Positions 1 to 64,000 of a stretch of DNA of 64,000 nucleotides are shown piece after piece. The stretch comes from Patescibacteria group bacterium (lineage in GTDB: Bacteria > Patescibacteriota > Microgenomatia > UBA10105 > UBA927). Each line of letters opens with the position of its first letter. The first letter of the stretch is position 1. The position numbers were made by a program, and so were the translations under genes. The stretch covers positions 213,318 through 277,317 of the forward strand of contig JAMCTH010000009.1 of the NCBI GenBank assembly GCA_023379025.1, written 5' to 3'. Below the pieces are notes generated by a model, which had not been told where the DNA came from, did no database searches, and was given only the letters and a program-made list of their open reading frames with translations.

Positions 1-49
1 CCCCTCTCTGCCCTGCAGGTACCTCGTCATTTCCGGTGATGTCCGATTT

Positions 50-2506
50 GTGAAATATATTACTGATTTCCTCCGCCGGCCTTTTACCGGCGCCGTCGCC
101 ATCGTCTTTGAGGACCATGCGATATCATCCGTCGCGGACATTACCAAACGGGGCGTCCGGGTCGTCCTTCATAGCCTTACATCGGTCTCCCCACGTGAGG
201 TTGACCGAATGTTCGCTTTTTATTTTTTGGCAACGGATGCCTGTCTGGACCTCCGGACGGAAAGGGAAACGGTCCCTGCGCCGGGGGCAGTTTTTGGGGA
301 GCATGCGGCAGCGGACCAATCAGCGGACCGTGAACGCATCGCGTCAGAACTTTTTTCCGCCTTCGGCGCATCAGAACCGCCGGTATCTTCCCGGCATGCG
401 CTTCCGGGAACCCCCCTTGTTTTACGGGACCTGTTTTCTGTCCGTCCGGGCAGGAAAAAGGAACGTCCGCGGCATGTCCAGCAGGAACGCGCGGGAGCCA
501 TATCACCGGATATCCATGCCACCCGCCATCAGGCCAGCGGCCGCCGGAAAACCCTGCCCCATATTGTCGCACATGCCTATTCGGCCATTTTTACGGCGGC
601 GCTTCTTATTTTTTTTCTTGCCGTCTGGTACCTCGCGTGCCTGAGCGCGGGTATTGCCGGCGTCGGAATCGCTGCCGTGGCGCTGCAGAAGGGGTCGTAT
701 GCCCAGCTGGCATACCTCCGGCCCGCCACGCAGATTTTCGTAAATCAAACGCGGGCAATCCTGGACGGCGGAAGCGTACTCTTTTCGGTACTCGGAAAAG
801 ACGGCGAATTGCAGAACCAGGAGCGGTTGGTTTCTGTTCTGTCGCGCGCGATAGCTCTGGAAACGGCCGTCTCTTCGCTTCTGCGTGAAGGTGCAGGCGC
901 CGCGGGCCTGATGTTCGGTCCGGAGGAAACGGAGGTCGGATCGTCTCCTGCGTATCGGATACAAAAGCTGCAATCCGATCTTGCCATGGTCACCGATGAG
1001 GTCGGTTTGCTTGAAGCGGACTTCCGGGCATTGCTCGATGAGCGGATGTTCCCGTTTTCCGTACGGCATATCTATACCCTGGGTACGGCGGTACACGCCA
1101 TGCTGTCGAGAGGATTCGGGAACCTCACGACGGCCGACGCATTGCTTTCCCTCTATACCGAAGCGGCAGGATTCCGCACACCGAAGACCTATCTGGTGCT
1201 TCTTCAAAACAGTGCGGAGGTCCGGCCTGCGGGAGGATTTATCGGAAGTGTAGCAATCCCGACGTTGTCCGGAGGCCAGCTCAGCGCCCTCACCATCCAG
1301 GATGTCTATGCGCTTGACGGCCAGCTGAAAGGCCATGTAGATCCGCCCCTTCCGATACGCCAGATATTGGGCGAAGAGCACTGGTTTTTACGGGACGCGA
1401 ATTGGGACCCCGATTTTTACCAAACCGCAACACGGTCGGCCTGGTTTTACGCCAAGGAAACCGGCAACACCGTGAACGGCGTGATCGGCATAAGCACGCC
1501 GTTTATCGTCAACCTTCTTCAAGCAGTCGGACCGGTGACGCTTACGGACTACAACGACGAGATCAGCGCGGACAATTTCTACGGCAAGTCCCTCTACTAC
1601 ACAAACGTCGATTTTTTCCCCGGTTCGACGCAAAAAAAGGATTTTCTCGGAAGTCTTGCGCAGGCAATGCTTGCAAAAATTACGTCCGGCAGCGGTGCAC
1701 GGATGCCGGCACTGTTTCAGGCGGTAGAGCAGGGATTACAAAGCCGGGATATCCAGTTTATGTTTGAAAATCCCGAAAGCCAGGCGCTGGCGGAACGGTA
1801 CGGCTGGACCGGCGGCGTTTCCTCATCCCGTACCTGTGCCGGGGGAGGCGCAGTATCGTGCGTCCGTGACCGGTTCGGCGTTTATGAAGCAAATCTCGGG
1901 GTCAATAAGGTCAACTACTTTGTCAGCCGGTCCGAGCAGTACAGCGTTCTCCTGAACGCGGATGGGACGAGCGAAGGGTCAGTGAGCATCATCCTGAAGA
2001 ACGCGGCTTCCGGCAAGGAACGTTCCTCAGGGGCATATAAAACGTATCTGCAGGTCTATCTGCCGGAAGGTGCATCCGTGACAGGAGTAACGCTTGACGG
2101 ACAGGCAGTTCCATATCTGCCGCAAAACAGCGCGCTTCAGAAACCGCGGCCCTTGCCATACTACGAAACCGCGGAGTCGGCTATCGGTTCGTCGGCGTCC
2201 CTTGGTGTTGCACTGACGGTGCCGGTTGCATCAATGAGGACGCTGTCGGTATCATATGTGCACGGGAGCCGCGTGGTGTTCGGCAACAACGGCGCCGCCT
2301 ATGAGCTTTCCGTTCAAAAACAACCCGGGGTGGAGCAGGCAGCGGCTGCCGTAACCATAACGTATCCGGTGTATTGGATCGTACACGCAACAGCCCTCCA
2401 TGGACCGGGGTCCGTACCCCAACCGTTTGTTGCCAAGGAGGGTGTGGTAGGCTACAATACGACATTATCGCAGGATCAGGGCGTACGGCTGCTTTTTACG
2501 AAATAG
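50..2506 (+). CDS. DUF4012-like large membrane-anchored protein; start (GTG at 50) uncertain, possibly continues upstream of the window
   Basis: 818-aa ORF with a single hydrophobic helix around aa 170-210 and the motif LLQNSAEVRPAGGFIGS typical of DUF4012 proteins common in CPR genomes; an alternative-frame ORF 108-644 overlaps and is ignored. Confidence 0.5.
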   Translation: MKYITDFLRRPFTGAVAIVFEDHAISSVADITKRGVRVVLHSLTSVSPREVDRMFAFYFLATDACLDLRTERETVPAPGAVFGEHAAADQSADRERIASELFSAFGASEPPVSSRHALPGTPLVLRDLFSVRPGRKKERPRHVQQERAGAISPDIHATRHQASGRRKTLPHIVAHAYSAIFTAALLIFFLAVWYLACLSAGIAGVGIAAVALQKGSYAQLAYLRPATQIFVNQTRAILDGGSVLFSVLGKDGELQNQERLVSVLSRAIALETAVSSLLREGAGAAGLMFGPEETEVGSSPAYRIQKLQSDLAMVTDEVGLLEADFRALLDERMFPFSVRHIYTLGTAVHAMLSRGFGNLTTADALLSLYTEAAGFRTPKTYLVLLQNSAEVRPAGGFIGSVAIPTLSGGQLSALTIQDVYALDGQLKGHVDPPLPIRQILGEEHWFLRDANWDPDFYQTATRSAWFYAKETGNTVNGVIGISTPFIVNLLQAVGPVTLTDYNDEISADNFYGKSLYYTNVDFFPGSTQKKDFLGSLAQAMLAKITSGSGARMPALFQAVEQGLQSRDIQFMFENPESQALAERYGWTGGVSSSRTCAGGGAVSCVRDRFGVYEANLGVNKVNYFVSRSEQYSVLLNADGTSEGSVSIILKNAASGKERSSGAYKTYLQVYLPEGASVTGVTLDGQAVPYLPQNSALQKPRPLPYYETAESAIGSSASLGVALTVPVASMRTLSVSYVHGSRVVFGNNGAAYELSVQKQPGVEQAAAAVTITYPVYWIVHATALHGPGSVPQPFVAKEGVVGYNTTLSQDQGVRLLFTK

Positions 2507-2509
2507 CAT

Positions 2510-3232
2510 ATGAAAACACACTCTCTTGAGGCACACCCCAGGACGGTATGCGGCAGAAAGGTCAGGCAACTGAGACGGGAAGGTGCCATTCCGGGGACGG
2601 TCTACGGAAAAAAAATCAAAAGCGTGTCGGTAACGGTTACCCATGACGCGTTTGTCAAAACGTACGCAGACACGGGGGAGACGGGCCTGGTGACGCTAAC
2701 GCTTGGCACGGAGGAGCGGCCGGTCCTTATCCATAACGTCCAGCGCAATGTTCTAAACGGAGACGTTCTTCATGTTGAGTTCTACCAGGTGGACCTTAAG
2801 GAAAAGGTCCGCGCAAATGTTCCGATCGCCTTTACCGGAGCATCACCGGCGGTTGCACAAAAAACCGGCGTGCTCCTTACGATTCTGGACGAGCTTGAGG
2901 TCGAAGCCTTGCCGGCCGCCCTTCCCGAACATATCGCGGTCGACGTTTCGAAGCTTTCAGAGGTCGGCCAGGAGCTCAAAGTTTCCGATATACCCGTACC
3001 ACAGGATGTGACGGTCCTGACGGACGGCAAGCTCACCGTTGCAAAAGTGGGGGAACTGGTGACCAGGGAAGCGGAGGCTGAAGCTGCAGCTGAAGCGGCG
3101 GCGGCCGCGGCCGCATCGGCGCAGGCAGAAACGGGTGACGTGAAGGAGGGGACTGAACCGGAAGGAGGCAAGGCGGAGGGGGAAGAGAAACAGGACCAGA
3201 AAAAAGAAGATACGCAGGCGAAGGAATCATAA
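2510..3232 (+). CDS. rplY: 50S ribosomal protein L25 / general stress protein Ctc
   Basis: N-terminus MKTHSLEAHPRTVCGRKVRQLRREGAIPGTVYG matches the L25/Ctc family; acidic Ala/Glu-rich C-terminal tail as in Ctc-type L25. Confidence 0.8.
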   Translation: MKTHSLEAHPRTVCGRKVRQLRREGAIPGTVYGKKIKSVSVTVTHDAFVKTYADTGETGLVTLTLGTEERPVLIHNVQRNVLNGDVLHVEFYQVDLKEKVRANVPIAFTGASPAVAQKTGVLLTILDELEVEALPAALPEHIAVDVSKLSEVGQELKVSDIPVPQDVTVLTDGKLTVAKVGELVTREAEAEAAAEAAAAAAASAQAETGDVKEGTEPEGGKAEGEEKQDQKKEDTQAKES

Positions 3233-3787
3233 CTATGGCAGTTCGGCCCCGGTGATCAGGGTAAGCATCTCCCGCGCCGGTTTGTTATTGGGGTCGAGCG
3301 AGAGCGCGGACCGTATGGCGGTTTTTGCCCCGGCGAGATCACCGAGTTGGTACTGTATGGCAGCTAGGCTGATATACGCATCACGATAATCCGGTTTCTC
3401 GCGGATCACGGAAGTCCAAAACGCAAGCGCATGCGGGAGCACTGTATCCGGCCGGACGGCGCCTTGATAATCCTGGACACTCGCCGCCCCGAGGATATTT
3501 GTTCGGGTATTCCGGAGAAATGCAATATAGGCGCGTTCCCGTTCTGAACCGCGGACAAAGCCCTCCCTTCCCAACATCTGTGCAACGCCCTCATGTTCCG
3601 TGATGCTCAGCGGGTCGGTAAATACGGAGAGTGGATTGAGCGTACCAGTCCTGCCGGAAGAGCGCAGCAGGAGCACATTGAGCGCGACCACGGCGCTTAT
3701 ACTACCCCATAACAGTATATTTTCGGTTATTGCGGAGAAAAATCGGGGAATATGCGGGAATTTTAGCCTTGGGATTGCGCTGTTCAT
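3233..3787 (-). CDS. TPR-repeat protein with N-terminal membrane anchor (start trimmed to internal Met to avoid overlap with nth)
   Basis: C-terminal TPR-like repeats (AYISLAAIQYQLGDLAGAKTAIRSALSLDPNN), hydrophobic segment ILLWGSISAVVALNVLLL; the longer ORF 3233-4051 would overlap the convergent nth gene. Confidence 0.45.
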   Translation of the reverse strand: MNSAIPRLKFPHIPRFFSAITENILLWGSISAVVALNVLLLRSSGRTGTLNPLSVFTDPLSITEHEGVAQMLGREGFVRGSERERAYIAFLRNTRTNILGAASVQDYQGAVRPDTVLPHALAFWTSVIREKPDYRDAYISLAAIQYQLGDLAGAKTAIRSALSLDPNNKPAREMLTLITGAELP

Positions 3788-3872
3788 AGTTCGCTGGCCA
3801 ACACCTCTGTTCTTTGTAGGCCTCTTCAGTAAGAGGGCAATGCCGTGTGGTATAGTGTAGAAAGATTTCTCT

Positions 3873-4601
3873 ATGGACACAAGAGGGGAAGCTATGAGAG
3901 AGGGGAAAAGGCAGGCGCTTCGTTGTATACCCCTCCTCAGGCAAACGTACCCTTCGGCGCATATTGTTCTTTCCTCTTCCAACCCCTGGGAACTCTTGGT
4001 TGCCGTCATCCTTTCGGCGCAGTGCACGGATACCAAGGTAAATGAGGTCACGGCGCGGCTGTTCCGGAAATACCCGACGATTGCTGATTACCTGAATGCC
4101 AGCCCGCGGGGTTTCGAGCAGGATATACGGGCAACAGGGTTTTATCGGGCCAAAGCAAAGCATATTCTGGCAGCGGCACGTATCGTCCACGAGCAGTTCG
4201 GTGACCGGGTACCGCGGACCATGGCGGAACTGCTTCAGCTCCCCGGTGTAGCCCGGAAAACGGCAAATGTGGTGCTCGGCAATGCGTACGGTGTCGTCGA
4301 GGGCATTGCGGTTGACACGCATGTACTCCGTTTGAGTCAAAGGCTGCGCCTGGTGCCGGTCGGAGAGGCCGGGGGCACGCACAGGGTGCTCTTTGAAAAA
4401 AACGGAAAGCGGGTTACGGATTATGCCAAAGACGCAGACCCGGTGAAGATCGAGGCGATACTTATGCACATACTTCCCAAATCTGACTGGTTTCACGTTA
4501 CCTATCTCTTCATCGATCACGGCAGGGCGGTCTGTAAGGCACAGCGCCCGGACTGCGCGCATTGCGTGCTTCAGAAATTCTGTCCGGCCGCAAGAGTCTG
4601 A
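3873..4601 (+). CDS. nth: endonuclease III (DNA glycosylase/AP lyase)
   Basis: HhH-GPD motif LPGVARKTANVVL and C-terminal 4Fe-4S cysteine cluster CKAQRPDCAHCVLQKFC. Confidence 0.8.
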   Translation: MDTRGEAMREGKRQALRCIPLLRQTYPSAHIVLSSSNPWELLVAVILSAQCTDTKVNEVTARLFRKYPTIADYLNASPRGFEQDIRATGFYRAKAKHILAAARIVHEQFGDRVPRTMAELLQLPGVARKTANVVLGNAYGVVEGIAVDTHVLRLSQRLRLVPVGEAGGTHRVLFEKNGKRVTDYAKDADPVKIEAILMHILPKSDWFHVTYLFIDHGRAVCKAQRPDCAHCVLQKFCPAARV

Positions 4602-4700
4602 CACGGGAGAAACCCGTTCTACTTGAGTTTTCTTCGGCACCTATGGTATGCTTGGGCAATGCGAGGAAAACGGAAGACAGATAAAAGGCTGACCCATAAG

Positions 4701-5360
4701 ATGATTGACCGGACCACAGAAAGCCTCATCCCTACGGCATCCGACCGGCCGTCCTCCCTCCCGGGAGCCGCGGAGAAACGGAAGCTCCCCGGCCCGAAGG
4801 CGTTATATGCAGTCGTGATATTCCTCATAGTATGTGCCGTTGTTCTTGCAAATAAAGGGCTGGCGGTTGCTGCGGTTGTTGACGGGAAGCCGATTTTTAC
4901 CTACCAACTGATGCAGAGGCTCATGTCTGATTTCGGTAAGCAGACGCTTGAGCAGATGATCAGCGAACAGATTATCAATGAGGAGTCCAGAAAAGCCGGT
5001 GTTGTGGTGACGCAGGCGGATATCGATGCAAAGCAAAAGGAAATTCTGGCAAGTCTCGGCACGAATGTCAGTCTTGACGACCTATTACAGTATCAGGGTA
5101 TAACGAAGGATGAATTTACCACACAGCTCCGGATGCAGATTGCAGTGCAAAAACTGCTCGGCAAGGATATCGAAGTCACTGACGCAGATATCGACGCGTA
5201 TATCGCGTCTCATTCAGCCACCCTGACCGCCACAGAACCGGCGGCACTGCGCTCGGAAGCCAAACAGGCAATCATCGACCAGGAGGTGAGCCAGAAGGTG
5301 CAGCCCTGGTTCACGGCCCTTAAGGCAAAATCAAAAATCCTCCGTTTCATCAATGAATGA
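4701..5360 (+). CDS. SurA N-terminal-domain-like periplasmic chaperone/PPIase-family protein (membrane anchored)
   Basis: TM helix LYAVVIFLIVCAVVLA followed by a SurA_N-like helical domain (QLMQRLMSDFGKQTLEQMISEQII...); start chosen at the internal ATG at 4701. Confidence 0.45.
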   Translation: MIDRTTESLIPTASDRPSSLPGAAEKRKLPGPKALYAVVIFLIVCAVVLANKGLAVAAVVDGKPIFTYQLMQRLMSDFGKQTLEQMISEQIINEESRKAGVVVTQADIDAKQKEILASLGTNVSLDDLLQYQGITKDEFTTQLRMQIAVQKLLGKDIEVTDADIDAYIASHSATLTATEPAALRSEAKQAIIDQEVSQKVQPWFTALKAKSKILRFINE

Positions 5361-5617
5361 CCATGATGCCGTGGAATTTCGGATCAGCAGGACTATTACC
5401 GTTTGAGAGGTTCGGTGGCATCGGGCTTGTACCGCTTCTCCTTTGGTCACTCATTTGGGCGGGACTGGCGCTCTGGCATGCAGCGCGGCGCGGGGATAAA
5501 TGGTGGTTTATCATTTTCTTATTCGTCCACACCCTCGGGATTTTGGAAATTCTCTACCTCGTGTTTGTCGTCAGGATTCTTGAACAACCGAAGACATCCC
5601 CAAAGAAACGAACCTGA
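5357..5617 (+). CDS. small membrane protein (2 predicted TM helices)
   Basis: 86-aa ORF, hydrophobic segments GIGLVPLLLWSLIWAGLALW and WWFIIFLFVHTLGILEILYLVFVV; start overlaps upstream stop (ATGA). Confidence 0.35.
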   Translation: MTMMPWNFGSAGLLPFERFGGIGLVPLLLWSLIWAGLALWHAARRGDKWWFIIFLFVHTLGILEILYLVFVVRILEQPKTSPKKRT

Positions 5618-5709
5618 CGCTGCAACGCTGCGTTCCGTTTTACACGTCCGTCTCATTCCTCTACAATTGCAGGATGCTCTACGCCTTCGGGCGCCGCACA
5701 TATTGATCT

Positions 5710-6819
5710 ATGAAAACATGGCAGAAATTACAGAAACACCCTTCTCTTTGGCAGCGGTATTTTCTCCGTGAGAAGCTGATCAGAAGTATCCGGAAATTTT
5801 TTGACGGACAGGGCTTCCATGAAGTCGAGACCCCGCTTCTTGCGGCACATCCTCCGGCCGAGAGTTATCTTGAGGTTTTCGAAACGACACTCCTCGACCG
5901 GCAGCGCCGTCCGACTAAAGCCTATTTATCTCCCTCGCCCGAGGTGCCGCTCAAAAAGCTCATGGTAGCAGGGCTGGGTAACTGTTACTCCTTAACTAAA
6001 AGTTTCCGCAATATGGAGACGGAGAGTAAACTTCATAATCCGGAATTTACGATCCTTGAGTGGTACCGGGTCGGGGCTGATTACAAGGACATCATGAAAG
6101 ACTGCGAAGATTTACTGAAATTTATTAATAAATCTGTCATTCTGGGGAGCGAAGCGACTCCAGAATCTGATTTAAAAGATCGATTCTGGACAAGCCAGAA
6201 TGACGATAAAAAAAAGCACCAAATCATTTATCAGGGCCGAAAAATTGACTTAACCCCGCCTTGGGAGCGCCTGACGGTCGTTGAGGCGTTTGCTACATAC
6301 GCCAAGGTGAATTTTGAGGATTTTTTGGATTTTCAGAAAGCCAAAATTATTGCCGCTAAAAAAGGATACCGTCTCGAGTCGAAAACCACGTGGGAAAAGC
6401 TTTTTAACCAGATATTCCTTAACGAAATCGAGCCCAAGTTGGGGCAGGGGAAGCCGACCATTCTTTACGATTATCCGGCTTCTATGGCGGCACTTGCCAA
6501 AACCAAAGCTTCCGACCCTAGGTTTGCCGAACGGTTCGAGTTTTATATTAATGGTTTGGAATTGGGTGATGCTTATTCTGAGCTCACGGATTGGCGTGAA
6601 CAGGAGAAAAGATTTAAAGAAGAGATGAAAGAGATTAAGAGACTTGGGAAGACAGAATACGATTACGATCATGACTTTATCGAGGCGCTTAAAGTAGGTT
6701 TGCCGACATGCAGCGGAATCGCAGTCGGAGTTGACCGGTTGGTGATGCTGCTCGCAGATACTGACGATATCGCCGACACACTGTTTTTTCCGGCTTCTGA
6801 GGAATTCGGCAGTCCATAG
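5710..6819 (+). CDS. epmA: EpmA/PoxA-like EF-P lysyl transferase (class II LysRS catalytic-domain paralogue)
   Basis: Class II aaRS motifs: motif 1 FHEVETPLL, motif 3 GIAVGVDRLVMLL; length 369 aa (no anticodon-binding domain); encoded immediately upstream of efp. Confidence 0.6.
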   Translation: MKTWQKLQKHPSLWQRYFLREKLIRSIRKFFDGQGFHEVETPLLAAHPPAESYLEVFETTLLDRQRRPTKAYLSPSPEVPLKKLMVAGLGNCYSLTKSFRNMETESKLHNPEFTILEWYRVGADYKDIMKDCEDLLKFINKSVILGSEATPESDLKDRFWTSQNDDKKKHQIIYQGRKIDLTPPWERLTVVEAFATYAKVNFEDFLDFQKAKIIAAKKGYRLESKTTWEKLFNQIFLNEIEPKLGQGKPTILYDYPASMAALAKTKASDPRFAERFEFYINGLELGDAYSELTDWREQEKRFKEEMKEIKRLGKTEYDYDHDFIEALKVGLPTCSGIAVGVDRLVMLLADTDDIADTLFFPASEEFGSP

Positions 6820-6916
6820 ACAACCGGCGGGGATACCGGATCATTGCAACAGCCTGCCGGATACGGTACTATAAAGCATAGTCCCGAAAGGGGATTTTTG
6901 TTTCCGGCCGCACGCC

Positions 6917-7480
6917 ATGTCTACGATTACTACCGCAGATTTTCATAAAGGACTGTTTATCGAATTTAAAGGCGAGCCGCATCAGATTGTGGAGTTTCAG
7001 CACGTCAATCCCGGGAAGGGAAGCGCGTTTGTGCGGACAACGCTTAAGTCCCTAAAAACCGGCAAGGTCCAGGAGTTTACCTACAAGTCCGGCGAAACGG
7101 TCACGGAGATACCGATTGAAACGCAGGAAATGCAGTATCTTTATAAGGAAGGGGACGGGTACGTCTTCATGAATAATTTTAGCTTCGAACAGCTGCAGGT
7201 GCCCGAGGCAATCCTTTCCGACTATCTGCATTTTCTCAAACCCAATGAAACCTATCAGCTCCTTGTGCATGATGAGACGGCCGTCGGCATCCGGTTTCCG
7301 AAGAAGGTACGGCTGCTGGTTTCGGAGGCGGAAGAAGGAGCGCGCGGAGATACGGTGGCCGGAGCAGGGAAGGTGGTAACGCTTGAGACCGGACTCAAGG
7401 TCACCGTGCCTCTTTTTATCAAGGAAGGCGACACGATAGCGGTTGATACGGCAACCGGTCAGTACCTCGAAAGAGCGTAA
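6917..7480 (+). CDS. efp: elongation factor P
   Basis: MSTITTADFHKGLFIEFKGEPHQIVEFQHVNPGKGSAFVRTTLKSLKTGK is a canonical EF-P N-terminus including the modified-Lys loop PGKG. Confidence 0.85.
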   Translation: MSTITTADFHKGLFIEFKGEPHQIVEFQHVNPGKGSAFVRTTLKSLKTGKVQEFTYKSGETVTEIPIETQEMQYLYKEGDGYVFMNNFSFEQLQVPEAILSDYLHFLKPNETYQLLVHDETAVGIRFPKKVRLLVSEAEEGARGDTVAGAGKVVTLETGLKVTVPLFIKEGDTIAVDTATGQYLERA

Positions 7481-7513
7481 CATTCATTGCTTCATTGGTA
7501 ATTATCTCCCGGT

Positions 7514-8092
7514 GTGTCATACTATCTGAGCAAGAACATGACGTCTTTGTTAAAAACGCTTGCGGTATTGATACTAGGGGTGCTGGTCAGTCGATTGCCA
7601 TGGGCCACCCATCAACATACAGCGGGGCAAAGTAAAACCCCGCACCGTACGAAAGAAGCGACGATGCCGGCAACTATCGCCGACGGAAAAGGTTTTGAGA
7701 TCGCGGCAGTCAAAAGGGTGATTGACGGAGACACCATCGAGCTTACGGATAAGCGCAGAGTCCGTTATATCGGCATGAACGCGCCGGAGATTGCCGATCC
7801 GGAAAAACCGGCCGAATGTTTCGGCCCGGAAGCCAGGTCCGCTAACCGGTCTCTGGTTGAAGGAAAAAAGGTCAGGCTCGTTAAGGATGTCTCGGAAACA
7901 GATACGTACGGCAGATTCCTGCGGTTTGTTTATGTGGGCGATACGTTCGTGAATGATGCTTTGGTCAAAAACGGGTTCGCGCGAATAATGCCTGTAGCGC
8001 CGGATATAACTTTAGCGGATGAATTTAATCAGGCACAGATTGAGGCACAAGCCAGTCATGCAGGACTGTGGGGACAATGTCCGGATTTGTAA
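7514..8092 (+). CDS. thermonuclease (staphylococcal nuclease-like) with signal/anchor
   Basis: SNase fold motifs GDTIELTD...RVRYIGMNAPE...YGRFLRFVYV; N-terminal hydrophobic segment. Confidence 0.7.
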   Translation: MSYYLSKNMTSLLKTLAVLILGVLVSRLPWATHQHTAGQSKTPHRTKEATMPATIADGKGFEIAAVKRVIDGDTIELTDKRRVRYIGMNAPEIADPEKPAECFGPEARSANRSLVEGKKVRLVKDVSETDTYGRFLRFVYVGDTFVNDALVKNGFARIMPVAPDITLADEFNQAQIEAQASHAGLWGQCPDL

Positions 8093-8173
8093 AGCGGGGG
8101 CGCAACAGCTCCATGGAGGTCCCGGAAGCGGGGCCACCCTCATTCCCCGTGGTTCTGCTATACTGAAAGTATC

Positions 8174-9655
8174 ATGTCCGAAATGTTTGAAGAGATCAGC
8201 GATAATCGGACTCCTCCGACCTATAAATTTTTTAACGGCAGTGCATGGGTGACCAGTGCCGGCGGTAAGACCACGGAAGTCCACAGCCCGATTGACGACT
8301 CGGTTTTAGGGAAGGTCCAGGTAGTGACGCATGAGGAGATAGATGCGGCGATGAAGGCAGCCCATGCCCAGCAGAAAAACTGGGAAGCGACCCCTCTCAA
8401 CCAGCGGGTGAAAGTCATGCACCTCACCGCGGACTGGATCCGGCAGTATGAGGATTATCTGACGACCCTCCTTATCAGGGAAATCGGTAAAACCAGCGAT
8501 GAAGCCAGGGGAGAAATCAAGCGCACCGCGGACCTCACCGATTACTTCGCCGATGAAGTCCAGTCGATCCGCGGTTTTGAACTCGACAGCGATAATTTTC
8601 CGGGCTTTGATAAGGGTGGGACTGCCCTGATTGACCGCGTCGCGTACGGCGTCGTGTTAGCCATTGCCCCCTTTAACTATCCGGTCAACCTTTCCGGCAG
8701 TAAACTCGCCCCGGCGCTCCTTATGGGCAATAGCGTCATCCTTAAACCGCCGACGCAGGGATCGATTTCCGGTCTGCACCTTACCCAGCTGTTCCGTAAA
8801 GCCGGCGTCCCTACCGGAGTACTCGCGACGGTAACCGGCGGCGGGGGAGAGATCGGCGAGTATCTGACGGCTCACGGGGGTGTGGATATGATTGCCTTTA
8901 CCGGTAATTCCGAGACAGGCATGGCTATAGCCAAAAATGCGGGCATGAAGCCGCTTCTTTTTGAGTGCGGCGGCGATAATCCGGTGGTCGTCCTGCCGGA
9001 TGCGGATATGCATCTGACTGCCCGTGAAATTATCAAAGGAGGATTTTCCTATGCGGGACAGCGCTGCACCGGCATAAAGTATGTTCTGGGGACCGAGACA
9101 ACGCTCGACCAGCTGATACCGCTCGTTCTTGAGCTCATGAAGACCGAGGTCGCCATGGGGGATCCCCGCAGTCCCGGGACCAAGCTGGTCGGGCCGGTGA
9201 TTTCGGAAGAGGCAGCCGTGCATATTGAGGAAGCGATCCGTCTGTCGGTGAGTGCCGGCGCCAAAATCCTGACCGGCGGAGGCCGCAAGAATTCGTATAT
9301 TGAGCCGACCATTCTGACGGACGTCACGCCGGACATGCGGGTCGTGGCAAGCGAAGTATTCGGGCCGGTGGTTTCTTTTGTACGCATTGCGAGCATGGAT
9401 GAAGCGGTGGGAATCATCAACCGTTCCCGGTACGGTCTTCAGGCGTCGGTATTTACTAAAGACGAAGGAACGGGCATCGTGTTTGCCCGTCAGCTCCATG
9501 TCGGTTCGGTTCAGATCAACGGCTCGCCACAGCGCGGCCCGGACCACTTTCCGTTCCTCGGGGTAAAGCACTCGGGCGTCGGCGTCCAGGGGGTCCGGTA
9601 TTCCCTGGAGGCGATGTCGCGCCTCCGGCCGATTGTCCTCAACAAGCCGGGTTAA
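8174..9655 (+). CDS. NAD(P)-dependent aldehyde dehydrogenase (GapN-like non-phosphorylating family)
   Basis: ALDH catalytic Cys context FSYAGQRCTGIKYV and Glu motif LFECGGDNP; 493 aa. Confidence 0.7.
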   Translation: MSEMFEEISDNRTPPTYKFFNGSAWVTSAGGKTTEVHSPIDDSVLGKVQVVTHEEIDAAMKAAHAQQKNWEATPLNQRVKVMHLTADWIRQYEDYLTTLLIREIGKTSDEARGEIKRTADLTDYFADEVQSIRGFELDSDNFPGFDKGGTALIDRVAYGVVLAIAPFNYPVNLSGSKLAPALLMGNSVILKPPTQGSISGLHLTQLFRKAGVPTGVLATVTGGGGEIGEYLTAHGGVDMIAFTGNSETGMAIAKNAGMKPLLFECGGDNPVVVLPDADMHLTAREIIKGGFSYAGQRCTGIKYVLGTETTLDQLIPLVLELMKTEVAMGDPRSPGTKLVGPVISEEAAVHIEEAIRLSVSAGAKILTGGGRKNSYIEPTILTDVTPDMRVVASEVFGPVVSFVRIASMDEAVGIINRSRYGLQASVFTKDEGTGIVFARQLHVGSVQINGSPQRGPDHFPFLGVKHSGVGVQGVRYSLEAMSRLRPIVLNKPG

Positions 9656-9729
9656 CACGTATCCAATAGTGCTGCACGACGAATACTCGGATCTATTGCT
9701 CCTTTCCCATCGGTAAATGGGATAATTTC

Positions 9730-11253
9730 TTACTCCCATTCCATGGTTGCCGGAGGCTTGGTCGTGATATCGTAGACGACGCGGGAGATGCCCGGCACCT
9801 CATTTATTATCCGCGATGACATGGCTTGAAGAAGGGAATAGGGGAGACGAGACCATGTGGTCGTCATGACGTCATGCGACTCGATAATCCGGATGGCGGC
9901 AACTTCCCCGAAAAATCTTCCGTCTCCCTTGACTGCCGTTGACCGCGCCCCGGTCATGACAGGGAAAGACATATATACTTTCCGGCGCCAGCCGGATTTT
10001 TCCATTTCCTCCATCACAATTTGGTCAGCCTGTTTTTCTTGAATAAGCCGTCCCTCCGTTACCTCGCCGATAATGCGTATTGCAAACCCTGGACCGGGGA
10101 ACACCTGTTTTTGGATAACAGAGTCTGGGAGGCCAAGTTTTTTCCCCAGGGAACGCACTTCATCTTTATAAAGATTCCGCAGGGGTTCGACCAATCGAAG
10201 ATTCATGGTGGGCGGGAGACCGCCCACGTTATGGTGGGATTTAATCTTATCCGCATTTTTGCTGCCGCGGCTTTCGATGACGTCGGAAAAAATAGTTCCC
10301 TGGATAAGGACACGGACATCCGGGTGCCGCCGCGCTTCCGCTTCAAACAACCGGATGTAGAGCGCACCGATTGCTTTCCGTTTTTCTTCCGGGTCGGTAA
10401 GGCCCCTGAGCGCCTGAAGAAACTGAGTCTCAGCATGGATAATCACCGGTCTGATGCGAAAGTGTGCGGTAAAGAAGCGTTCGACTGCGTCTCCGGTTCC
10501 CGGCCGCATGAGACCGCTGCTGATATAGACTGGTATGAGCCGGTGGCCGATTGCGCGGGCGGCAAGAGCTGCGGCAACCGTCGAATCGACCCCGCCGGAA
10601 ACAGCAATAAGTGCGGTTTTTCCTCCAATTGCATTTGCGGTTTCTTTGATCACTGAAGGAACTGCAAGCGCGCGTTTTTTAAGTTTTACTCTGCAGATGT
10701 GCTCTACGAAATTTTTAAGAATCAGATTTCCGTATTGTGTATGTTCTATCTCCGGATGGAACTGGAGGCAGTATATTTGCTTTTTTTCATTCTCCATTGC
10801 TGCAACCGGAAGGCCATCGGTTCCTCCCGTTACGACAAATCCGGGTGGTACCTCAAACACTTGGTCACCGTGACTCATCCAGACGCGGAAGGGGTTAGTG
10901 GAAATAGACCCGAACAATCGGGACGGCCGCATGAGGCGGAACGTTGCAGGGCCATACTCTTTCGTTTTTCCGGGTTTGACCGTGCCACCCAGTAATAATC
11001 CGGTCAGCTGCATGCCGTAACAGACGCCGAGTATCGGAACGCCGAAGGAAAATATTTTTTTCTCAACGTTCGGCGATCCGTTGAGGTTGACAAACGACGG
11101 CCCGCCGGAAAGGATGATGCCGTCCGGCCGCTCTTTTGCAATTGCAGGGAAGGCGTCTTCCGGTTCGCTATAGGAGACATCTGCTCCCATATCGCCAAGC
11201 CGCCGGCCGATAAGTTTGGTTGTTTGCGACCCGAAATCAATAATGAGAATCAT
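9730..11253 (-). CDS. guaA: GMP synthase (glutamine-hydrolysing)
   Basis: N-terminal GATase domain (MILIIDFGSQTT, catalytic GVCYGMQL), ATP-PPase P-loop SGGVDSTVAAAL, C-terminal dimerisation domain. Confidence 0.85.
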   Translation of the reverse strand: MILIIDFGSQTTKLIGRRLGDMGADVSYSEPEDAFPAIAKERPDGIILSGGPSFVNLNGSPNVEKKIFSFGVPILGVCYGMQLTGLLLGGTVKPGKTKEYGPATFRLMRPSRLFGSISTNPFRVWMSHGDQVFEVPPGFVVTGGTDGLPVAAMENEKKQIYCLQFHPEIEHTQYGNLILKNFVEHICRVKLKKRALAVPSVIKETANAIGGKTALIAVSGGVDSTVAAALAARAIGHRLIPVYISSGLMRPGTGDAVERFFTAHFRIRPVIIHAETQFLQALRGLTDPEEKRKAIGALYIRLFEAEARRHPDVRVLIQGTIFSDVIESRGSKNADKIKSHHNVGGLPPTMNLRLVEPLRNLYKDEVRSLGKKLGLPDSVIQKQVFPGPGFAIRIIGEVTEGRLIQEKQADQIVMEEMEKSGWRRKVYMSFPVMTGARSTAVKGDGRFFGEVAAIRIIESHDVMTTTWSRLPYSLLQAMSSRIINEVPGISRVVYDITTKPPATMEWE

Positions 11254-11531
11254 ACCGGTACCTCATCAGCCTTATCAAAGCTATACGCCTGCATTTGATC
11301 GCCTGTGTTTACGAGATATGTGCCACGGTGTTGCGTCTCATAATCAAACTTATGTTCTCCGTTTTCATCAACCATTTTTCCTACATGGTGTACGACAAGC
11401 GTATGATCGTCTCCTGCTGATACATAAATGGCGTAATCCGTCGCGAGGACTATGATGACCGGCTCCATATCCGGTGAAATCTTTACTTCTGTGACGGGCA
11501 CGCTTCGATTTCCTATCTCTAACGTCTCCAT
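11250..11531 (-). CDS. hypothetical protein (93 aa), stop overlaps guaA start
   Basis: ORF with 4-nt overlap to guaA start, suggesting operon; no recognisable motif. Confidence 0.35.
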   Translation of the reverse strand: METLEIGNRSVPVTEVKISPDMEPVIIVLATDYAIYVSAGDDHTLVVHHVGKMVDENGEHKFDYETQHRGTYLVNTGDQMQAYSFDKADEVPV

Positions 11532-11611
11532 ACGTTCACCTCCTTAAAACGTATAAAGCCGCAGGACGCGGCTTGATGTATATATCCTCAACGTTATTTT
11601 CCGTTTTTGTT

Positions 11612-12196
11612 TCATGGGCGTTTCAGATGATATTTCCTGACGAATCTGATTTGGTGGGAATCATAATGAAGCGTTTCAAGAAACGTCTGAATATCCGATT
11701 TCGATTTTCCCTCACCTTCAAGTTGTTTTATGATAAGGCCGATCATTTCCGTCGGTTCGTAGGGGAAAAGAATCCATCTGGTGGTTTGTTTGGCAAAGTA
11801 ATCCGGCCGGTATACGGAGCGGGGTTTAACGAACATCGTGAGTGTTGTCACTTTTTCCGGTTGAAATTCAGATAGGTAGGACAGGGCGCGTTTCATGGTT
11901 TTTCCGGAATCAGAGACGTCATCAACCAAAAGTATGTGTTTTTCATGAATATCCGTTTGGAGTCCATGGGTTATTTTGAGTTCACCCTGACTTTGGATAT
12001 CTGTGTAACTTTGAATCGTAATAGTTGAAATAGGGATGCGGAGGAGATCAGAAAGAAGATGCCCTAGTGTCAAACCGCCGCGCGAGATTGCAACGATTTC
12101 GTCCGGATGTTGGCGGCTATTGAGGAGAGCAGCAGCGAGGTTATGGGCAAATCGGTGATAGTGGTCCCAGCTAATTGGAAGATATTGTACTGCCAT
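11612..12196 (-). CDS. purine phosphoribosyltransferase-family protein
   Basis: PRPP-binding motif ILLVDDVSDSGKTM; upstream of guaA on the same strand (purine salvage context). Confidence 0.6.
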   Translation of the reverse strand: MAVQYLPISWDHYHRFAHNLAAALLNSRQHPDEIVAISRGGLTLGHLLSDLLRIPISTITIQSYTDIQSQGELKITHGLQTDIHEKHILLVDDVSDSGKTMKRALSYLSEFQPEKVTTLTMFVKPRSVYRPDYFAKQTTRWILFPYEPTEMIGLIIKQLEGEGKSKSDIQTFLETLHYDSHQIRFVRKYHLKRP

Positions 12197-12369
12197 ATTT
12201 TAGTATCCCGTGTTGTACGATACTTGTCAATCAATAATTTTATTGTTAGCCGTTCGGGTTTTCCCCTGGCGGCTTTCCTTGATAAATGAGAACCTCAACA
12301 CCCTGAGAGCAAATTGCTGCCCGGGGAGATGAACCGTCAGGAAAATATCCTCGAGTAGTTACTGCAAAT

Positions 12370-12669
12370 TCAGTTGCACCCCTGCCTCCCCCGATCAGTT
12401 CCCAACAGACGCGTAAATCCATCATAGGTTACTGTTTTTTGATGTGGGATAAAAATGTTCGCTATTCCCCAGCCTTTTTCAATAGAAATGTGGCGACCCG
12501 ATGTTAGCGTGATAGTCCATGATGTAGTGCCTGGAAGAGCATCGGTATTGATGGGTAAACCTTTCAAAGGTATTTCTACCGGTTCATCTCCGATGTAAAC
12601 GCCTACTATTTGTTCCGAATACGGAATCAGAAATTCCGGCATACATTTCACCTCCCTTCTTTCCATCAA
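12370..12669 (-). CDS. hypothetical protein
   Basis: 99-aa ORF without recognisable motifs. Confidence 0.3.
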   Translation of the reverse strand: MMERREVKCMPEFLIPYSEQIVGVYIGDEPVEIPLKGLPINTDALPGTTSWTITLTSGRHISIEKGWGIANIFIPHQKTVTYDGFTRLLGTDRGRQGCN

Positions 12670-12790
12670 AAATCCCCGCCGAAACGCGGGGATCCTTATC
12701 TATCTTGCTATTGGAGATTTTTTTGGCCTCCATATTTAAGTATAGCATGCTGTGTCAACTAATCCCGATTATTTCGTCTCTTGACGCTTT

Positions 12791-13450
12791 ATGGCCGCGT
12801 CTTATAATAGGAACATGGAACCGGGTGCGGGAGCAGTCACGTACACGAATAAGCCTCTCAAATACGCAAGTATCGCAATATCCGGCAGGCCCGGAGCCGG
12901 TCGTTCCACTCTCCTCAAAAATCTTAAGGATTTTTTGTTTCCTCTCGGGTGGGAGTTTTTTTCCGGCGGGGACTGGTCGCGGCAGTTTTCGATTCAGGCC
13001 GGCAAACACCACGCATCGGATCCGACCCACCATAAGGCCACGGACTACGGTGATGAGGTGGATCATCAGATCGATGATGCGATGCGTCAGAAGATTTCTG
13101 ATCCGGACGTCCATATGGCTATTGAATCGTGGATTGCCGGATGGAATGCGCGGGGCATCCCGCATGTCCTGAAGGTTCTTCTCATGTGCGATGATGCACT
13201 CCGGATCGACCGGGTCGTGAACCGGGACAATATCTCCGTTGATGAAGCGAAGCAACACCTGCGGGACAGGGAAGAAGCCAATCTCGGCAAGTGGAAGCGC
13301 ATGTACGGGGTTAGCGACTTCTGGGATCCGAAATATTACGACCTTATTCTCAATACCTATTCCCACGCGCCCAAAGAAACGCTCAATCTGGTCCTGCAGG
13401 CGCTTGGGTATTTTTCCGCAAACGGCCAGAAAAAAGAGACAGACAGCTAA
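12791..13450 (+). CDS. cytidylate-kinase-like P-loop NTPase
   Basis: Walker A ISGRPGAGRSTL near N-terminus and overall Cytidylate_kin2-like organisation; start may be the internal Met at 12815. Confidence 0.5.
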   Translation: MAASYNRNMEPGAGAVTYTNKPLKYASIAISGRPGAGRSTLLKNLKDFLFPLGWEFFSGGDWSRQFSIQAGKHHASDPTHHKATDYGDEVDHQIDDAMRQKISDPDVHMAIESWIAGWNARGIPHVLKVLLMCDDALRIDRVVNRDNISVDEAKQHLRDREEANLGKWKRMYGVSDFWDPKYYDLILNTYSHAPKETLNLVLQALGYFSANGQKKETDS

Positions 13451-13479
13451 GATGATACCTGTCGGTTATTCTTCTTATT

Positions 13480-13947
13480 TTGCCTTCCATGACCATGACA
13501 GTTAGAGCACATCCCAAGCGGTTCGCCATGATAACCGCATCGTATCTTTTCTTAATCCGTGATCAGAAAATTCTGCTGTCCCGCCGGTACCGTACAGGGT
13601 ACGAGGACGGGAAGTACTCCGTTCCCGCGGGACACGTCGAAGACGGGGAAACCCTCACTGAAGCAGCATCGCGGGAGGTGGGTGAAGAAATCGGACTTTC
13701 GATCAGGCCGCGGGATTTTATCCTCGTTCACGTCATGCACAGAAAAAGTACCGATATCCGGACGGACTTTTTTTTTACGGCAAAACAATGGAGTGGTACG
13801 CCGGTCAATAGGGAACCGGGAAAATGTGATGACCTCCGGTGGTTCCCGCTTGAACATTTGCCGCAAACAACCATACCATATATAAGGCAGGCGATAGAGG
13901 CGTATCGCAAAGGGAAGATATATTCCGAATTCGGGTGGGCACCATGA
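13480..13947 (+). CDS. NUDIX hydrolase
   Basis: Nudix box GHVEDGETLTEAASREVGEEIGL. Confidence 0.7.
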   Translation: MPSMTMTVRAHPKRFAMITASYLFLIRDQKILLSRRYRTGYEDGKYSVPAGHVEDGETLTEAASREVGEEIGLSIRPRDFILVHVMHRKSTDIRTDFFFTAKQWSGTPVNREPGKCDDLRWFPLEHLPQTTIPYIRQAIEAYRKGKIYSEFGWAP

Positions 13948-14534
13948 TACCGTCGAAATTCGATATTGCCCGTTTGTGGGATACGTATCATCTACCGGAA
14001 TATAAGAGGCAGCATGTCAGGATTGTGGCGCAGGTGGCGCTGTTTTTGTCCGTCCGTCTGAAGGAGCATGATCCGTCGGTCGTCATCAACGACCGGCTTC
14101 TTCGTGCTGCGGCATTGCTTCATGATATTGATAAAGAGGTTCCGAAACTGCCGGGGGAGCGGCACCCGGACGCCGGCGTGCGCATCCTGGCCGATGAGGG
14201 GCTGGATGAGGTGGCGACACTCGTAAAGACCCATCCGCTCCATACGATTCTGAATCCCACACTTGCACCAAAAACGTGGGAAGAAAAACTCCTTTTTTTG
14301 GCGGACAAGATGGTGAAACATTCCGTCATTTCCGTTGACGAACGCTTTGCCTTATGGCGTGAGGAAGATCTACCCCGGGATGCACGACACATGCTTCATG
14401 ATACATACCCGAAAGTAAAAGCGCTCGAATCGGATATTCTGAAAAGAGCGGGCGTGACCCTTTCGGACATACAGCGCCATGCGACGGAGGCGGCTATCCG
14501 GGCGTTACTTGCGAAAGTTCCGTCTCTGGAGTAG
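13935..14534 (+). CDS. HD-domain phosphohydrolase
   Basis: HD motif LLHDIDK; 13-nt overlap with the preceding NUDIX gene (operon). Confidence 0.6.
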   Translation: MGTMIPSKFDIARLWDTYHLPEYKRQHVRIVAQVALFLSVRLKEHDPSVVINDRLLRAAALLHDIDKEVPKLPGERHPDAGVRILADEGLDEVATLVKTHPLHTILNPTLAPKTWEEKLLFLADKMVKHSVISVDERFALWREEDLPRDARHMLHDTYPKVKALESDILKRAGVTLSDIQRHATEAAIRALLAKVPSLE

Positions 14535-14569
14535 GATCAGGATAACGGGCGTTCCCGGAAGGAGGAAGT

Positions 14570-15175
14570 ATGAAAAAAACCGCACTGGCAGTCTTTGCAG
14601 CGACCCTTACCGTTCTTCTCGGATCATCCGGAGCGCTTCATGCAACCGCGGCACCGGTTGTCCTGGTTCTTGCCAGGAATGCTTCACAGGGGATCGTGGT
14701 ACCGGCACCCGGAATGATGCAGGAGGGCACAATGTCCTCGACCATCGAATACACGCTCCCGTACCCCGGCATACTTCCGGACCACCCGCTCTATTTCCTC
14801 AAACAAATCCGCGATAAAATACTGGACTGGCTGATTGTCGATCCGGGAAAAAAAGCGGACTTTCTGATCCTTCAGGCGGATAAACGGCTTGCCATGGGCA
14901 TTGCCCTCACGGATGAAGGAAAAACCGTTCTTGCCGAGCAGACCATCTCGAAAGGGGAAAAATACATGGACCGGGCGGTCGGCGAACTCGAGACGCTCAA
15001 AGATTCGGGGAAATTCTTTCCTCCGGGGTTATTGGATCACCTCCGTCTGTCCATGGCCAAGCATACGGAAGTTCTCGGCGGGATGATTACCCAAGCATCC
15101 GGAACCGTACGGTCCGGGCTGGAGGGGTCGGTCCGGTTGGTTGGACAACTCGGGGCCAGAGTAAAGGCATTGTGA
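14570..15175 (+). CDS. secreted DUF5667-like protein (signal peptide)
   Basis: Signal peptide MKKTALAVFAATLTVLLGSSGALHA; motif YPGILPDHPLYFLKQIRD typical of DUF5667-type CPR proteins; RBS GGAGGAAG upstream. Confidence 0.5.
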   Translation: MKKTALAVFAATLTVLLGSSGALHATAAPVVLVLARNASQGIVVPAPGMMQEGTMSSTIEYTLPYPGILPDHPLYFLKQIRDKILDWLIVDPGKKADFLILQADKRLAMGIALTDEGKTVLAEQTISKGEKYMDRAVGELETLKDSGKFFPPGLLDHLRLSMAKHTEVLGGMITQASGTVRSGLEGSVRLVGQLGARVKAL

Positions 15176-15236
15176 GACCGACGCCGCGCACGCGACATCT
15201 CTCCTGTTTTGAACACATCTTTTTTGATGCGCGTTG

Positions 15237-15263
15237 CCCGTGATGATCCACGGGGATTTTTTT
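15237..15263 (+). terminator. rho-independent terminator after the DUF5667-like gene
   Basis: CCCGTG-atgatc-CACGGG hairpin followed by a T7 run. Confidence 0.5.
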
Positions 15264-15344
15264 CCGAAGATTTTCCTCACCCCGCAGCCGGCTGAAGCTG
15301 GAACAGCACCCTGAGTTTTTTTGATATAGTATTTGCCAGTTGAC

Positions 15345-15360
15345 GCGCTTTATATAGTGT
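15345..15360 (+). promoter_or_regulatory. candidate NrdR box upstream of nrdR
   Basis: GCGCTTTATATAGTGT matches about 13/16 positions of the published NrdR-box consensus acaCwAtATaTwGtgt (established knowledge of the motif; match counted by eye). Confidence 0.4.
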
Positions 15361-15494
15361 CTTAGGATGTGATTCGGCACCAGATATAGCGTCTGCAATT
15401 TCACGGCAGCACACTGGGCACATGACGGCGACGGGTAAGGAAAGGGGAGTCAGGTGCTCATTTCGGTTTGACGGTGCAGGGAAAACCGACCGGT

Positions 15495-15941
15495 ATGAAA
15501 TGTCCCTATTGCGCATATAGTGATACGGAGGTCATCGAAACCCGGGATAGCGAAGATTTGAGCGTAACCAGACGGCGGCGGAGCTGCCCGAAGTGCGAAA
15601 AAAGGTTTACGACCTATGAACGGCTGGAAACCGTGCCGCTGACCGTCATAAAAAAGGATGACCGTCGGGAAACATTTGACCGGGAAAAGCTGCGGCGCGG
15701 GATCTGGCGGGCAAGCGGAAAAACAACGATAAAGGCAGAGGATGTTGAGCGGATTGTCAATGAAGTGGAACGGGAGCTGATCGCAGGGGATACGACCGAA
15801 GTGACCAGCAAGCGTATTGGGGAGTTGGTAGCCAGACGGCTGAAAAAAATTGACAAAATTGCCTACATCCGGTTTGCAAGCGTCTTTCGGCGGTTTGTCG
15901 ATATCGAGGATTTTGAAAAGGAAGTGAAGAAGCTGCTTTAA
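15495..15941 (+). CDS. nrdR: transcriptional repressor NrdR
   Basis: MKCPYCAYSDTEVIETRDS...RRRRSCPKCEKRFTTYE zinc ribbon plus ATP-cone; track ORF starts earlier at a TTG (15468), trimmed to the conserved MKCP start. Confidence 0.85.
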   Translation: MKCPYCAYSDTEVIETRDSEDLSVTRRRRSCPKCEKRFTTYERLETVPLTVIKKDDRRETFDREKLRRGIWRASGKTTIKAEDVERIVNEVERELIAGDTTEVTSKRIGELVARRLKKIDKIAYIRFASVFRRFVDIEDFEKEVKKLL

Positions 15942-15987
15942 ATTGCTGCATGGTTGCATTGCCGCATTGCTGTGTAAGGCCTCAGCC

Positions 15988-16039
15988 ATGAAACAATGTA
16001 ACAATGTAACAGTGCCAGTGTTTGTCGGATTTGTTTCAT
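15988..16039 (+). promoter_or_regulatory. AT-rich imperfect inverted repeat (candidate NrdR operator/promoter) upstream of nrdJ
   Basis: ATGAAACAATGTAACAATGTAACA ... TGTTTGTCGGATTTGTTTCAT forms a ~52-bp imperfect palindrome with tandem AACAATGTAAC units, 15 bp upstream of the nrdJ ATG. Confidence 0.4.
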
Positions 16040-16052
16040 ACATACAAAAATT

Positions 16053-19000
16053 ATGGAGCTGACAGGAATCCGGGAGACGGTATTTCTCGACCGTTACGCC
16101 CTTAAAGACGAAGCGGGCAAGCCGATGGAACAAACTCCCGAGGAAATGTGGCGGCGCGTGGCGCACGCCATATCGCTGGTTGAGCCGAAAACCAAGCAGG
16201 CGTATTGGGAGGAGCAGTTTTATAAAGCGATGGAGCAGTTCGTGTTCGTGCCCGGCGGGAGGATTTTGTCCGGAGCAGGCACGGGCTATAAGGTGACCTT
16301 TTATAACTGCTTCGTGATCCCTTCTCCCCACGATTCCCGCGGCGGAATTCTCAAAACGCTTGCGCAGATGGTAGAGATCATGTCCCGCGGCGGCGGCGTG
16401 GGGATCAACCTCTCGAGCCTCCGGGCCCGCGGCGCGCGCGTAAAGAAGGTCAACGGATTTTCGTCCGGACCGTGCAACTGGGCGGAACTGTTCAGTGTGG
16501 CAACCCGGGACATCATCCAGCAGGGCGGAAGCCGGCGCGGCGCGCTCATGCTCATGCTCTGGGACTGGCACCCCGATATTGAGGAATTCATAACGGTCAA
16601 ACAGGATTTGTCCCGGATAAACGGCGCGAACCTTTCCGTGTGCGTCTCGGATGCCTTCATGGAGGCAGTCAAGACCGACGGCGACTGGGAGCTCAAATTT
16701 CCCGATATCGACGATCCGGAGTATGACACCAAGTGGGACGGGTATCTCCCCAACTGGATTGCCCTCGGAAAAAAGGTTCACGTCTATAAAACCGTGAAAG
16801 CCCGGGCACTTTGGGATCTTATCGCAAAATCCGCCTGGCGGAGCGCCGAGCCCGGCGTCGTCTTCATGGAGCGCTATAACAAGTGGTTCAACAATTATTA
16901 CTGGGAATATGTCAACTGCGTCAATCCATGCGTGACAAAAGATACATTGGTTTCAACGACCCGGGGAATGAAAACTATCAAAGACTTGTATCGTGATGGG
17001 AAACCCTTTATGGTGCTTGTTGACGGAAAGAACTATCTCTCCTCACCAGTGTTTAGCACAGGTACCAAAAAGGTGTATCGGTTGGTAACGAAAGAAGGCT
17101 ACCAAATACGATTGACCCGAGATCATAAGGTATATACGCCTACGGGAAAAGTCGCTGCTGGCAGCCTGGTTAAGGGGAATAAGATTGTATTGGGCAAAGG
17201 TGGAGCATTTGGAGTGCGTGGGACAGTAGAAGAAGGCCAGGTTTTAGGTTGGTTAGTGGGCGACGGAAGCATGAAAGCTGATGTAGCGACGCTCTATTTT
17301 TATGAGCAGGAGAAGGAAGAGCTGGCTCCGGGATTTGCAGCAATGGTGGATGCTATGGTTGGCGGCGAACAAGTGGTGTCGCGCTCCTATAGCATTGGTC
17401 CTCAATACGTTCCACAGGAAAATAAGGCAATCGTAGAGTCGGTGCGTTTATGGCGGGTGGCCCAACAATACGGCATAACGCACGAAAATAAATATGTCGT
17501 TCCAAAAGCGGTGTTTCTCGGAAGTGAGGCAATGCAAAGAGGATATCTGCAGGGGTTGTTCTCAAGTGACGGTCATGTAGAGGGCAACCGTGAAAAAGGG
17601 GTTAGCGTTCGGTTGACATCCGTGAATAAAATGCTTTTGGTGGGAGTTCAACAGTTGTTACTCAATTTTGGGATTGTAAGCACGATATATGAAAATCGAA
17701 GGAGCGCGGGCAAACGTCTCCTGCCGGATGGTCGCGGTGGACACCGGGAATACGTTTGTCAGGCTTACCACGATTTAGTGATTTCAAAGACGGACCTACA
17801 TCTGTTCGGAAGTCTTATCGGATTTTTGCAGGTGAAGAAACAAGAGAAGCTGAGAACGCTTTTGGCTACATATGTACGCGGACCGTACCGTAAATCATTT
17901 ACGGCAACATTTGATCATTTGGATGAAGAGGGGAGAGAAGATGTTTTTGATATTACTGTCGCTTCCGTGCATAAGTTTGTTGCAAACGGACTTACCGTTT
18001 CAAATTGCGGAGAAGAGGGGCTTCCGAACTGGGGCGTATGCAACCTGTGCTCCATAAATCTTGCGGCCCTCGTCAATGAGGCCGGAGAAATGAATTATAA
18101 ACGGCTCGCGGAGGTCGCCAAAACCGGCGTGCGCTTCCAGGACGACGTTATTGACAGCGACTTTTACGTCTTCCCGGAAATCAAAAAGCGCCAGCTGGAA
18201 GGGGAGCGCCGCATCGGGCTCGGAACCATGGGACTGGGGGACGCGCTTATCAAGATGAGGCTCCGCTACGGCTCGCAGGAAAGCCTTTCGGTCATCGATA
18301 AAATCTACCGGACAATCCGGGACGCGGCCTATGAGGCCTCCGTCGATATTGCGGAAGAAAAAGGCGCATTTCCGGGCATGGATACGGACCAGCACCTCGA
18401 GGCGTATTTTATCAAGCAGCTTCCGGAAGAGATCCGCCGCCGCATGAAAAAACACGGGGTCAGGAATTCCGTCATTCTCCAGCAGGCGCCGACGGGGTCG
18501 ACATCGCTTCTGGCCGGAGTTTCGAGCGGGATCGAACCGGTGTACGAGTTTGAATTCATCCGGCGTGACCGGCTGGGCGAGCACCGGCTGCGCCACCCTC
18601 TCTACGATGCATGGGTCGACGGATATAAAAGGGCGCACGACGGACAGGAGCCGCCAAAGGAAGCGCGTCCGGATTATTTCGCGTCGGCAAACGATCTGAC
18701 GCCGGAGGACCATGTCTATGTACAGGCCGCGATCCAGAAATACGTCGATGCCTCAATCAGTAAAACCGTCAACGCGCCCAAGGCCCACTCTGTCGAGGAC
18801 GTGAAGCGGCTGTACACTCTGGCCTACGAACTCGGGTGTAAAGGCATCACCTACATGAGAGCCGAGAGCAGGCCCGGCGTCCTTACGCGCGTGGACGAGG
18901 ATACACACCGCGAGGGAAAGCCCGACGGAAACGCCAATGTCCAGGTAGGATCGCAGTATGTCCCGGAGGTCAAACCCCGTCCGATGGTCGTTCACGGCTC

Positions 19001-19625
19001 GACCTATCAGGTGGAGACGCCGGTCGGGCAGGCGTATGTCACGATCAATACCAACGGCGGCAACCAGCCGGTTGAACTCTTTGTCAATGTCGGAAAAGCG
19101 GGAAGCGATGTGACCGCGATGGCAGAGGCCATGGGCAGACTGATTTCCCTGATGCTGCGCATCGCCTCCCCCATACCTCCGATGGAGCGTGCCAAAAAGA
19201 TCGCGGCGGAGCTTATCGGCATCGGGGGGGCGCGAAGCCTCGGATTCGGGGAAAACCGGGTACGGAGCCTGCCGGACGCGGTTGCCAAGATTATCGACCG
19301 TCACTTCGGCTTCTTTGCCAAACATAAACTTGTCAATACCGATGCAATTGAGCCGGCACCCGCAGCGGGAAGTACGAACGGACACGGCGTGCCTGCCGCA
19401 GCCGCGGACGGCCGCCTGCCGCAAGAAGCCGGTACCGGAACCCATGAGGCAGGCGGACGAGAGGAGGGAAGCATCGCCGCACAGCAGCCGCTCTTCGGCA
19501 TGACCATAGCTCCTCCGGACAAACGCATGGTGACCGTCGACCTGTGCCCCAACTGCGGGGAGGGGAGTCTCGTGTTTGAGGAATCCTGCAAGAAGTGCTA
19601 CAGCTGCGGGTACTCGGAATGCTAG
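16053..19625 (+). CDS. nrdJ: class II (adenosylcobalamin-dependent) ribonucleotide reductase, intein-containing
   Basis: RNR class II catalytic region with C-terminal zinc ribbon CPNCGEGSLVFEESCKKCYSCG; interrupted by an in-frame intein (see separate feature). Confidence 0.85.
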   Translation: MELTGIRETVFLDRYALKDEAGKPMEQTPEEMWRRVAHAISLVEPKTKQAYWEEQFYKAMEQFVFVPGGRILSGAGTGYKVTFYNCFVIPSPHDSRGGILKTLAQMVEIMSRGGGVGINLSSLRARGARVKKVNGFSSGPCNWAELFSVATRDIIQQGGSRRGALMLMLWDWHPDIEEFITVKQDLSRINGANLSVCVSDAFMEAVKTDGDWELKFPDIDDPEYDTKWDGYLPNWIALGKKVHVYKTVKARALWDLIAKSAWRSAEPGVVFMERYNKWFNNYYWEYVNCVNPCVTKDTLVSTTRGMKTIKDLYRDGKPFMVLVDGKNYLSSPVFSTGTKKVYRLVTKEGYQIRLTRDHKVYTPTGKVAAGSLVKGNKIVLGKGGAFGVRGTVEEGQVLGWLVGDGSMKADVATLYFYEQEKEELAPGFAAMVDAMVGGEQVVSRSYSIGPQYVPQENKAIVESVRLWRVAQQYGITHENKYVVPKAVFLGSEAMQRGYLQGLFSSDGHVEGNREKGVSVRLTSVNKMLLVGVQQLLLNFGIVSTIYENRRSAGKRLLPDGRGGHREYVCQAYHDLVISKTDLHLFGSLIGFLQVKKQEKLRTLLATYVRGPYRKSFTATFDHLDEEGREDVFDITVASVHKFVANGLTVSNCGEEGLPNWGVCNLCSINLAALVNEAGEMNYKRLAEVAKTGVRFQDDVIDSDFYVFPEIKKRQLEGERRIGLGTMGLGDALIKMRLRYGSQESLSVIDKIYRTIRDAAYEASVDIAEEKGAFPGMDTDQHLEAYFIKQLPEEIRRRMKKHGVRNSVILQQAPTGSTSLLAGVSSGIEPVYEFEFIRRDRLGEHRLRHPLYDAWVDGYKRAHDGQEPPKEARPDYFASANDLTPEDHVYVQAAIQKYVDASISKTVNAPKAHSVEDVKRLYTLAYELGCKGITYMRAESRPGVLTRVDEDTHREGKPDGNANVQVGSQYVPEVKPRPMVVHGSTYQVETPVGQAYVTINTNGGNQPVELFVNVGKAGSDVTAMAEAMGRLISLMLRIASPIPPMERAKKIAAELIGIGGARSLGFGENRVRSLPDAVAKIIDRHFGFFAKHKLVNTDAIEPAPAAGSTNGHGVPAAAADGRLPQEAGTGTHEAGGREEGSIAAQQPLFGMTIAPPDKRMVTVDLCPNCGEGSLVFEESCKKCYSCGYSEC
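16929..18005 (+). mobile_element. intein with LAGLIDADG homing-endonuclease domain inside nrdJ
   Basis: Begins at Cys after ...YVNCVNP, ends ...HKFVANGLTVSN followed by extein Cys+1; two LAGLIDADG-type motifs (GWLVGDGSM, GYLQGLFSSDGHV); the 359-codon insert is visibly more AT-rich than the flanking extein. Confidence 0.75.
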
Positions 19626-19647
19626 AGACGTTACAAAACGTAAATTC

Positions 19648-19708
19648 CAAATCACAATGACCAACACGGATAGAAGAGTTTGTATTGGACATTGAAATTT
19701 GTGATTTG
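19648..19708 (+). promoter_or_regulatory. 10-bp perfect inverted repeat pair (CAAATCACAA / TTGTGATTTG, 41-bp spacer) upstream of the adenosyltransferase gene
   Basis: Seen directly in sequence 15-75 bp upstream of the ATG at 19723; possible operator. Confidence 0.25.
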
Positions 19709-19722
19709 AGATTTCTAACCAT

Positions 19723-20301
19723 ATGCCGATCTATACCCGTACCGGAGACAGCGGCGAGACATCCCTTTTCGGCGGCAAACGGGTCCTCAAGTGCCATGAA
19801 CTTGTGGATGCGTACGGTTCTCTGGACGAACTCAACAGCTGGGTAGGACTGGTTATTTCCGGCCCGCTCACGGGCGAACAGAAGCAGTTTTTTACGACGG
19901 TCCAGTCTGACCTTTTTCTCCTGGGGTCGGGTCTTGCGGGATGGCCGGCAGATCTTTCTCCGCTTGCAACCCGAATCCCCCGGATAGAAGGTGAAATAGA
20001 TGCGATGGAGGCAAAGCTTCCGGCGCTTGCCAACTTCATTCTTCCCGGCGGCTCGCCCTATGCCGCGTATGCCCATATTACGCGCAGCATCTGCCGCAGG
20101 GTGGAGCGGCAGGTGGTTGCCCTCCGGGGAAAGCAGGAGGTCGACCCCGGGATTGTCCCGTACCTCAACCGGTTGTCGGACTTGTTTTTTGTCCTGGCCA
20201 GGTCTATAAATAGTGACGCACACATCGGGGAAACGGTTTGGACCGGTATTCCCCGGAATATAAACAATAGACACGTAAAGAACAAGAGGAACTCCGTGTA
20301 A
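19723..20301 (+). CDS. PduO-type ATP:cob(I)alamin adenosyltransferase
   Basis: N-terminus MPIYTRTGDSGETSLFGGKRV is the hallmark of the PduO/MMAB family; sits directly after the B12-dependent nrdJ. Confidence 0.7.
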   Translation: MPIYTRTGDSGETSLFGGKRVLKCHELVDAYGSLDELNSWVGLVISGPLTGEQKQFFTTVQSDLFLLGSGLAGWPADLSPLATRIPRIEGEIDAMEAKLPALANFILPGGSPYAAYAHITRSICRRVERQVVALRGKQEVDPGIVPYLNRLSDLFFVLARSINSDAHIGETVWTGIPRNINNRHVKNKRNSV

Positions 20302-20472
20302 ATCGGAGGCTGTGCCGCAACGGTGACAACGAAAAGCCCGGAACTCTTCTTTACGCAATATCCCGAGCAGGAGCACGACGCAATAAGCGGATAGGACAAT
20401 AAACCATACACGGATAAGGAAGAGGATCCATGATTCCTTATGGGTTTATTGGATGATTGGCTTATGGAGCAC

Positions 20473-20498
20473 CCTCCCGACCGGGAGGGATTTTTTTG
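20473..20498 (+). terminator. rho-independent terminator
   Basis: CCCTCCCG-ac-CGGGAGGG hairpin followed by a T7 run, immediately before a GGAGGAG RBS and the ATG at 20511. Confidence 0.45.
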
Positions 20499-20510
20499 GA
20501 GGAGTATCCT

Positions 20511-22466
20511 ATGCCGGCAGATTGTGAATGCAAAAACGAAACCTGGAAAATTTCCTACGACGACGACGTTGCCACGGTTAAGGCGGTGTATCCGCACTGG
20601 ACGGATCACGAAGTGCGGCTGGAAGCGGCCCGGCTGTTCCGGCCGAAATATGCTTCTGACCGTTTATCGGTCGAGCATGAGTCGTCAGCTTTGGATGAAT
20701 ATGATACCGGTGTCACGTTTACCGTGGAGGGGGAACAACTGATTTACACAAGCGGCGGATACGAAGGCATGGGCATTGAGGATTTCAGTCTGCGCCAGCG
20801 GCGGCTTACGCCGGAGAAGTATTCGCTGCGGGATCACCAGACATCCCTTGCTCTTCAGGAAGCATTTGTGCGCGGCGCCCGCCGTGTCGTAACGTCCTAC
20901 TGGCGCGAAGGGGATGATGTCCGGGATATCGTTGAGATGCGCTATGATCCGGAAGCGCGGGAGGGGCATATTTTCATCAGGAATACCACCGGGGGCGGAC
21001 AGAATCATACGTATACTGAAATCCAATCCATTGCGCAGACACAGTTCCGCGACTTTCATGCCGTCCGTCCCACAGAAGGCATATTTCTCCTGACCGATAT
21101 CAGGATAGACGAGGGCGTTTTTCGGAGGACAGTTTCCAGAGTCCAGAATGCGGAATTGCCGGAGGACCGGTCTGCTGACGACAGATCCCGGATCCGTGAA
21201 GCGCCCCGGGCGCTGATCCGGAGCGAAAGCGCGCCGGAACCGTCCCAGAACGCGCGTTTCGTCCGGGCAGCGCATCCGGCAGTTTCTGAACTGCCCTACA
21301 CCATCGCAGCGCGTACGATACGCGAAACGCGGGAGACGGTACGGAGGGTGGCCGACCGGCTGGCGACAACGTCCGCCAACCGGAAGTCGGCCAAGGAACC
21401 GCATCCGGACTCCGGGGGGAAGAAACCTGCGCACGGGGTGCACGTCCGTGGGTATGGCGCGGAGTCCGGTGATGCGATCAAACGCCGGGGGTTCAGACGA
21501 CGGGAGCGCAGACATCCTGAGCAGGTAGGTGCCAGAGGGCGCAGACGACATGGTACACCCTTCCTGACCCGGGCGGAGACCACTTCCCTTCCTGTTTTCG
21601 GGCGACGGGGAGCCGGCAGAATGCAGCAGAAACCGGAAACCGAATTCTTCTTTGGTGCCGATTCCGCAAAGCGACGCATATTGCAGGAACGGAAATACCA
21701 GGAAGCGGGTACACCGCTCCGTGCGGCTGAAAGGACAAACCGTACGCATACAAAAGACCGGAAGGGGAGAACGCCGGCTGCTCCGGTTCGGAGAGGATCA
21801 GAACGGACTGCCCGGGGTAAACCGCAACGGGAGATACTCCGCCATACGTCCCGTGGTCCGGTGGCAGCGGAACGGGTGCTGAAACGCCGCAAGGAGCGGC
21901 CGGCCCGCAGGGTTCTGGCTCAGCTGCTGGCCCGTGCCGGATTTGGCAAAGAGCGTGCGGCACCCCGCGACGCAGCGGGGAAACGGGTAACAGAACGGAG
22001 GCATCAGGCGCCGTGTGAAGTAAACCATACGGCGGAGACCGGCGCGGGGCGGGAAAGATTCCCGGTCAGCGGCGGGGAGAAGGCCGCCGTGCTTAGCCGG
22101 TGTCTTCTCCTCTGGTTCCTTTGGGACGGACTGCGGACAAAAAATAAGCCTTCAAACCAGTTTTCCGGGCCGAATCGGGAGAAAACGGTTCGGCACGTTT
22201 CCGGTCGTACGCCGGGTCGTGGAAGCCCGGTATATTCACGGGAGGAGGGGATCCGCGTTGGTCAGGAGGAAGCATCACGCGGGCCCACATATCTTCTTTT
22301 GGCCATCATTTGGTATCTCGCGATGCTTCGGGAACAGGGGATACGCAACATCCCCGGTTCTTTTCACCCGGCGTCCGCCGCAAGGACACAGAACAAGCGG
22401 AGAAGACGCACCGGAAACAGACGGCACATTCCGCAGTGCGGCATAATCTTTCTGGCCCGTTCATGA
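20511..22466 (+). CDS. hypothetical protein: ~230-aa globular N-terminal domain plus ~400-aa Arg-rich low-complexity tail (coding status of the tail uncertain)
   Basis: Start trimmed to the ATG 6 nt after a strong RBS; N-terminal part has ordinary composition (VKAVYPHWTDHEVRLEAARLF...); the tail is very R/A/G/P-rich, all opposite-strand frames are also open, and a GGGGAT-N7-ATCCCC hairpin sits at 22337-22364 inside the ORF. Confidence 0.35.
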   Translation: MPADCECKNETWKISYDDDVATVKAVYPHWTDHEVRLEAARLFRPKYASDRLSVEHESSALDEYDTGVTFTVEGEQLIYTSGGYEGMGIEDFSLRQRRLTPEKYSLRDHQTSLALQEAFVRGARRVVTSYWREGDDVRDIVEMRYDPEAREGHIFIRNTTGGGQNHTYTEIQSIAQTQFRDFHAVRPTEGIFLLTDIRIDEGVFRRTVSRVQNAELPEDRSADDRSRIREAPRALIRSESAPEPSQNARFVRAAHPAVSELPYTIAARTIRETRETVRRVADRLATTSANRKSAKEPHPDSGGKKPAHGVHVRGYGAESGDAIKRRGFRRRERRHPEQVGARGRRRHGTPFLTRAETTSLPVFGRRGAGRMQQKPETEFFFGADSAKRRILQERKYQEAGTPLRAAERTNRTHTKDRKGRTPAAPVRRGSERTARGKPQREILRHTSRGPVAAERVLKRRKERPARRVLAQLLARAGFGKERAAPRDAAGKRVTERRHQAPCEVNHTAETGAGRERFPVSGGEKAAVLSRCLLLWFLWDGLRTKNKPSNQFSGPNREKTVRHVSGRTPGRGSPVYSREEGIRVGQEEASRGPTYLLLAIIWYLAMLREQGIRNIPGSFHPASAARTQNKRRRRTGNRRHIPQCGIIFLARS

Positions 22467-22478
22467 TATGATGACAGT

Positions 22479-22952
22479 ATGAATGATCTGCCCGTTCAGC
22501 CCGTCAATAGCGGATCCGGTGCAGGGGCAAACGTCCCCTCTCCTGTCCCGGGTTTAACGCCGGCTCCGATATCTGCCGCCGCGGGAAGTATCGGAACGAA
22601 GGAGCGGGAAAGCGGTTCGGCACGAAGCAGGGAATATCCGCAAATCCGGGAGATCGGGCGCGAAACGGAACTTCCTCCCGAGGTAGCTCGGGCAGGGGTC
22701 AGAATCCAGCCGACTCCCGTGCCCCTGCCGACAAAACTATCGCCGGTTCCGGTGCCGGCTCCCGCGGCACCAGCAGGTCAGCCCCCGGCCATCGCGCTTC
22801 CGTTGACGGACGATCAAATCGCACAGGGCCTGCATCAGAGTATTGTGAGCTCCTGGCGATGGCTTGCCGAATGGTGTCTCAGGAAACTAAAGCAAGTTCA
22901 TGTGACCATTAAATCCATGGGCGGAAAAACGGTTGAGGTAAAAATAAAATAG
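22479..22952 (+). CDS. Pro/Ala-rich hypothetical protein with C-terminal amphipathic segment
   Basis: 157-aa ORF, PVPxP repeats, C-terminal QGLHQSIVSSWRWLAEWCLRKL; directly upstream of the membrane ATPase. Confidence 0.4.
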   Translation: MNDLPVQPVNSGSGAGANVPSPVPGLTPAPISAAAGSIGTKERESGSARSREYPQIREIGRETELPPEVARAGVRIQPTPVPLPTKLSPVPVPAPAAPAGQPPAIALPLTDDQIAQGLHQSIVSSWRWLAEWCLRKLKQVHVTIKSMGGKTVEVKIK

Positions 22953-22974
22953 AACCGTCACCAACGCTATTTTT

Positions 22975-25326
22975 ATGCCGGATCAATTTAGTAATCTTAT
23001 TTTTCAATTGGAAGTTTTGGGAGTAAGCGTCATTGTTATGCTTATCTGTCTTGCGGGGCTTGCTGCACTTGGGTTTGCCGCGTTTCTTCTCTGGAAGTAT
23101 CGCGATCGGGAGGATCGGTCACTCGAGTATGTGCTTCTTCAGATCGCGGTACCAAGAGATAATGAAATAAAGATAGATGTCGCAGAACAATTATTTGCAA
23201 GCCTTTACAGTATCCACCACGGTGGCTTTTGGTCATTTTTGAAACCTCAGGAACACGCATCCTTTGAAATTGTGGCCAAACACGAGGATATTCGGTTTTA
23301 CGTTTCCGTTCACCGGAAACTTATGGACCTTGTGGAAAAACAAATACATGGGGCATATCCAGGGGCTGATATCCGTCAAGTTGACGAATACACCATTTTT
23401 ACGCAAACCGGCAAGGTTGCATTCGCCGCACTAAAATTGAAAAACGCCGATTTTTTTCCGCTCCGGGTATATCGGGATTTACCAACGGATCCGTTGTCAC
23501 TTTTAACGTCAGTCCTTGCAAAAATGGGGGAGGAAGAGGGAGCTGTCGTTCAGGTGCTTATTCAACCAGCGGAAGGCAAGTGGCGAAAATTCGGCCGCTC
23601 ATATATTTCCAAGACAAAGAAGGATGAGGCAAATCCGGAAAAAGCAAGCTTTAAAGTTGATCAAAAGACTCTCGAGGCAATTGAACAAAAGACGAGTAAA
23701 CCCGGATTTAATACCGTGGTCCGGCTTGTCGTATCGTCACCGACTCAGGAGGCTGCCAAGATGCACCTTGACAATTTGCTCTCAGCGTTCAGTCAGTTTT
23801 CTTCAGACAACAATAATTTCACCAAGGTAAAACATCCGATTAAAAAATTGTTTATGGTCGATTTTATCTATCGATACTTTCCGGTATGTAATCTGCCGTT
23901 TTTTAGCCAATACAGCGTCCTCAATAGCGATGAACTTGCGACCGTGTACCATCTTCCCAATAAATCCGTCGAAACGGCGCATATATTTTGGCTTAATGCA
24001 AAACGAGCACCGGCGCCTTCACAAATTCCGACTGCCGGTTTATATCTCGGTATTTCCCGTTATCGGGGAGTTGATCGGCCAATTTATGTCGGTGATGATG
24101 ACAGGAGACGGCATGTCTATATCATCGGGAAGACCGGTACAGGGAAATCACAACTTCTTGAAGAGATGGTGATGCAGGATATTAACGCCGGTCGCGGCGT
24201 TGCGGTTATCGATCCACACGGTGATCTCGTTGAAGGAATTCTCTCACGTGTGCCGGCAGCACGGGCCGAGGACGTCATCTATTTCGATCCGGGTGATTCC
24301 GAACGCCCGATGGGCCTCAATATGCTTGAAGCATCGACGGAACAGCAGAAACATTTTGTGGCGACATCGATCGTCGGACTCATGTACAAACTCTACGACC
24401 CCATGAAAACCGGCATCATCGGTCCCCGGTTCGAGCACGCCATCAGGAATGCCATGCTGACGGTCATGGAGGCAGTCGATCACGGGACATTTATCGAAGT
24501 TGTCCAGACACTCCAGCGGCCGGATTTTGTTCAGGAACTTCTTCCAAAAGTGCAGGATCCGATCGTACGCAGATATTGGACCGATCAGATCGCGCAAACC
24601 GCTGATTTCCATAAGTCGGAAGTCCTGGATTACATCGTCTCCAAGTTCGGGCGCTTTGTCACCAATAAACTCATGCGCAACATCATCGGGCAGTCCTATT
24701 CCTCGTTTGATTTCCGTAAGGTCATGGATGAAGGGAAAATCCTCCTGGTCAACCTTGCCAAGGGGAAACTCGGCGAGGAAAACAGCAATTTTCTGGGGCT
24801 TATCCTTGTGCCGCGGATTCTCGTTTCGGCGATGAGCCGGCAGGAAATGCCCGAGGAGAAGCGCCGCGATTTTTATCTGTATGTCGACGAGTTTCAGAAT
24901 TTCGCAACGCCGGATTTTGCCCAGATCCTTTCCGAAGCGCGCAAATACCGACTCAACCTTATCGTTGCCAACCAGTTTATCGGACAGATGGAGGAGGAGG
25001 TGAAAAATGCCGTATTCGGCAACGTCGGCTCGCTTATCTCCTTCCGTGTCGGCGTGACGGATGCCAATTACCTTCAGCACGAGTACCAGCCGACGTTTAA
25101 CGAGACGGACCTCATCAATATCGATAAATATAATGCCTATGTGAAAACTATCGTCCGCAACGAACCGGTGAAACCCTTCAGCATGGATCTGACGAAAGAC
25201 ATGGCCAAAGTCAACAGTCTCAAAAATCCCGAGATTGCTGCCGCCATCGTTCAGCTCTCGCGCCTCAAGTACGGAAGATCACGCGAGATCGTAGAAGCGG
25301 AGATCAGTCAGCGCGCCAGACTGTAA
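22975..25326 (+). CDS. membrane-anchored P-loop ATPase of the VirB4/VirD4 (conjugative transfer / DNA-translocase, AAA_10/TraG-D_C-like) superfamily
   Basis: N-terminal TM hairpin (LEVLGVSVIVMLICLAGLAALGFAAFLLW); Walker A YIIGKTGTGKSQ followed by VIDPHGD; Walker B context FYLYVDEFQNF; 783 aa. Confidence 0.6.
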   Translation: MPDQFSNLIFQLEVLGVSVIVMLICLAGLAALGFAAFLLWKYRDREDRSLEYVLLQIAVPRDNEIKIDVAEQLFASLYSIHHGGFWSFLKPQEHASFEIVAKHEDIRFYVSVHRKLMDLVEKQIHGAYPGADIRQVDEYTIFTQTGKVAFAALKLKNADFFPLRVYRDLPTDPLSLLTSVLAKMGEEEGAVVQVLIQPAEGKWRKFGRSYISKTKKDEANPEKASFKVDQKTLEAIEQKTSKPGFNTVVRLVVSSPTQEAAKMHLDNLLSAFSQFSSDNNNFTKVKHPIKKLFMVDFIYRYFPVCNLPFFSQYSVLNSDELATVYHLPNKSVETAHIFWLNAKRAPAPSQIPTAGLYLGISRYRGVDRPIYVGDDDRRRHVYIIGKTGTGKSQLLEEMVMQDINAGRGVAVIDPHGDLVEGILSRVPAARAEDVIYFDPGDSERPMGLNMLEASTEQQKHFVATSIVGLMYKLYDPMKTGIIGPRFEHAIRNAMLTVMEAVDHGTFIEVVQTLQRPDFVQELLPKVQDPIVRRYWTDQIAQTADFHKSEVLDYIVSKFGRFVTNKLMRNIIGQSYSSFDFRKVMDEGKILLVNLAKGKLGEENSNFLGLILVPRILVSAMSRQEMPEEKRRDFYLYVDEFQNFATPDFAQILSEARKYRLNLIVANQFIGQMEEEVKNAVFGNVGSLISFRVGVTDANYLQHEYQPTFNETDLINIDKYNAYVKTIVRNEPVKPFSMDLTKDMAKVNSLKNPEIAAAIVQLSRLKYGRSREIVEAEISQRARL

Positions 25327-25383
25327 CCACCTCTTTATTTCTGATTCCTTGTATTTTATTATTCGTGTATTCGCAGTATTTTC

Positions 25384-26745
25384 ATGGAAACGACCGTCTA
25401 CATCTTCAATATGTCCGAGGACGTCTGGCCGTTTATTGCAGCCATGGCGGATCCTGCCGCACGGGCGGCGGAGATTGACGAGAATGCGGATCTCGGTGAC
25501 CGCGAACTTTTTTCCCTGGCCGATGAACATAACATCCTCTTTATCGCTCCCAAACCGGTCAGCCCGGAGTTTTTCGACTATACCACCGATCTTCTCGGTA
25601 CAAAAAATGTCAGGGTGATCAGTCCGCGGGTGCACAGCGGGGTAATCTGCGAAGACATTCTCCGCGATGACCGTATCCTTTCTGCGCTTTCCGACGCGGC
25701 AAATTCGTCAAGGCGGCTTGCCCTGACAAGCTACACGACATCCATGCAGTTCCTTTCCCTTGCGCGGACGCTTCGGAAGCGGGGACTGACGGTCACGACG
25801 CCGGAGTCGCCTGAGTGGGATGACGCCTGGACCGTCAATTTCTACGGCAGTAAGTCCGGCATACGGCAGCTTGCCCAGCAAAGCAGGGCCGTCGAGCCGG
25901 ACTTTCTGATGGCGGACGGGCTTATCTGTTCCGGCATCACGGATGCCGCCAAAATCGCTGCCAAAAAATACATCAAGGAAAACGGTGTCGTCATCAAGAC
26001 CAATAAAGGCCATTCGGGTGCCGGCGTCCTCATTTTTCGCCCCGGCGATCTGCCGGGAGACTACAATACCTGCGAGCAGGAGATTTACCGCAAGCTTACG
26101 GAAGATCCGTACTGGGAGAAATTTCCGATCATTATCGAAGATTTTATCCAGATCACTCCGGCTATTGGCGGGGGATTTCCCAATGTCGAATTCAAGATTC
26201 AAAAAAATGGCCATATCGAGTTTCTTTACTATTGCGGCATGAGGATCACGAAGGACGGTGTATTCAGGGGAGTGGAAATACATAACGAAGTCGTTTCAGA
26301 CAGGACAGCGGCCCAGATGGTCGATACCGGGTTTTTTATCGCTGAACGGTATTCAGCGGCAGGATACCGGGGATACTTTGACGTGGATTTTGTCGCGGGC
26401 AGGAGCGGTACGCTCTACGTCACCGAATCGAACGTCCGGAAAACCGGCGGAACGCATGTCTACCACACGGCATTGCGCCTGTTCGGGCGCGATTTTATGT
26501 ACCTCACCTACATACTCTCCCATACGTCATACTCTCTGCCGTATGCGAGGCCGCCGGGCTTCCCGGATATGCTGGAGACGCTCCGGCCGGTGCTCTATGA
26601 CAGGGAAACCAAGGAAGGGCTGGTCGTGGTATCGGAAAACCTTCTCACCAGCCGGAATACGCTTGCCTACATCATTTTCGGGAAGAATAAAAAACGCGCC
26701 CTTGAGATAGAAGAAGAGATGGAAGGGTTGATCCGAAGCCGCTGA
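25384..26745 (+). CDS. ATP-grasp-fold ligase-like protein
   Basis: GVVIKTNKGHSGAGVLIF...IIEDFIQ...EFLYYCGMRITKDGVFRGVEIHNE resembles ATP-grasp central/C-terminal domains; assignment by motif only. Confidence 0.4.
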   Translation: METTVYIFNMSEDVWPFIAAMADPAARAAEIDENADLGDRELFSLADEHNILFIAPKPVSPEFFDYTTDLLGTKNVRVISPRVHSGVICEDILRDDRILSALSDAANSSRRLALTSYTTSMQFLSLARTLRKRGLTVTTPESPEWDDAWTVNFYGSKSGIRQLAQQSRAVEPDFLMADGLICSGITDAAKIAAKKYIKENGVVIKTNKGHSGAGVLIFRPGDLPGDYNTCEQEIYRKLTEDPYWEKFPIIIEDFIQITPAIGGGFPNVEFKIQKNGHIEFLYYCGMRITKDGVFRGVEIHNEVVSDRTAAQMVDTGFFIAERYSAAGYRGYFDVDFVAGRSGTLYVTESNVRKTGGTHVYHTALRLFGRDFMYLTYILSHTSYSLPYARPPGFPDMLETLRPVLYDRETKEGLVVVSENLLTSRNTLAYIIFGKNKKRALEIEEEMEGLIRSR

Positions 26746-26852
26746 CACCCCTTTTTGAACGCCCGTATCCCTCTCTCCATGCCATGGAATACCCATGCTC
26801 CATTTGATACAATTGAGGCGGTCCGGTGGACCATATCAGAAACCATACGAAG

Positions 26853-26924
26853 GCGCCCGTAGCTCAGCGGCAGAGCGCGTGTCTTATAAACACGAGGCGC
26901 TTGGATCGTCACCAAGCGGGCGCA
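26853..26924 (+). tRNA. tRNA-Ile (anticodon TAT / UAU)
   Basis: Manual cloverleaf: acceptor GCGCCCG/CGGGCGC, D-arm GCTC-AGCGGCA-GAGC, anticodon stem CGTGT/ACACG with loop CTTATAA (U33, A37), T-arm CTTGG-ATCGTCA-CCAAG, discriminator A; T-loop is atypical (A54, U58). Confidence 0.55.
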
Positions 26925-26944
26925 CAGAATTCAGTTATTCAATT

Positions 26945-27526
26945 ATGGATATACCCCACGTCAAACAAACGGAAGAAGAGGTAGTGGTGTTGGTCGATGA
27001 AGACAATCACGAGATCGGTACGGCGCCGAAAGCGACAGTTCATGCCAATAATACGCCATTACACCGGGGTTTTTCATTATTTCTATTTAATTCCAAAGGT
27101 CAATTGTTATTGACCCGTCGCGCCCTAACAAAAAAGACCTTTCCCGGTGTCTGGACGAATACAGTATGCGGCCATCCCGGGCCGGGGGAGAGTGTAGAAG
27201 ATGCCGCAAGAAGAAGGCTATATGAGGAGTTGGGAGTTTCATTAGGGTTGAACCCTGGCGCCCAGGGTTCAACCCTGTCGCAGAACATAAGAGTTGTCAC
27301 CCCGTATTGCTATCGTTTTGCGGATCAAAACGGGATTGTAGAAAACGAGATCTGTCCTGTATTAGTGGCACATGCCGATGTTGAGCCTCATCCGAACAAA
27401 GCAGAAATTGAGGAATGGAAGTGGATAGACTGGCAGGAATTTCTTAACGAGGTTGAAACCCTGCCTCAGAAGTATTCTCCATGGAGTAGAGAAGAAACGA
27501 GGCTTCTTACAGCTCTTCCAGCTTGA
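26945..27526 (+). CDS. idi: isopentenyl-diphosphate delta-isomerase, type 1 (NUDIX fold)
   Basis: IDI-1 motifs FSLFLFNSKGQLLLTRRALTKKTFPGVWTNTVCGHP and YEELG; the track ORF starts upstream inside the tRNA and is trimmed to MDIPHV. Confidence 0.7.
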   Translation: MDIPHVKQTEEEVVVLVDEDNHEIGTAPKATVHANNTPLHRGFSLFLFNSKGQLLLTRRALTKKTFPGVWTNTVCGHPGPGESVEDAARRRLYEELGVSLGLNPGAQGSTLSQNIRVVTPYCYRFADQNGIVENEICPVLVAHADVEPHPNKAEIEEWKWIDWQEFLNEVETLPQKYSPWSREETRLLTALPA

Positions 27527-28370
27527 CGTTTTCGGCGGCTTTCCCTTTGACGAGTTCGAGATATTTTTCCGTTGTCGAGAGGCGTTTGTGACCGACGAGT
27601 TTAGAGAGCGTCGTGATAGGCGTGCCCGCCATGAGGTGATGGGCGATGAAGGTGTGCCGGAGGTCATTGACTTTGGCATCCTCAATGCCCGCGACGCGAA
27701 AATAGCGGTCAATAGCCGTGCGGATATTCCGGATCAGGAGCGGTTTGCCGGTTTTGGTAATAAACAGGGCTGACGACCCTTCTTTCCCCCGGATTTCCAG
27801 GTATTTACCAAGTGCTTCCTTGGCGGCCTTATTGAGGGGGACCATGCGTTCCGCATGACCCTCCTGGGCCGCAATATGGAGTTCCGTTTCCCGGACGTCT
27901 TCCGTCGTCAGATTGGCAAGCTCGCCGATACGCACTCCCGTCTGGAGAAAGAGCTCTACGATGGCATACGTCCTGACATCTCCGCGGCAGGCATCCCGAA
28001 GCGCCCGGTATTCGAGTTTGGAAAGGATGCGCGGCGGTTTCACTTCGTATTTGGGGTGTTCGATTTCGACTGCCGGATCCAGAGTGATAATACCGGAAGC
28101 CTTTAGGTATCGGAAAAAGGTTTTTATGGAATTGATCTTACGGGAGACGGACTTTGCCTTGTAATTGTCTGAGTTGAGCTTCTTGATGAACGCGTCAAGC
28201 TCTTCACGGCTTACGTCCCCGATGGTCTTTTTGCCCATGTTGGTGAGGAATGAGACCAATTGATCGATGTCTTTGCCGTATGCTACGATGGTAGCGCGGG
28301 CACGCCGGAGGCTCCCGAGGTATTCGGTAAACTGTCCGTGAGCAGCTTTGAGATCAAGTGCGGTAGCCAT
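27507..28370 (-). CDS. tyrosine recombinase (XerC/XerD-like integrase)
   Basis: N-terminal SAM-like core-binding domain, catalytic region with R...HxxR...Y (LRHTFIAHHLMAG...STTEKYLEL); 287 aa; lies between two convergent tRNA genes. Confidence 0.75.
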   Translation of the reverse strand: MATALDLKAAHGQFTEYLGSLRRARATIVAYGKDIDQLVSFLTNMGKKTIGDVSREELDAFIKKLNSDNYKAKSVSRKINSIKTFFRYLKASGIITLDPAVEIEHPKYEVKPPRILSKLEYRALRDACRGDVRTYAIVELFLQTGVRIGELANLTTEDVRETELHIAAQEGHAERMVPLNKAAKEALGKYLEIRGKEGSSALFITKTGKPLLIRNIRTAIDRYFRVAGIEDAKVNDLRHTFIAHHLMAGTPITTLSKLVGHKRLSTTEKYLELVKGKAAENVKLEEL

Positions 28371-28479
28371 GTGTCATTCGTGGATCAGGGCGCCACAACG
28401 TTCCGGCAGGTATTAACAGTACCCTATAATATCATAGAAAAAGATACAGTGCAAGTGGGGTAATTGCCGTTCCGTCGTT

Positions 28480-28836
28480 ATGAATACAAAACGGCGCATC
28501 ATTCGGTTTTTTATCATTATCGTAAGCGTGGTTTCCGTCGTATCGTTGTCCGGCTCGATTGTCGATTTGTGGCAGAAGCGGTCGATCCTTCGTGAACGGG
28601 AATCAGAGGTCAGTACGCTGCAACATGAGCAGAAAAGCCTTAACAAACAGCTTCAGGATGCCCAAAGCCCGGAATATATCGAGCGCGAGGCACGAAACAG
28701 GCTCGGTCTCGCAAAACCGGGAGAAACCGTCGTTTTGCTGCCAAACGGGGGTACACAGGCGATGACCTCCCCTCAGCAGGGTAAGACCGGCGGGGCGAGT
28801 CCTCATTGGCGGGAGTGGTGGAAGCTTTTCTTTTAA
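28480..28836 (+). CDS. septum formation initiator FtsB/DivIC-like protein
   Basis: N-terminal TM helix, coiled coil, and signature IEREARNRLGLAKPGE. Confidence 0.6.
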   Translation: MNTKRRIIRFFIIIVSVVSVVSLSGSIVDLWQKRSILRERESEVSTLQHEQKSLNKQLQDAQSPEYIEREARNRLGLAKPGETVVLLPNGGTQAMTSPQQGKTGGASPHWREWWKLFF

Positions 28837-28862
28837 TCTCTTCCTGAGGTATACTTTCAGCC

Positions 28863-29282
28863 ATGGAATTGACATTTGGGCCGGTCCAACCGATAGGGAT
28901 CAACAAAATACATGCTCGAGAAGCGGAACAGGCAAGTGGTGCCGTTCTCAGAACGGATTTTTTCTGGCTGAATGATCAAACTCAGCGGGCTATAGTCGAC
29001 CTCTTGCGAGAAATGGCACTGCGTATAGATGGGGATGACGCTACACAAGCACAAGCGTATTATGACGCCGTTTTAAATAGCCATAGGAATGAAAGAGAAA
29101 TACTCGTTAGAGATGAACAGGATGTCGATTGGTCCGAAGTACAGCATTATATATGTACCAGCTGTTTTACTATATGGCATGACATGGAACCGCCTGAACT
29201 TGTTGCCAGGCGCGTGGGGTCGGAATATACCGCGTATTGGGGGCTTATGGAGATGGGGCCAACGTGGGACGATTTGTTCTAA
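28863..29282 (+). CDS. hypothetical protein
   Basis: 139-aa ORF, no recognisable motifs. Confidence 0.3.
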   Translation: MELTFGPVQPIGINKIHAREAEQASGAVLRTDFFWLNDQTQRAIVDLLREMALRIDGDDATQAQAYYDAVLNSHRNEREILVRDEQDVDWSEVQHYICTSCFTIWHDMEPPELVARRVGSEYTAYWGLMEMGPTWDDLF

Positions 29283-29307
29283 CAGAAAACCATCCCATTA
29301 ATCCAAG

Positions 29308-29379
29308 TGCCAGGGGAGAGGATCGGACTCTCGACCGTCACCTTATGAAGATGCTGCTCTACCGCTGAGCTACCCTGGC
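29308..29379 (-). tRNA. tRNA-Met (anticodon CAT; elongator Met or lysidine-type Ile2 cannot be distinguished)
   Basis: Reverse complement folds as acceptor GCCAGGG/CCCTGGC, D-arm GCTC-AGCGGTA-GAGC, anticodon loop TTCATAA on a 4-bp stem with one G·A mismatch, T-arm GAGAG-TCCGATC-CTCTC, discriminator A. Confidence 0.6.
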
Positions 29380-29564
29380 CTGAAGTACGTGCTTATTTTA
29401 CGGAAATTACGGGTGAAAGGCAATCAATGAGCAGGAGAACTGAGGTGATTTATAAGGGTGAGGGAGTCTATGGACATGAAGATTTTCAGGATGCATTTCT
29501 CCAGAATACCCCTTTGGGTTGTTGCCAAAAGACTCTCAATGCGCGGACTTTCTGTGCACGTTCC

Positions 29565-29618
29565 GGGTCCGGGAGCCCTTTCGACTCAAAGACCCGCTCA
29601 GGATAAACTACTCCTCCC
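29565..29618 (+). repeat. module-2 repeat copy A (GGGTCCGGGAG...CTCAGGATAAACTACTCCTCCC)
   Basis: About 70% identical over 54 nt to copy B at 32809-32862 (aligned by eye); preceded at 29525-29546 by CCAAAAGACTCTCAATGCG, which matches the left arm of the 32872-32902 hairpin. Confidence 0.5.
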
Positions 29619-29669
29619 GGCAGGAGGTGCAAATAAAAATCCTCCATAATGAGGGTCTTTATTATATCT

Positions 29670-29703
29670 GTTGCGGGGAGTACAAGAACTTAGAACCTAT
29701 TAT
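29670..29703 (+). repeat. R1: 34-nt direct repeat GTTGCGGGGAGTACAAGAACTTAGAACCTATTAT (tRNA 3'-half-like on minus strand)
   Basis: Family of four close copies (R1-R4), all same orientation; reverse complement ends CCCCGCAAC like the 3' end of the initiator-like tRNA at 32910-32979. Confidence 0.55.
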
Positions 29704-29803
29704 CTTCAAGATTTGCCCAATACAACTTAGCAGTTGCAGATTTTAATATATAAAGTCAATGCTGATTGAGGTAAAATAGGCCGTCTTAACAATCTAAATG
29801 TAA

Positions 29804-29837
29804 GTTGTGTGGAGTACGAAAAATTGGAACCTATCAG
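29804..29837 (+). repeat. R2: GTTGTGTGGAGTACGAAAAATTGGAACCTATCAG
   Basis: Second copy of the R family, 35 bp upstream of the radical-SAM fragment ORF. Confidence 0.5.
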
Positions 29838-29872
29838 TTGACCGTTTACATCTTTTTCCACTAGTTTAGCCC

Positions 29873-30673
29873 GTGAGCGATTCAGATTGTACTATTCTCC
29901 TTGGGGAACTCACCGAGGTTTTGGAAGTACAATTTGATTCTCCGCCTGATTACAGTTTATTCAAAGGAGAAAAATGTATCCCAAGACTCATGTTGAGCGA
30001 TGGCTGTTTATTCCGTTGTTCTTTTTGTACCGTCCCCACCACATTAACAGTCGTATCTCCTGGGAAAATAGAAGAACAGGTAGAGGAACTTAAGGTTCTT
30101 GATTTTAAGCTCATTTTTATCAATGATAAATCATTTGGACAAGCCAAAAATTGGCGAGCAATACGCGAAGTTTTCGAGCAAGTACATAGATACAATCAAG
30201 ATTTCTTAGGATTTATCGTCCAAACGCCTCCCAGTTTAGCTTTAAAGGATCGACTGATGGAAGCTGCGGTCGATTTAGGAGTAAAATATATGGAGTTTGG
30301 AGTAGAAACGGTCAGTGATGAACATCTTGCGTTGTTTAATAAGCCTTATCGTGTAAAACATTTAGATGAAGCATGTGAACGAGCACGGCGATTAGGACTC
30401 AAGATTATCCCAAATTTTATCTTAGGAATTCCTGGAGATGATTACAAGGCAACCATTGAATGGGTGACGAGAAATAGAGATATTATTCCTGTTGTCAATA
30501 TTAACTTTTTAGCGCTTCATTTTGGGAATATGCGAGGTAGACTGCCATGGCAGTCACAGACGTTAGGCGATCGAGATCAAAACGTGGCGAAAAAGTCATG
30601 GCTTTCCCAGGATGACCTAGCTCGCATGAGAGATGCCATGGAAACTATATATGCAATCACCTCAGGGAGCTAA
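29873..30673 (+). CDS. radical SAM domain protein, apparently N-terminally truncated (B12-binding radical SAM-like core without the B12 domain)
   Basis: CxxxCxxC motif CLFRCSFC at aa 45-52 preceded by the typical IPRLMLSDGC context; only ~30 aa upstream of the cluster instead of a cobalamin-binding domain; begins right after repeat R2. Confidence 0.5.
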   Translation: MSDSDCTILLGELTEVLEVQFDSPPDYSLFKGEKCIPRLMLSDGCLFRCSFCTVPTTLTVVSPGKIEEQVEELKVLDFKLIFINDKSFGQAKNWRAIREVFEQVHRYNQDFLGFIVQTPPSLALKDRLMEAAVDLGVKYMEFGVETVSDEHLALFNKPYRVKHLDEACERARRLGLKIIPNFILGIPGDDYKATIEWVTRNRDIIPVVNINFLALHFGNMRGRLPWQSQTLGDRDQNVAKKSWLSQDDLARMRDAMETIYAITSGS

Positions 30674-31343
30674 ACTATCATTTGATTTTGGATTTGTCAT
30701 TCCACTCCAGGCAGAAGCACGACCGTTATTGGATACACTCAAAAACAGAAAGCACAGGGATGGCTCGAGAACGATATACACGGGCCTATTCCACAATAAA
30801 AAGGTAAGTCTTATTATTTCCGGCTGTGGGAAGATCAAATCTGCATCCGCAACACAATATCTGATTGACGGCTATCCGGCAAGGACATATATCCATTATG
30901 GAACTGCAGGCGCTCTTTCCGACAAACTCAACATAGGCGATATTGTCATTGCGACACAGGTGATTGAGCACGATGTAGTGGAATTATTTCCAAAAAAGGT
31001 CCCTCCTCCTGTCCATAAAATATTCACGGAACGATTGAAAAGACAGTTGAAAGGTTTTCATGGCTCACCGCTTGTTTGGGGATCAATTCTATCGGGAGAT
31101 GAAGATATTATTACAGCGAAAAGGAAAAAGGAACTATATCAACAACACAAAGGCTTTTCAGTAGATTGCGAATCGGCAGGGTTTGCATTAACGTGCCAAT
31201 TAAATCATGCACAAGGGTATGTATTTCGTGGCATTAGCGATCATGCCTATGAACATACATCATCCGAATATGAAAAAAATCGAAAGGTAACGATTGATAA
31301 TATGGTAAAACTTTTTATCTATCTAGTCATCAGCCACCCCTAA
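30633..31343 (+). CDS. MTA/SAH nucleosidase (PNP_UDP_1 family) -like protein
   Basis: GCGKIKSASATQYLIDGY...YGTAGALSDKLNIGDIVIATQVIEHDV resembles MtnN/Pfs; 41-nt overlap with the preceding radical-SAM ORF; true start likely a few codons downstream. Confidence 0.55.
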   Translation: MPWKLYMQSPQGAKLSFDFGFVIPLQAEARPLLDTLKNRKHRDGSRTIYTGLFHNKKVSLIISGCGKIKSASATQYLIDGYPARTYIHYGTAGALSDKLNIGDIVIATQVIEHDVVELFPKKVPPPVHKIFTERLKRQLKGFHGSPLVWGSILSGDEDIITAKRKKELYQQHKGFSVDCESAGFALTCQLNHAQGYVFRGISDHAYEHTSSEYEKNRKVTIDNMVKLFIYLVISHP

Positions 31344-31372
31344 GTTTTAGGTTCTGATTTGTTGTAAGCCCT

Positions 31373-31813
31373 ATGTTGCGGGTGTTACAGAAAATTAGAA
31401 CCTATTATTTAACAGAGGCGGTCAAAAATTGTCTTAATGTACATTTTGTGGCTATGGACTTTAGCCAAGATTTATTTCCTGATGGAAGTTTTGATTTGGT
31501 AACTATGTCTTATGGTCTTAGGTTTGTCCCTAAAGGCCATGAAAAGAATTTTGTCCAAAATATAATTAGGTGGATGAGAATCGGAGGCAAGTTAATTCTT
31601 GTCGATTTACAATCAGCAAAATTTGAACGATTGCAAGAATTTATCTCCCATTGTCTTTGGAAAGCAGACAATCTCCAATTTAAGAGAGAAGAAAATTTGA
31701 TTGATGCCTTTGGAGCTAATCTTAAACTTATGGGAATTTCTCGCCTTGGACAGGAGAGACTTTTAGCCAAAACTGTTGCTTATTATTTTGAGAAAACTGT
31801 AGGCTATAAATGA
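31373..31813 (+). pseudogene. C-terminal fragment of a class I SAM-dependent methyltransferase (Methyltransf_11-like) lacking motif I
   Basis: Only the post-motif-II portion (DLVTMSYGLRFVPKGHEKNFVQNIIRWMRIGGKLILVDL) is present; the N-terminal GxGxG region is replaced by repeat R3. Confidence 0.45.
31375..31408 (+). repeat. R3: GTTGCGGGTGTTACAGAAAATTAGAACCTATTAT, with upstream inverted partner TAGGTTCTGA at 31348-31357
   Basis: Third R copy; overlaps the annotated ATG of the methyltransferase fragment. Confidence 0.55.
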
Positions 31814-31848
31814 TAAAATATTACATTGTGACGGCCTAAACCTTATTT

Positions 31849-31882
31849 GTTGCGGGGGTTGCGAGAAATGGGAACCTATTCT
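31849..31882 (+). repeat. R4: GTTGCGGGGGTTGCGAGAAATGGGAACCTATTCT
   Basis: Fourth R copy, 35 bp after the methyltransferase-fragment stop. Confidence 0.5.
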
Positions 31883-31900
31883 TTAATCGCGTAAAAATAA

Positions 31901-32746
31901 TCATTTTGCATTTATATCCACTATAAACGGATAATGGTCGGAGGTGCGATCAAACAGGTCTCCACGTACAACCCATGTCGAGGCAACAACGATATTGGGT
32001 GTGCCGAATGCGTAATCAAACCGTAAAAACGGAGAAATGAGTCTGGAGAATTTCTTAGTCGGAGTGATGGGCTGCACATTTGAAGCTGCCATGTCGACAA
32101 ACCCATGAGACTTAATCAACTGAATTGTCCCCCTGTGAGCAATTTTGCTTTCGACTGAATAGACACGGTGCTTTAACCGTCGGGGGAGGTATCGGTATAT
32201 CCTTTGAAACGTCTTCTGAACATATTCGATGTCACGATCAGCGAGCGAATTAAAGTCACCCGTGATAATGGTGTGTTTTCCTGGTTCAATATGCTGCATA
32301 AGTGCCGCGAGTTGTTGCATTCGTCTTTTTTCGGCAACGTCGTCAAGATAGACAGAAAATATATCTACGGGTTTGTCATCGATTTTTAACGATGTTTTAA
32401 TAGCATCCCGGGTGCCCAGAGAAACCGTTTGAAACTTCACAGTATCAGAATTTGAAAGGACCGTTATCCCGTTATTGTGACCAAGTTTCTTGAGGCGGTC
32501 GTCATTGAGGTTTATACAATATGCATGTTTATACTTGAACATCGTTTGGAGTTGTTCCTGGCTATACAAAGAATCCCAACGGAATGTGTCTACGAGAGTT
32601 ACAAAATCAGCATGAAATGAACGGATGCCTTCAATAATCTCAGGAAGAAAATGAGGTGACAGCGACGTGACATCATACCCCTCAAACCCGCCGCTTTCGA
32701 TATTCCATTCGGCAAAACGCGTGCTTTGTCGTTCTGGAGAATTCAT
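31901..32746 (-). CDS. endonuclease/exonuclease/phosphatase (EEP) family protein
   Basis: EEP motifs TGDFNSL and SDHYPFIVDI; 281 aa. Confidence 0.65.
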   Translation of the reverse strand: MNSPERQSTRFAEWNIESGGFEGYDVTSLSPHFLPEIIEGIRSFHADFVTLVDTFRWDSLYSQEQLQTMFKYKHAYCINLNDDRLKKLGHNNGITVLSNSDTVKFQTVSLGTRDAIKTSLKIDDKPVDIFSVYLDDVAEKRRMQQLAALMQHIEPGKHTIITGDFNSLADRDIEYVQKTFQRIYRYLPRRLKHRVYSVESKIAHRGTIQLIKSHGFVDMAASNVQPITPTKKFSRLISPFLRFDYAFGTPNIVVASTWVVRGDLFDRTSDHYPFIVDINAK

Positions 32747-32808
32747 GGGAGTTATTATAGCAAATATAAAAATAGCCCGTATGAACGGGCTAAATTAGAT
32801 TCGGTTGC

Positions 32809-32862
32809 GGGGCCGGGAGTTCCTTCGCCGTCAGAACGGTCTCAGGATAAACTGCTCCTCCC
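32809..32862 (+). repeat. module-2 repeat copy B (GGGGCCGGGAG...CTCAGGATAAACTGCTCCTCCC), preceded by partial R copy GTTGCGG at 32804
   Basis: Paralogue of 29565-29618. Confidence 0.5.
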
Positions 32863-32871
32863 AGCCGATAC

Positions 32872-32902
32872 CAAAAAGACTCTCGAATTGAGAGCCTTTT
32901 TG
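32872..32902 (+). other. near-perfect 13-bp-stem hairpin CAAAAAGACTCTC-GAATT-GAGAGCCTTTTTG immediately 3' of the initiator-like tRNA (minus-strand sense)
   Basis: Seen in sequence; one mismatch in stem; left arm also present as a half-copy at 29525-29546. Confidence 0.45.
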
Positions 32903-32909
32903 GTATAAG

Positions 32910-32979
32910 TTGCGGGGCCGGGAGTCGCACCCGGCCTAGAAGATTATGAGCCTTCTGTGCTACTGTACACTACCCCGCG
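32910..32979 (-). tRNA. initiator-like tRNA (anticodon CAT, C1·A72 mismatch), possibly atypical or pseudo
   Basis: Reverse complement CGCGGGG...CTCATAA...CCGGG-TGCGACT-CCCGG-CCCCGCA-A begins and ends like E. coli tRNA-fMet (CGCGGGG...CCCCCGCAACCA); but the D-stem is only 3 bp, the anticodon stem GAAGG/TCTTC lacks the three G-C pairs, and the T-loop has G55. Confidence 0.45.
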
Positions 32980-33062
32980 GTTCGTTAAAGAACTTTCGTA
33001 TTATAGTCTACACGCATCTAATGAGCAATTCGTACCTATGGCGTATGCTACAATAATACCCT

Positions 33063-33404
33063 ATGCAATCAGAGAAAAAGCCAACGTACGCGACGCCATT
33101 CGGACAGTACATATCCATTCTCGATCACGCGGATCCGAACGTTCGAGATGCAGAAGAATTTGGTTCCATGCTCATCCTCTCTCTGGTTGAGGAGGTAGGG
33201 GAGATGGCGCGTTCGTATCTTGCCAAGCATGGCAGGAAACCGACAAACCTCGCGGCTCAGGAAGATGAAACGTATGAGGAGGAGCTGGGCGACATCCTCG
33301 TGTCCGTCCTCCGGTTTGCCAGGATCAAAAACATCGACCTCCACGAGCGCGTCATGTACTCCCTCAGGAAGGTGGAGAAACGCCAGAGGAAGCCAAAAAC
33401 ATAA
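33063..33404 (+). CDS. MazG-like nucleoside triphosphate pyrophosphohydrolase
   Basis: EExxE-type motifs LVEEVGEMARSY and EELGDILVSVLRFA. Confidence 0.6.
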   Translation: MQSEKKPTYATPFGQYISILDHADPNVRDAEEFGSMLILSLVEEVGEMARSYLAKHGRKPTNLAAQEDETYEEELGDILVSVLRFARIKNIDLHERVMYSLRKVEKRQRKPKT

Positions 33405-33475
33405 ACAAGCCCCGTCGTAATCCTTCGGGTGAATACCTCTGAGGGTTTGTTATACAATGAAGGAGCAATAAACCT

Positions 33476-34912
33476 ATGAAACGCTTTCTTTCCGGTATTA
33501 CGCCCTCTGGGGACGGGAGCCTCCATATAGGCAATTACCTCGGTGCCGTCAGACAGTTCATCTCGCTGTCCCGCGACAACGAGGCGTTCCTCATGATTGC
33601 CGACCTGCACGCGCTCACGACCATCCGGGATAAGAAACGGCTGGAGCATAACGTGGAGGAGTTGGTACGTAATGAACTCGCGCTCCTTATGGGAACGCTC
33701 GGCGGGGAGCTTCCGAACATCACGTTTTTCCGCCAGTCCGATGTCCCGGCGCATACGGAACTCCAGTCGATTCTCAATAACGTGACGCCATTGGGGCTCG
33801 TCAAGCGTGCCCACGCATACAAGGATAAACTGGAGAAGGAGAGCGCGGAGGAGGATATAAACCTCGGCCTTTTCAACTATCCGGTCCTTATGGCCGCGGA
33901 CATTCTGCTCTATCAGACGGACTTCGTGCCGGTCGGGAAGGACCAGAAGCAGCATATTGAAATTACGAGAGATATTGCCGGACGATTTAATAAGACGTTC
34001 TGCAAAAAAATTTTTAAACTTCCTGAACCGTACATTCCTGAAGAAGTTTCCGTCATCATGGGGACGGACGGGAAACGCAAGATGAGTAAATCGCTCGGAA
34101 ACATCATCAGCATCTTTGAGCCGGAAGAGGTAATCCGGAAACAAGTGATGGAGACGTATACAGATCCCGCTCGGATTCATGCAACTGACCTCGGACATAT
34201 AGCAGGAAACATGGTGTTCCGGTACCTCGAATTTTTCGGTACTAAACAGAAAGTCGACGAATTGAAAGAAGCCTACAAAAAAGGCCAGGTGGCTGATGTT
34301 GAGGTAAAAAATTATTTGTATGCATCGCTTCTCAAAACGTTCGCTCCGGCGCGGGAGAAATATCATGCGTTGGCAAACAACCCGGAAGCGGTCAGGGAGA
34401 TTTTACAGGAAGGCGCCCGAAAGGCAAACGCCGTTGCCTCCCGGACAATGGTGGAAGCGAGGAGGACGATTGGCCTCTCGAACGCCTACTCGTGTCCTTC
34501 CGGTTCATCATATACGCCTGTACCGTCAGAAAGGCAAAATCAAGGTCTGACCCCGGTTACCCCGGTTACACTGGCTGAGTTTGCTCGGATGGAAATACGG
34601 GTCGGTAAAGTTATTGAAGCATCGAATAAAGAAGGCAGCGAAAAGCTTATCCGGCTGGTTGTTGATGTGGGTGAAACCAAGCCACGAATTATATTTACCG
34701 GCGTACGGGGGTTTGGGTATACGCCGGAAGACTTTGCCGGCAAGCAGTTTCTCTTTATCACGAACCTCGCGCCGCGCAAAATGATGGGCGAGGAGTCTCA
34801 GGGTATGATCCTTGCTGTTGACGGAAACGAACGGCCTCGTGGTGAGCATGACGCAAAAAAGCCGGTGTTTATCACCGCAGAAGGTATGCCATTGGGCGCA
34901 AAAGTGCGCTGA
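33476..34912 (+). CDS. trpS: tryptophan--tRNA ligase fused to a C-terminal EMAP/Myf-type tRNA-binding domain
   Basis: Class I motifs: HIGN-type (PSGDGSLHIGNYLGA) and KMSKS (KMSKSLGN); C-terminal OB-fold tRNA-binding domain (RMEIRVGKVIEASNKEGSEKLIRLVVDVGE...); RBS AAGGAG. Confidence 0.8.
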   Translation: MKRFLSGITPSGDGSLHIGNYLGAVRQFISLSRDNEAFLMIADLHALTTIRDKKRLEHNVEELVRNELALLMGTLGGELPNITFFRQSDVPAHTELQSILNNVTPLGLVKRAHAYKDKLEKESAEEDINLGLFNYPVLMAADILLYQTDFVPVGKDQKQHIEITRDIAGRFNKTFCKKIFKLPEPYIPEEVSVIMGTDGKRKMSKSLGNIISIFEPEEVIRKQVMETYTDPARIHATDLGHIAGNMVFRYLEFFGTKQKVDELKEAYKKGQVADVEVKNYLYASLLKTFAPAREKYHALANNPEAVREILQEGARKANAVASRTMVEARRTIGLSNAYSCPSGSSYTPVPSERQNQGLTPVTPVTLAEFARMEIRVGKVIEASNKEGSEKLIRLVVDVGETKPRIIFTGVRGFGYTPEDFAGKQFLFITNLAPRKMMGEESQGMILAVDGNERPRGEHDAKKPVFITAEGMPLGAKVR

Positions 34913-34960
34913 CACACGGCACATATCCTCCGGCTCCGTTCCGTGCTATAATTTACGGTT

Positions 34961-36862
34961 ATGAAACCCGATGAAAAACCCGCCGTGAAGCCGAAGAAAA
35001 ACGGAAACAACGGAAAGAAGGCGGCGAAGATCTACGAACTCAAGTTTTATCTGAATCCCAAAAACATCTTCATCGGCCTGTTTATCGTGTTTCTCCTCTT
35101 TTCCATGCTTGGGAGTGTCGGAACAACGGGAACGCCGGTGCCGGCTGAACCCCTTTCTACCGTCGTCGCCGACGCCCAGGCCGGGAAGATCAGGGAGGTG
35201 GATGTCGAAGACACCAAGCTGACAGTTCACTACAAAGACGGCAAGACAGTCACATCCTATAAAGAACCTGGTGAGTCCTTCCTGACACTTCTTAGCGATG
35301 CCAAGGTCAAACCGGACTCGCTTATTGTTACTGTCAAAGACACGAGCACGAGCCAACTCTGGCTCAATATCATCTCCAATGTGCTCCCGCTCGTTCTTAT
35401 GGTTTTGTTTTTTGTCTTTATTTTCCGGCAGGCGCGGGGCGCGCAGGACAACCTCTTCTCGTTCGGCCAGAGTAAGGCGCGGGTCTGGAATAAGGATTTG
35501 CCGAAAATCACCTTTACCGATGTTGCCGGCGTTGATGAGGCGAAAAATGAACTTGAAGAAATTGTGGATTTTCTGAAATCACCGGCTAAATACAAGGCGC
35601 TCGGAGCCAGGACGCCGAAAGGGGTAATTTTGGTCGGTCCGAGCGGCACCGGCAAAACGCTCCTCGCGAAAGCCGTCGCAGGAGAGGCAAAAGTACCGTT
35701 TTTTTCAATCGCCGGAAGCGAATTCATGGAAATGCTGGTGGGTGTCGGAGCTGCACGCGTCCGCGATCTCTTCGGCCAGGCAAAAAAGAGCGCGCCTTCC
35801 ATCATCTTCATCGACGAAATAGATGCAATCGGCCGGATGAGGAGTGTCGGCATCATGGGCGGGCATGACGAACGGGAGCAGACATTGAACCAAATCCTGG
35901 TCGAGATGGACGGATTTGAGCCGAATACCGCCGTCATGGTGATTGCCGCGACCAACCGCGGGGATCTTCTTGACTCCGCCCTTCTCCGGCCCGGCCGGTT
36001 CGACCGGCGGATCGTTCTCGACCTTCCCGACATGGAGGGGAGGAAAGCAATCCTTGCCATCCATGCCAAAGGGAAGCCGTTTGCCTCAGGCGTTGACTGG
36101 GACAAGGCCGCCAAACGGACGGTCGGCTTCAGCGGCGCGGATCTCGAGAACATGCTCAACGAAGCGGCGATTCTCGCCGCGCGCGGCAACAAGAAGGAAA
36201 TCGACATGAAGGATATTGAGGAGGCGGCCACCAAGGTAAAGCTCGGTCCGGAGAAAAAGCGGCTCCAAAGCGACCAGGACCGGAAGATGACTGCCTACCA
36301 TGAGGCCGGGCATGCGGTCGTCAATTACTTCTCTCCGTCTCTTGATATGGTGCACCGCATAAGCATCGTGTCCCGCGGTATGGCATTGGGGTACACGCTG
36401 TCTCCGCCGGAGAAAGACCGGCTGCACGAAACCCGCTCGCGACTGGTCGAGGAAATGGCAATGACCATGGGAGGCCGCGCCGCCGAAGAGACGGTATTTA
36501 AGGAAATGACGAGCGGGGCCGCCAATGACATTGACCAGGCAACGAGGATTGCGCGGTTCATGGTCATGGAGTTCGGGATGAGCGATTTGGGGCCCATCAA
36601 CTTCGGGCCGCAAATGGACGTAACGGAGTGGGGGAAGTCGTATATGGAGCCCCAGCAGATTTCGCCCCAGATGCAGGACAATATAGACCGGGAAGTGAAA
36701 ACGTTTCTCGACACCGCCTACCGGAAGGCGCTTGATATCCTCAAAAAACACAGAAAGGAGCTCGACCGGGTGGCCGAGGCCCTGATGAAAAAAGAAACGC
36801 TCGAGAGCGAGGAGTTCGAGTCGATCATGGGAGGTCCGAAACAACGACTCACGTCGTCATAA
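34961..36862 (+). CDS. ftsH: ATP-dependent zinc metalloprotease FtsH
   Basis: TM helices, AAA Walker [12 protein letters not shown] region, zinc-binding HEAGHA. Confidence 0.85.
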
Positions 36863-36950
36863 TCAAATTCTCAGATAATCCAATAATCAGATCATCAAAT
36901 TCTATCGGATCGCCGGATCATTTGTTGATTGGAGTATTGGATAATGTTCC

Positions 36951-37982
36951 ATGTCCCGACTCGTCCTTATCGACGGCAATGCAATTCTTCACCGCGCGTA
37001 TCATGCGCTCCCGCCACTCACCGCACCGGATGGCTCACCCGTCAATGCGGTCTACGGATTTACCTCCATCCTTCTGAAAATCTGGCAGGATCTGAAGCCT
37101 ACCTATATTGCCGTCGCGTTTGACCGGCCTGCACCAACGTTTAGAAAATCTTTATACAAAGAGTATCAGGCCACCCGTCCCAAAATGGACGAAGATCTGG
37201 TGGGGCAGGTCGGGAAAGTGCATGAGATGGTCCGGGCGTTCGGGATCCCCATTTATGAAAAAGACGGGTATGAGGCGGACGATGTGATCGGAACCATAGC
37301 AAAACAGGCGACAGGAAACAAGGAACAGGAGACAAGAAAGGGATCAGACAAGACTCATGTTCCGGATCACCTGCCGTCATCTATCGACGAAGTGATTATC
37401 GTGACGGGAGACCGGGATCTCATGCAGCTCATTGATGATCATACAAAACTCTATATGCCGGTGAAAGGAGTATCCGAGGCAAAACTGTTCGGCGTGAAGG
37501 AGGCGAAGGAACGCATCGGTGTTTTGCCGGAGCAAATCCCGGATTTCAAAGGGCTTGCCGGAGACGCTTCGGACAACTACCCGGGTATTGCCGGTATCGG
37601 GCCGAAAACCGCGATAGAGCTTCTTGCCGGATTCGGTTCGCTTGAGCGGTTGCTTCGTGCGGTAAAAGAACGCGATCCGAAGGTCAGAAAATTACCTGTT
37701 GGTCTTCAGGAGAAATTACAAAAAGGCATTGAAGATGCAGTCCTTTCCCACGAGCTTGCTACGGTAAAAAAGGATGTACCGCTCGATGAGTCAATACGCC
37801 TTAAGAAGATTGAAACGCTTGATACCCAGGGTGCGCGTGAAGAACTCGATAAATTTCGGTTTAAGAGTTTATTGAAGAGACTGCAGGGCGATGTGGTTCC
37901 GGGCAACAGGTCTCGGGGAGGCCTGAAACATGAGGGAAGGAAAAAAGAGAAAGGTCTTGACGGGCAGATGAGACTGGTATGA
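36951..37982 (+). CDS. 5'-3' exonuclease (Pol I N-terminal domain / flap endonuclease-like), stand-alone
   Basis: MSRLVLIDGNAILHRAYHALP..., conserved acidic clusters (TGDRDLMQL) and H3TH region (DNYPGIAGIGPKTA). Confidence 0.7.
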   Translation: MSRLVLIDGNAILHRAYHALPPLTAPDGSPVNAVYGFTSILLKIWQDLKPTYIAVAFDRPAPTFRKSLYKEYQATRPKMDEDLVGQVGKVHEMVRAFGIPIYEKDGYEADDVIGTIAKQATGNKEQETRKGSDKTHVPDHLPSSIDEVIIVTGDRDLMQLIDDHTKLYMPVKGVSEAKLFGVKEAKERIGVLPEQIPDFKGLAGDASDNYPGIAGIGPKTAIELLAGFGSLERLLRAVKERDPKVRKLPVGLQEKLQKGIEDAVLSHELATVKKDVPLDESIRLKKIETLDTQGAREELDKFRFKSLLKRLQGDVVPGNRSRGGLKHEGRKKEKGLDGQMRLV

Positions 37983-38025
37983 GTTTAAAGCTTAGCTTTG
38001 AATGTAGGTGGAGCCTTGGAATGCT

Positions 38026-39261
38026 ATGAAGATTGCACTCGTTCATGATTATCTCCGGGAGTACGGCGGGGCAGAACGGGTTGTGGAGGCTTTGCATGAA
38101 CTCTGGCCGGAGGCACCGCTTTTTACGTCGTTTGTTGACTGGCAGGCGCTTGGCCCTCATGCCGGCCGCTTCCGCGGGTGGGATATCCGGACCAGCCCGG
38201 TTGCCGATAATTGGCTCATAAAAAAATTCCATTCTCCGCTCCGATTTTTGGCGCCCAAAATCTGGCAGAGCATTGATGTCTCCGGGTTTGACGTCGTTTT
38301 GTCTTCCAGCGGGTGGTTTATGTGCAGGGGGGTAGCGTTAGGGAACCCAAAAATCAAAGATAAAAAATCAAAAATACAATTAAAATATCATAATGCCGGG
38401 AAGGGTAACCAAATACACATCTGTTATATTCATCATCCCCCCCGCAATCTCTATGGGTACGCAACCGGAAGCACGCTGCAGAAATACTGGCCGGTACGGG
38501 TATATGCCGCAGTCATCAATTTTTTCCTCCGCCACTACGATTTTGAAACGGCGCAGCATGTGGATTATTTCATCGCAAACTCCAAAGAGACGGCCCGCCG
38601 CGTCATGAAATTTTACCGGCGGGAAAGCACCGTGATATACCCCCCGATTGAAATAAATCCCAAATATCAAATCCCAATGACCAGGCAAGTTCAACTTTCA
38701 AAATCAAAAATTGAAGGGAAGGAATACTGTCTGTCTGTCGGGAGGCTGACGTATTCAAAGAGGGTGGATTTAGCAATAGAGGCTGCAAACCGGTTGAACC
38801 TTCCCCTGAAAATTGTCGGGACGGGAAGCGAGGAAGCATGCCTCAAATCAATGGCGGGACCGACCGTTGAGTTTTTAGGATCAGTCTCCGATGAGGAGCT
38901 CGACAGTCTATACGAAAGAGCCAAGGCGCTCATCTTTTGCGCGCTGGATGAAGATTTCGGTATGGTACCGGTTGAGGCGATGGCGCACGGCGTTCCCGTC
39001 ATCGGGCTGGCACAGGGCGGCGTACTCGAAACGGTTCTTGACGGCAGGACCGGAGTTCTTTTTAAAGAGCCGACGGTTATGAGCCTGATTTCTGCCATTA
39101 AACGATTGGAGAAGGAGATGGGGAGAGGGGAGGATGGGGAGAGGGGAGGATGGGGAGAGGCGTGCCGCAGGCAGGCGGCAGTATTTCATGAAGATAGATT
39201 TAAGAAAGATATGCAAAGATTTATCGGTGAAAAATTGAGTAGGTTTATGAGCCGCACTTGA
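38026..39261 (+). CDS. glycosyltransferase family 4 (GT-B, GT1-domain) protein
   Basis: MKIALVHDYLREYGGAERV N-terminus and C-terminal EDFGMVPVEAMAHGVPVI motif; contains AT-rich in-frame stretches and a tandem repeat near the C-terminus. Confidence 0.65.
   Translation: MKIALVHDYLREYGGAERVVEALHELWPEAPLFTSFVDWQALGPHAGRFRGWDIRTSPVADNWLIKKFHSPLRFLAPKIWQSIDVSGFDVVLSSSGWFMCRGVALGNPKIKDKKSKIQLKYHNAGKGNQIHICYIHHPPRNLYGYATGSTLQKYWPVRVYAAVINFFLRHYDFETAQHVDYFIANSKETARRVMKFYRRESTVIYPPIEINPKYQIPMTRQVQLSKSKIEGKEYCLSVGRLTYSKRVDLAIEAANRLNLPLKIVGTGSEEACLKSMAGPTVEFLGSVSDEELDSLYERAKALIFCALDEDFGMVPVEAMAHGVPVIGLAQGGVLETVLDGRTGVLFKEPTVMSLISAIKRLEKEMGRGEDGERGGWGEACRRQAAVFHEDRFKKDMQRFIGEKLSRFMSRT
39117..39160 (+). 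repeat. tandem repeat, 16-bp unit GATGGGGAGAGGGGAG x ~2.75, in-frame inside the GT4 gene
   Basis: Seen directly; encodes MGRGEDGERGGWGE. Confidence 0.4.
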
Positions 39262-39304
39262 TACCAGCGCGTACGATTGATACAATGCGCTTTATCCCGG
39301 AACT

Positions 39305-39535
39305 ATGGCAGTACGTGAATTGGATGAATCGGAGACAGCGATAGACGGAATGATGAGTGAGCTTCGTGCTGCCTGGCAAGCGATCGGTGACCCGACTGTC
39401 CCAGGTGCATTTCTAGAGCTTGATTTACTAGAACAGAGCGTCAGTTTGGCGTTGCAAAAGTTGGGTTATTCGCCTCAACTGGCAAGAGCGGAAATGGAAC
39501 GCTTAGCGTATTACCACGAGATGGTCGGAGAATAA
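39305..39535 (+). CDS. hypothetical small protein
   Basis: 76-aa ORF without recognisable motifs. Confidence 0.3.
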   Translation: MAVRELDESETAIDGMMSELRAAWQAIGDPTVPGAFLELDLLEQSVSLALQKLGYSPQLARAEMERLAYYHEMVGE

Positions 39536-39616
39536 TTCCTTCTTTTTTTGCTATTTTCCGGGTTGCGTGATATTTATGGAGTTTTCCCATGGTTTGTGGG
39601 ACGATGGAAGGAGAGT

Positions 39617-40543
39617 ATGACAGAGCTACTATTAGATGTCAGGCAATTGACGAAACGGTTCGGTTCCCCGGCGGCGGGTTTTCTGGCCGTGGATAATATC
39701 TCCTTCGGGGTTCGTGAGGGGGAGATTGTGGGGCTTCTCGGTCCGAACGGTGCCGGCAAATCAACAACCATCTTTATGCTTCTCGATCTTATATCCCCGA
39801 CATCCGGGGAGATACGGATTTTCGGCGGTGACTACCGCCATAACCGAGATGCGATCCTCCAAAAACTTAACTATTCCTCGACCTACGTCGAAATGGCGCC
39901 GCGGCTGAGCGTTTACGAAAACCTCCTTGTGATGGCGCGCCTTTATCAGGTGCCGGACGAGAAAAAAGAAATCAGTACGTATGTCGATAAATTCGGGGTT
40001 CGGGAATTTCTCGGTGCGCAGTTTCATACGCTTTCGGCCGGCCAGAAGACGAGGGTTGTGCTTTGCAAGGCGTTTCTGAACCATCCCGCACTTCTTCTTC
40101 TCGATGAGCCGACAGCAAGCCTCGACCCGGATGTGGCGCTTCTCGTCCGGCAGGAGATACTCGAGTCGAGAACACGCGGCATGACAGTCCTCATCACCTC
40201 CCACAACATGGCGGAAGTTGAAGAGGTTTGTGATCGGGTGCTGTTTATCAATCATGGAAAGATCGTGTCCGAGGATACGCCGGTTGAACTCGCCCGGAAA
40301 GTCCGTCACATCCGGGTACAGCTCATGATGAAAGACGGACAAAAAAGGACGGTCGCATTCGCCAAAAAAGCGGGGTTTCCGGTAGAGGAAAAAGACCGCT
40401 TCGTGACGATTGAAGTCGACGAAGGGGATATCGCTTATCTTCTGGCAAGTCTTGCCGATCAGGGGGTAGAGTACCGGCAGATCTCGATCGACAAGCCGAC
40501 GCTTGAGGATTATTTCATCAAAATGCTGGGAGGCGGCGTATGA
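39617..40543 (+). CDS. ABC transporter ATP-binding protein
   Basis: Walker A GPNGAGKST, signature LSAGQKTRV, Walker B LLLLDEPT; start trimmed to the ATG after RBS GGAAGGAG. Confidence 0.75.
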   Translation: MTELLLDVRQLTKRFGSPAAGFLAVDNISFGVREGEIVGLLGPNGAGKSTTIFMLLDLISPTSGEIRIFGGDYRHNRDAILQKLNYSSTYVEMAPRLSVYENLLVMARLYQVPDEKKEISTYVDKFGVREFLGAQFHTLSAGQKTRVVLCKAFLNHPALLLLDEPTASLDPDVALLVRQEILESRTRGMTVLITSHNMAEVEEVCDRVLFINHGKIVSEDTPVELARKVRHIRVQLMMKDGQKRTVAFAKKAGFPVEEKDRFVTIEVDEGDIAYLLASLADQGVEYRQISIDKPTLEDYFIKMLGGGV

Positions 40544-41328
40544 ACTGGCACAGGGTCGGCGCCATGGTGCTTAAAAATCAGTACGCGTTCCGCAGGGATG
40601 TGTTTAGGATTTTTGATATTTTCTGGTGGCCGGCGTTTCAGCTGTTTATCTGGGGACTCTTCAGCACCTATCTGGCCTCGGCATCGGCAAACCGGGTGAA
40701 CCTCGTGACGGTGCTTCTCGGAGGCATCATCATCTGGACGTTTTTTGACCGCGCAAGCAAGGACATCTCGCTTGCCCTGATAGATGAGCTGTGGAACAAA
40801 AACTTTATCAACCTTTTCTCCTCGCCGCTTACGGTGTCTGAGTACCTTATGGGGGTCGTCCTTATATCGCTTCTCAAGCTTTTCATAAGTGCCGCGTTTA
40901 TGTTTCTTATAGCCGGTGCGTTTTATTCCGTGCATATCACGACATTCGGATGGTATTTTGTACCCGCTGCCGTGGGGCTTACCCTCATGGGGTGGACGAT
41001 GAGCCTCATTGTCCAGGCGTGCATCATGCGGTGGGGCCATACGGTCGAGGTGTTTATCTGGGCAATCGCGACCCTCGTTCAACCGTTTTCCTGCGTCTTT
41101 TACCCGCTGCGGGCGCTTCCCGAATGGGCGCAGACCCTGGCGAGAGCGCTTCCCACGACATACCTTTTTGAAAACATGCGCAGTAACATGATGGGGCAGG
41201 GCATCATCCTGAGTCAGTTGGGGCTTTCCTTCGGGCTTAATATCCTGTATTTTTTGGTTGCACTCTGGTTTTTTTACCGGACGTTTGCCTATGCCAAAGC
41301 GCAGGGATTGATTATTAAGAACTACTAA
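40540..41328 (+). CDS. ABC-2 type transporter permease
   Basis: Six predicted TM segments; start overlaps upstream stop. Confidence 0.6.
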   Translation: MNWHRVGAMVLKNQYAFRRDVFRIFDIFWWPAFQLFIWGLFSTYLASASANRVNLVTVLLGGIIIWTFFDRASKDISLALIDELWNKNFINLFSSPLTVSEYLMGVVLISLLKLFISAAFMFLIAGAFYSVHITTFGWYFVPAAVGLTLMGWTMSLIVQACIMRWGHTVEVFIWAIATLVQPFSCVFYPLRALPEWAQTLARALPTTYLFENMRSNMMGQGIILSQLGLSFGLNILYFLVALWFFYRTFAYAKAQGLIIKNY

Positions 41329-41329
41329 T

Positions 41330-42265
41330 ATGGAGCCGATTTTGACCGTGTCACACCTCAGCAAGCGATTCGGATCTCCGACGCACGGATTTGTCGCGGT
41401 TGACGATGTCTCCTTTACCCTTCGGGAAGGGGAGATACTGGGTCTTCTCGGCCCGAACGGCGCCGGGAAAACCACGACGATCACTATGTTGCTTGGCCTC
41501 ATCCTTCCGACCGCGGGGGATATATCTTACTTCGGCAAACCGTTTGGAAGCCACCGTCAGGCATCTCTTGCGCGGATCAACTTTGCTTCCTCTTATGCAC
41601 AGGTGCAGTCCAAGGTGACCGTCCGGCAAAATCTCCTGATTTATGCCGGACTCTACGCGGTGAGGGACACATCCAGGAGGATTGCGGAACTCCTCCGGCT
41701 TCTGGAAGTCGAAGATACGGCGGACCAGCTGTTTTGGAAACTGTCCTCCGGCCAGAAAACGCGCGTGATTCTTGCCAAGGCACTCATCAACCGGCCGCGG
41801 CTTATTCTTCTGGATGAGCCGACCTCAAGCCTGGACCCGGATATTGCCGCAAAAGTCATCGACATCATTAAAACCCTTCAGAAGAAAGAGGGGGTTGCGA
41901 TCCTCTACACAAGCCACAATATGAGGGAAGTAGAGGAAGTCTGTGACCGGGTGATGATCATGAGTCACGGAAAAATTGTTGCTGAGGATACCCCGCTCGA
42001 GCTCACAAAGAAAATCGGGAACGCGCGGGTGACGGTGACGTTTGACGGGCCGAGCGAAAAGGTGTTTTCGTATCTTAATGCCAAACAGTACCGTCACCGG
42101 TTTCCCCGCGGGCAGGTTGTGGCGGTGGATCTTCCGGGTAAGGCGATCCCGAAGCTCCTGTTCGGGCTGGCCAATGAGGGGGTCTGGCTTACCGACATCG
42201 ATATCGAAAAACCCGGACTTGAGGAAGTGTTTCTTTCCATCACAAAAGGATCTTATGAGCGCTAA
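41330..42265 (+). CDS. ABC transporter ATP-binding protein (paralogue of 39617-40543)
   Basis: Walker A GPNGAGKTT, signature LSSGQKTRV, Walker B LILLDEPT. Confidence 0.75.
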   Translation: MEPILTVSHLSKRFGSPTHGFVAVDDVSFTLREGEILGLLGPNGAGKTTTITMLLGLILPTAGDISYFGKPFGSHRQASLARINFASSYAQVQSKVTVRQNLLIYAGLYAVRDTSRRIAELLRLLEVEDTADQLFWKLSSGQKTRVILAKALINRPRLILLDEPTSSLDPDIAAKVIDIIKTLQKKEGVAILYTSHNMREVEEVCDRVMIMSHGKIVAEDTPLELTKKIGNARVTVTFDGPSEKVFSYLNAKQYRHRFPRGQVVAVDLPGKAIPKLLFGLANEGVWLTDIDIEKPGLEEVFLSITKGSYER

Positions 42266-43043
42266 TCGGATTGTTTATATCCTCCTCCATACCTGGTACC
42301 ACTTCATCCACAGTATGGAAACGTGGGTCGACATCTTCTGGAATACGACGGTCAACCTTCTTATTTTTATCTTTATCGCAAAGCTCATCGCGGGAGGGAG
42401 CGCAGTCGGCGTAGAGGGGGCGGGACTTATCCTGGGCATGGTGTTCTGGAACGCCGTGTGGGTCGGGCAATACAATGTGACCATCGGCGCTCTCTGGGAG
42501 ATGTGGTCCAAAAGCTTCAATACGCTTTTTATTACCCCGCTCACCATGGAGGAATTTATCGTGGGACAGATGATATCCGGCGCTCTTAAGTCAATAATAG
42601 CAGTCGTTATTTCGGCGCTCGTTGCATACTGGCTGACCGGACTTTCCGTCATTACTCTCGGGTGGATGCTCCCGGTCTATGTGTTTGAACTGCTGGCTTT
42701 TTCCTGGGGGATAGGCCTTATGGTACTGGCCCTCATCATGCGGCTCGGAACGGATGCAGCTTCGCTTTCCTGGTCTCTCGTGTTTCTCGTACAGCCGTTC
42801 GGCGGAGTATTTTATGCGGTGACGGTGCTGCCGGATGCATTGCAGAAAATTGCCGCGCTGTTTCCGAGTACGTATATTTTTGCCGCGATTCGCGCCCAGT
42901 ACCTTGATGGCGTCTTAGAGACGGGAAATACCTGGAGAGCACTTGGACTGGATGCCGTATGGATTCTGCTCGGGTATATTGCCCTCCGGCTGGCCCTGCG
43001 GCAGACGCTCACAAGCGGCGCGTTTGCCAGGCTCAGTGAATAA
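42255..43043 (+). CDS. ABC-2 type transporter permease (paralogue)
   Basis: Polytopic membrane protein; the track ORF starts earlier at 42042, trimmed to the ATG that overlaps the upstream stop. Confidence 0.55.
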   Translation: MSANRIVYILLHTWYHFIHSMETWVDIFWNTTVNLLIFIFIAKLIAGGSAVGVEGAGLILGMVFWNAVWVGQYNVTIGALWEMWSKSFNTLFITPLTMEEFIVGQMISGALKSIIAVVISALVAYWLTGLSVITLGWMLPVYVFELLAFSWGIGLMVLALIMRLGTDAASLSWSLVFLVQPFGGVFYAVTVLPDALQKIAALFPSTYIFAAIRAQYLDGVLETGNTWRALGLDAVWILLGYIALRLALRQTLTSGAFARLSE

Positions 43044-45222
43044 CTGAAGCACCTCTCATTTGTCTCGCCTGTACAACCAAAAGCTTACCGTCCGTTGTGA
43101 TGATGAGTTCCACATCCTGAAATTGCTGAAAGATCCGTTCTATTTGCTGAACCGTTTCAATAATATCCAAAATAGAGTCGGCAGGAACATCTGGCGGATT
43201 TCCGGTGACTATTATGTCCTTTTGTTGAACTGTACCTGATCGTGGGTATTTGATTTGTATTTTATCCGTTGCTGTAGCGGAAACCAGCGATTCGGGTGTA
43301 CCTTCAGTCAGTTCTATAAGAAATTCATCTTGACTTGTAAAAATGACTGCCCCTATTGACGCATCTGATACATACTGTTGGACTATCACTCCCAAATCCA
43401 TTTGTGAAGGGTTATGTCCGAGATGACGGAGTGTCCGGATGCTTTCCGGTTTGAAGTAGCTTGTGAGTGTCTTGCGGATTGCTTCGATAACGGACTGTTC
43501 GGGAATATCGACCACCGAGTCGTAGAGTCCTGCTAAGGAATAAGGCCCGTCTTCCGGTCCGGAGGAACGTACGGCAAACCGAGTATAGGGATGGTTATCG
43601 AGCGCTATACGCAGCTGTTCAATAAAAGCGGGCGGAACCGGAGCGTGAGTAATTTTTTCCTGTATTTGTCGTGTCAGGCGATTTATCTGGCGATCTCTGT
43701 CAGGGTTTACGACATCAAGCTGATGAATAAGCGCGTCTAGCCCAATGTCATGGAGGAGATTGCGTATAGCTTCACTGGTGAGGGCAAATCCTGGCGGTAC
43801 CGGAATGTTATAATACAGCAATTCTGCCAGAGCAGCAGCTTTTCCCCCAGCTTCCCTGTTTCTCAAAAGATTATAATCCGTAAGGTCAATAATTGCCCGT
43901 TTGTATGGATCAAGAAATTCAATAATAGGATCGCCATGTTCTGATAGGGATATGTTTACGCGCTCGCCATCCCAATATGACCGATCTCCAACGTGAATGA
44001 CATTGTGATGACTGTCTATGAGCGCTCTAGCCGGGTGCGATGTTTCAGCGGAGCCGTAGAGGAGCGCAGTAACCCGTTCAATCCCCGGAATCGTCGCAAC
44101 CCTGTGAAAAAGGTCAGAAGCACGGTTTCGGAAGGCACCGGGACCAAAATAGACAATCGGATGCGATCCTGTGATTTTTTGCAGATCATCCTCCGTTTCG
44201 ATGCGTACGATCGTACCGGTTATCGCTTCACCGGGAACAATGTGCAGGAGGCGATCCTGATCAGGAGCGTATGGAGCAATTTCCCTGATATAAACACCAT
44301 CTTCCTGAACGATAAATTCCAATCGTGAATTTGGGCGGGTTGCAAACACCTTAGCTGCCTGGTCTGCAAGATCCAGGAGCTCTCTATCCGTGAGTGCGGG
44401 CTCCAGCTGAAATTCCTTGGGAACAGTGTACGGCCAGTATTCGTTTCCAATGCCGGGAATGAGAGTGCGATATTTGAGCGCGATTTCCATAGCAGTTCGG
44501 GAGTTACGCTCAGTGTCATAATATATCGTATCGGTTGGACAACTTTGGACCGCTTCATCGGCTCCGAACGTGGCGACTATTTTAATCAGGCCCGGTCTAC
44601 CGGGTACCGGAGTGGGTACGATATATCCTCCGGTCCACGGAAGCTTTTCTTTTTCCGGAACCGGTATCCGTCCATAATAATCGCGTCGATCCATGACATT
44701 GATAAACGGATGGAGGATGAGCGCGATATCACATCCTTCTTGGTCGTACCCGTTTGCTCCGGCATAGTCCCAGATTTCCAAAACCTGTCGTACATACTCA
44801 TCCTTTTCATAAATTGCCGCGCTTCTGGGGCCTTTCGGGTTATCCACACCCGGGACATAGACGGCACGGCCGACGTAGGCACCCCGTGTGGGATTAGCTT
44901 TGCGGATTACATCAAAGACATCACCGATTTCTATTGCAAGTTCATCGGTGAGCCCGTGATCACGGTATTCGACGAACGCTTCATGACCGAGAACAAACAT
45001 GGGATCCGGCGAGCGTAGACCGAGCTTGGTCATTTCTTGATATCCCTGAAGTTTGGAGGAGGGACTTTCATAGTTATCGAGGCTAAAAACGAACTGCGAC
45101 ACACCGTCGTCTTGCTTAAATTCGATACCTGGCATAGGAAGATAAGTTCGAGGCAGGAATCGGGCGAAGTATAGCAGAGAGGGGGAGGGAAGTAAAACCA
45201 AGACAGCCTGATTCGGTATCAT
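43033..45222 (-). CDS. protein with C-terminal PEP-utilising-enzyme N-terminal (PPDK_N, ATP-grasp-type nucleotide-binding) domain and ~400-aa N-terminal domain of unknown function
   Basis: C-terminal half carries GGKAAALAELL...PVPPGFALT...FAVRSSGPEDGPYSLAGLYDS typical of PEP synthase / pyruvate phosphate dikinase N-domains; no phosphohistidine swivel or PEP-binding domain follows; low GC. Confidence 0.5.
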   Translation of the reverse strand: MIPNQAVLVLLPSPSLLYFARFLPRTYLPMPGIEFKQDDGVSQFVFSLDNYESPSSKLQGYQEMTKLGLRSPDPMFVLGHEAFVEYRDHGLTDELAIEIGDVFDVIRKANPTRGAYVGRAVYVPGVDNPKGPRSAAIYEKDEYVRQVLEIWDYAGANGYDQEGCDIALILHPFINVMDRRDYYGRIPVPEKEKLPWTGGYIVPTPVPGRPGLIKIVATFGADEAVQSCPTDTIYYDTERNSRTAMEIALKYRTLIPGIGNEYWPYTVPKEFQLEPALTDRELLDLADQAAKVFATRPNSRLEFIVQEDGVYIREIAPYAPDQDRLLHIVPGEAITGTIVRIETEDDLQKITGSHPIVYFGPGAFRNRASDLFHRVATIPGIERVTALLYGSAETSHPARALIDSHHNVIHVGDRSYWDGERVNISLSEHGDPIIEFLDPYKRAIIDLTDYNLLRNREAGGKAAALAELLYYNIPVPPGFALTSEAIRNLLHDIGLDALIHQLDVVNPDRDRQINRLTRQIQEKITHAPVPPAFIEQLRIALDNHPYTRFAVRSSGPEDGPYSLAGLYDSVVDIPEQSVIEAIRKTLTSYFKPESIRTLRHLGHNPSQMDLGVIVQQYVSDASIGAVIFTSQDEFLIELTEGTPESLVSATATDKIQIKYPRSGTVQQKDIIVTGNPPDVPADSILDIIETVQQIERIFQQFQDVELIITTDGKLLVVQARQMRGASVIH

Positions 45223-45254
45223 TTAGGTAATTTCATAATGATAGAATACTAATT

Positions 45255-47189
45255 ATGTCAGAATTATTAAATCAGCCTGTTGACGTTAGTCGACCATCCA
45301 AACGTGGGGGAGAAACTCTTCAATATGAAAATCATTCTGTCACAGGTGATTTCGCATGTTTATTAACTCCCGCCCAAATAATGAGTGGAATACATACATT
45401 AGCGATGGACCTGCCTCACGATCTTGCACAAACTATCCCAGACGGTGACAATAATCAGCATAAGCGTGAGATAGTAACTGTTTCTCTATTTATTAAAGAT
45501 CACCCGGGTCTCGCAATATCGAATGAGAGGGTGCGTTGGTTAACAGAGCTCATAAAAACCCATCATCTTGAAGACGTTCGTCACCATGCCGCTGAGGCAT
45601 TCGGCGCAATGCTTGCGGTAAGCGAAGCTGATGACAAGAGAACTTTATCAGATGTACTTGGTGTTAGTCCCGATAGGGAGGGTTTCAATAGTCAAGTTAT
45701 TGATGCCTTTCAACTCGGAAAAATATATGAGACAGAAGATGTTTTCAAACATATGTCCCCGTTCATGCAAGAAGCTATTCTTCTCCGGGCCGGAAAATCA
45801 GACATTTATCGTATAGTCAATTTTCTTGACTCTCATGGTGAACAGAAAGTAGATTTACTTGAATTAGCTGGAAAAAGTCTTGACACAACTCAGCTTTCCG
45901 GACCTGCCTTTATTCAAATGGTTAGGAGTGTAATTCCAGAGAGAAACGCTTTAGGCCATGCCGATTGGAGAATAAGAGCTTTGGCAGCAGACTTCGTGCG
46001 CATTGGAGAGTTGGATGTAGATATTGAAACAATTTATGAACGTATTAAAACGGATCCCGAGGAAGAAGTTCGTGTAAGGGCTAGGAACGCTTTGGTAGCC
46101 AAACTTTCTTCATTATCTGGTTTGGAATTAGATACATGGGCAACACGATTATTAAACGATTACAATGAGCTTTCGGAACAAGAATTACGTTATGTTGCGG
46201 GAGTGCTCCCTCGGATAGTATCATTTCTATCTTCTGATAGAAAGCGGGATACAGTTACTAGTCTCATGCAGACGGGTCGTTTGCATCATGTCCCCTATAA
46301 CCGAAAAACTGCAATAAAGTCACTAGCAAAAATTGCATCCTCATTAGATGAGGAGCAGGAAGAGAGGATTAAAAATTTTATTATTGGCTCTCTTCGTGAC
46401 GTCTCTCCTCTTGTACAAGAAGAGGCATGGTTGAGTTTAGGTAAAAGATTGACAAAAACACTAAGCGCGCGACAGGCGAAGAAAATATTGGCAAACTTGT
46501 CGCTTGATGGAAAAGACTGGTACTACAAAAGTATCGTAGCGAAGGCGTTAGCACAATTAGATACTATATATCCTAGTTGGCCGACAAGTCAGACCAAACC
46601 AGATGTACTTATGTTTCCCGGAACATTCGATCCCATCCATAAAGGCCATATCGAGAGTGCGAAAGCGGCAGCTGAACTAACGGGGAGAGAGGTTTGGATA
46701 GTTCCGAACATAGTTCTTCGAAGAAAAGAACCGGTTGACATTCAGAATCGTCTTGAGCTTATTAGGAGTGCGATTGCTGACCTGCCGGATGTATTTGTTG
46801 TTCCTATAGAAATTTTATATAGAGACGGAGTGCCCATAGACACAAAATTAGATAAACGTAAGGTCCTCAGCAAATACGTTCGAGATATAGGTTTTTTAAG
46901 AGGAGCAGATGCGCTATCGCGTCCGGGATACAAAGATTCATCCAGTCCATTGAGGCACATTTTTCATGTTATTTCGTCGAGAGGCATGAAAGGAGTCAAA
47001 ACGATGCTTTTGAATGAGGGACTTCATTGGGAAGTGGTGGAGCAAAAAACAGTGGTCTCAAGTACACAAATCAGAGAGTTGTTCGGTAGCGGAAGACAAG
47101 AAGAGGCATATAAGATGCTTTTGCCTTTGCAAATACAATTGCTTAGTTCTAATCGATGGTATCCTGCTGTCAACAATAACATTGTTTGA
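45255..47189 (+). CDS. HEAT/ARM-like repeat protein fused to a C-terminal NadD-like nucleotidyltransferase (NMN/NaMN adenylyltransferase family) domain
   Basis: C-terminal (H/T)xGH motif FPGTFDPIHKGH and ISSTxIR-like VSSTQIRELF; N-terminal ~440 aa of helical repeats; markedly AT-rich gene. Confidence 0.5.
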   Translation: MSELLNQPVDVSRPSKRGGETLQYENHSVTGDFACLLTPAQIMSGIHTLAMDLPHDLAQTIPDGDNNQHKREIVTVSLFIKDHPGLAISNERVRWLTELIKTHHLEDVRHHAAEAFGAMLAVSEADDKRTLSDVLGVSPDREGFNSQVIDAFQLGKIYETEDVFKHMSPFMQEAILLRAGKSDIYRIVNFLDSHGEQKVDLLELAGKSLDTTQLSGPAFIQMVRSVIPERNALGHADWRIRALAADFVRIGELDVDIETIYERIKTDPEEEVRVRARNALVAKLSSLSGLELDTWATRLLNDYNELSEQELRYVAGVLPRIVSFLSSDRKRDTVTSLMQTGRLHHVPYNRKTAIKSLAKIASSLDEEQEERIKNFIIGSLRDVSPLVQEEAWLSLGKRLTKTLSARQAKKILANLSLDGKDWYYKSIVAKALAQLDTIYPSWPTSQTKPDVLMFPGTFDPIHKGHIESAKAAAELTGREVWIVPNIVLRRKEPVDIQNRLELIRSAIADLPDVFVVPIEILYRDGVPIDTKLDKRKVLSKYVRDIGFLRGADALSRPGYKDSSSPLRHIFHVISSRGMKGVKTMLLNEGLHWEVVEQKTVVSSTQIRELFGSGRQEEAYKMLLPLQIQLLSSNRWYPAVNNNIV

Positions 47190-47255
47190 CAAACGGGAAA
47201 TATCTTCGTAATATAGGAAAACACCTTTCGGGCAGCGTGGTTTAAAACAGAAGCC

Positions 47256-47957
47256 ATGAGTTTCGGAAAAGACACATTTGTCCTCTCTCTCGGCGGATCC
47301 CTTGTCGTTCCCGACGGCGGCATTGATACCCGATTCCTCATTGATTTTAACCGGTTTATCCGTACCCAAGTCTCCTCGCAAAAGAGGAGATTTTTTATTG
47401 TTGTCGGCGGGGGAGCGACCACCCGGCACTACCAGAGCGCCGCGCAGACCGTGCGGGGAGAAAAAATCGTTGACGAGGACTTGGACTGGCTGGGGCTTCA
47501 TGCGACCCGCCTGAATGCCCAGCTTATCCGGACCATATTCCGCGACATCGCCGATCACCGCGTGATCAAGCATTATGAGATCATCCTCAAGATCGATAAA
47601 CCCGTTGCCATCGCCGCCGGATGGAAGCCCGGCTGGAGCACGGATTACTGCGCCGTGACGCTTTGCCAGGATTACGGGATGCGGCAGGTCGTGAACCTCA
47701 CCAATGTCGATCAGGTCTACGACAAGGATCCGAAAAAATACAGCGATGCCAAACCCCTGACGGAAGTCAGCTGGAAGAAGTACCGGGCCATCACCGGGAA
47801 CACATGGACGCCGGGGATGAACCTGCCCTTTGATCCGATTGCCTCAAAGCTTGCCGACGAGTTGGGCGTGACGGTCAAAATCATGAATGGTCAGGATCTG
47901 GACAATGTCGGCCGCGCCCTGGACGGGAAGAGCTTCAAAGGAACCACGATAAAATAA
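47256..47957 (+). CDS. pyrH: amino-acid-kinase-family uridylate kinase (archaeal-type UMP kinase-like)
   Basis: VLSLGGSLVVP...FIVVGGGATTRHYQ and overall aspartokinase/UMPK fold signatures. Confidence 0.55.
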   Translation: MSFGKDTFVLSLGGSLVVPDGGIDTRFLIDFNRFIRTQVSSQKRRFFIVVGGGATTRHYQSAAQTVRGEKIVDEDLDWLGLHATRLNAQLIRTIFRDIADHRVIKHYEIILKIDKPVAIAAGWKPGWSTDYCAVTLCQDYGMRQVVNLTNVDQVYDKDPKKYSDAKPLTEVSWKKYRAITGNTWTPGMNLPFDPIASKLADELGVTVKIMNGQDLDNVGRALDGKSFKGTTIK

Positions 47958-48057
47958 CACATAATTTTATTGTTCGATTATCAAATTGTCAAAGAACGCT
48001 TCGGTTGGGTTTTGGTTTTTTCCGGGTGTCCGCGAGGGCGTGTTACAATAGGCCCGT

Positions 48058-49119
48058 ATGATCCTTTCGACCCTCTCGCTTCAGAATTTCCGGAGTTATA
48101 CGAAGCGTTCGTTTGCCTTTACTCCCGGAGTTACGCTGATTGTTGGCCCCAATACTGCAGGAAAAACAAATATTCTTGAAGCAATCACCATGCTTGCCCT
48201 GGGAAGAAGTTTCCGTGCAGAGTACGACCGGGAAGTTGTCCGGTGGGGGCAGGAGATCGCACGGGTTAAAGGAACACCCGGCGATATGACGCTTGAGCTG
48301 GTAGTAACGGATGGAAGTGTCGGCGGAAACTCAGCCCCTGCAAAAAAATATACCGTCAACGGCATCGCCCGCCGGGCCGTCGATTTTGCCGGAAATCTCA
48401 GAGTCGTCCTTTTCTGGCCGGAGGATTTGGCGCTCGTAACCAACAGCCCGGGGCTCCGGCGCCGCTACCTCGACAGCGTTTTGATCCAGACGGACCGCGA
48501 GTACAGGAGGAATCTCCTCTCCTACGAACGCGGGCTCCGGCAGAGGAACCGTCTCCTTGCCGCCATCCGCGACGGGAAGGCAAACCGGCGTGAACTCCTG
48601 TTTTGGGACCAGCTCCTTATCCGCGCCGGTTCGTTTCTTACCGACGCGAGGGCGGGGTACATCGATGCCATAAACAAATATTCCATTCCTGAAGCGGATT
48701 TTTCCGCGGTGTATGACAAAAGTGTCATATCGGAGGCGCGCCTAGCCCTATACCGGGAAGAGGAAGTTGCGGCTAAAGTGACGCTTGTCGGCCCCCACCG
48801 CGATGATTTTACCGTTTTGATCCGCTACAACGGGAGCGTGTCTCGCCGAACGGGCGAACGGGCCCTTGGCCGGTTCGGGAGCCGCGGCGAGCAGCGGCTC
48901 GGCGTTCTCTGGCTCAAGCTTGCGGAACTCTCCTATATCGAAACCGTCTGCGGTGAGAGACCGCTCCTCCTTCTGGATGATATTTTTTCCGAACTTGACG
49001 AGAGCCATCGCACCCTTGTCCTCGAGCTTATCGGCCGCCAGCAAGCCATCGTAACATCGGCGGAACCGAGTATAATAGAACGGCTTCATCAGGGCGATGC
49101 GGCGACTATTCGATTATGA
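48058..49119 (+). CDS. recF: DNA replication and repair protein RecF
   Basis: N-terminus LSLQNFRSYTKRSFAFTPGVTLIVGPNTAGKTNILEAI and C-terminal LLLDDIFSELD signature. Confidence 0.8.
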   Translation: MILSTLSLQNFRSYTKRSFAFTPGVTLIVGPNTAGKTNILEAITMLALGRSFRAEYDREVVRWGQEIARVKGTPGDMTLELVVTDGSVGGNSAPAKKYTVNGIARRAVDFAGNLRVVLFWPEDLALVTNSPGLRRRYLDSVLIQTDREYRRNLLSYERGLRQRNRLLAAIRDGKANRRELLFWDQLLIRAGSFLTDARAGYIDAINKYSIPEADFSAVYDKSVISEARLALYREEEVAAKVTLVGPHRDDFTVLIRYNGSVSRRTGERALGRFGSRGEQRLGVLWLKLAELSYIETVCGERPLLLLDDIFSELDESHRTLVLELIGRQQAIVTSAEPSIIERLHQGDAATIRL

Positions 49120-50066
49120 CGAGCGATACAAAAACGGGTAAGGAAGCCTGTATGAATCCGGTCACCCTCAAAGATCTTGAGCGGCTGTATGTGCCGCCCC
49201 ACAGCTCCCACAAAGGGCAGAACGGCAGGCTTCTTATCATCGGCGGCAGCAGTCTCTTTCATGCGGCAAGCCTGTGGGCCCTGGAAGTAGCAAGCAGGAT
49301 TGTGGATCTCGTTCATTATTCTTCAACACCGGAAAACAATGAGCTGGTCATGGATATCAAAAAAGAATTCCGTGACGGAATCGTGATACCCCGAAGCGAC
49401 CTCGATGCCTATATCGAGGAAGATGACGTGATTCTTATCGGGTTGGGCATGACCCGAGATGATGAAACCGAGTCTTTAACCAATACGGTATTGAGGAAAT
49501 ATCCTCAAAAACAATGGGTGATTGATGCCGGAGCGCTCCAGATGATGGACAATACTCTGATTCCTAAAAATGCCATTCTGACGCCGCATCAGGGAGAATT
49601 TGAAAGCCTCATTAAACGCGATGCTGAGGTCGCCGGAATAAATTTTGATTCGTCTTCAGAGGCCACTCGAAAGGTCGACCTGAGTCCAAATGATAGTCGG
49701 GTCGAAGACGAACAAAGTTTTTCAGGCTCGCCGCATCGGCTAACGGATAAGGTCAAGCTATTTTCGGAGAAATATCATTGTATAGTTCTCCTTAAGGGCC
49801 AACAGGATATTGCCTGCGACGGAGAAGGGCACTGCCGCGGCATTGCAGGGGGCAATGCCGGGATGACGAAAGGAGGTACGGGGGATGTCCTGGCAGGGCT
49901 CATCGCCGCACTGGCCTGTAAAAACGAACCGTTCCTGGCAACCATTGCCGGAAGCTACATCAACAAAAAGGCGGGTGACGAACTCTCCAGGACCGTGGGG
50001 CCGTATTTTAATGCAAGCGATCTGGCCGCAGAAATTCCCCGGGTCATGCACTCACTTCTTCCCTAG
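49116..50066 (+). CDS. nnr: ADP-dependent NAD(P)H-hydrate dehydratase (YjeF C-terminal domain)
   Basis: GGTGDVLAGLIAAL motif, carbohydrate-kinase fold; start may be the internal Met (49152). Confidence 0.6.
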   Translation: MTSDTKTGKEACMNPVTLKDLERLYVPPHSSHKGQNGRLLIIGGSSLFHAASLWALEVASRIVDLVHYSSTPENNELVMDIKKEFRDGIVIPRSDLDAYIEEDDVILIGLGMTRDDETESLTNTVLRKYPQKQWVIDAGALQMMDNTLIPKNAILTPHQGEFESLIKRDAEVAGINFDSSSEATRKVDLSPNDSRVEDEQSFSGSPHRLTDKVKLFSEKYHCIVLLKGQQDIACDGEGHCRGIAGGNAGMTKGGTGDVLAGLIAALACKNEPFLATIAGSYINKKAGDELSRTVGPYFNASDLAAEIPRVMHSLLP

Positions 50067-50315
50067 TTTTTCCACGAGCGTGGTCAGCTGGTAGGTGACC
50101 GTTACGGCAAGGATTGTGACCAGGACGGCATAGAGGAAGAGAGACAGGATACCGCTTCCCTTCGGGAGATACGGCTTAATATATGTATTGACGAATTCCT
50201 GGATGACGCTGTTCCACGCGAGGGCCGCAACCAGCCCGAAGCCGGCAGTCGAGAGTGTTACCATCTGCCGGACGATTGCAAGTCTCAGGTTTTCCGTTTG
50301 CTTTTTTTGTTCCAT
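50052..50315 (-). CDS. small membrane protein (2 TM), likely leaderless or short-leader
   Basis: Start trimmed to MEQKKQ...; a TATAAT hexamer sits 6 nt upstream of the ATG on the minus strand (forward 50322-50327). Confidence 0.4.
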   Translation of the reverse strand: MEQKKQTENLRLAIVRQMVTLSTAGFGLVAALAWNSVIQEFVNTYIKPYLPKGSGILSLFLYAVLVTILAVTVTYQLTTLVEKLGKK

Positions 50316-50356
50316 GCGGGTATTATACAGGAAATAAAAAACGGCTGCATGGTCAG

Positions 50357-51457
50357 ATGGTTCCATGGCTAAGAAAAGAATTTTTGACCAGAAAGCCCTA
50401 TCCCTATCTGTCCCCCATGTACTCACCCACTTTTTCCATTACCAACAAGCTTCTTAAGAGTATCGGCACGATAGAGGCGGCCAAAGAAGTGATTGAGAAT
50501 GCGCCGCTTGTCCCGGCATGGGAGGCAAAATTCCGTGAGGATGCGCTCGTCCGGACCGTGCATCACGGTACCCACATTGAGGGCAACGAACTCAATATCA
50601 CGGAGGCGGGGAAGGTTTTAGCCGGGGCTAAAATCGTCGGCCGGGACCGCGACATCCAGGAAGTATTAAATTACCGCAATGTCCTCAAGTTCATTGAAGG
50701 GTTTGACAAACCGGAGATATCCGATGAGGGTATTAAACATATCCACGAGCTGACGGCATACCGGATTCTTCCCGAAGAGACGGTCGGGGAGTACCGGAAG
50801 AGCCAGGTGGTCGTCAAGAACAGCCAAACCGGCGAGGTGACGTTCCGTCCGCCGCCGGCGCTTGAGGTGCCGTTTCTCGTTACGGCGTTCCTTACCTGGC
50901 TGAATAGCGCTTCAGGCGAGACCCATACGGCCATCAAAGCCGGTGTTGCCCACTATGAACTCGTCCGTATCCATCCGTTCCTTGACGGCAACGGCAGGGT
51001 CGCCCGGGCGGTTGCGACGGTCATCCTTTTCCGCGGCGGGTACGATATCAAACGGTTTTTTTCGCTTGAGGAGTACTATGACCGGGAGCCTCTCAGGTAT
51101 TACGAAGCGCTTCAGAGTGTTGCCAGGGCGGAAGGCAACCTGACCGCGTGGCTTGAATACTTTACGGAGGGTCTTGCAATTGAACTCACGCGCATCAAAG
51201 AGAAAGTCAAAACACTTTCAACCGATCTGAAGATCAAGAAATCCTTCGGCGGCCAGCAAATGGCACTGACCGAGCGGCAGATCAAAATAGTCGAGTTTAT
51301 TCAGGAAAACGGCTTCCTCCAAAACAAGGCGTTTTTTGAGCTGTTTCCGATGATCTCCGAGGATACGGTACTGCGGGAATTGAAGGACCTTCTCGAAAAG
51401 GGTATAGTGAAGAAAGAGGGGACGACCAAAGGAGCGCGGTACGTACTGAAAAACTAA
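50357..51457 (+). CDS. Fic/DOC family protein (AMPylator-type) with C-terminal winged-helix domain
   Basis: Fic motif HPFLDGNGRVAR; start uncertain (track ORF begins at 50255). Confidence 0.75.
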   Translation: MVPWLRKEFLTRKPYPYLSPMYSPTFSITNKLLKSIGTIEAAKEVIENAPLVPAWEAKFREDALVRTVHHGTHIEGNELNITEAGKVLAGAKIVGRDRDIQEVLNYRNVLKFIEGFDKPEISDEGIKHIHELTAYRILPEETVGEYRKSQVVVKNSQTGEVTFRPPPALEVPFLVTAFLTWLNSASGETHTAIKAGVAHYELVRIHPFLDGNGRVARAVATVILFRGGYDIKRFFSLEEYYDREPLRYYEALQSVARAEGNLTAWLEYFTEGLAIELTRIKEKVKTLSTDLKIKKSFGGQQMALTERQIKIVEFIQENGFLQNKAFFELFPMISEDTVLRELKDLLEKGIVKKEGTTKGARYVLKN

Positions 51458-51468
51458 ATTTTTGCTGT

Positions 51469-51675
51469 TTGATTGGTAAATTTCCGTATATGTCTCTGTC
51501 CGGACCGGGTATTACCTATATCCTTCTCGTCATCCCGACGCTTTTTGCGCTCGTTGTCATCGGTCAGGGCATTTCCAAAGTATTGAAGGCAGAAGAAGAC
51601 GGGCCGCTTGTGACGGGTTTCGGTACCGTCTTTTTGGTATTCATTGCGGCAGCCTACTGGTTCTTCATACGCTGA
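51469..51675 (+). CDS. small membrane protein
   Basis: 68-aa ORF with two hydrophobic helices. Confidence 0.3.
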   Translation: MIGKFPYMSLSGPGITYILLVIPTLFALVVIGQGISKVLKAEEDGPLVTGFGTVFLVFIAAAYWFFIR

Positions 51676-51775
51676 TACGGAAGACAGGAATACACGAGGA
51701 GCGAATAATGAAATAAAGAACTGACGTTAATACGGCATTCTGTATCGCAGTATTCCTTTAGTTCTTATTCTCTGA

Positions 51776-53527
51776 TTGGTCATGACTTTCTCGTCGCTTT
51801 CCCATTATTTTCAGAAACTTGAACAGACAGCCTCAAGAAACACCATGACCATGCTCCTCGCGGAGCTCTTTCATAAAGCAGGCAGGGACGAAATCGGGAA
51901 AATTTGTTTCCTCCTTCAGGGACGGGTTGTACCCCTCTATGACGCGCTTGAGTTTGGCGTTGCTGATAAGCTCGTGACACGCGCTATTGCGCAGGCATAT
52001 CAGGTTGCGGAATCGAAAGTAGCCGCTCAGATAAAGCATGTCGGAGACGCCGGAATAGCGGCCGAACAATGTTATCATGTTCTAGAACAGGATAACAGGA
52101 ATACCATCTCCGTAGGAGAGGTATTTCAGCAGCTGTATCAGACCGCCCGGGCGTCCGGTATCGGCTCTCAGGAGCAAAAGATCACGTTATTGGCTGGGCT
52201 CCTCCGCTCAATCGACGCGCTTTCTGCACGGTACATCGCACGGATTCCTCTGGATAAACTGCGCCTCGGGTTTTCGGATATGACCATTCTTGATGCGCTT
52301 TCGTGGATGCTTACGGGAGATAAATCGCTTCGGGTCCGTCTTGAAGAAGCCTATAATGTCCGGCCGGATATCGGGTATATCGCGGAATCGGTAAAAAAAG
52401 ACGGTATCCACGGACTCTCCCATGTCTCGGTACGCGTGGGCGCTCCTATTCTTGCCGCCCTTTGCCAGCGGCTTCCGCATGCGGATGAGATGATTAAGAA
52501 AATGGGCGAAGTTGCCGTTGAACCGAAATATGACGGCGTGCGGACGCAAATTCATGTTCAGAGGCAGGACAACGGCAGGCTCCGTGTACAGAGTTTTTCA
52601 AGAAATCTGGAAAATACAACGGCGATGTTCCCGGAACTTACCCATATTGGCGCTCAGATTCACGCCCGCGAGGTGATTCTGGACAGTGAAGCAGTGGGTG
52701 TGGATCCGAAAAGCGGCAAACTGATCCCGTTTCAGGAAACGATGACCAGAAAACGCAAGCACGGGATTGATGTGCAAAGCAGAAGCGTACCGATCCGATT
52801 TTTCGTTTTCGACATCCTCTATAAGGACGGGGAAGCATTGCTGGCAGCCCCTCTGTCCGAGCGACGGAAGATTCTTGAGGCTACCGTCGGAACGGGGAAT
52901 ATTCTGGTCGTTTCGCCGGAGATTGTGGCAGAGACGGCTGAAGAAATCAGAACGTATCACGATGAACAGCTGAAAAGGGGGCTTGAAGGGGCAGTCGTCA
53001 AAAAATGGAACAGTCCCTATGAGCCGGGGAGGCGGGGATTCAGTTGGGTGAAATTTAAGGAAGAGGAAGGACATACGGGGAAACTGACCGATACCATTGA
53101 TGCCGTGGTCATGGGGTACTATCGCGGAGAAGGAAAGAGGAGCGGATTTGGAATTGGGGCATTCCTGGTTGGCGTACGACAGAATGAATCCTTTGTAACG
53201 ATAACAAAAATTGGTACCGGCGTCTCGGATGCATTGTGGAAATTGTTGAGAGAACGGCTCAACGCAATTAAAACGAACCGTCAGCCAAAAGCATATAGCC
53301 AGGTCAATAAACTTTTTACCCCGGACGTCTGGGTTGAGCCGAACATTGTGGTTGAGATTGCAGGGGACGACCTGACGAAGTCCTCCAACCACGGGGCGGG
53401 GATCGCCGTCCGCTTCCCGCGCCTTGTCCGCATACGGACGGACAAAACGCCCCGCGAGGCGACCACGACCGGTGAACTCAATCAGATGTACCGCAAGCAG
53501 GGAGCCGGCGCCCGGCGTGGGGTATAA
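51776..53527 (+). CDS. ATP-dependent DNA ligase
   Basis: Adenylation motif I EPKYDGVRTQIHV, motif order and OB domain consistent with LigB/Lig(ATP) family. Confidence 0.75.
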   Translation: MVMTFSSLSHYFQKLEQTASRNTMTMLLAELFHKAGRDEIGKICFLLQGRVVPLYDALEFGVADKLVTRAIAQAYQVAESKVAAQIKHVGDAGIAAEQCYHVLEQDNRNTISVGEVFQQLYQTARASGIGSQEQKITLLAGLLRSIDALSARYIARIPLDKLRLGFSDMTILDALSWMLTGDKSLRVRLEEAYNVRPDIGYIAESVKKDGIHGLSHVSVRVGAPILAALCQRLPHADEMIKKMGEVAVEPKYDGVRTQIHVQRQDNGRLRVQSFSRNLENTTAMFPELTHIGAQIHAREVILDSEAVGVDPKSGKLIPFQETMTRKRKHGIDVQSRSVPIRFFVFDILYKDGEALLAAPLSERRKILEATVGTGNILVVSPEIVAETAEEIRTYHDEQLKRGLEGAVVKKWNSPYEPGRRGFSWVKFKEEEGHTGKLTDTIDAVVMGYYRGEGKRSGFGIGAFLVGVRQNESFVTITKIGTGVSDALWKLLRERLNAIKTNRQPKAYSQVNKLFTPDVWVEPNIVVEIAGDDLTKSSNHGAGIAVRFPRLVRIRTDKTPREATTTGELNQMYRKQGAGARRGV

Positions 53528-53537
53528 TAAGGGGCAC

Positions 53538-54374
53538 ATGGAAGCGCCCAGATATTCTGTGATTATTCCGGCTTTAAACGAAGAACGATTCCTCCCGACA
53601 TTACTCGCGTCTCTTGCCATCCAGCATGAGCGTGATTTTGAGGTCGTGGTTGTTGATGGGCATTCGCGGGATCGGACGGTTGCGGTCGCGAGAAGTTTTA
53701 CCGGAAAGCTTCCGTCTCTGTCGGTTCTCGAGAGTCCCAGAGCATCACTTCCTCTCCAGCGGAATATCGGTGCAGAGCGAAGCAGGGGAGCGTGGCTTGT
53801 GTTTGCCGATGCGGACAGTGTCTTTCTGCCGTATTTTCTTGAACGCATCCGTTCATACATAGACACCGAACACCCTGTGCTTTTCACTACCTGGTTCAGA
53901 CCCGACAGCGAAGTGGGCAGTGATGCGGTGCTGACCCTTCTCGGAAATCTCTTTGTGGAAGGGTCGATCCTTTTTAAACGGCAGCTGTCGCCGGGGCCGC
54001 TCACGATCGTGACGCGCGAAGCGTTCGGCCGGGTGGGCGGATATGATGAACGGCTGAGCTTCGGAGAAGACTTTGACTTTGCGCAGCGTCTGGCCGGGGA
54101 AAAAATTCCTATGACCATGCTCCGGGAGACGCTCTACATCTGGTCGATGCGCCGCATCAGAAAAGAGGGAAAACTCCGCATGCTCCAGTTTTACGCAAAA
54201 GTTTCCCTCCGCGCGCTCCTCATGAAAAAGCCGCCGAAAGATGTTCCGGACTATATTATGGGCGGTCAGCTTTACCGGAAAGGGTACCGGAAGCCCAAAA
54301 AGACTTCAGCGCTGAAAAAAGCGGAAAAGAACGTCCAGAAACTGGTGGAAGAAATCATCGGAAAAGACGTATGA
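53538..54374 (+). CDS. glycosyltransferase family 2
   Basis: YSVIIPALNEE N-terminus, DAD motif (VFADADSV); start trimmed to MEAPRYS. Confidence 0.65.
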   Translation: MEAPRYSVIIPALNEERFLPTLLASLAIQHERDFEVVVVDGHSRDRTVAVARSFTGKLPSLSVLESPRASLPLQRNIGAERSRGAWLVFADADSVFLPYFLERIRSYIDTEHPVLFTTWFRPDSEVGSDAVLTLLGNLFVEGSILFKRQLSPGPLTIVTREAFGRVGGYDERLSFGEDFDFAQRLAGEKIPMTMLRETLYIWSMRRIRKEGKLRMLQFYAKVSLRALLMKKPPKDVPDYIMGGQLYRKGYRKPKKTSALKKAEKNVQKLVEEIIGKDV

Positions 54375-55198
54375 ACAGACAAAAGCCTATCTTGTATTCG
54401 GTCATCATACCGACCCTCAATGAAGAGCGCTATATCGGCGCGTTGCTCCGGTCCCTCGCGGAACAGACGGAGAAGCATTTTGAAGTCATCGTCGTGGATG
54501 CACATTCAAAAGACGGGACGCGGGACGTTGTTGCATCATTTGGTACAAAACTCCCGTCTCTTCAGATTCTCAAAAGCGAAAAGCGGCTTATTGCAGAACA
54601 GCGCAATATCGGGGCGGCATCCGCCCGGTATGACTGGCTTGTGTTCGTCGATGCCGACAGCGTGCTCCTCCCGTATTTTTTTGAGCGGCTTTCCCTTTAC
54701 CTTGCGCATCACCGTGTTGCGGCCCTGACTACCTGGTTTAGCCCGGACAGCGAAATCCGCAAAGATGCGCTCCTGACGCTTTTTGCCAACGTGACGATCG
54801 AATCATCCGTCATGCTCAGCCGTCCGCTTGCGCCGGGGCCGCTGACGATTGTCACAAAAGCGGCACATACCAAAATCGGCGGCTACGACGGGGGGTACCG
54901 GAACGGCGAGGATGTGGATTACGGAAGGCGGTTGTTTGACAGGGGCATACCGCTCCACGTCCTGCGGGAAACCCTCTATATATGGTCATTACGGAGGTTC
55001 CGGAGGGAAGGAACGCTCCGGATGCTGGAGCGGTTTTCCGTCACGGCGCTTCTTGTGCTTGTCACCAAGAAGCCGCAGCGGTATATATCAGGCTATGATC
55101 TTGGCGGGGCACTTTACTCCCTTAAGAAATCCTCGCGGCTTTCTTTTATCCGTAAATACGAACGGCGTCTCAGGAAGCTTATGAAAGAATTCGTATAA
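54371..55198 (+). CDS. glycosyltransferase family 2 (tandem paralogue)
   Basis: YSVIIPTLNEE, VFVDADSV; ~45% identical to the upstream GT2 by eye; 4-nt overlap. Confidence 0.65.
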   Translation: MNRQKPILYSVIIPTLNEERYIGALLRSLAEQTEKHFEVIVVDAHSKDGTRDVVASFGTKLPSLQILKSEKRLIAEQRNIGAASARYDWLVFVDADSVLLPYFFERLSLYLAHHRVAALTTWFSPDSEIRKDALLTLFANVTIESSVMLSRPLAPGPLTIVTKAAHTKIGGYDGGYRNGEDVDYGRRLFDRGIPLHVLRETLYIWSLRRFRREGTLRMLERFSVTALLVLVTKKPQRYISGYDLGGALYSLKKSSRLSFIRKYERRLRKLMKEFV

Positions 55199-55202
55199 TA
55201 CT

Positions 55203-56615
55203 ATGCAGAGCATTGCCGATCTCCAGCTGCACTCCCGTTTTTCCCGGGCCGTATCAAAAGAGATGACGATTCCGAATATTGCCGCCTGGGCAGCCCGGAA
55301 GGGGATAGACCTCGTTGCTACCGGTGATTGGACGCACCCGCTGTGGTTTCGGGAGATTCAGGAAAATCTTGAAGAGACAGGGAACGGGTTATTGAGATTA
55401 CGAAAGCAGAAATTAGATAATGGAAATCAGAAATTGGTAATAGAAGATAGAAATTTGAATTTAGAGAATAAACCAATTTCCAATTTCAATCAACCTATCT
55501 CTCCTTTTTTTCTTCTTGCGACCGAAGTTTCCAGTATCTACTCCCAGGGCGGGAAACTCCGGCGCGTTCATACGCTCATTTGGGTGCCATCCTTATCGTC
55601 TGCCGGAAAAATCAGCCAGGAGATGACGAAACGGGGCTGCAACCTGCTGAGCGACGGCAGGCCGATCGTCGGGCTTACCTGTCTAGAGATAGCAGAGCTG
55701 GTGTTTACGATAGAACCGAAGGCGCTCATTATCCCCGCCCATGCATGGACACCCTGGTTTAGCGTGTACGGAAGTCTTGGGGGATTTGACCGTCTCGAAG
55801 AGGCGTTCGGACCGTTTGCAAAATATATCTATGCCGTTGAGACGGGCTTATCAAGTAATCCTGCTATGAATTGGCGGATTAAAGAACTGGATGACCGGTC
55901 GATTGTCTCTTTTTCTGATGCGCACTCCGGCCCAAAAATCGGAAGGGAAGCAACGGTATTTGAGATGCCGTCCGGTGCAGTGAGCTATGAAACGGTGTAC
56001 CAGGCGATTAAATGCTCTCCGCATGCAAAAATTGCCTATACGCTTGAGTTTTATCCGGAGGAGGGGAAATACCATTACACCGGCCACCGGGCCTGCGGTA
56101 TCCGGTGGAGTCCGGCGGAGACGAAACAAAAAGGGACGACCTGTCCGGTTTGCGGTAAGCCGCTCACACAGGGTGTGATGCAGCGCATTGAGGAGCTTGC
56201 CGGACGAAGCGAAGAAGATTTAAAGCTTGAGGCAGTTACGCTTCCTGATGTGAAAGCAACCGCTACCGGCAGCAACGCCTTTCCTCATCGACCGCCGTTT
56301 GTCATGCTGGTGCCGCTTCAGGAAATTATTGCTGAAGCGGTCGGGTCACCGGTAACAAGTCCAAAAGTCCAAACCCCTTACAGACAGCTGACAGAGGCTC
56401 TGGGTGGTGAGTTTACGGTCCTCCTCCGTTCTGATATCAAAGACATTGAACGGGTTGCCGGCGCACGGATTGCCGCCGGGGTCGATAAGGTGCGGCGCGG
56501 GGATATCGTTATAGACCCGGGATATGACGGAGTATTCGGGGTCGTCAGGATATGGCGGGACGGGGAAGAAAAACCTCTGCTTGACGCATCCAGAGAACAG
56601 CTTTCCATATTCTGA
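55203..56615 (+). CDS. EndoQ-like PHP-domain nuclease with C-terminal zinc finger
   Basis: N-terminal ADLQLHSRFS (PHP motif as in archaeal endonuclease Q), zinc ribbon TTCPVCGKPL; contains an AT-rich in-frame insertion at 55381-55500. Confidence 0.5.
   Translation: MQSIADLQLHSRFSRAVSKEMTIPNIAAWAARKGIDLVATGDWTHPLWFREIQENLEETGNGLLRLRKQKLDNGNQKLVIEDRNLNLENKPISNFNQPISPFFLLATEVSSIYSQGGKLRRVHTLIWVPSLSSAGKISQEMTKRGCNLLSDGRPIVGLTCLEIAELVFTIEPKALIIPAHAWTPWFSVYGSLGGFDRLEEAFGPFAKYIYAVETGLSSNPAMNWRIKELDDRSIVSFSDAHSGPKIGREATVFEMPSGAVSYETVYQAIKCSPHAKIAYTLEFYPEEGKYHYTGHRACGIRWSPAETKQKGTTCPVCGKPLTQGVMQRIEELAGRSEEDLKLEAVTLPDVKATATGSNAFPHRPPFVMLVPLQEIIAEAVGSPVTSPKVQTPYRQLTEALGGEFTVLLRSDIKDIERVAGARIAAGVDKVRRGDIVIDPGYDGVFGVVRIWRDGEEKPLLDASREQLSIF
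55473..55494 (+). repeat. 22-nt motif copy 1: CCAATTTCCAATTTCAATCAAC (inside EndoQ-like CDS)
   Basis: Near-identical to copies at 58764-58785 (+) and 61811-61832 (-); inverted partner GAAATTGG at 55430-55437. Confidence 0.45.
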
Positions 56616-56714
56616 TTGTTCTATTGACGGGCAATTTATAGCCATGATATGGTGAGTACAGAGATACTCTTTCGTACGCGAGGCACAGCGGAGGAGGAGA
56701 GGAGGTGATCGGAC

Positions 56715-57044
56715 ATGGCAGAAGCAAAAGGAAACGAAAACCTGATGGCAGCGGCAGCGTATTTGTTGGGTTTTGTGACCGGCATCATCATTCTTCTTAT
56801 CGAGAAACAGAGTAAATTTGTACGCTTTCATGCAATGCAGTCGACCATTCTGTTCGGCGGCATATTCGTTGCAAATATCGTTTTGGGATTCATACCGATT
56901 CTCGGATGGATCGTCGGGCTGGTCTTGTCGCTTGTTGCATTTATTCTCTGGATCGTCCTCATGTGGAAAGCATTCCAGGGAGAGATGTATAAAGTGCCCT
57001 ACGTGGGAGACATGGCGGCACAGCAGCTGGCAAAGATGAAATAA
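56715..57044 (+). CDS. DUF4870-like small membrane protein
   Basis: MAEAKGNENLMAAAAYLLGFVTGIIILLIEK...FHAMQS pattern typical of DUF4870. Confidence 0.5.
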   Translation: MAEAKGNENLMAAAAYLLGFVTGIIILLIEKQSKFVRFHAMQSTILFGGIFVANIVLGFIPILGWIVGLVLSLVAFILWIVLMWKAFQGEMYKVPYVGDMAAQQLAKMK

Positions 57045-57117
57045 GCCGGGTCATCATGTTCGGCATGATGGACGCTGATTTTGTTGTGCTACTCTGGCGC
57101 TATGAGGGGGTGCTGCA

Positions 57118-57768
57118 GTGATGTTCGAAAATCGTATCGAAGCCGGCTTCTTGCTTTCACAGAACTTATCTCCTGTTAGTTCTCCGCTCGGTCTCATTTT
57201 GGGAGTGACGCGCGGCGGTGTTGTTGTTGCTGCGGAAGTAGCCCGGCGGTTACGGTTGCCGCTTGATATAGTAGTCGTGAAAAAACTCGGGGTACCGGGC
57301 GAACCGGAATTGGCGTTCGGCGCCGTGGCACCGGATGGCATCTTTTGGGTGGACCGGGATATGGTCAGGGAAAGACACCTCAATGAAGCTTCTGTTGCCC
57401 ATATGATCGGAACGCTCGGCCGCGAGGCAGCGCGTGCGATGCGTCGCTACAGGCACGGCATGACGTTTGCCGATATGCCGGGGAGGGATGTGAGCCTTGT
57501 GGACGACGGGGCGGCAACAGGCGCAACGCTTACCGCGGCAGTGCTTTGGGTGAGAAAGCAACGGCCTGCGTCCGTCTCTCTTGGAATACCCGTCGCCTCG
57601 AAAGATGCAGCAACGGCGCTCCATCAGTGCAGTGACCGGGCCGTTATCCTCGACGTACCGGATGACTTCCGTGCCGTCGGACAATTTTATCGATCATTTC
57701 CGCAGGTTCAGGATCAGGACGTGATAGCATTGGTCAAACAGTATCATGCGCCGGCAGCAGCGGGATAA
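57118..57768 (+). CDS. phosphoribosyltransferase-domain protein
   Basis: PRT-type motif DVSLVDDGAATGATL. Confidence 0.5.
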   Translation: MMFENRIEAGFLLSQNLSPVSSPLGLILGVTRGGVVVAAEVARRLRLPLDIVVVKKLGVPGEPELAFGAVAPDGIFWVDRDMVRERHLNEASVAHMIGTLGREAARAMRRYRHGMTFADMPGRDVSLVDDGAATGATLTAAVLWVRKQRPASVSLGIPVASKDAATALHQCSDRAVILDVPDDFRAVGQFYRSFPQVQDQDVIALVKQYHAPAAAG

Positions 57769-57788
57769 TCGTTTTTTCCAGAACAGCT

Positions 57789-58379
57789 ATGAATATTATT
57801 GTCGGCCTGGGGAATCCGGGAACAAAATTTGAGGGAACGCGCCATAATATCGGATTTATGGTTGTCGATCTGTTGGCGCGGGAGATTTCTTCTTCTCCGA
57901 CCCGATGGCAGTCGGATCGACAAACAGAATGTGAATTAGTCCGCATCGGTGACGTGATCCTCGTAAAACCGCAGGTGTTCATGAATAATTCAGGACTGGC
58001 AGTCGGGAAACTGGCCCGATATTACAAGACTTCGCCCGAACATATTTGGCTTATTCATGATGATATAGATTTGCCGCTTGGGAAGATCAGGATTCGCGAA
58101 AAAGGAGGAAGCGGCGGACACCATGGCGTCGCATCGGTCATGCACGCTTTGGGGAGCGACGCTTTTATCCGTTTTCGGCTTGGTATCGGAAGAGGGAAAG
58201 ACTATCCTTCAGCGTCCGGAGACCGTAATCTTCACCACCGGTCCGTCATCAATTTTGTCCTGTCGCGGTTCAAAGAACGTGAGGCCGGGAGCCTTAAACA
58301 TCTTGTGCACCGCGGTACCGAAGCGGTCAGAATGGCGCTGACGGAAGGGTTGGATCAGGCCATGAACCGGTATAATTAG
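57789..58379 (+). CDS. pth: peptidyl-tRNA hydrolase
   Basis: MNIIVGLGNPGTKFEGTRHNIGFMVVD canonical Pth N-terminus. Confidence 0.85.
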   Translation: MNIIVGLGNPGTKFEGTRHNIGFMVVDLLAREISSSPTRWQSDRQTECELVRIGDVILVKPQVFMNNSGLAVGKLARYYKTSPEHIWLIHDDIDLPLGKIRIREKGGSGGHHGVASVMHALGSDAFIRFRLGIGRGKDYPSASGDRNLHHRSVINFVLSRFKEREAGSLKHLVHRGTEAVRMALTEGLDQAMNRYN

Positions 58380-58396
58380 CCGGACGGTCCGGAGCG

Positions 58397-58672
58397 GTGA
58401 CGGAGGAGCGTATGCAAAAGATTGCGCAGATTCTTACGGCATTTAATCCGCTGGAAGATAAATATATTTCCCGGGAGTTCCAGTCCTACGGAATCTACCT
58501 TGCTGAAACCCTCGGCGACTATAAACATAAAGCACTCTATATCCGTCTGGCAAAGACCGTCCCCCGGGCCGTACTTGAAAAAGCACTTTCGTTTGTGAAA
58601 GACAGCCAGGCGAAGAGCAAGGCAAAACTTTTTATGTGGAAGATGGCCAAATTAAAGAGAGGAGAGGAATAG
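58397..58672 (+). CDS. hypothetical protein
   Basis: 91-aa ORF downstream of pth. Confidence 0.3.
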   Translation: MTEERMQKIAQILTAFNPLEDKYISREFQSYGIYLAETLGDYKHKALYIRLAKTVPRAVLEKALSFVKDSQAKSKAKLFMWKMAKLKRGEE

Positions 58673-58763
58673 GGCTGAACTAGAAATTCGTTGATGGAAC
58701 ATGGAAAGCTGTAAATACACAGGGGATTTTGATGACTGATTGTTATAACCAAGGTTCATTTTT

Positions 58764-58785
58764 CAAATTTCCAATTTCGATCAAC
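58764..58785 (+). repeat. 22-nt motif copy 2: CAAATTTCCAATTTCGATCAAC (upstream of acyP)
   Basis: See copy 1. Confidence 0.45.
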
Positions 58786-58809
58786 TTATATCCATTTTCG
58801 CTTCACGCT

Positions 58810-59082
58810 ATGTCTCGGGTACACCTTATCATTTCCGGTCAGGTTCAGGGTGTGGGTTTTCGGTCCTGGGTCGGCCGGTTTGCGGAAAAGAAGACTCTGA
58901 CCGGGTGGGTCAGAAACCGCCAGGACGGCGCGGTCGAGATCGTTGCCGAAGGCGGGAAACAGGACCTTGATGCGCTTATTGTCGTTTGCCGCCGCGGCCC
59001 GGAGCCTGGCTGGGTGGACGACGTTTCCGTGCGGTGGTTATCAGCTACCGGGGAATTCCATGCGTTTGCCGTGCTATACTGA
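58810..59082 (+). CDS. acyP: acylphosphatase
   Basis: VHLIISGQVQGVGFRSWV signature; start trimmed to MSRVH. Confidence 0.7.
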   Translation: MSRVHLIISGQVQGVGFRSWVGRFAEKKTLTGWVRNRQDGAVEIVAEGGKQDLDALIVVCRRGPEPGWVDDVSVRWLSATGEFHAFAVLY

Positions 59083-59113
59083 AAAGAAGGAGATATATTC
59101 CGAGAAACACGTT

Positions 59114-59578
59114 ATGGTACCAAAACTTCGCGCGCTTATAGAGAGGAAGCCGTTGGCTTTTCTGATCCTGAGTATCCTGTACCTTGCGCTTTTGGTGCTG
59201 TTCCGGTGGGGCGTGCATCCGACCGTTGAGATTCTCTGGTTCTTATGTGGCGGGATATTCGGGATCTATTTTCTGGATATTGCGGAGGTCTTTTTTTCTC
59301 TCAGACCTTCGCCGTTTCGATCGGTCTTTTTTGAAGCACCATTTGCGCTCGTCTGTGCATTTGTGGTGACTTCCTCCGGCAGTATGTTTGCCAGCGGGCT
59401 CGTGCTTTCCATTTTGGAAACGATATTGCTCTGGCAGGTGGGGGAGTGGCGTGTGACCGGCGCACTGAACGGTTGGTTTGCCTTGATGGCTGCTCCCGTA
59501 ACGCTGCGTGTCCAGCGATGGACCGTCATTATCTCTGTCATCCTGTTCTTTCTGATGAGCGTGTTGTTTGTCCGTTAA
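59114..59578 (+). CDS. polytopic membrane protein, unknown function
   Basis: Four hydrophobic helices; start trimmed to MVPKL. Confidence 0.35.
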   Translation: MVPKLRALIERKPLAFLILSILYLALLVLFRWGVHPTVEILWFLCGGIFGIYFLDIAEVFFSLRPSPFRSVFFEAPFALVCAFVVTSSGSMFASGLVLSILETILLWQVGEWRVTGALNGWFALMAAPVTLRVQRWTVIISVILFFLMSVLFVR

Positions 59579-59583
59579 TCTCC

Positions 59584-60054
59584 ATGATCGCGTCCGAATC
59601 ACCGCTTTGGCACTACCTAAGTCCCCAGCAGCAGAGTCTTCTCAGGGACGGTTTTCATTTGTTGGAAGACAGAAAGCTTCACCCTACCGAGCGTTTGAGT
59701 GATTACTCCTATCTCGTATTCCCCTTTGCGAAAGCCTATGAAGGTTTTTTGAAACAATGGCTCCGAGATATCCGTATCATTACCGACCGCGACTATCACA
59801 GTGACCATTTCCGCGTCGGCAAAGTGCTCAGTCCGAACCTAGAGCGGCGGCTTGGCCCGAGAAGCGCATTCAGAGAGATAAAAGAGCGGTTCGGCGACGA
59901 TCTCGCGCTTCACGTATGGCAGACGTGGAAAGAGGCGCGAAACCTGGTGTTTCATTATTTTCCGCACAACTATCGGGCACTTACGTATGAGCAGGCGGAA
60001 AAGCTTACGACTCTTATCACCTTGACTATGGAAGCGTGTGTGAGTCTGAAGTAG
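59584..60054 (+). CDS. hypothetical protein
   Basis: ORF trimmed to MIASESPLWHY; no motifs recognised. Confidence 0.3.
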   Translation: MIASESPLWHYLSPQQQSLLRDGFHLLEDRKLHPTERLSDYSYLVFPFAKAYEGFLKQWLRDIRIITDRDYHSDHFRVGKVLSPNLERRLGPRSAFREIKERFGDDLALHVWQTWKEARNLVFHYFPHNYRALTYEQAEKLTTLITLTMEACVSLK

Positions 60055-60084
60055 CTGGGCTTGTAAGAAGACTCACGTCTTGCA

Positions 60085-60789
60085 TTGCCGGCTAAACCAC
60101 GCTATCGTAAAGCTATGGCAAAAAAGGCCAAAACTGCCGCACGGAATACAACGACGGAGCCGGTGTACCAGTTGTGGGCCTGGATACTTCTCGTGTGGAG
60201 CCTGTACCGGTATTTTGCCCGCTTCCCCGAATGGGTAGACGAATTTATCTTTAAACCGCTGGTGTTTGTGGGACCGGTCCTCTGGTATGTCGGAAAGGTA
60301 GAGAAGCGGACGCTTGAATCCATAGGACTAACGACAAAAAATTTTTTTACCAACCTCTACATCGGCATCGGCATAGGGTTTCTTTTTGCCGTTGAAGGAA
60401 TTGCGGCAAATGCCCTCAAATACGGCCATGTACAGATTGTCCCGATTCAGGCGCTTCAACAATACGGCGTTGTCATGCTGCTTCTCCTGTCGGCGGCAAC
60501 CGCCTTTTCGGAGGAGCTCCTGAGCCGGGGTTTTGTCTTCAGGCGGCTTCTCGAGCGGACGAAGAATCTCCCGTTTGCCATAGGGATGTCTACCATCCTG
60601 TTTGTCCTGCTGCACATTCCGATTCTCGTAACGGCGCTGAATCTTCACGGTCCGACGCTTGTCCTCTTTTTTGTAACGGATTTTGTATTGGGATGTGCCA
60701 ACGCGCTCATGTTCTATAACACCGGGTCACTGGTTGCCCCGATCCTCATGCATGTATTCTGGAACATGACGGTTGCGCTGTATCTCTAA
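60085..60789 (+). CDS. CPBP-family intramembrane metalloprotease (CAAX protease/Abi)
   Basis: EExxxR motif FSEELLSRGFVFRRL and conserved His-containing helices (LLHIPIL, MHVFWN). Confidence 0.65.
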   Translation: MPAKPRYRKAMAKKAKTAARNTTTEPVYQLWAWILLVWSLYRYFARFPEWVDEFIFKPLVFVGPVLWYVGKVEKRTLESIGLTTKNFFTNLYIGIGIGFLFAVEGIAANALKYGHVQIVPIQALQQYGVVMLLLLSAATAFSEELLSRGFVFRRLLERTKNLPFAIGMSTILFVLLHIPILVTALNLHGPTLVLFFVTDFVLGCANALMFYNTGSLVAPILMHVFWNMTVALYL

Positions 60790-60863
60790 CGTATTGCTTA
60801 CGTAAGAACACTATTCTTCCGGAGTAATTCCGAGGTATTTCCGACCAACGGAGTTTTTGAAGA

Positions 60864-61298
60864 TCAGGCAATCGTGTTTTTCAGAGATGTCAGATACGCC
60901 TCGAACTGCCGGAGCCCGTCGTTCCGATCAGAGAAAGGGATCTCATGTTTTATCGCCGGACACCCCCGGAGCATCCGTGATATTTTTTTCGAATTTTCGT
61001 ACAGAAGACACACGGGAATATTGTGCCGGTAGGCGTATTCAATCTCAATACCGGTGCCGGTTGAAGGTTCTCCGACATAAGCAACCATAATATCGCTGTC
61101 TGTCAGTTCCTGGATGTCTCTTTTGTATACATCTGCCGGGGTGACATTGGGGTTTTTGATGGGATCCGTTCCGTTGAGGAATGCCCAAAAATAGGAAAAG
61201 CCCGCCGTACGGGCAACATTCGCAAGTTTTACATAAAATGCTTTTGTATCATCCGGATTGCGAAGATCGGTCAGCGGACCGGCAAAAAATATTCTCAT
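60864..61298 (-). CDS. nucleoside 2-deoxyribosyltransferase-like protein
   Basis: MRIFFAGPL N-terminus and GTxIEIEYAY pattern reminiscent of the NDT/PF05014 family; weak. Confidence 0.45.
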   Translation of the reverse strand: MRIFFAGPLTDLRNPDDTKAFYVKLANVARTAGFSYFWAFLNGTDPIKNPNVTPADVYKRDIQELTDSDIMVAYVGEPSTGTGIEIEYAYRHNIPVCLLYENSKKISRMLRGCPAIKHEIPFSDRNDGLRQFEAYLTSLKNTIA

Positions 61299-61475
61299 AT
61301 GACTCCATAGAAACAAAGAAACGCCTGTCTGTCATGGCTGGCAGATCAGGGTTACCTAATATCCATAAGTATACACAATACCGTGGAGTTCGATCAAACG
61401 GCCCCTTTCAGAGCATTGGTAATCGTGGTACACTGATAGTCTCAGACAGGCAGAATACGGAAAGGAGAGCGTGCT

Positions 61476-61799
61476 ATGGCAGACATTACGGTGACCGACC
61501 AAAATTTTGATACCGAGGTCATACAAAGCGGCAAACCCGTGCTTGTGGATTTCTGGGCGGCGTGGTGCGGCCCGTGTCGGATGCAGAGTCCGATCCTCGA
61601 AGAGGTGGCCAAGACTCTGGACGGAAAAGCCACGATTGGTAAACTCAATGTTGATGATAACCCCGCCTCCGCCCAGCGGTTCGGCGTCATGAGCATTCCG
61701 ACCCTCATGATCTTCAAAAACGGCACGGTCGTCAAGCAATTTATCGGTGTGCAGAGCAAGGACACCCTGCTTGGAGAACTCAATAAGCTGATAAATTAA
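61476..61799 (+). CDS. trxA: thioredoxin
   Basis: WCGPC active site (FWAAWCGPCRM). Confidence 0.85.
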   Translation: MADITVTDQNFDTEVIQSGKPVLVDFWAAWCGPCRMQSPILEEVAKTLDGKATIGKLNVDDNPASAQRFGVMSIPTLMIFKNGTVVKQFIGVQSKDTLLGELNKLIN

Positions 61800-61810
61800 A
61801 TTAGAAAATC

Positions 61811-61832
61811 GTTGGTAGAAATTGGAAATTGG
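61811..61832 (-). repeat. 22-nt motif copy 3 (reverse complement CCAATTTCCAATTTCTACCAAC), trxA-trxB intergenic
   Basis: See copy 1. Confidence 0.45.
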
Positions 61833-61936
61833 TACCCGAAGTCCGAAAATCGGAATTGGGAGTGAATCTTTTTTCCAGTTCCTATGTTCTGTTACGAATT
61901 TCTCTTCTCCATCAACGAATTTCCAACTTCTCTGGT

Positions 61937-62953
61937 ATGATTTATGACGTCATTATCATAGGCTCCGGGCCTTCCGGACTGACCGCGGGAATATACAGTA
62001 CCCGCTTGGGACTCCATCCGCTCATCATTGCCGGACAGACGTGGGGCGGCCAGCTTATGCTGACGACCGATGTGGAGAATTACCCCGGCTACCGGAAAAT
62101 CACCGGGCCGGAACTCATGCAGAAGATGCGTGATCAGGCAGAAGGACTCGGCGTGGAAATCGTCGACGCGGATTGTACGAGACTCGAGACAAAGGAACGG
62201 CCGTTTCATGTAGCCGTAGGGGACAAAATATTTGAAGGGAAAACGGTCATCGTTGCCACCGGTGCGGATACGCGCTGGCTGGATGTGCCAAACGAAGGAA
62301 AACTCCGGGGACGGGGCGTATCTTCCTGCGCTCCGTGCGATGCGTTTTTTTTCCGAGGCAAACCGGTTGCCGTGGTCGGCGGCGGAGACAGCGCCATGGA
62401 AGAAACCCAGGTGATCGCAAAAGTAAGCCCTGATGTGGTTCTCATACACCGGCGTGACGAATTCCGAGCGCAGCCGGCAATGGTGGCAAAAGTATCAGCC
62501 CTTCCGCAGGTAAAACTGCTGTATAACACGCGGGTCGTCGATGTTCTGGGGGACACGGTGCTTACGGGACTTTTGCTGGAAACGGGGACACTTTCTCCAA
62601 AACAGCAGGTTGGGAGCCTGCCGGAACTTGTGGCCAAATTCGGAGGGGAACAGAAAAGCGGGACGCAGTGGATTCTGCCGCGTTCCGGCGTCTTTGTCGC
62701 CATCGGCCTTATCCCCAATACGGACCGTTTTCCGGGACTTACGCTTGATGCCCATGGAAATATCGTCCGGTATGAGGAAAAAGACGGGCAGGGGATGCTT
62801 TCCTACTTTACGAAAACCAATATTCCCGGGGTATTTACCGCCGGAGATGTCCATGACGGACGGTATAAGCAGGCAATTACCGCCGCCGCATTCGGCTGTA
62901 TGGCTGCACTTGACGTGGCGCGGTGGTTGTCGGAAACCGATACACATACATGA
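61937..62953 (+). CDS. trxB: thioredoxin-disulfide reductase
   Basis: FAD motif IIGSGPSGLTAG, redox-active CAPCD, NADPH motif VVGGGDSAME; start trimmed to MIYDV. Confidence 0.75.
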   Translation: MIYDVIIIGSGPSGLTAGIYSTRLGLHPLIIAGQTWGGQLMLTTDVENYPGYRKITGPELMQKMRDQAEGLGVEIVDADCTRLETKERPFHVAVGDKIFEGKTVIVATGADTRWLDVPNEGKLRGRGVSSCAPCDAFFFRGKPVAVVGGGDSAMEETQVIAKVSPDVVLIHRRDEFRAQPAMVAKVSALPQVKLLYNTRVVDVLGDTVLTGLLLETGTLSPKQQVGSLPELVAKFGGEQKSGTQWILPRSGVFVAIGLIPNTDRFPGLTLDAHGNIVRYEEKDGQGMLSYFTKTNIPGVFTAGDVHDGRYKQAITAAAFGCMAALDVARWLSETDTHT

Positions 62954-63654
62954 CGCCGCAACGCAATACCGGAACGGTTGATGCCGTTACCCATCTGGCA
63001 AGCACGTTTTATCTCGCGCGCTTCCGTATGAGTGATCCGGAGGCATTTACGTTTCGTGCCGGACAATATGTCATATTTCAGCTTCCTCCGCCGAAACTCC
63101 GACACACCATGTCCATTGCTTCGGACCCCAAAGACCGGGAACACATAGAGATTCTCCAGGGTGTTGTGCCCGGCGGTCTGGGGTCGGAATGGCTCTTACA
63201 TCTTCAACCCGGAGACCCGGTTTCTTTTCTCGGCCCGCTCGGGAAGTTTGCGGTTCAGAAAGAAAGCCCGAGAAAAAAAGTATTTGTTGCAACCGGCTGC
63301 GGGATCGCTCCGTTTCTGCCCATGATCGCCGATTACCATGAAAGCGGAGGCGGCGCCAGGACAATGCTCTATTGGGGACTGCGGCACGAGGAAGATATTT
63401 TTTGGAAGGATGAGTTTAACCGTCTTGCGGCTTCCTATCCGGCATTTTCGCATCTTCTCACGCTCTCGCGGCCCGGGGAAGGATGGACGGGGGCGCGGGG
63501 GAGGGTAACGGACTATGTCGTAGAGCGGGAGGAGAAGCCGGCCGAGTCCGAATATTATCTCTGCGGCAACAAGATGATGATTGCCGATATCCGCGCCGAG
63601 CTTGCCACGAGGAAGGTGGCCGCGGACCGGATCTTTACGGAAACGTTTTTTTGA
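62950..63654 (+). CDS. ferredoxin-NADP+ reductase-like FAD/NAD(P)-binding oxidoreductase
   Basis: FAD-binding FRAGQYVIF and C-terminal CGNKMMIADIRAEL typical of FNR-like oxidoreductases; overlaps trxB stop by 4 nt. Confidence 0.5.
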   Translation: MTPQRNTGTVDAVTHLASTFYLARFRMSDPEAFTFRAGQYVIFQLPPPKLRHTMSIASDPKDREHIEILQGVVPGGLGSEWLLHLQPGDPVSFLGPLGKFAVQKESPRKKVFVATGCGIAPFLPMIADYHESGGGARTMLYWGLRHEEDIFWKDEFNRLAASYPAFSHLLTLSRPGEGWTGARGRVTDYVVEREEKPAESEYYLCGNKMMIADIRAELATRKVAADRIFTETFF

Positions 63655-63673
63655 GATATTTTGAGGGAATCCT

Positions 63674-64000
63674 ATGCATACCAATCCGTTTGAAGGAGCC
63701 ATGGAACAGTTGACCGCCGCGTCGCGCATTTTAGAAGCACGGACCCGGACAAAACGGGAGAAAGAAAGCCTGAAGCGTATCATCGACATTCTTCGGTATC
63801 CCGAGCGCGCGGTTACGGTGCACATCCCAGTCCGTATGGATAACGGAGAGACCCGAATTTTTGAAGGATATCGGGTGCAACACAATAATGTCCGTGGCCC
63901 GTATAAGGGTGGTACGCGATACCACCCGTCAGTCACACTCGATGAGGTGAAAGCGCTTGCGTTTTGGATGGTCATGAAACTTGCGGTGGTTAATGTGCGC
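63674..64000 (+). CDS. gdhA: Glu/Leu/Phe/Val dehydrogenase (glutamate dehydrogenase), 5' partial - runs off the window
   Basis: GYRVQHNNVRGPYKGGTRYHP matches the GDH N-terminal signature; no stop before window end. Confidence 0.7.
   Translation, partial: MHTNPFEGAMEQLTAASRILEARTRTKREKESLKRIIDILRYPERAVTVHIPVRMDNGETRIFEGYRVQHNNVRGPYKGGTRYHPSVTLDEVKALAFWMVMKLAVVNVR

What the first reader, a model, noticed from the sequence alone, without database searches (positions are those of the whole stretch)
20511..22466. ORF with ~400-aa arginine-rich tail in a region open on both strands; internal terminator-like hairpin
After a clean terminator (20473-20498) and a strong RBS, an ORF starts at 20511. 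Its first ~230 aa look like an ordinary folded domain. The remaining ~400 aa are extremely R/A/G/P-rich (e.g. RRGFRRRERRHPEQVGARGRRRHG, KRRKERPARRV). Across this stretch the opposite strand also carries 350-, 200- and 150-aa ORFs, and a perfect GGGGAT-N7-ATCCCC hairpin followed by GGTTCTTTT lies inside the ORF at 22337-22364. Two readings are possible. (i) It is a real protamine-like, nucleic-acid-condensing or pilot protein, plausibly cargo of the adjacent DNA-translocase-like ATPase module; such Arg-rich proteins typify viral cores and conjugative relaxosome accessories. (ii) The tail is not coding at all: a GC-rich structured RNA, or a decayed gene whose spurious frame is kept open by CCGG-rich composition.
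Basis: partly seen in the sequence, partly recalled or inferred. Interest (0 to 1): 0.62.

Follow-up and report, generated by a model that had tools for sequence, protein, structure and literature searches.

The report
B12-riboswitch-controlled protein with charged linker
The arginine-rich "tail" is a real, translated, disordered linker in a conserved but uncharacterised protein of Gottesmanbacteria, and the gene is switched by a vitamin B12 riboswitch together with an orphan conjugation-type (VirD4-like) ATPase, a link not found in the literature searched here.

Summary
The "non-coding" reading is rejected.

**The gene.** ORF 20511-22466 (651 aa; NCBI hypothetical M1555_04600, Patescibacteria) belongs to a family of at least 210 sequence clusters with no Pfam model. 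The architecture is conserved:
- an N-terminal fold of about 215 aa (AF2 pLDDT 93, no PDB or BFVD fold match);
- a charged, mostly disordered linker of about 220-515 aa;
- a C-terminal module with two short hydrophobic helices, the motif IIWYLAMIREQG, a basic tail and a terminal GVIF.

**The tail is translated.** N- and C-terminal modules are conserved in one frame. That frame is stop-free for 435 codons (0 of 2000 shuffles). The linker is basic in 56 of 89 relatives and acidic in 33. It is therefore a polyelectrolyte spacer, not a protamine. Arginine is the GC-rich version of the Lys/Arg mix seen in relatives.

**Side features.** The antisense ORFs and the internal hairpin are by-products of composition.

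**New finding.** The "clean terminator" is the expression platform of an AdoCbl riboswitch (20275-20354). This riboswitch precedes the family gene in every locus that holds the upstream DNA. Some loci carry a second riboswitch for adjacent B12-binder/permease genes.

**Likely role.** The protein is most likely a B12-starvation-induced partner of the downstream small protein and T4CP-like ATPase. Its biochemical function is unknown.

The parts
16053..19625 (+). Class II (B12-dependent type) ribonucleotide reductase carrying a LAGLIDADG intein; conserved upstream neighbour.
   Evidence: Pfam hits Ribonuc_red_lgC, lgN, TSCPD, LAGLIDADG_3 and Intein_splicing. Residues 294-648 are missing from the L001 and other homologues.
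19723..20301 (+). PduO-type ATP:cob(I)alamin adenosyltransferase; its last ~27 nt overlap the riboswitch aptamer.
   Evidence: Pfam Cob_adeno_trans, E 3.8e-51. Conserved position in related loci.
20275..20354 (+). AdoCbl riboswitch aptamer.
   Evidence: Rfam RF01689, 38.8 bits against a gathering score of 36.5. My own covariance model R1 scores 107.9 bits over 20265-20383. Covariation across 13 loci: helix 3 is 95% paired, 4 of 5 of its pairs carry compensatory changes, and 0 of 500 shuffles reach the observed score.
20361..20375 (+). Conserved post-aptamer motif TCCCGAGCAGGAGCA. In some relatives its AGGAG is the Shine-Dalgarno of the first regulated gene.
   Evidence: Motif found in 9 of 13 locus types. 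It lies 3-5 nt before the ATG in L008, L001, L014 and L017.
20472..20497 (+). Hairpin CCCTCCC-GACC-GGGAGGG followed by T7. Read here as the riboswitch-controlled terminator/attenuator that abuts the ORF start.
   Evidence: Best terminator-like site in the region. An equivalent hairpin plus T-run sits directly before the family gene's ATG in L007, L010, L013, L015, L019, L011, L023, L033 and L057.
20498..20504 (+). Ribosome-binding site GGAGGAG, 6 nt before the ATG.
   Evidence: Sequence.
20511..22466 (+). Gene X: 651-aa protein (NCBI M1555_04600) of an uncharacterised Gottesmanbacteria family.
   Evidence: Identical database entry P0001. 210 representative clusters at E<=1e-3. No match in Pfam, NCBIfam, PHROGs or PADLOC.
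20511..21158 (+). N-terminal globular domain (aa 1-216): a long helical hairpin plus a mixed alpha/beta sheet, with an N-terminal CxC and the conserved motifs GAxxVVTSY and R138-D139.
   Evidence: AF2 pLDDT 92.8. 50% identity to P0002 and P0005. Invariant and near-invariant columns. Foldseek best E 0.047 with TM<=0.26 in PDB and nothing significant in BFVD.
21291..21392 (+). Predicted long helix (aa 261-294) at the start of the linker.
   Evidence: Full-length AF2 model, pLDDT about 85. A few family members align here in frame.
21411..21890 (+). Arg-rich, disordered core of the linker (aa 301-460; R 21%, net charge +29).
   Evidence: pLDDT below 45 throughout. Composition. Weak codon-usage signal, but the ORF frame is still best or tied best of six.
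22071..22142 (+). First short hydrophobic helix of the C-terminal module (aa 521-544, AAVLSRCLLLWFLWDGL).
   Evidence: AF2 helix, pLDDT 68-75. Family consensus FSxAxxxWxLL. Kyte-Doolittle 19-residue mean below 1.3, so not a classical transmembrane segment.
22281..22334 (+). Second hydrophobic helix carrying the family signature (YLLLAIIWYLAMLREQG).
   Evidence: Aligned in frame with P0002, E 3e-7. Nearly invariant W, L, I, I, L, R, E and G. 108 family tblastn hits cover this stretch.
22335..22463 (+). Basic C-terminal tail ending in IPQCGIIF (family consensus PxxGVIFA).
   Evidence: In the family the tail has a median length of 37 aa and a median net charge of +6.5. Alignments.
22337..22364 (+). 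Internal hairpin GGGGAT-N7-ATCCCC followed by GGTTCTTTT, inside the codons for QGIRNIPGSF. Judged incidental.
   Evidence: Weak terminator-like match. No comparable structure at the same position in 10 homologous loci: -0.5 to -9.5 kcal/mol against -21.6 here.
20685..21963 (-). Three overlapping antisense ORFs (20685-21749, 21296-21892, 21493-21963). Judged spurious.
   Evidence: No family hits. No tblastn hits on the minus strand. Lengths are within the codon-shuffle expectation.
22479..22952 (+). Gene Y: 157-aa protein with N-terminal MNDLP, a Pro/Ala-rich middle and the conserved C-terminal helix WRWLAEWCLRKLKQ. It starts 12 nt after X.
   Evidence: Conserved directly after X in nearly all loci that extend that far. 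No database family.
22975..25326 (+). Membrane-anchored T4CP-like (VirD4/TraD/TrwB-type) P-loop ATPase with DUF8128. It starts 22 nt after Y.
   Evidence: Pfam TrwB_AAD_bind, DUF87, T4SS-DNA_transf and TraG-D_C, all above their cut-offs. DUF8128 in orthologues. One strong transmembrane segment at aa 14-32. 75-81% identity across the L001-L019 loci.

Best explanation
ORF 20511-22466 is a genuine protein-coding gene (X).

SHOWN
- X has three parts: a conserved N-terminal globular domain of about 215 aa; a highly charged linker of about 300 aa that is mostly intrinsically disordered; and a conserved C-terminal module. That module holds two short hydrophobic helices, the IIWYLAMIREQG signature, a basic tail and a terminal GVIF.
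- The linker here is arginine-rich because the local DNA is GC-rich.
- X lies directly behind an AdoCbl riboswitch. The riboswitch's terminator/SD-sequestering hairpin abuts the start codon of X.
- This riboswitch-X pairing holds in every related locus where the upstream DNA is available.

INFERRED
- When AdoCbl is plentiful, transcription coming from the RNR-PduO genes, or from a promoter near their end, stops at the hairpin.
- When AdoCbl is scarce, transcription reads through into X, the small protein Y and the membrane-anchored T4CP-like ATPase. The tight gene spacing suggests these three are made together and assemble.
- In that assembly the C-terminal module of X docks at the membrane or the ATPase. 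The polyelectrolyte linker acts as a long flexible tether or a threadable segment. The N-terminal domain does the specific job.
- X is therefore a B12-starvation-induced adaptor or substrate of the ATPase. Its most likely purpose is scavenging corrinoid. The alternative is securing deoxynucleotides when the B12-dependent RNR stalls.

My confidence by layer: coding and architecture about 0.95; B12-riboswitch control about 0.85; partner of the ATPase about 0.6; specific physiological role at most 0.3.
For: CODING
- Only the ORF's frame is stop-free. The tail stayed open in 0 of 2000 shuffles.
- In L001, L022 and L023, as in the window, the linker frame has 0 stops while the other sense frames have 5-26.
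- N- and C-terminal modules are conserved in frame with P0002 and P0005.
- 210 representative clusters, mostly 500-800 aa long.
- All family tblastn hits fall in the ORF frame.

LINKER
- AF2 pLDDT is below 45 for aa 300-460.
- Across 89 relatives the median linker length is 357 aa; 56 linkers are basic and 32-33 acidic.
- The R:K balance follows locus GC. P0013/L021: GC 0.37, R 7%, K 22%. P0055/L022: GC 0.47, R 13%, K 15%. P0097/L023: GC 0.56, R 14%, K 7%. The window gene: about 62% GC, R 20%, K 5%.

RIBOSWITCH
- Rfam hits at or above the gathering score in the window, L008, L012 and L011.
- Covariation across 13 loci.
- Model R1 finds the element on the X strand in 33 further loci at 44-108 bits.
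- L031 and L033 have one riboswitch before DUF4430-DUF6580 and a second directly before X.
- L034/L035 have a riboswitch only before X.
- L011 keeps riboswitch plus X without RNR, PduO, Y or the ATPase within 7 kb.
- A hairpin plus U-run abuts X's ATG in many loci.

OPERON
- Gaps of 12 and 22 nt.
- The order X-Y-ATPase is conserved in about 40 loci.

B12 CONTEXT
- RNR and PduO lie upstream.
- The B12-binder-type DUF4430 (PMC4350170) and the membrane protein DUF6580 are inserted in about a third of loci.

ORPHAN T4CPs
- T4CP homologues encoded away from virB4 are common in Patescibacteria and their function is open (PMC12102498).
Against: - No expression or ligand-binding data exist.
- In the window I could not find a convincing anti-terminator pairing.
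- The ATPase is about 80% identical between species, which suggests a core function that one might not expect to be shut off by B12. It may have its own promoter.
- The window protein lacks the mid-linker motif (ETGVGIGAA) present in many relatives.
- Codon-usage support in the linker is weak, 0-0.06 bits per codon.
- No close relative was found, so purifying selection on this particular linker could not be measured.
Confidence: 0.6

Rival explanations
1. DNA-handling reading, close to the first reader's reading (i). The polycationic linker binds DNA, and X hands DNA to, or is pushed with DNA through, the T4CP-like translocase. B12 control then makes sense as a 'B12-independent route to deoxynucleotides': when the AdoCbl-dependent RNR cannot work, the cell imports or mobilises DNA instead.
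For: - The ATPase belongs to the DNA-translocase-related T4CP/FtsK/HerA group.
- 56 of 89 family linkers are strongly basic.
- The locus sits among nucleotide-metabolism genes: NrdR, RNR, HD, NUDIX, nucleoside phosphorylase, a nuclease, GMP synthase.
- From established knowledge: cobalamin riboswitches repress B12-independent substitutes such as metE and nrd isozymes.
Against: - 33 of 89 relatives have an acidic linker of the same length (NCPR -0.08). Among them are some of the window protein's nearest relatives, P0002 and P0004. DNA binding therefore cannot be the conserved role of the linker.
- Arg is only about 20% and is interspersed with 12% D+E.
- No relaxase and no recognisable DNA-binding domain was found.
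- No homologue on plasmids or phages.
Confidence: 0.15
2. Incidental regulation. The riboswitch really serves the B12 uptake genes (DUF4430-DUF6580) or terminates the RNR-PduO operon. X-Y-ATPase merely lie downstream and have nothing to do with B12. X is a generic tethered accessory of a housekeeping ATPase.
For: - DUF4430-DUF6580 sit between the riboswitch and X in about a third of loci.
- The aptamer overlaps the end of PduO.
- The ATPase is very highly conserved.
Against: - L031 and L033 carry a second riboswitch dedicated to X.
- L034/L035 have a riboswitch only in front of X and none before DUF4430, even with filters off.
- L011 keeps riboswitch plus X in an unrelated neighbourhood.
- The terminator/SD hairpin is fitted to X's start codon in many lineages.
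- The aptamer shows compensatory changes, so it is under selection at this position.
Confidence: 0.15
3. The ~400-aa tail is not translated. It is a GC-rich structured RNA or a decayed gene whose frame is open by composition.
For: - Weak codon-usage signal in 21260-21860.
- Long antisense ORFs.
- The mid-linker family motif is missing.
Against: - The frame stayed open in 0 of 2000 shuffles.
- The C-terminal signature is conserved in frame, downstream of the whole tail.
- The family-wide architecture is the same.
- No Rfam match in the tail.
- The antisense ORFs are explained by codon composition.
Confidence: 0.02

Closest known systems
Cobalamin (AdoCbl) riboswitch regulons (Rfam clan CL00101: RF00174, RF01482, RF01689)
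   Same: The aptamer scores at or above the Rfam gathering score and shows covariation. It lies 5' of the regulated gene on the same strand. It is followed by a terminator or SD-sequestering hairpin, as in classical OFF switches. It sits next to B12-dependent RNR, PduO and, in some loci, a transcobalamin-type binder (DUF4430).
   Different: The regulated genes are not a recognised B12 transporter, biosynthesis gene or B12-independent isozyme. They are an unknown tethered protein, a small protein and a T4CP-like ATPase. The aptamer overlaps the 3' end of the preceding gene, so it may act as a conditional terminator within a longer transcript.
Type IV coupling proteins (VirD4/TraD/TrwB) with their adaptors and substrates, including the 'orphan' T4CP homologues of Patescibacteria (PMC12102498)
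   Same: The downstream ATPase passes the Pfam cut-offs for TrwB_AAD_bind, T4SS-DNA_transf and TraG-D_C and has an N-terminal membrane anchor. X is encoded next to it, evolves fast, is largely disordered and ends in a positively charged tail. These features are typical of T4CP clients (recalled from general knowledge, not tested).
   Different: No relaxase, VirB4 or other channel genes were seen in the parts of the window that I annotated. X has no known effector or relaxosome domain. Riboswitch control of a T4CP has not, to my knowledge, been described.
Long charged or Pro-rich disordered linkers that tether a globular domain to a membrane or motor module (for example the FtsK linker or the TonB Pro-Glu/Pro-Lys spacer); recalled from general knowledge
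   Same: Length is conserved (median about 350 aa) while sequence is not. The fraction of charged residues is high (0.29-0.37). AF2 predicts disorder. The sign of the charge can flip between orthologues while the flanking modules stay conserved.
   Different: There is no sequence relationship. The anchor here is a pair of short hydrophobic helices below the usual transmembrane threshold, at the C-terminus. The function of the tethered domain is unknown.
Protamines and Arg-rich viral core or nucleic-acid-condensing proteins
   Same: Local runs such as RRGFRRRERRH and KRRKERPARR; net positive charge; disorder.
   Different: Arg is about 20% rather than above 50%. Acidic residues are common. A third of orthologues are net negative. 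The context is chromosomal and there are no viral or plasmid homologues.

Membership tests
Cobalamin riboswitch (Rfam CL00101) | Covariance-model score at or above the curated gathering threshold | tested here: met
   Window: RF01689, 38.8 bits against 36.5. L008: RF01689, 38.7. L012: RF00174, 38.1 against 31.5. L011: RF00174, 36 against 31.5. L001 is below threshold: RF01482, 30.7 against 50.
Cobalamin riboswitch (Rfam CL00101) | Base-paired helices supported by compensatory changes among homologues | tested here: met
   13 loci: 76.5% of cells paired against 60.8% in shuffles. 12 of 19 pairs show changes on both sides. Covariation score 0.443 against 0.170, reached by 0 of 500 shuffles. Slid controls score lower. 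The P1 helix is partly misaligned between the two leader types.
Cobalamin riboswitch (Rfam CL00101) | Located in the 5' leader of the regulated gene with an expression platform (terminator or SD sequestration) | tested here: met
   Same strand and 43-240 nt upstream of X in every locus that holds that DNA. A hairpin plus U-run abuts the ATG. The anti-terminator was not identified.
Cobalamin riboswitch (Rfam CL00101) | Binds adenosylcobalamin and represses expression | not testable with these tools
   Needs in-line probing or ITC, and reporter assays.
Protamine-like / Arg-rich nucleic-acid-condensing proteins | Very high arginine content with few acidic residues | tested here: not met
   R is 19.7% and D+E 11.6% in the linker. 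Net charge per residue is +0.13.
Protamine-like / Arg-rich nucleic-acid-condensing proteins | Positive charge conserved among orthologues | tested here: not met
   33 of 89 orthologue clusters have acidic linkers (pI below 6).
Substrate or adaptor of a type IV coupling protein | Encoded with, and co-expressed with, a T4CP | tested here: met
   The order X-Y-ATPase with 12- and 22-nt gaps is conserved in about 40 loci. Co-expression is inferred, not measured.
Substrate or adaptor of a type IV coupling protein | Unstructured, positively charged C-terminal signal | tested here: inconclusive
   The tail after REQG has a median of 37 aa and a median net charge of +6.5 across 90 members. No defined consensus was available to test against.
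Substrate or adaptor of a type IV coupling protein | Physical interaction with the T4CP, and translocation | not testable with these tools
   Needs pull-down, two-hybrid or multimer modelling. Only single-chain prediction was available.
Type IV coupling protein (for the neighbour at 22975-25326) | N-terminal membrane anchor, P-loop NTPase domain and T4CP-specific domains above Pfam cut-offs | tested here: met
   TrwB_AAD_bind 36.7 bits (cut-off 20.5), T4SS-DNA_transf 28.8 (20.1), TraG-D_C 23.9 (22). Transmembrane segment at aa 14-32. The NCBIfam TraD/VirD4 models match only far below their cut-offs.
Type IV coupling protein (for the neighbour at 22975-25326) | Association with a relaxase or a VirB4-type channel locus | tested here: not met
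   None among the window genes I annotated. This agrees with PMC12102498, where only 148 of 5,713 Patescibacterial T4CP homologues lie near virB4.
Structured non-coding RNA in the tail | Match to a described RNA family, or absence of a conserved reading frame | tested here: not met
   No Rfam match at E<=1 in 20100-23000 apart from the riboswitch. The reading frame is conserved.

The most novel reading that the evidence does not exclude
X, Y and the T4CP-like ATPase form a previously unrecognised B12-starvation response machine of Gottesmanbacteria. One version is a corrinoid-piracy device: the ATPase threads or positions X so that its N-terminal domain, on a tether with a contour length of roughly 100 nm, captures B12 from the surroundings or a host. 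The other version is a DNA-import route that supplies deoxynucleotides when the AdoCbl-dependent RNR is idle. Either would give the first physiological role for the thousands of 'orphan' VirD4-like ATPases in Patescibacteria, and the first riboswitch-controlled member of that ATPase class.
Probability: 0.3. Interest if true: 0.85.

Novelty: new variant of a known kind. Interest (0 to 1): 0.55.

Why it matters
As a gene call the finding is ordinary: it is a real hypothetical protein with a disordered linker.

The context is what matters. A cobalamin riboswitch is a reliable pointer to B12-related physiology. Here it is dedicated to an unknown protein that travels with an orphan VirD4-like ATPase.

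Patescibacteria carry thousands of such ATPases, encoded away from any secretion channel and with no known role (PMC12102498). These bacteria cannot make B12, yet in this lineage they depend on a B12-type RNR.

The locus therefore offers a concrete hypothesis that can be tested by experiment: B12 limitation induces X-Y-ATPase. It bears on how ultra-small, host-dependent bacteria obtain a cofactor or its metabolic substitute.

The result also serves as a caution. Arg-rich low-complexity ORFs with long antisense ORFs in GC-rich DNA can be genuine, and a 'terminator plus RBS' junction may be a riboswitch expression platform.

Tried and rejected
1. Frameshift origin of the Arg-rich stretch, for example an acidic GAA-rich linker read out of frame. 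tblastn with P0002 and then with all 150 family members gave hits only in the ORF frame. An HMM of the mid-linker motif found nothing in any of the six frames. Alternative frames of the linkers in L001, L022, L023 and the window all carry 5-26 stops. Rejected.
2. Function from sequence families. Pfam, NCBIfam, PHROGs, PADLOC and a PDB profile search gave nothing for X or Y.
4. The word-index homologue search with the full-length profile was swamped by low-complexity words and returned only 2 proteins. The exhaustive representative search was the useful one.
5. Close relatives for a dN/dS test of the linker. None were found in JGI metagenomes, and the database cluster has a single member.
6. 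C-terminal transmembrane anchor. The hydrophobic helices score below 1.3 on a 19-residue Kyte-Doolittle window, against 2.8 for the ATPase anchor. I therefore do not call them transmembrane.
7. Anti-terminator pairing between the conserved TCCCGAGCAGGAG motif and the terminator's 5' arm. It is convincing in L011 (-16.6 kcal/mol) but not in the window or L023 (-6.1 and -5.0). Left open.
8. Mobile-element context. No homologues in the phage, plasmid or IMG/VR collections.
9. Correlation of linker charge with the presence of DUF4430-DUF6580. None found.
10. DUF4430 or DUF6580 elsewhere in the window. None found.
Full report
**1. What is in the sequence**

The ORF runs from ATG 20511 to TGA 22466 and encodes 651 aa. 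It is preceded by GGAGGAG (20498-20504). Before that lies a 7-bp G+C-rich hairpin (20472-20489) followed by T7.

The tail is Arg-rich. R is 19.7% and A+G+P 28% over aa 217-510. R is 21% with net charge +29 over aa 301-460.

The opposite strand carries ORFs of 354, 198 and 156 aa. The hairpin GGGGAT-N7-ATCCCC plus GGTTCTTTT is at 22337-22364.

**2. Is the tail coding?**

Of the six frames across 20511-22466, only the ORF's frame has no stop. The others have 7-21.

The 435-codon tail (63% GC) stayed open in 0 of 2000 dinucleotide-preserving shuffles. From base composition alone the probability is about 2e-6.

The antisense ORFs are what the codon content produces. Permuting the tail's codons gives a longest antisense run of 195 +/- 47 codons, and 29% of shuffles reach the observed value. 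The 354-aa ORF exists because no TTA, CTA or TCA codon occurs between codons 59 and 430.

A codon-usage log-odds trained on 28 long ORFs of the window puts the ORF frame best, or tied best, of six in all 12 windows. The signal is weak in 21260-21860: 0-0.06 bits per codon, against a mean of 0.24 for ordinary genes. This is expected for a low-complexity region and is not decisive on its own.

The decisive evidence is comparative.
- The protein is identical to NCBI M1555_04600 from a 280-kb Patescibacteria contig.
- Its relative P0002 (691 aa, Gottesmanbacteria) shares the N-terminal domain (50% identity over 216 aa).
- In the same frame, beyond a non-alignable stretch of about 360 aa, P0002 also shares the C-terminal signature: YLLLAIIWYLAMLREQG...IPQCGIIF against WILLAIIWHLAMIREQG...IPHDGVIF (E 3e-7).
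- An exhaustive HMMER search found 210 representative clusters (82 at E<=1e-30), nearly all 500-800 aa long.
- All 224 tblastn hits of these proteins on the window fall in the ORF frame, none in another.
- In L001, L022 and L023, as in the window, the linker's own frame has 0 stops and the other sense frames have 5-26.
- The two short 'homologues' are artefacts. P0057 is cut by a contig end. P0058 has a single in-frame TAA, after which the same frame continues open with typical linker sequence.
- Rfam finds nothing in the tail.

Reading (ii) is therefore rejected.

**3. Anatomy of the protein**

AF2 with an 81-sequence alignment folds aa 5-213 with pLDDT 92.8 and pTM 0.87. The fold is a long helical hairpin followed by a mixed alpha/beta sheet.

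The full-length model adds the following:
- a helix at 261-294 (pLDDT about 85);
- disorder from 300 to 460 (pLDDT below 45);
- helices at 463-475, 521-544 and 591-608.

The last two helices are hydrophobic. They fall below the usual transmembrane threshold, unlike the clear anchor of the neighbouring ATPase.

In the family, the tail after REQG has a median length of 37 aa, a median net charge of +6.5, and ends in PxxGVIFA.

Across 89 clusters with both end modules, the linker has a median of 357 aa and is bimodal in charge. Fifty-six linkers are basic (R+K about 25-30%) and 32-33 acidic. The acidic type usually also has an N-terminal extension (76% against 11%).

Among the window protein's nearest relatives are both an acidic one (P0002) and a basic one (P0005, rich in both R and K).

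The R:K ratio tracks GC content. The 'arginine-rich tail' is thus the GC-rich rendering of a family-typical polycationic linker.

The sign of the charge is not conserved, but the length and the high charge are. The linker therefore behaves as a polyelectrolyte spacer rather than a conserved nucleic-acid-binding surface.

Many relatives carry a mid-linker motif (ETGVGIGAAxxAL). It cannot be detected in the window protein in any frame.

**4. No known family or fold**

**5. The riboswitch**

Rfam places an AdoCbl-II aptamer at 20275-20354 on the same strand. It scores 38.8 bits against a gathering score of 36.5 and overlaps the last codons of the PduO adenosyltransferase gene.

Homologous aptamers occur at the same place in related loci.
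- Rfam hits at or above the gathering score were found in L008, L012 and L011.
- An alignment of 13 loci shows clear compensatory changes: helix 3 is 95% paired, 4 of 5 of its pairs covary, and 0 of 500 shuffles reach the score.
- A covariance model built from that alignment found the element, always on the X strand, in 33 further loci at 44-108 bits. This covers every locus that contains the DNA upstream of X. It includes L057, where the contig begins inside the aptamer.

Four arrangements occur:
- PduO | RS | X, as in the window;
- PduO | RS | DUF4430 | DUF6580 | X;
- PduO | RS | DUF4430 | DUF6580 | RS | X (L031, L033);
- PduO | DUF4430 | DUF6580 | RS | X, with no riboswitch before DUF4430 even with filters off (L034/L035).

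In L011 the riboswitch and X sit together with no RNR, PduO, Y or ATPase within 7 kb. X therefore has its own riboswitch. The association is not a relic of lost transporter genes.

In many loci a hairpin plus U-run abuts X's start codon. Its 3' arm is often the Shine-Dalgarno. In others the conserved motif TCCCGAGCAGGAG supplies the SD directly.

The window's 'clean terminator' (20472-20497) is this element. It is best read as a B12-dependent conditional terminator between PduO and X. I did not find a convincing anti-terminator in the window, so the switching mechanism is inferred from homology and from the general behaviour of cobalamin riboswitches.

**6. Neighbours**

X is followed after 12 nt by Y (157 aa), which has an N-terminal MNDLP and the C-terminal helix WRWLAEWCLRKLKQ. 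After a further 22 nt comes a 783-aa ATPase with one N-terminal transmembrane segment.

The ATPase has DUF8128 in its orthologues. It scores above Pfam cut-offs for TrwB_AAD_bind, T4SS-DNA_transf and TraG-D_C.

The order X-Y-ATPase, followed by an ATP-grasp protein and a tRNA (typed Ile-UAU in the window), recurs in about 40 loci.

The ATPase is 75-81% identical between species, whereas X's N-domain is 29-50% identical. X is thus the fast-evolving partner.

The window is chromosomal. It also encodes GMP synthase, aldehyde dehydrogenase, TyrRS and other housekeeping genes.

A recent survey found 5,713 VirD4-like T4CP homologues in Patescibacteria. Only 148 of them lie near virB4, and the authors suggested exaptation (PMC12102498). 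I found no paper linking riboswitches, B12 and these genes.

**7. Interpretation**

Shown:
- X is a real protein with the three-part architecture;
- a covarying cobalamin-type aptamer with a terminator hairpin sits directly in front of it;
- synteny with Y and the T4CP-like ATPase is conserved.

Inferred:
- AdoCbl represses read-through;
- X, Y and the ATPase are co-expressed and assemble;
- X's C-terminal module docks at the membrane or the ATPase, while the charged linker tethers or threads the N-terminal domain.

The physiological purpose is open. Corrinoid scavenging is favoured by the frequent insertion of a transcobalamin-type binder (DUF4430; PMC4350170) and a membrane protein into the same leader. 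DNA or deoxynucleotide scavenging is favoured by the translocase ancestry of the ATPase, the nucleotide-metabolism neighbourhood, and the known logic that B12 riboswitches repress B12-independent substitutes. It is weakened by the acidic-linker orthologues.

**8. The internal hairpin**

It lies within the codons for QGIRNIPGSF, just after the REQG signature. Ten homologous loci have no comparable structure there. Weak terminator-like matches of this kind are about as common as in shuffled sequence. The conserved C-terminus and the tightly linked downstream genes lie beyond it. I regard it as incidental.

**9. Verdict**

The first-stage observation is confirmed. Of its interpretations, 'real protein, probably working with the ATPase' survives. 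'Protamine-like condenser', 'viral or conjugative' and 'non-coding' do not.

The gene itself is a new member of an unnamed family. The regulatory and genomic context is a new variant of a known kind of system and is worth an experiment: a dedicated B12 riboswitch in front of an orphan T4CP-like module in bacteria that depend on scavenged B12.

Noticed in passing
window 16053-19625 (+), insertion at about 16932-17996: The class II ribonucleotide reductase carries a ~355-aa LAGLIDADG intein (aa 294-648). The intein is absent from most orthologues, and the local GC dips to 0.47. L010 and L013 align across this region, and L010 shows a further gap at residue 159/160.
   Followed up: partly
window 20275-20354 (+); L001-L066: An AdoCbl riboswitch overlaps the 3' end of the PduO gene. 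Two leader designs occur among relatives. In one, the SD lies inside the conserved TCCCGAGCAGGAG motif. In the other, the aptamer is followed by an intrinsic terminator that abuts the ATG. L031 and L033 have tandem riboswitches about 1.1 kb apart in one locus.
   Followed up: yes
window 22975-25326 (+): The T4CP-like ATPase matches phrog_5156 (unknown function) at E 6e-92 over aa 215-780, and the PADLOC model mad8 at E 2e-18. Relatives of this orphan ATPase are therefore also catalogued among phage and defence-candidate proteins.
   Followed up: no
window 26853-26925 (+): tRNA-Ile with anticodon UAU. As I recall, most bacteria decode AUA with a lysidine-modified CAU tRNA instead. Rfam finds a tRNA (type not determined) at the same position after the ATP-grasp gene in the related loci scanned.
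   Followed up: no
L025 1892-2814 (protein P0058): A family member has a single in-frame TAA exactly at the junction of domain and linker. The same frame then stays open for 83 more codons, up to the contig end. This could be a sequencing error, a fresh nonsense mutation or read-through.
   Followed up: partly
Family linkers (for example P0010, P0055, P0066); window 21160-22040: A mid-linker motif (..ETGVGIGAAxxAL..) preceded by a helix is conserved in both acidic and basic family members. It is undetectable in the window protein in any frame.
   Followed up: partly
L057 354-3016; L009 6375-9307: In two loci an extra ORF of ~160 aa sits between the riboswitch/terminator and the X gene; its sequence looks acetyltransferase (GNAT)-like to me, but I did not scan it against any family library. 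X is longer there (735-809 aa). The window's N-domain does not match L057 by tblastn and matches L009 only weakly (29% identity), while the basic linker and C-terminal signature of L057 are retained. The C-terminal module may therefore be the constant part of a broader family.
   Followed up: partly
L011 6767-8950 (Gottesmanbacteria chromosome OY970230.1): A riboswitch (RF00174, 36 bits), a terminator/SD hairpin and gene X occur on their own. No RNR, PduO, Y or ATPase lies within 7 kb. The neighbours include a small PAS protein, a glycosyltransferase and an F420-ligase-like gene.
   Followed up: partly
window 27507-28370 (-) and 29000-33000: A XerC/D-type tyrosine recombinase lies about 580 nt beyond the tRNA-Ile gene. 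It is followed by a low-GC stretch (0.37-0.45) with two tRNA-Met genes, a radical SAM protein, a nucleoside phosphorylase and an Exo_endo_phos nuclease. This may be an island or simply AT-rich genes.
   Followed up: no
L008, L015, L019 record titles: Three MAGs whose record titles say 'uncultured Gammaproteobacteria' carry the same RNR-PduO-riboswitch-X-Y-ATPase block as Gottesmanbacteria, with about 80% ATPase identity. They are probably mislabelled Patescibacteria.
   Followed up: no

Follow-up and report, generated by a model that had tools for sequence, protein, structure and literature searches.

The window analysed here, a 64,000-nucleotide stretch of Patescibacteria DNA, encodes a 783-aa VirB4/VirD4-clade translocation ATPase whose gene is chromosomal and vertically inherited and belongs to a membrane-anchored family that spans the Patescibacteria. 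It forms a two-gene unit with a small protein encoded upstream; this partner alone travels with the ATPase, and the ATP-grasp gene, Arg-rich ORF, tRNA and recombinase nearby are neighbours only. We tentatively propose (probability roughly 0.45) that the protein is a translocation ATPase of coupling type that has been exapted and probably serves the Patescibacteria T4SS, to which its gene is unlinked. The family is conserved across these ultra-small bacteria and is essential in the single species tested. The three reading frames of the initial annotation were all recovered (Table 1).

Table 1. Features of the ATPase locus (positions in the window; residue numbers refer to the encoded protein).
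Feature	Position	Strand	Basis
AdoCbl-II riboswitch aptamer (neighbour)	20275-20354 (element 20275-20499)	+	Rfam, 38.8 bits (gathering score 36.5)
Terminator hairpin and T-run (neighbour)	20472-20499	+	Terminator scan
Arg-rich ORF, 651 aa from ATG 20511 (neighbour)	20511-22466	+	ORF; GGAGGAG Shine-Dalgarno
Small partner, 157 aa, Pro/Ala-rich	22479-22952	+	ORF; orthologues upstream of ATPase in relatives
C-terminal amphipathic helix of small partner, residues 122-139, IVSSWRWLAEWCLRKLKQ	22842-22895	+	Largest helical hydrophobic moment; family consensus
Translocation ATPase, membrane-anchored, 783 aa	22975-25326	+	ORF; Pfam/NCBIfam; AF2 and Foldseek
Single N-terminal hydrophobic helix, residues ~8-42, then KYRDRED	22996-23100	+	Sole hydrophobic stretch; AF2
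N-terminal alpha/beta domain, residues ~50-352, Pfam DUF8128 (PF26449), VirB4/TrwK N-terminal-domain fold	23122-24030	+	PF26449; AF2; Foldseek
P-loop motor domain, T4CP-type	24040-25323	+	TrwB_AAD_bind at 377-674; Foldseek; PDB sequence matches
Walker A, GKTGTGKS, residues 385-392	24127-24150	+	Motif read in translation
All-alpha insertion in motor domain, residues 456-585	24340-24729	+	Inside T4CP-type motor
Walker B region, YVDEFQNF, residues 636-643	24880-24903	+	Motif read in translation
ATP-grasp amide ligase, PGM1/BesA-like, 453 aa (neighbour)	25384-26745	+	Pfam PreAtp-grasp and PGM1_C; PDB matches
tRNA-Ile(TAT), syntenic landmark (neighbour)	26853-26925	+	Same tRNA downstream of ATPase in many relatives
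Xer-type tyrosine recombinase (neighbour)	27507-28370	-	Pfam Phage_integrase and SAM_1
DivIC gene, syntenic with Xer (neighbour)	28480-28836		Cluster c5

The ATPase consists of a TM helix, a VirB4-NTD-like domain (DUF8128) and a VirD4/TrwB-type motor, in that order. An N-terminal TM hairpin had been predicted; a membrane segment is indeed located there, but it is the only hydrophobic stretch of the protein, 33–35 residues long, and residues 4–49 form one long helix in the AF2 model, which makes a single-pass anchor more likely than a hairpin. The topology would be N-out/C-in, and 79 of 83 family members carry a hydrophobic N-terminal segment. PF26449 is assigned (precomputed) to every homologue of the ATPase. 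Modelled alone (pLDDT 88.6), this domain gave TrwK/VirB4 as all of its top 14 Foldseek matches in the PDB (E 2e-8 to 9e-5, TMq ∼ 0.5), the first match beyond these being unrelated (E 1e-3). The motor matches TrwB (TMt 0.57–0.64) as well as Cagβ and HerA, and a PDB sequence search returned TrwB and DotL. The full-length model (pLDDT 87) matches TrwK/VirB4 along its whole length and TrwB along its C-terminal half.

The GKTGTGKS, VIDPHGD (residues 411–417) and VDEFQNF motifs on which the initial annotation had relied are present, and neither G385, G388, G390 and K391 of Walker A nor D638 and E639 of Walker B vary among 22 diverse family members. Above the curated cut-offs, Pfam matched TrwB_AAD_bind (36.7 bits), DUF87 (30.4), T4SS-DNA_transf (28.8) and TraG-D_C (23.9); AAA_10, CagE_TrbE_VirB, FtsK_SpoIIIE and the FtsK γ domain were not found in the Pfam search. 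Thus Pfam, NCBIfam and Foldseek bear out the VirB4/VirD4 clade that had been proposed, although its AAA_10 and CagE_TrbE_VirB models are unmatched.

The family is large (> 7,800 close homologues; 23,641 clusters at 50% identity), and the 80 loci gathered span at least 12 candidate phyla. Gene order around the ATPase is conserved (RNR, CobAdoT, small ORF, ATPase, tRNA, Xer, DivIC), and the ATPase, with 78–82% amino acid identity as against 65–74% for the adjoining RNR in the same genome pairs, is the most conserved gene of its neighbourhood. Family size, the 80 loci, synteny and an identity above that of RNR together mark it as a core gene rather than cargo. The gene had been described as mosaic. 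Its GC3 does rise, from 0.43 in the first half to 0.65 in the second, and no other gene among the 21 measured shows so large a shift within itself, but a comparison with relatives found unequal identity between halves in none; the mosaic is a shift of GC3 only.

The small partner (14% P, 11% A) ends 22 nt before the ATPase and probably has an acidic, disordered body, followed by a basic amphipathic C-terminal helix. An amphipathic C-terminus had been anticipated, and the largest hydrophobic moment indeed lies at residues 122–139; this helix is the sole well-conserved part of the partner family (consensus xS.RWLAEWc.r.lKq). The partner had been proposed as a companion of the ATPase, and it is a genuine and conserved one: orthologues with 40–52% identity stand directly upstream of the ATPase at loci L002, L004, L005 and L006, all 16 entries retrieved by an iterated HMM lie 0–32 nt from an ATPase gene, and 59 of the 80 loci have a small co-directional ORF upstream of the ATPase, often overlapping its start. 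No homology was detectable between the small partners of different classes, but basic C-terminal tails are common to these non-homologous proteins.

Published Tn-seq data for Candidatus Southlakia epibionticum ML1 (Wang et al., 2023) bear on the function of the family. SEML1_0142 is scored ES/ES/ES and SEML1_0141, with 0 insertions recovered, GD/ES/ES (PMC10633639 Table S1); both calls stand in the published table and are never discussed. The ten-gene synteny of this region is identical to that of locus L090. The L090 ATPase contains DUF8128 and shares 40% identity with the window ATPase along its full length. From this synteny we infer that SEML1_0142 belongs to the window ATPase family, with SEML1_0141 as its small partner. 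The two essential genes reproduce the small-ORF-plus-ATPase arrangement of the window, but SEML1_0142 is longer, reaching ∼ 1,020–1,050 aa with an extension at its C-terminus, and has lost the T4CP Pfam matches, SEML1_0141 is not detectably homologous to the window partner, and the neighbours are GyrB and GyrA instead of tRNA and Xer. ML1 also has a non-essential paralogue, SEML1_0293, which by Pfam pattern and length fits the non-essential ML1 T4CP homologue cited in PMC12102498. Sequence comparison favours, but not robustly, orthology of the window ATPase to SEML1_0142 over SEML1_0293 (BLAST 586 versus 481 bits; NJ bootstrap 44% versus 19%).

A full-length homologue points to the ancestry of the family. 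WP_144625398.1, a 913-aa ‘DUF87 domain-containing protein’ of Bacillus subtilis plasmid NRS6116_2 (NZ_OX419581.1), is 24% identical to the window ATPase over 698 aa (E 3e-44), covering both N-domain and motor. Its gene lies directly upstream of those for a replication-relaxation protein, TcpC, TcpD, TcpE and an AAA_10 VirB4, and these adjoining genes place it in the coupling-protein position of a Tcp-type conjugation locus; the Patescibacteria ATPase, in contrast, lacks any such context. Given this homologue and the shared architecture, we suggest that the ATPase descends from a coupling protein of monoderm conjugation systems that was later fixed in the Patescibacteria chromosome. It would form a ring on the cytoplasmic side of the membrane, anchored through its N-terminal helix, and use ATP hydrolysis to pass a macromolecule, either protein or nucleic acid, to the T4SS or accept one from it. 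The apparatus served would be the unlinked, relaxase-less Patescibacteria T4SS, for which no other coupling protein is recognised; in Southlakia this T4SS is essential and has no recognisable coupling protein. Prevalence also counts for this reading, with T4CP homologues in 2,918 and VirB4 in 2,417 of 3,035 assemblies. The small partner, whose body is acidic and disordered and whose tail is basic and amphipathic, may act as an adaptor, regulator or membrane tether, a role that would resemble that of VirB3 with VirB4 or CagZ with Cagβ.

Several observations weaken this T4SS-coupling reading. In the census of Quinonero-Coronel et al. (2025; PMC12102498), only 148 of 5,713 VirD4-type homologues, from 2,918 Patescibacteria genomes, lie near virB4, and T4CP homologues are commoner than VirB4 (96% versus 80% of assemblies). 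VirB4, TcpC, TcpE and relaxase homologues were found within 6 kb of the ATPase at 0 of 84 loci by single-sequence phmmer, a search of limited sensitivity. SEML1_0142 is already scored as essential at T0 (PMC10633639), a pattern seen for primase and RpoD but not for most T4SS genes, which are GD then; SEML1_0142 could thus have a different or additional role. Conservation of the ATPase is unusually high for a coupling protein, its orthology to SEML1_0142 is not robust, and the small partners lack detectable homology across classes.

Much of this evidence suits a second, less likely explanation, in which exaptation turned the coupling-protein scaffold to an essential, cell-autonomous membrane job, with the small partner only and no T4SS; nucleic acid or protein handling in replication, division or envelope biogenesis are the candidate jobs. 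The absence of linkage to T4SS genes, the excess of T4CP homologues over VirB4, the essentiality at T0 and the very high conservation all agree with it, as does the proximity, in several classes, of genes for replication and division (Xer and DivIC, DnaX, or GyrB and GyrA); the authors of PMC12102498 also state that exaptation of orphan T4CP homologues cannot be excluded. However, none of these data points to a specific substrate or pathway. The neighbours vary by class and are mostly not co-oriented, so that synteny is weak functional evidence, and long forms of the family are fused to TPR repeats rather than nucleic-acid enzymes. Since the T4SS is present and essential, parsimony prefers the ancestral coupling role.

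It is improbable that the ATPase is an FtsK-like DNA pump which, during division, activates the neighbouring Xer to resolve chromosome dimers. The ATPase does belong to the FtsK-HerA superfamily, an Xer-type recombinase (cluster c1) lies downstream in 19 loci and DivIC (c5) in 13, and the ECOD assignment of SEML1_0142 is the FtsK motor domain e2iutB2 (PMC10633639 Table S2). But Southlakia has a separate, essential canonical FtsK with α, β and γ domains (SEML1_0096), ftsK is annotated in TM7x, and the window ATPase has neither an FtsK_SpoIIIE match nor a γ domain. Moreover, the Xer gene is convergent with the ATPase gene and not co-transcribed with it, and only Microgenomates and Dojkabacteria show the association.

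The initial annotation had favoured a translocation module of four genes (Arg-rich, Pro-rich, ATPase, ATP-grasp) that travels as cargo of an integrated element bounded by tRNA and integrase, a reading now essentially refuted. Its genes are co-directional and tightly packed, GC3 shifts within the ATPase gene, the family has conjugative-plasmid relatives, and tRNA and tyrosine recombinase do lie downstream, albeit with a NUDIX gene between them and the recombinase on the opposite strand. Yet relatives keep the ATPase, tRNA, Xer and DivIC in synteny, and no repeat of the tRNA-Ile ≥ 13 nt exists elsewhere in the window; the tRNA is a syntenic landmark, not an att site. Relaxase and MPF genes were not found near the window ATPase. 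Neither were canonical VirB partners, in keeping with the annotation's own remark that the neighbours fall outside the VirB set. The ATPase itself is the most conserved gene and shows no half-specific identity pattern.

Nor are the four genes conserved together. The downstream protein is ATP-grasp-like, as had been noted (PDB 8ynd, 1.8e-12 over residues 46–444; PGM1, 1.5e-10; BesA as top, weak NCBIfam match), and shares its Pre-ATP-grasp and PGM1_C domains with the PGM1/BesA amide ligases (PDB 3wvq, 8ynd, 8yi6), but the predicted ligase has no biosynthetic cluster around it. Its gene adjoins the ATPase only in ∼ 80%-identical Gottesmanbacteria relatives, is missing in L005 and at 66%-identical and more distant loci, and two of three further orthologues (L087, L088) lie elsewhere. 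It is a Gottesmanbacteria-lineage insertion between ATPase and tRNA, and its family (817 matches) is found mainly in Gottesmanbacteria. The Arg-rich ORF evolves fast, has a conserved N-domain and a hydrophobic pair at the C-terminus, and probably starts at the ATG behind the GGAGGAG. An AdoCbl riboswitch and terminator, laid out identically in L006, precede and control it, and it is part of the upstream B12/RNR cluster. An anti-phage defence ATPase of MADS mad8 or HerA type is the least probable reading: the best PADLOC match (mad8, E 2e-18, across the ATPase domain; HerA matches are weak) does not extend beyond the shared P-loop domain, the neighbourhood contains no further MADS or defence genes, and defence islands behave in the opposite way to the universal presence, strict synteny and essentiality seen here.

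Among known systems, the window ATPase falls into the census class of orphan T4CP homologues (PMC12102498), a description from which the VirB4-like N-domain, the small partner and the synteny are absent. With the VirD4/TrwB/TraD coupling proteins (PF10412, PF02534, PF12696; PDB 1e9r TrwB, 8dol Cagβ) it shares the FtsK-HerA superfamily P-loop motor, the all-α insertion, an N-terminal membrane anchor and the TraG-D_C region; it passes the Pfam gathering scores, and its C-terminal half superposes on TrwB (TMt ∼ 0.6). It differs from them in the extra ∼ 300-aa VirB4-like domain between anchor and motor, in having a single hydrophobic helix where coupling proteins usually have two TM helices, and in being chromosomal, syntenic and highly conserved, away from relaxase and MPF genes; on the NCBIfam TraD/VirD4 equivalog it scores 58 bits, far below the 366-bit cut-off.

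VirB4/TrwK (PDB 7o42, 7o43, 8rtd) likewise combines an N-terminal α/β domain with a TrwB-like ATPase and is the only family matched by the N-domain fold. Unlike VirB4, the window protein has its own TM helix and a motor that scores as T4CP, and VirB4_CagE, with a cut-off of 643 bits, gives it 20.9; the genuine VirB4 of Patescibacteria is encoded by separate genes inside the T4SS cluster (PMC12102498; SEML1_0008 in Southlakia). The gene arrangement is nevertheless similar, VirB3 being encoded just upstream of VirB4 as the small partner is just upstream of the window ATPase.

As modelled, the 783-aa membrane-anchored ATPase has a distinct architecture in which a VirB4-like N-domain is joined to a VirD4-like motor. 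The ORF listing returned its gene, and those of the 157-aa Pro/Ala-rich and 453-aa proteins on either side, as initially annotated, and the three motifs quoted for its P-loop domain are present (see table). The motor scores above the curated Pfam cut-offs for TrwB_AAD_bind (PF10412, 36.7 bits, cut-off 20.5; residues 377-674), T4SS-DNA_transf (PF02534, 28.8 bits, cut-off 20.1), TraG-D_C (PF12696, 23.9 bits, cut-off 22) and DUF87, which bears out its proposed membership of the coupling-type ATPases; the same Pfam scan gave no match to AAA_10 or CagE_TrbE_VirB. In NCBIfam the protein falls below the cut-offs both of the VirB4 model TIGR00929 (20.9 bits versus 643) and of the named type IV coupling protein (T4CP) models (SXT_TraD 58 versus 366, CD1115 35.5 versus 250, TraD_Ftype 16 versus 521). 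Its top sequence matches in the PDB are TrwB and DotL, and the Walker A and B residues are invariant in 22 diverse family members.

The full-length AlphaFold model (pLDDT 87, pTM 0.76) was compared with the PDB using Foldseek, which ranked TrwK/VirB4 first over the whole length; the C-terminal half retrieved TrwB (TMt 0.57-0.64), Cagβ and HerA. When the N-domain was modelled alone (residues 46-352, pLDDT 88.6), the best 14 matches were all TrwK/VirB4 chains (E 2e-8 to 9e-5, TMq ∼ 0.5), the 15th, at 1e-3, being unrelated. A sequence profile of the N-domain found no matches among PDB sequences; the VirB4 likeness is visible by fold comparison only. The domain corresponds to DUF8128 (PF26449), which is precomputed in Pfam for homologues. 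DUF8128 is thus predicted to have the fold of the VirB4 N-terminal domain, in contrast to the motor, whose scores are those of a coupling protein of the VirD4 type.

The N-terminal transmembrane domain of T4CPs typically comprises two helices, and a transmembrane hairpin had been annotated here. The N-terminal hydrophobicity is confirmed, but it forms one stretch of 33-35 residues (approximately 8-42) that AlphaFold builds as a single long helix, which makes a hairpin less likely than an anchor crossing the membrane once. A hydrophobic anchor is found in 79 of 83 family members, with two segments in 17. Because the ATPase has no second hydrophobic segment, both of its domains must be cytoplasmic in the predicted topology.

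Features of the ATPase locus and of other parts of the window (nucleotide positions unless residues are stated)
Feature	Position	Strand	Details
Class II RNR	16053-19625		1,190 aa; Intein_splicing at residues 306-651, LAGLIDADG_3 at residues 495-590
AdoCbl-II riboswitch	20275-20354		before Arg-rich ORF
Strong terminator hairpin with T7 run	20472-20499		terminator scan
Arg-rich ORF	20511-22466		probable start ATG 20511, after GGAGGAG Shine-Dalgarno
Small upstream partner	22479-22952	+	157 aa, Pro/Ala-rich
ATPase	22975-25326	+	783 aa
ATPase, N-terminal helix	residues 4-49		AlphaFold
ATPase, alpha/beta domain	residues 52-350		AlphaFold
ATPase, P-loop domain	residues 356-783		AlphaFold
ATPase, GKTGTGKS	residues 385-392
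ATPase, VIDPHGD	residues 411-417
ATPase, YVDEFQNF	residues 636-643
ATPase, all-alpha insertion in nucleotide-binding domain	residues 456-585		AF2; between Walker A and Walker B
ATP-grasp gene	25384-26745		453 aa
tRNA-Ile	26853-26925		anticodon TAT (UAU)
Low-GC3 patches	29873-31343, 45255-47189		GC3 0.33-0.35
ATP-dependent DNA ligase	51776-53527		archaeal/eukaryotic-type; N, M and C domains

The small protein encoded upstream is the sole consistent companion of the ATPase. A co-directional ORF of at most 320 aa, separated by less than 150 nt, precedes the ATPase in 59 of 80 loci, and overlap with the ATPase start is common. Iterated HMM searches identified orthologues with the C-terminal motif S.RWLAEWc.r.lKq, 0-32 nt upstream of the ATPase, in 16 entries. 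The small partners form class-specific families (protein clusters c3, c4, c9, c22 and c89), among which hhalign detected no significant similarity save a weak match of c3 to c89 (E 0.002). Across classes they combine an acidic body with a basic C-terminal 30 residues, the mean net charge of which is +2.5 compared with +0.8 in other ORFs of comparable length (Mann-Whitney p about 7e-6, a value inflated by kinship within families). The small ORF of the window has no transmembrane segment and no match to VirB3 or PrgI (Pfam, hydrophobicity).

The ATPase is inherited vertically under very strong constraint. It has > 7,800 close homologues, the best 120 of which are 77-84% identical, and it matched 23,641 clusters of 50%-identity representatives, 6,082 of them at E 1e-30 or better. 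The 80 loci of our genome scan come from many candidate phyla (Levy-, Woese-, Curtiss-, Roizman-, Shapiro- and Daviesbacteria, Dojkabacteria, WWE3, Saccharibacteria, Magasanik-, Uhr-, Falkow-, Berkel-, Peregrini- and Staskawiczbacteria). Between the same pairs of genomes the ATPase is 78-82% identical, RNR 65-74%, the ATP-grasp protein 58-63% and NUDIX 56-58%; across 119 relatives identity is 78% in the N-domain and 85% in the motor. Close relatives keep the order class II RNR, cobalamin adenosyltransferase, (variable ORF), small ORF, ATPase, ATP-grasp, tRNA-Ile(TAT), NUDIX. In the more distant Microgenomates loci L007, L015, L017 and L020 the tRNA directly follows the ATPase, and downstream of the ATPase lie a minus-strand Xer-type recombinase in 19 loci and DivIC in 13.

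These neighbours bear on the initial annotation, which read the Arg-rich, Pro-rich, ATPase and ATP-grasp genes as a translocation module carried as integrated cargo next to a tRNA and a tyrosine recombinase. The recombinase is indeed present, but a NUDIX hydrolase comes first and the recombinase follows it on the opposite strand. ATPase, tRNA and recombinase are syntenic in relatives; tRNA and recombinase are therefore fixed chromosomal neighbours. A direct-repeat search found no tRNA-derived repeat of at least 13 nt elsewhere in the window, the rest of which is housekeeping (GuaA, TyrRS, FtsH, a DNA ligase and others). The ATPase gene had also been called mosaic. The compositional shift is genuine (GC3 0.43 to 0.65, the largest among 21 genes), but per-domain identity revealed no relative with a discordant half among the 119, and the shift is thus not evidence of mosaic origin; the halves of orthologues differ in GC3 by only 0.03-0.06.

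Gene-neighbourhood comparison did not bear out a four-gene module. The ATP-grasp gene adjoins the ATPase only in ∼ 80%-identical relatives, and iterated HMM searches did not find it in locus L005 or in any locus at ≤ 66% identity. Three more orthologues were located, one adjoining the ATPase and two elsewhere (by flavodoxin and VanW; by RNase P, YidC and FemAB), and the 817 detectable members of the family are mostly from Gottesmanbacteria. This restricted, variable position marks the gene as a lineage-specific insertion between ATPase and tRNA, not a partner. By sequence its product is a PGM1-like ATP-grasp ligase, with PreAtp-grasp (PF18604, 37.9 bits) and PGM1_C (PF18105, 24.7 bits) both above cut-off; the nearest solved structures are the 'ATP-grasp peptide ligase' 8ynd (1.8e-12, residues 46-444), PGM1 (1.5e-10) and BesA.

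On the other side, the succession of riboswitch, terminator and Shine-Dalgarno sequence implies that 20511 is the probable start of the Arg-rich protein (651 aa) and that B12 regulates it. The same riboswitch layout recurs in the related locus L006 (3401-3468). In L004 the adenosyltransferase is separated from the 664-aa counterpart of the ORF by DUF4430 and DUF6580 genes. The Arg-rich product evolves fast; its N-domain is conserved, and a hydrophobic pair lies at the C-terminus. We infer that this ORF belongs with the upstream B12/RNR cluster, not with the ATPase, and it may be an uncharacterised B12-acquisition protein. In L007 (3599-3671) and L017 (2008-2060) a riboswitch stands ahead of DUF6580 and the adenosyltransferase. 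Conserved synteny, an ATP-grasp gene of variable position, a riboswitch-led Arg-rich ORF and the lack of a tRNA repeat lead us to reject the module and island interpretation, which was mostly wrong; a false lead is thereby removed, as ATP-grasp gene, Arg-rich ORF, tRNA and recombinase form no island or module with the ATPase.

Several other features of the window were recorded. The RNR gene contains an intein with a LAGLIDADG homing endonuclease, and its L004 orthologue (824 aa) is intein-free. Most bacteria decode AUA via a lysidine-modified CAU tRNA; the UAU anticodon of the tRNA-Ile is kept in L002 (11832-11904) and L004 (11869-11941), and this lineage may decode AUA without TilS. The two low-GC3 patches (elsewhere GC3 is 0.55-0.70) carry a radical-SAM gene, a PNP_UDP_1 phosphorylase and a HEAT-repeat/cytidylyltransferase gene, and are better candidates for recent acquisition than the ATPase block. 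The DNA ligase encoded in this bacterial window is of the ATP-dependent archaeal/eukaryotic type.

Variants of the ATPase were also seen among its relatives. In ABY1/Paceibacteria-type loci (L047-L058, L065, L076) the ATPase is followed by a co-directional, conserved ∼ 210-aa protein (c2) and then by DnaX (c8); the c2 protein may be a second, class-specific partner. In P0192, P0194 and ∼ 24 cluster representatives (∼ 1,440 aa), ∼ 1,000 aa of TPR repeats replace or precede the DUF8128 region, with the same motor, ∼ 50% identical; P0136, P0143 and P0152 (1,700-2,000 aa) have large C-terminal extensions without known domain. Examined for Rosetta-stone fusions, the long family members showed nothing beyond TPR repeats or extensions lacking annotation; neither a nuclease nor a relaxase or helicase was among them.

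That Patescibacteria have orphan T4CP homologues is already published: 5,713 VirD4-type homologues were counted in 2,918 of 3,035 assemblies, only 148 of them near virB4, with VirB4 itself in 2,417 assemblies (Quinonero-Coronel et al., 2025; PMC12102498). The homologue of Southlakia epibionticum ML1 was described there as non-essential, and exaptation could not be excluded. The Southlakia T4SS is essential and has no recognisable coupling protein (Wang et al., 2023; PMC10633639). Table S1 of the latter study lists SEML1_0142 (1,019 aa, 'TraM recognition domain-containing protein', from a core family enriched in Patescibacteria), essential at all three Tn-seq time points, and, 12 nt upstream, SEML1_0141 (139 aa), scored GD/ES/ES with 0 insertions recovered. 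Neither appears in the main text. A second paralogue, SEML1_0293 (921 aa, PF10412 at residues 402-719), is non-essential (PMC10633639). The non-essential ML1 t4cp of PMC12102498 fits the dispensable SEML1_0293, and the essential pair would thus have gone unremarked.

Because the Southlakia protein is not among the best 120 homologues, the family link of SEML1_0142 rests on synteny. Its gene order (IF3, YifB/ComM, small, small, ATPase, 193 aa (-), 535 aa (-), GyrB, GyrA) is identical to that of L090, a locus from a complete Saccharibacteria genome, and of other Saccharibacteria loci of the scan. The L090 ATPase (P0404) has a DUF8128 domain and aligns with the window ATPase at 40% identity over 818 columns, anchor included. 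The window ATPase thus shows the full plan of the DUF8128-T4CP family: it has the transmembrane anchor, DUF8128 and the T4CP-like motor, and it aligns over its full length with the essential-type member from Saccharibacteria. A neighbour-joining tree of 228 members places it in a multi-class clade grouped with the Saccharibacteria SEML1_0142-type clade (bootstrap 44% versus 19% for the alternative), with paralogue B outside (monophyly 89%), and BLAST gives 586 bits against the SEML1_0142-type P0404 versus 481 against paralogue B. The paralogue B clade, which includes the second copy of each tandem pair, resembles SEML1_0293 in its Pfam pattern. The window ATPase is therefore probably, given the modest tree support and BLAST margin, orthologous to essential SEML1_0142 rather than to paralogue B. 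The latter is an old paralogue of ∼ 850-1,070 aa, at times in tandem with the main copy (L042 1128-6163; L059 5923-13375). In L046 (324-2921) two ORFs of 397 and 457 aa take the place of the main copy, owing to a frameshift or to a true division into two genes as in the haloarchaeal versions (H13-H22).

Relatives also occur on plasmids, where tblastn found the N-domain in 39 records (Bacillus, Priestia, haloarchaea) and the whole ATPase in 344. Bacillus subtilis plasmid NZ_OX419581.1 encodes a 913-aa protein homologous over N-domain and motor (24% identity over 698 aa, E 3e-44), followed directly by a replication-relaxation family protein and then TcpC, TcpD, TcpE and an AAA_10 (VirB4/TcpF-type) ATPase. 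The homologue sits in the coupling-protein position of a monoderm conjugation locus, from which we take the architecture to be that of a type of coupling protein carried by mobile elements of monoderms and archaea. As judged from sequence, the Patescibacteria genes would be chromosomally fixed descendants or relatives of such mobile-element proteins. A phmmer search with the Tcp plasmid proteins gave no matches in any locus, at a sensitivity so low that TcpF missed even the ATPase family.

These data are consistent with a model, to which we assign a probability of roughly 0.45, in which the ATPase serves the Patescibacteria T4SS, to whose genes it is unlinked, as its coupling ATPase or as a second motor. 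This role is favoured because the T4SS is essential and widespread, because it lacks an assigned coupling protein, and because the plasmid homologue occupies exactly the coupling-protein position. The ATPase would form a ring typical of the superfamily on the cytoplasmic side of the membrane, spending ATP to move a macromolecule, and the small partner could act as adaptor, regulator or tether. The main rival, a housekeeping translocase independent of the T4SS, seems rather unlikely to us, but has several observations on its side: the ATPase is unlinked to T4SS genes, T4CP homologues are more prevalent than VirB4, replication and division genes recur as neighbours (Xer and DivIC, DnaX, GyrB and GyrA), and SEML1_0142 is essential as early as T0, a time point at which most T4SS genes show no more than a growth defect. 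An FtsK-like protein or FtsK replacement is disfavoured, since Southlakia has a separate canonical, essential FtsK and the ATPase has no Pfam match to the FtsK_SpoIIIE motor (PF01580) or the KOPS-reading gamma domain (PF09397). A defence ATPase can be dismissed, as the PADLOC match to mad8 covers only the shared P-loop domain and the locus has no defence context, nor any local T4SS or relaxase genes.

For almost all of their building blocks Patescibacteria rely on host cells. Their T4SS is essential and has no coupling ATPase assigned, and the way in which they move macromolecules is an open question in their biology. A bolder extension of the T4SS coupling role, which we consider improbable, is that the relaxase-less T4SS finds its missing, essential unit for energising and coupling in the ATPase and the small partner with its basic tail. 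The two would be the motor that moves host-derived macromolecules across the epibiont membrane, and the family would be an evolutionary intermediate between VirB4 and VirD4. Host RNA uptake by a mechanism as yet unresolved has been reported for a cultivated member (bioRxiv 10.64898/2026.06.21.733656). A literature search for DUF8128 returned no papers, and in the literature searched we did not find the VirB4-like N-domain of DUF8128, the small partner, the synteny with extreme conservation, the plasmid homologue in coupling position or the link to an overlooked essential gene pair. A generic annotation thus becomes a specific, testable candidate.

Compared with known systems, the ATPase leaves the VirB4 sequence models unmatched and lies outside any mating-pair-formation gene cluster (VirB3, VirB6, VirB8 or PrgI, PrgH, PrgL); it has the fold of the N-terminal domain in common with VirB4. 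It differs from the coupling proteins VirD4, TrwB and TraD in that no relaxase or mating-pair-formation genes were found in the 64-kb window or within 6 kb of the ATPase in 84 loci; with these proteins it shares the FtsK-HerA-type P-loop with Walker A and B motifs and the inserted all-alpha domain.

What the first reader, a model, noticed from the sequence alone, without database searches (positions are those of the whole stretch)
29283..33060. Low-GC island bounded by two tRNA(CAT) genes, built from tRNA-3'-half-like direct repeats separating gene fragments
The backbone is roughly 57% GC; this ~3.8 kb stretch is visibly AT-rich. It begins at a minus-strand tRNA-Met(CAT) (29308-29379) and ends at a minus-strand initiator-like tRNA(CAT) (32910-32979). 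Every intergenic spacer inside it holds a copy of a ~34-nt direct repeat (R1 29670, R2 29804, R3 31375, R4 31849, plus partial copies at 32804 and within the tRNA itself). The reverse complement of that repeat, ...ATAGGTTCTAA...CTCCCCGCAAC, resembles the T-arm and 3'-acceptor end of the initiator tRNA (compare the 3' ends of the local tRNA and E. coli tRNA-fMet, ...CCCCGCAAC). Between the repeats sit a radical-SAM core lacking its B12 domain, an MTAN/PNP-like gene overlapping it by 41 nt, the C-terminal half of a SAM methyltransferase whose start is overwritten by R3, and an EEP nuclease, with a MazG-like NTPase just outside. Integrases that target tRNA genes leave direct repeats of the tRNA 3' half, so the simplest reading is a hotspot where several generations of small integrative elements or cassettes piled up and decayed. 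The radical-SAM + 5'-deoxyadenosine/MTA nucleosidase + methyltransferase trio may be the remnant of a tailoring or defence module; MazG-like and EEP nucleases are common defence-island components. This is the most system-like accessory structure in the window and has no obvious named counterpart.
Basis: partly seen in the sequence, partly recalled or inferred. Interest (0 to 1): 0.72.

Follow-up and report, generated by a model that had tools for sequence, protein, structure and literature searches.

The report
Gene-cassette array anchored at initiator tRNA
Next to the initiator-tRNA gene of this tiny uncultured bacterium (Candidatus Gottesmanbacteria) sits a row of small swappable gene cassettes, each marked by the same 31-base tag, which looks like an undescribed integron-like way of collecting accessory genes.

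Summary
A 3.5-kb island of 40.9% GC (the rest of the window is 52.2%) lies between an elongator tRNA-Met and an initiator-type tRNA(CAT). It holds four same-strand copies of a ~31-nt repeat (R) and two tRNA-end-like mini-units (A and B).

R is not a decayed tRNA half. Only its first 9 nt (GTTGCGGGG, the tRNA-fMet 3' acceptor strand) match the tRNA. The other 22 nt are a conserved non-tRNA sequence.

R occurs in same-orientation arrays in many other Gottesmanbacteria contigs. Wherever the tRNA-fMet is also on the contig, the array lies on its 3' side. Each unit usually carries one unrelated accessory gene and ends in a terminator hairpin about 10 nt before the next core.

An empty site compared with occupied sites, and identical cassettes with different neighbours (including this window's EEP cassette), place the exchange point inside the 9-nt core. 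That indicates site-specific recombination of integrase-less cassettes into the tRNA-fMet 3' end. The arrangement is like an integron or an SCC island in layout, but its sites are unrelated.

The window's array is partly decayed: the radical-SAM and methyltransferase genes are truncated and one core is degenerate.

The recombinase is unidentified. A conserved Xer-family gene nearby is the only candidate seen.

The parts
27507..28370 (-). Xer-family tyrosine recombinase (287 aa). It is the only recombinase gene in the window and the candidate, unproven, catalyst.
   Evidence: Pfam Phage_integrase plus SAM_1. NCBIfam scores it about equally against XerC, XerD and XerA (~155-164 bits), and the integron-integrase model gives only 65 bits against a cutoff of 265. 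phmmer finds no other tyrosine or serine recombinase in the window. Orthologues (56-81% identity) flank the hotspot in many loci.
29307..29379 (-). Elongator tRNA-Met(CAT). It is the distal boundary of the array.
29560..29669 (+). Mini-cassette B. It has a degenerate core (GTTCCGGGT), a ~60-nt body and a hairpin, and carries no gene.
   Evidence: It is 74% identical to unit A over 62 nt. A terminator-like hairpin lies at 29639-29656.
29670..29803 (+). R1 (core 29670-29678, R body to 29700) and an empty 134-nt cassette.
29804..31374 (+). R2 cassette. R2 (29804-29834) has a degenerate core, GTTGTGTGG. The cargo is the radical-SAM fragment at 29873-30673 and the PNP/MTAN-like gene at 30633-31343.
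   Evidence: The truncation of the radical-SAM gene is shown. The intact operon elsewhere, with no R site flanking it, is shown.
31341..31367 (-). Inverted partial copy of the R body. It forms a strong hairpin with R3.
   Evidence: I2. The fold is -30.8 kcal/mol with z = -5.4. The same head-to-head form occurs at L090 position 4286.
31375..31848 (+). R3 cassette. R3 is at 31375-31405. The cargo is the C-terminal part of a class I SAM methyltransferase (ORF 31373-31813), whose 5' end is missing.
31849..32803 (+). R4 cassette. R4 is at 31849-31879. The cargo is an intact EEP-family gene at 31901-32746 on the - strand. A terminator hairpin at 32773-32792 sits 11 nt before the next core.
   Evidence: The same cassette is found core to core (968 nt, 81% identity) with different neighbours in L152.
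32804..32908 (+). Mini-cassette A. It has the core plus 8 more tRNA-identical nt, a ~45-nt body and a two-way terminator hairpin (~32868-32906). It lies next to the tRNA 3' end.
   Evidence: Equivalent units occur at L003 7945-8038 and L117 1125-1219.
32909..32979 (-). Initiator-type tRNA(CAT). Its last 9 nt (32909-32917, GTTGCGGGG on the + strand) are the shared crossover core, the equivalent of an integron's attI.

Best explanation
The island is an array of small gene cassettes that carry no integrase. They were inserted one after another by site-specific recombination into the 3' end of the initiator tRNA gene.

Cassette structure. Each cassette carries one recombination site. The site consists of a 9-bp core, GTTGCGGGG, identical to the tRNA-fMet acceptor 3' strand, followed by a conserved 22-bp 'R body' (consensus GTTACAAGAAGTTAGAACCTAT). 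The R body is presumably what the recombinase recognises. The rest of the cassette is cargo, usually one ORF in either orientation, and a terminator hairpin that ends about 10 nt before the next core.

How the array forms. Recombination between the core of a circular cassette and the core at the tRNA end gives flank-[core-R body-cargo-hairpin]n-core-tRNA. The tRNA stays intact, and each new cassette supplies a terminator for it.

What is shown: the layout, the conservation of R, the link to the tRNA-fMet 3' side, and the position of the exchange point inside the core.

What is inferred: that the cassettes pass through a circular intermediate, that the enzyme is a tyrosine recombinase supplied in trans, and that this enzyme may be the conserved neighbouring Xer-family protein.

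The copy in this window is an ageing example. R2 has a mutated core, two cargo genes (radical SAM, methyltransferase) have lost their 5' parts, and three units (B, R1, A) are empty.
For: 1. Distribution of R.
- R is restricted to the island in this window.
- It recurs in other Gottesmanbacteria: L006 has 4 copies and L033 has 3. 38 of the 39 metagenome stretches from the pattern scan (several come from the same or duplicate contigs) have 1-5 copies each by nhmmer.
- Within every locus all copies point the same way.

2. Position relative to the tRNA.
- On all 4 independent contigs that hold both R and tRNA-fMet (window, L033, L114, L119), the array is on the tRNA's 3' side with the core as a direct repeat.
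- In L114 the tRNA is inverted relative to Xer, and R is inverted with it.

3. Empty versus occupied site. In L005, L007 and L009 a conserved flank abuts core + tRNA body. In L118 and L091 the homologous flank abuts core + R body.

4. Cassette swaps.
- Identical downstream cassettes have unrelated upstream sequence right up to position -1.
- Identical upstream cassettes are followed by different R bodies from position +10.
- The exchange point therefore lies within the 9-nt core, which is too short for homologous recombination.

5. The window's own EEP cassette. Window 31847-32814 matches L152 over 968 nt at 81% identity. The match starts at one core and ends about 10 nt past the next, and the neighbours differ.

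6. Conservation and the hairpin.
- R has 84% mean pairwise identity against 31-35% in the flanks.
- The upstream 50 nt fold to a mean of -11.1 kcal/mol against -4.9 for the control (p = 2e-8).
- The hairpin foot lies mostly 5-13 nt before the core.

7. Cargo. It is heterogeneous and compact, with one ORF filling roughly 45-90% of a unit (typically about 80%). Examples are hydrolases, Fic, GrpB, EamA, NUDIX, M23 and GIY-YIG. None is a recombinase.

8. Origin of the genes. None of the island genes is present at this locus in 12 related genomes. The island GC matches a foreign, lower-GC origin.
Against: - No recombinase has been tied to R.
  - The only recurrent recombinase near arrays is a housekeeping-looking Xer. 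It is equally present next to empty sites, and some arrays (L006, L084) have no Xer gene in the sequence fetched around them.
  - No circular cassette or excision junction was observed.
- R shows only a weak internal dyad (GGTTACAA-GAAG-TTAGAACC, my reading of the consensus), and the sequence left of the core is barely conserved. The site does not look like a classical symmetric core site.
- A few sites have the right half of R joined to other sequence (L093, L085, L107, L116, L090). The simple model does not explain these.
- L006 has an array with no tRNA-fMet in the 21 kb held.
- Only parts of each genome were examined, so restriction of R to this one locus is not proven genome-wide.
Confidence: 0.7

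Rival explanations
1. Full-size integrative elements, each with its own integrase, inserted repeatedly into the tRNA gene, as with tycheposons or genomic islands. They then decayed, leaving tRNA-3'-half direct repeats and gene fragments.
For: - The target is a tRNA 3' end, and the direct repeats include tRNA sequence: 9 nt in R and 17 nt in unit A.
- This window does contain truncated genes and a degenerate repeat.
- Tandem insertion at tRNA sites with partial-tRNA repeats is documented for tycheposons.
Against: - No integrase fragments were found among the cassette ORFs. Among 118 ORFs in and around arrays, the only recombinase family hit by two or more was the Xer orthologue's.
- R is far better conserved than its surroundings and is mostly non-tRNA sequence.
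- Units are one gene long, and the cargo ORFs outside this window look complete.
- Whole cassettes are exchanged with exact core-to-core boundaries.
- No R was found on IMG/VR viral contigs.
Confidence: 0.12
2. The cassettes are non-autonomous transposon-like units, similar to MITEs or Tn7-like elements. A transposase supplied in trans inserts them into the sequence GTTGCGGGG and duplicates it as a 9-bp target-site duplication.
For: - Every unit is flanked by the same 9-bp sequence.
- A 9-bp duplication is typical of several DDE transposase families (own knowledge).
- Repeated insertion into one copy of the target would give the same array layout.
Against: - There are no terminal inverted repeats. 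The R body and the other cassette end are unrelated in inverted orientation.
- No transposase was found in the window, and none was recurrent near arrays.
- Absolute specificity for a 9-bp target inside a tRNA end is more typical of site-specific recombinases.
Confidence: 0.08
3. R is a regulatory or RNA element, for example a 3'-UTR, processing or terminator-associated signal, or a REP-like repeat. On this view it accumulated in a variable region, and units are shuffled by ordinary homologous recombination between R copies.
For: - About two thirds of cargo genes would carry the reverse complement of R in their 3' UTR just before a terminator hairpin.
- Roughly 12 of 54 sites share an extra conserved leader, which hints at an additional function.
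Against: - R has no predicted structure on either strand and no Rfam match.
- It keeps one orientation per array regardless of gene orientation.
- It was not seen outside this locus.
- The tRNA/R and flank/R junctions share only 9 nt, which is too short for RecA-type exchange.
- R-body variants travel with the downstream cassette.
Confidence: 0.07

Closest known systems
Integrons (intI / attI / attC cassette arrays, including CALINs)
   Same: - A fixed chromosomal entry site is followed by a one-directional array of small, mostly single-gene cassettes that lack an integrase.
- Each cassette carries one recombination site. Read in the tRNA's direction, that site sits at the 3' end of most cargo genes.
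- Cargo is very diverse.
- Identical cassettes are found in different orders in different genomes.
   Different: - There is no IntI-type integrase.
- R is a conserved linear 31-nt sequence, not a structure-defined imperfect palindrome with RYYYAAC/GTTRRRY boxes.
- The entry site is inside a tRNA gene.
- Cassettes occur in both orientations and bring their own terminator, so they are probably not driven from one Pc promoter.
SCC elements and composite islands at the 3' end of rlmH (orfX) in staphylococci (own knowledge)
   Same: - Insertion is into the 3' end of a housekeeping gene, which stays intact.
- Short direct repeats of the target bound each unit.
- Tandem arrays include units without recombinase genes, which can be moved in trans.
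   Different: - SCC units are kilobases to tens of kilobases long.
- They are moved by large serine recombinases (CcrAB/CcrC).
- The target is a protein-coding gene, and no conserved 22-nt accessory sequence accompanies the repeat.
Tycheposon-seeded genomic islands of Prochlorococcus (10.1101/2020.12.28.424599)
   Same: - Streamlined genomes have tRNA-anchored variable islands.
- These are built by repeated site-specific insertion, which pushes older elements outward and leaves partial-tRNA repeats.
   Different: - Tycheposons carry their own integrases and replication modules and use ~40-nt tRNA segments as attachment sites.
- Here the units are single genes and no integrase is present.
- Only 9 nt are tRNA-derived.
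IMEX elements and pdif modules (Xer-dependent integration and module exchange) (own knowledge)
   Same: - Small modules without a recombinase are bounded by ~28-31-bp sites and moved by a host Xer recombinase.
- Here the only recombinase nearby is Xer-family, and R has the length of a Xer site.
   Different: - R shows no clear dif-like 11-6-11 organisation.
- The locus is not at a GC-skew switch.
- pdif modules have alternating site orientation and sit on plasmids.
- The dif site of these bacteria is unknown, so similarity could not be tested.

Membership tests
Integron | An IntI-type integrase (a tyrosine recombinase with the integron-specific extra domain) encoded next to the array | tested here: not met
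   The only recombinase is Xer-like. The NCBIfam integron-integrase models score 65 bits (cutoff 265) and 33 bits (cutoff 435). No other recombinase is found in the window.
Integron | attC sites: imperfect inverted repeats (R''-L''...L'-R') with RYYYAAC / GTTRRRY boxes that fold as a single-stranded hairpin | tested here: not met
   R copies fold no better than shuffles on either strand, apart from R3, which pairs with an extra inverted copy. The conserved part lies on the wrong side of the GTT for an attC. The upstream hairpins look like short terminator stems of variable sequence. No attC covariance model was available to run.
Integron | An array of small cassettes without recombinase genes, one site per cassette, with exchange at the site | tested here: met
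tRNA-integrating genomic island / tycheposon | The element encodes its own integrase next to the tRNA-proximal attachment site | tested here: not met
   No integrase was found in the island, in the cassette ORFs examined, or recurrently among 118 ORFs in and around arrays other than the Xer orthologue.
tRNA-integrating genomic island / tycheposon | Direct repeats that copy a substantial (~30-40+ nt) 3' segment of the target tRNA | tested here: not met
   Identity to the tRNA is 9 nt for R and 14-17 nt for the A-type units.
tRNA-integrating genomic island / tycheposon | Insertion at the 3' end of a tRNA gene that leaves the tRNA intact | tested here: met
IMEX / dif module (Xer-dependent) | The boundary sites resemble the host dif site (two ~11-bp Xer-binding arms around a 6-8-bp central region) | tested here: inconclusive
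   R is 31 nt long with a weak dyad, GGTTACAA-GAAG-TTAGAACC (consensus; the dyad is my reading). The host dif site is unknown and could not be located in the sequence held.
IMEX / dif module (Xer-dependent) | Integration at the chromosomal dif site in the terminus region | tested here: not met
   Cumulative GC skew rises steadily across the whole window, with no switch at 29-33 kb.
IMEX / dif module (Xer-dependent) | Recombination catalysed by the host Xer recombinase | not testable with these tools
   A Xer-family gene is adjacent in many loci, but it is also adjacent to empty sites.
REP / MITE-type dispersed repeat | Copies dispersed through many intergenic regions of the genome, with palindromic or terminal-inverted-repeat structure | tested here: not met
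   The window has 0 copies outside the island in 64 kb, and the related loci have none outside the hotspot. No palindrome or terminal inverted repeat is present. Whole genomes were not available.
CRISPR array | Regularly spaced repeats separated by 25-50-nt spacers | tested here: not met
   Spacing is 134-2400 nt or more, and the intervals contain ORFs.
Known anti-phage defence system (PADLOC) | The island proteins match the component models of a defined system | tested here: not met
   There are only weak generic domain hits of 21-26 bits, and none for EEP, MazG or the intact radical-SAM homologue.

The most novel reading that the evidence does not exclude
Gottesmanbacteria, and perhaps other Microgenomates, have a gene-capture platform analogous to integrons but evolutionarily unrelated to them. 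The 3' end of the initiator tRNA gene serves as the entry site. A conserved 31-nt sequence serves as the cassette site. The cell's own housekeeping Xer recombinase, encoded next door in many genomes, moves the cassettes. This would give these ~1-Mb genomes a shared, exchangeable pool of accessory genes.
Probability: 0.25. Interest if true: 0.9.

Novelty: new variant of a known kind. Interest (0 to 1): 0.74.

Why it matters
CPR/Patescibacteria have tiny genomes, few recognisable mobile elements and no genetic tools. How they acquire accessory genes is therefore largely unknown.

A cassette system with a defined 31-nt site and a defined chromosomal entry point would explain a hypervariable locus shared across a whole candidate phylum-level lineage.

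It would add an independently evolved counterpart to integrons. That bears on how cassette systems arise. Here a chromosomal radical-SAM/nucleosidase operon appears as a truncated copy inside a cassette.

It would also provide a short, portable site that could be tested as an integration tool for these uncultured bacteria.

Finally, the finding is directly testable with existing metagenome reads and with a simple two-plasmid recombination assay.

Tried and rejected
- R as a tRNA 3' half. In register, only the 9-nt acceptor strand and CCTA match. The 17 nt between them do not form a T-arm, and no tRNA or Rfam hit covers R.
- R as a promoter. No hexamer pair has workable spacing (my reading of the sequence). 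R4 would point antisense into EEP. The promoter scan found no more sites than shuffles did.
- R as an attC. It has no inverted-repeat architecture.
- R as a primer-binding site complementary to tRNA-fMet-CCA. The two bases before the core are not the TG this would require.
- Phage or plasmid carriers of R. Three scans of IMG/VR gave no full R, only chance matches to the right half.
- A dedicated recombinase.
  - Among 118 ORFs in and around arrays, the only recombinase family with two or more members was the Xer orthologue's. Families hit by a single ORF were not listed.
- A defence module. PADLOC gave only weak generic hits.
- Homologues of the methyltransferase fragment. None was found except the same sequence, so its intact form and origin remain unknown.
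- Exact-sequence look-ups of the window's EEP and radical-SAM proteins returned only the same genomic context from two samples.
- Literature. Eight searches found no description of such arrays in CPR bacteria.

Full report
**1. What is in the window.**

ARAGORN and Rfam confirm three tRNAs:
- tRNA-Met(CAT) at 29307-29379(-).
- tRNA(CAT) at 32909-32979(-), with the C1:A72 mismatch typical of bacterial initiators.
- tRNA-Ile(TAT) at 26853.

The stretch between the two CAT tRNAs is 40.9% GC and the rest of the window is 52.2%.

Four copies of a 31-39-nt direct repeat (R) start at 29670, 29804, 31375 and 31849, all on the + strand. The spaced pattern gave 4 matches where 0.18 were expected, and 0 of 100 shuffles reached 4. 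All four exact GTTGCGGGG 9-mers in the 64 kb lie in the island on the + strand.

A second repeat of 62 nt (74% identity) lies at 29560 ('B') and 32804 ('A'). A begins with the last 17 nt of the tRNA.

Pfam identifies these genes:
- a radical-SAM ORF at 29873-30673;
- a PNP/MTAN-like ORF at 30633-31343;
- the C-terminal part of a class I methyltransferase at 31373-31813;
- an EEP-family ORF at 31901-32746(-);
- outside the island: MazG, a Xer-like recombinase (27507-28370), DivIC and NUDIX.

The organism is a Candidatus Gottesmanbacteria bacterium (CPR, Microgenomates), judged from the relatives of its TrpS.

**2. R is not a tRNA half.**

In register with the tRNA, R shares GTTGCGGGG (the acceptor 3' strand plus the discriminator and one more base) and CCTA 17 nt further on. 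The 17 nt between them do not form a T-arm. R folds no better than shuffled sequence on either strand, and Rfam finds nothing there. R3 is preceded by an inverted partial copy of the R body, which gives one strong hairpin.

**3. R is widespread and tied to one locus.**

The gene order Xer-DivIC-tRNA-Met-[variable]-tRNA-fMet-(tRNA-Trp)-TrpS-FtsH recurs in related genomes. None of the island's genes occurs there.

R itself does recur:
- L006 has four copies and L033 has three.
- A pattern scan of metagenome contigs returned 39 stretches. Several come from the same or duplicate contigs. A profile search found 1-5 copies of R in 38 of them, all in one orientation per locus and typically 0.35-2.4 kb apart.
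- Many of these contigs carry the Xer, DivIC, TrpS or FtsH orthologues, so they are the same locus.

Across 54 distinct sites, R averages 84% pairwise identity and the adjoining 31 nt average 31-35%.

On all four independent contigs that hold both R and tRNA-fMet (window, L033, L114, L119), the array lies on the tRNA's 3' side with the core as a direct repeat. In L114 the tRNA is inverted relative to Xer, and the R copy is inverted with it.

**4. The exchange point is the 9-nt core.**

- Empty versus occupied site. In L005, L007 and L009 a conserved flank meets core + tRNA body. In L118 and L091 the homologous flank meets core + R body.
- Cassette swaps. The same downstream cassette follows four unrelated upstream sequences that differ up to position -1. 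The same upstream cassette is followed by different R bodies that differ from position +10.
- The window's own EEP cassette. Window 31847-32814 aligns with L152 over 968 nt at 81% identity. The alignment starts at one core and ends about 10 nt past the next. After that core the window has unit A and L152 has another R.

Nine shared bases are too few for homologous recombination. Site-specific recombination, or a rarer site-specific transposition, is therefore indicated.

**5. Anatomy of a cassette.**

Units are 134 to about 2400 nt long, with a median near 800. A single ORF fills roughly 45-90% of the unit, typically about 80%, in either orientation. About two thirds of the genes are co-oriented with the tRNA.

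The cargo is unrelated from unit to unit. Examples are an alpha/beta hydrolase, PhoU/AbrB, Fic, a ComB-type phosphatase, GrpB, EamA, a metallophosphoesterase, NUDIX, an M23 peptidase, GIY-YIG, PhzF, methyltransferases and unknowns.

The 50 nt before each core are strongly structured: mean -11.1 kcal/mol against -4.9 for the control (p = 2e-8). They form an A-run/GC-stem/T-run hairpin whose foot sits mostly 5-13 nt, most often 10-11 nt, before the core. In the window these hairpins score as terminators, one at 32792-32773 on the - strand and one at 32880-32894.

Read in the tRNA's direction, the layout is tRNA-core | hairpin-cargo-(R body)-core | hairpin-cargo-... Each incoming cassette therefore supplies the terminator for whatever lies upstream of it, including the tRNA. 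That last point is inference.

**6. State of this particular array.**

From the tRNA-Met side the units are:
- B: 110 nt, degenerate core, empty.
- R1: 134 nt, empty.
- R2: core mutated to GTTGTGTGG; radical-SAM + PNP genes.
- R3: methyltransferase fragment.
- R4: intact EEP gene.
- A: 105 nt, empty.
- Then the tRNA.

The radical-SAM ORF corresponds to residues 137-393 of a 395-aa, 86%-identical protein. It has lost the N-terminal domain, which by comparison with class B (B12-binding) radical-SAM models would be the cofactor-binding domain.

The intact radical-SAM + PNP pair is a two-gene operon in another Gottesmanbacterium (L122). No R site flanks it there, and it is 75% identical at the DNA level. 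The window's copy is therefore a captured and truncated version.

The methyltransferase fragment has no homologue in the database other than the same sequence. The same island, 100% identical, is present in a second sample.

PADLOC gives no support for a defence module.

**7. The recombinase is unknown.**

The window holds only one recombinase gene. It is Xer-family, scoring about equally as XerC, XerD or XerA, and is not IntI.

Among 118 ORFs in and around arrays, the only recombinase family hit by two or more was that of this Xer's orthologues. Families hit by a single ORF were not listed.

However, Xer is just as conserved next to empty sites. Some arrays have no Xer gene in the sequence fetched around them (L006, L084). 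The locus is not at a GC-skew switch.

R was not found on viral contigs.

I put the chance that Xer is the catalyst at about 0.3. The alternative is an unlinked integrase.

**8. Comparison with known systems and novelty.**

In layout and logic this resembles three known systems:
- integrons: an entry site plus an array of cassettes without integrases;
- SCC composite islands at rlmH (own knowledge);
- tRNA-seeded tycheposon islands.

It fails the defining tests of each. It has no IntI or attC. It has no integrase borne on the element and no long tRNA repeat. It has no dif-like context. The membership table gives the details.

Eight literature searches found no description of such arrays in CPR bacteria.

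I therefore rate it a new variant of a known kind, namely site-specific cassette arrays. Confidence in the cassette-array explanation is about 0.7. The mechanism's enzyme remains open.

**9. Unexplained observations.**

- A few sites carry only the right half of R joined to other sequence, or have an insertion inside R (L093, L085, L107, L116, L090).
- About 12 of 54 sites are followed by a conserved ~45-nt leader. By eye it resembles a motif in the native flank of empty sites.
- The A/B mini-units keep an enclosing stem with compensatory changes in four examples. They may be a small RNA or a structured site.
- Both + strand cargo genes of the window are truncated within 100 nt of their R body.

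Noticed in passing
L003 8039-8330(-), L005 9295-9561(+), L033 1741-2013(-), L114 1834-2095(+), L150 3999-4268(-): In several related Gottesmanbacteria the initiator tRNA gene is interrupted in the anticodon loop by a ~200-260-nt insert. Rfam calls it a group I intron in L003 and L033 (RF00028, 64-65 bits); in L005, L114 and L150 the call rests on the split tRNA halves alone. ARAGORN therefore misses these tRNAs. The window's tRNA-fMet has no intron. The 5' exon ends ...GGCU and the insert ends ...G, as expected for group I splicing.
   Followed up: partly
window 32804-32908 and 29560-29669; L003 7945-8038; L117 1125-1219: The ~105-nt geneless 'A/B' mini-cassettes share a conserved inner motif (CTCAGGATAAACTGCTC). 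A 7-9-bp stem encloses it and keeps pairing through compensatory changes in 3 of 7 pairs across four examples. A terminator hairpin follows. They could be a small RNA gene or a structured site. There is no Rfam match.
   Followed up: partly
window 26853-26925 (+): A tRNA-Ile with anticodon TAT is present. AUA codons are therefore probably read by this tRNA rather than by a lysidine-modified CAT tRNA, which supports calling the tRNA at 29307-29379 an elongator tRNA-Met.
   Followed up: no
L093 5116(-), L085 1202(+), L107 7808(-), L116 1136(-), L090 3144(-): These are variant R sites. Three have the right half of R joined to ...GAAGG in place of the core. Two have a break or a 19-nt insertion (CCCGCCCGCCGTTGGAGGG) between ACAAG and AAGTTAGAAC. 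They may be hybrid products with a second kind of partner site.
   Followed up: no
L100 110(-), L083 121(-), L091 121(-), L094 4791(+), L107 1704(-), L116 654(-), L085 2366(+) and others; compare L007 ~8210-8250: About 12 of 54 R sites are followed by a conserved leader (CTGTTAGCCTCGTATCAGCCTCAGATTGCTTCGATATG...). By eye it is similar to a motif in the native flank 70-110 nt from the core at empty tRNA-fMet sites. Its function is unknown.
   Followed up: no
L122 8001-9850 (GCA_001780985.1): An intact 395-aa radical-SAM gene and a 221-aa PNP/MTAN-like gene overlap by 4 nt and form an operon with no R site flanking it in another Gottesmanbacterium. Homologues of ~390-410 aa also occur in Streptomyces. 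The pairing suggests a radical-SAM enzyme coupled to removal of its 5'-deoxyadenosine or MTA by-product. The substrate is unknown.
   Followed up: partly
L006 9494-11359: In L006 the TrpS ORF is 621 aa long and has an extra N-terminal ~150-aa extension. In this window TrpS is 478 aa and carries a C-terminal tRNA-binding domain (PF01588).
   Followed up: no
L006 2004-2117 (+): Rfam finds a LOOT RNA (RF03000, 87.6 bits) a few kb from the R array of L006.
   Followed up: no
window 55475-55501, 58766-58792, 61897-61923: A second direct-repeat family of 27 nt (AATTTCCAATTTCAATCAACCTATCTC; 70-89% identity) has three copies spaced ~3.1-3.3 kb apart. It is unrelated to R.
   Followed up: no
window 11000-13000, 17000-18000, 23000-24000, 45000-47000: These are other patches of lower GC (42-47%) in the window. 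They contain no R copies.
   Followed up: no
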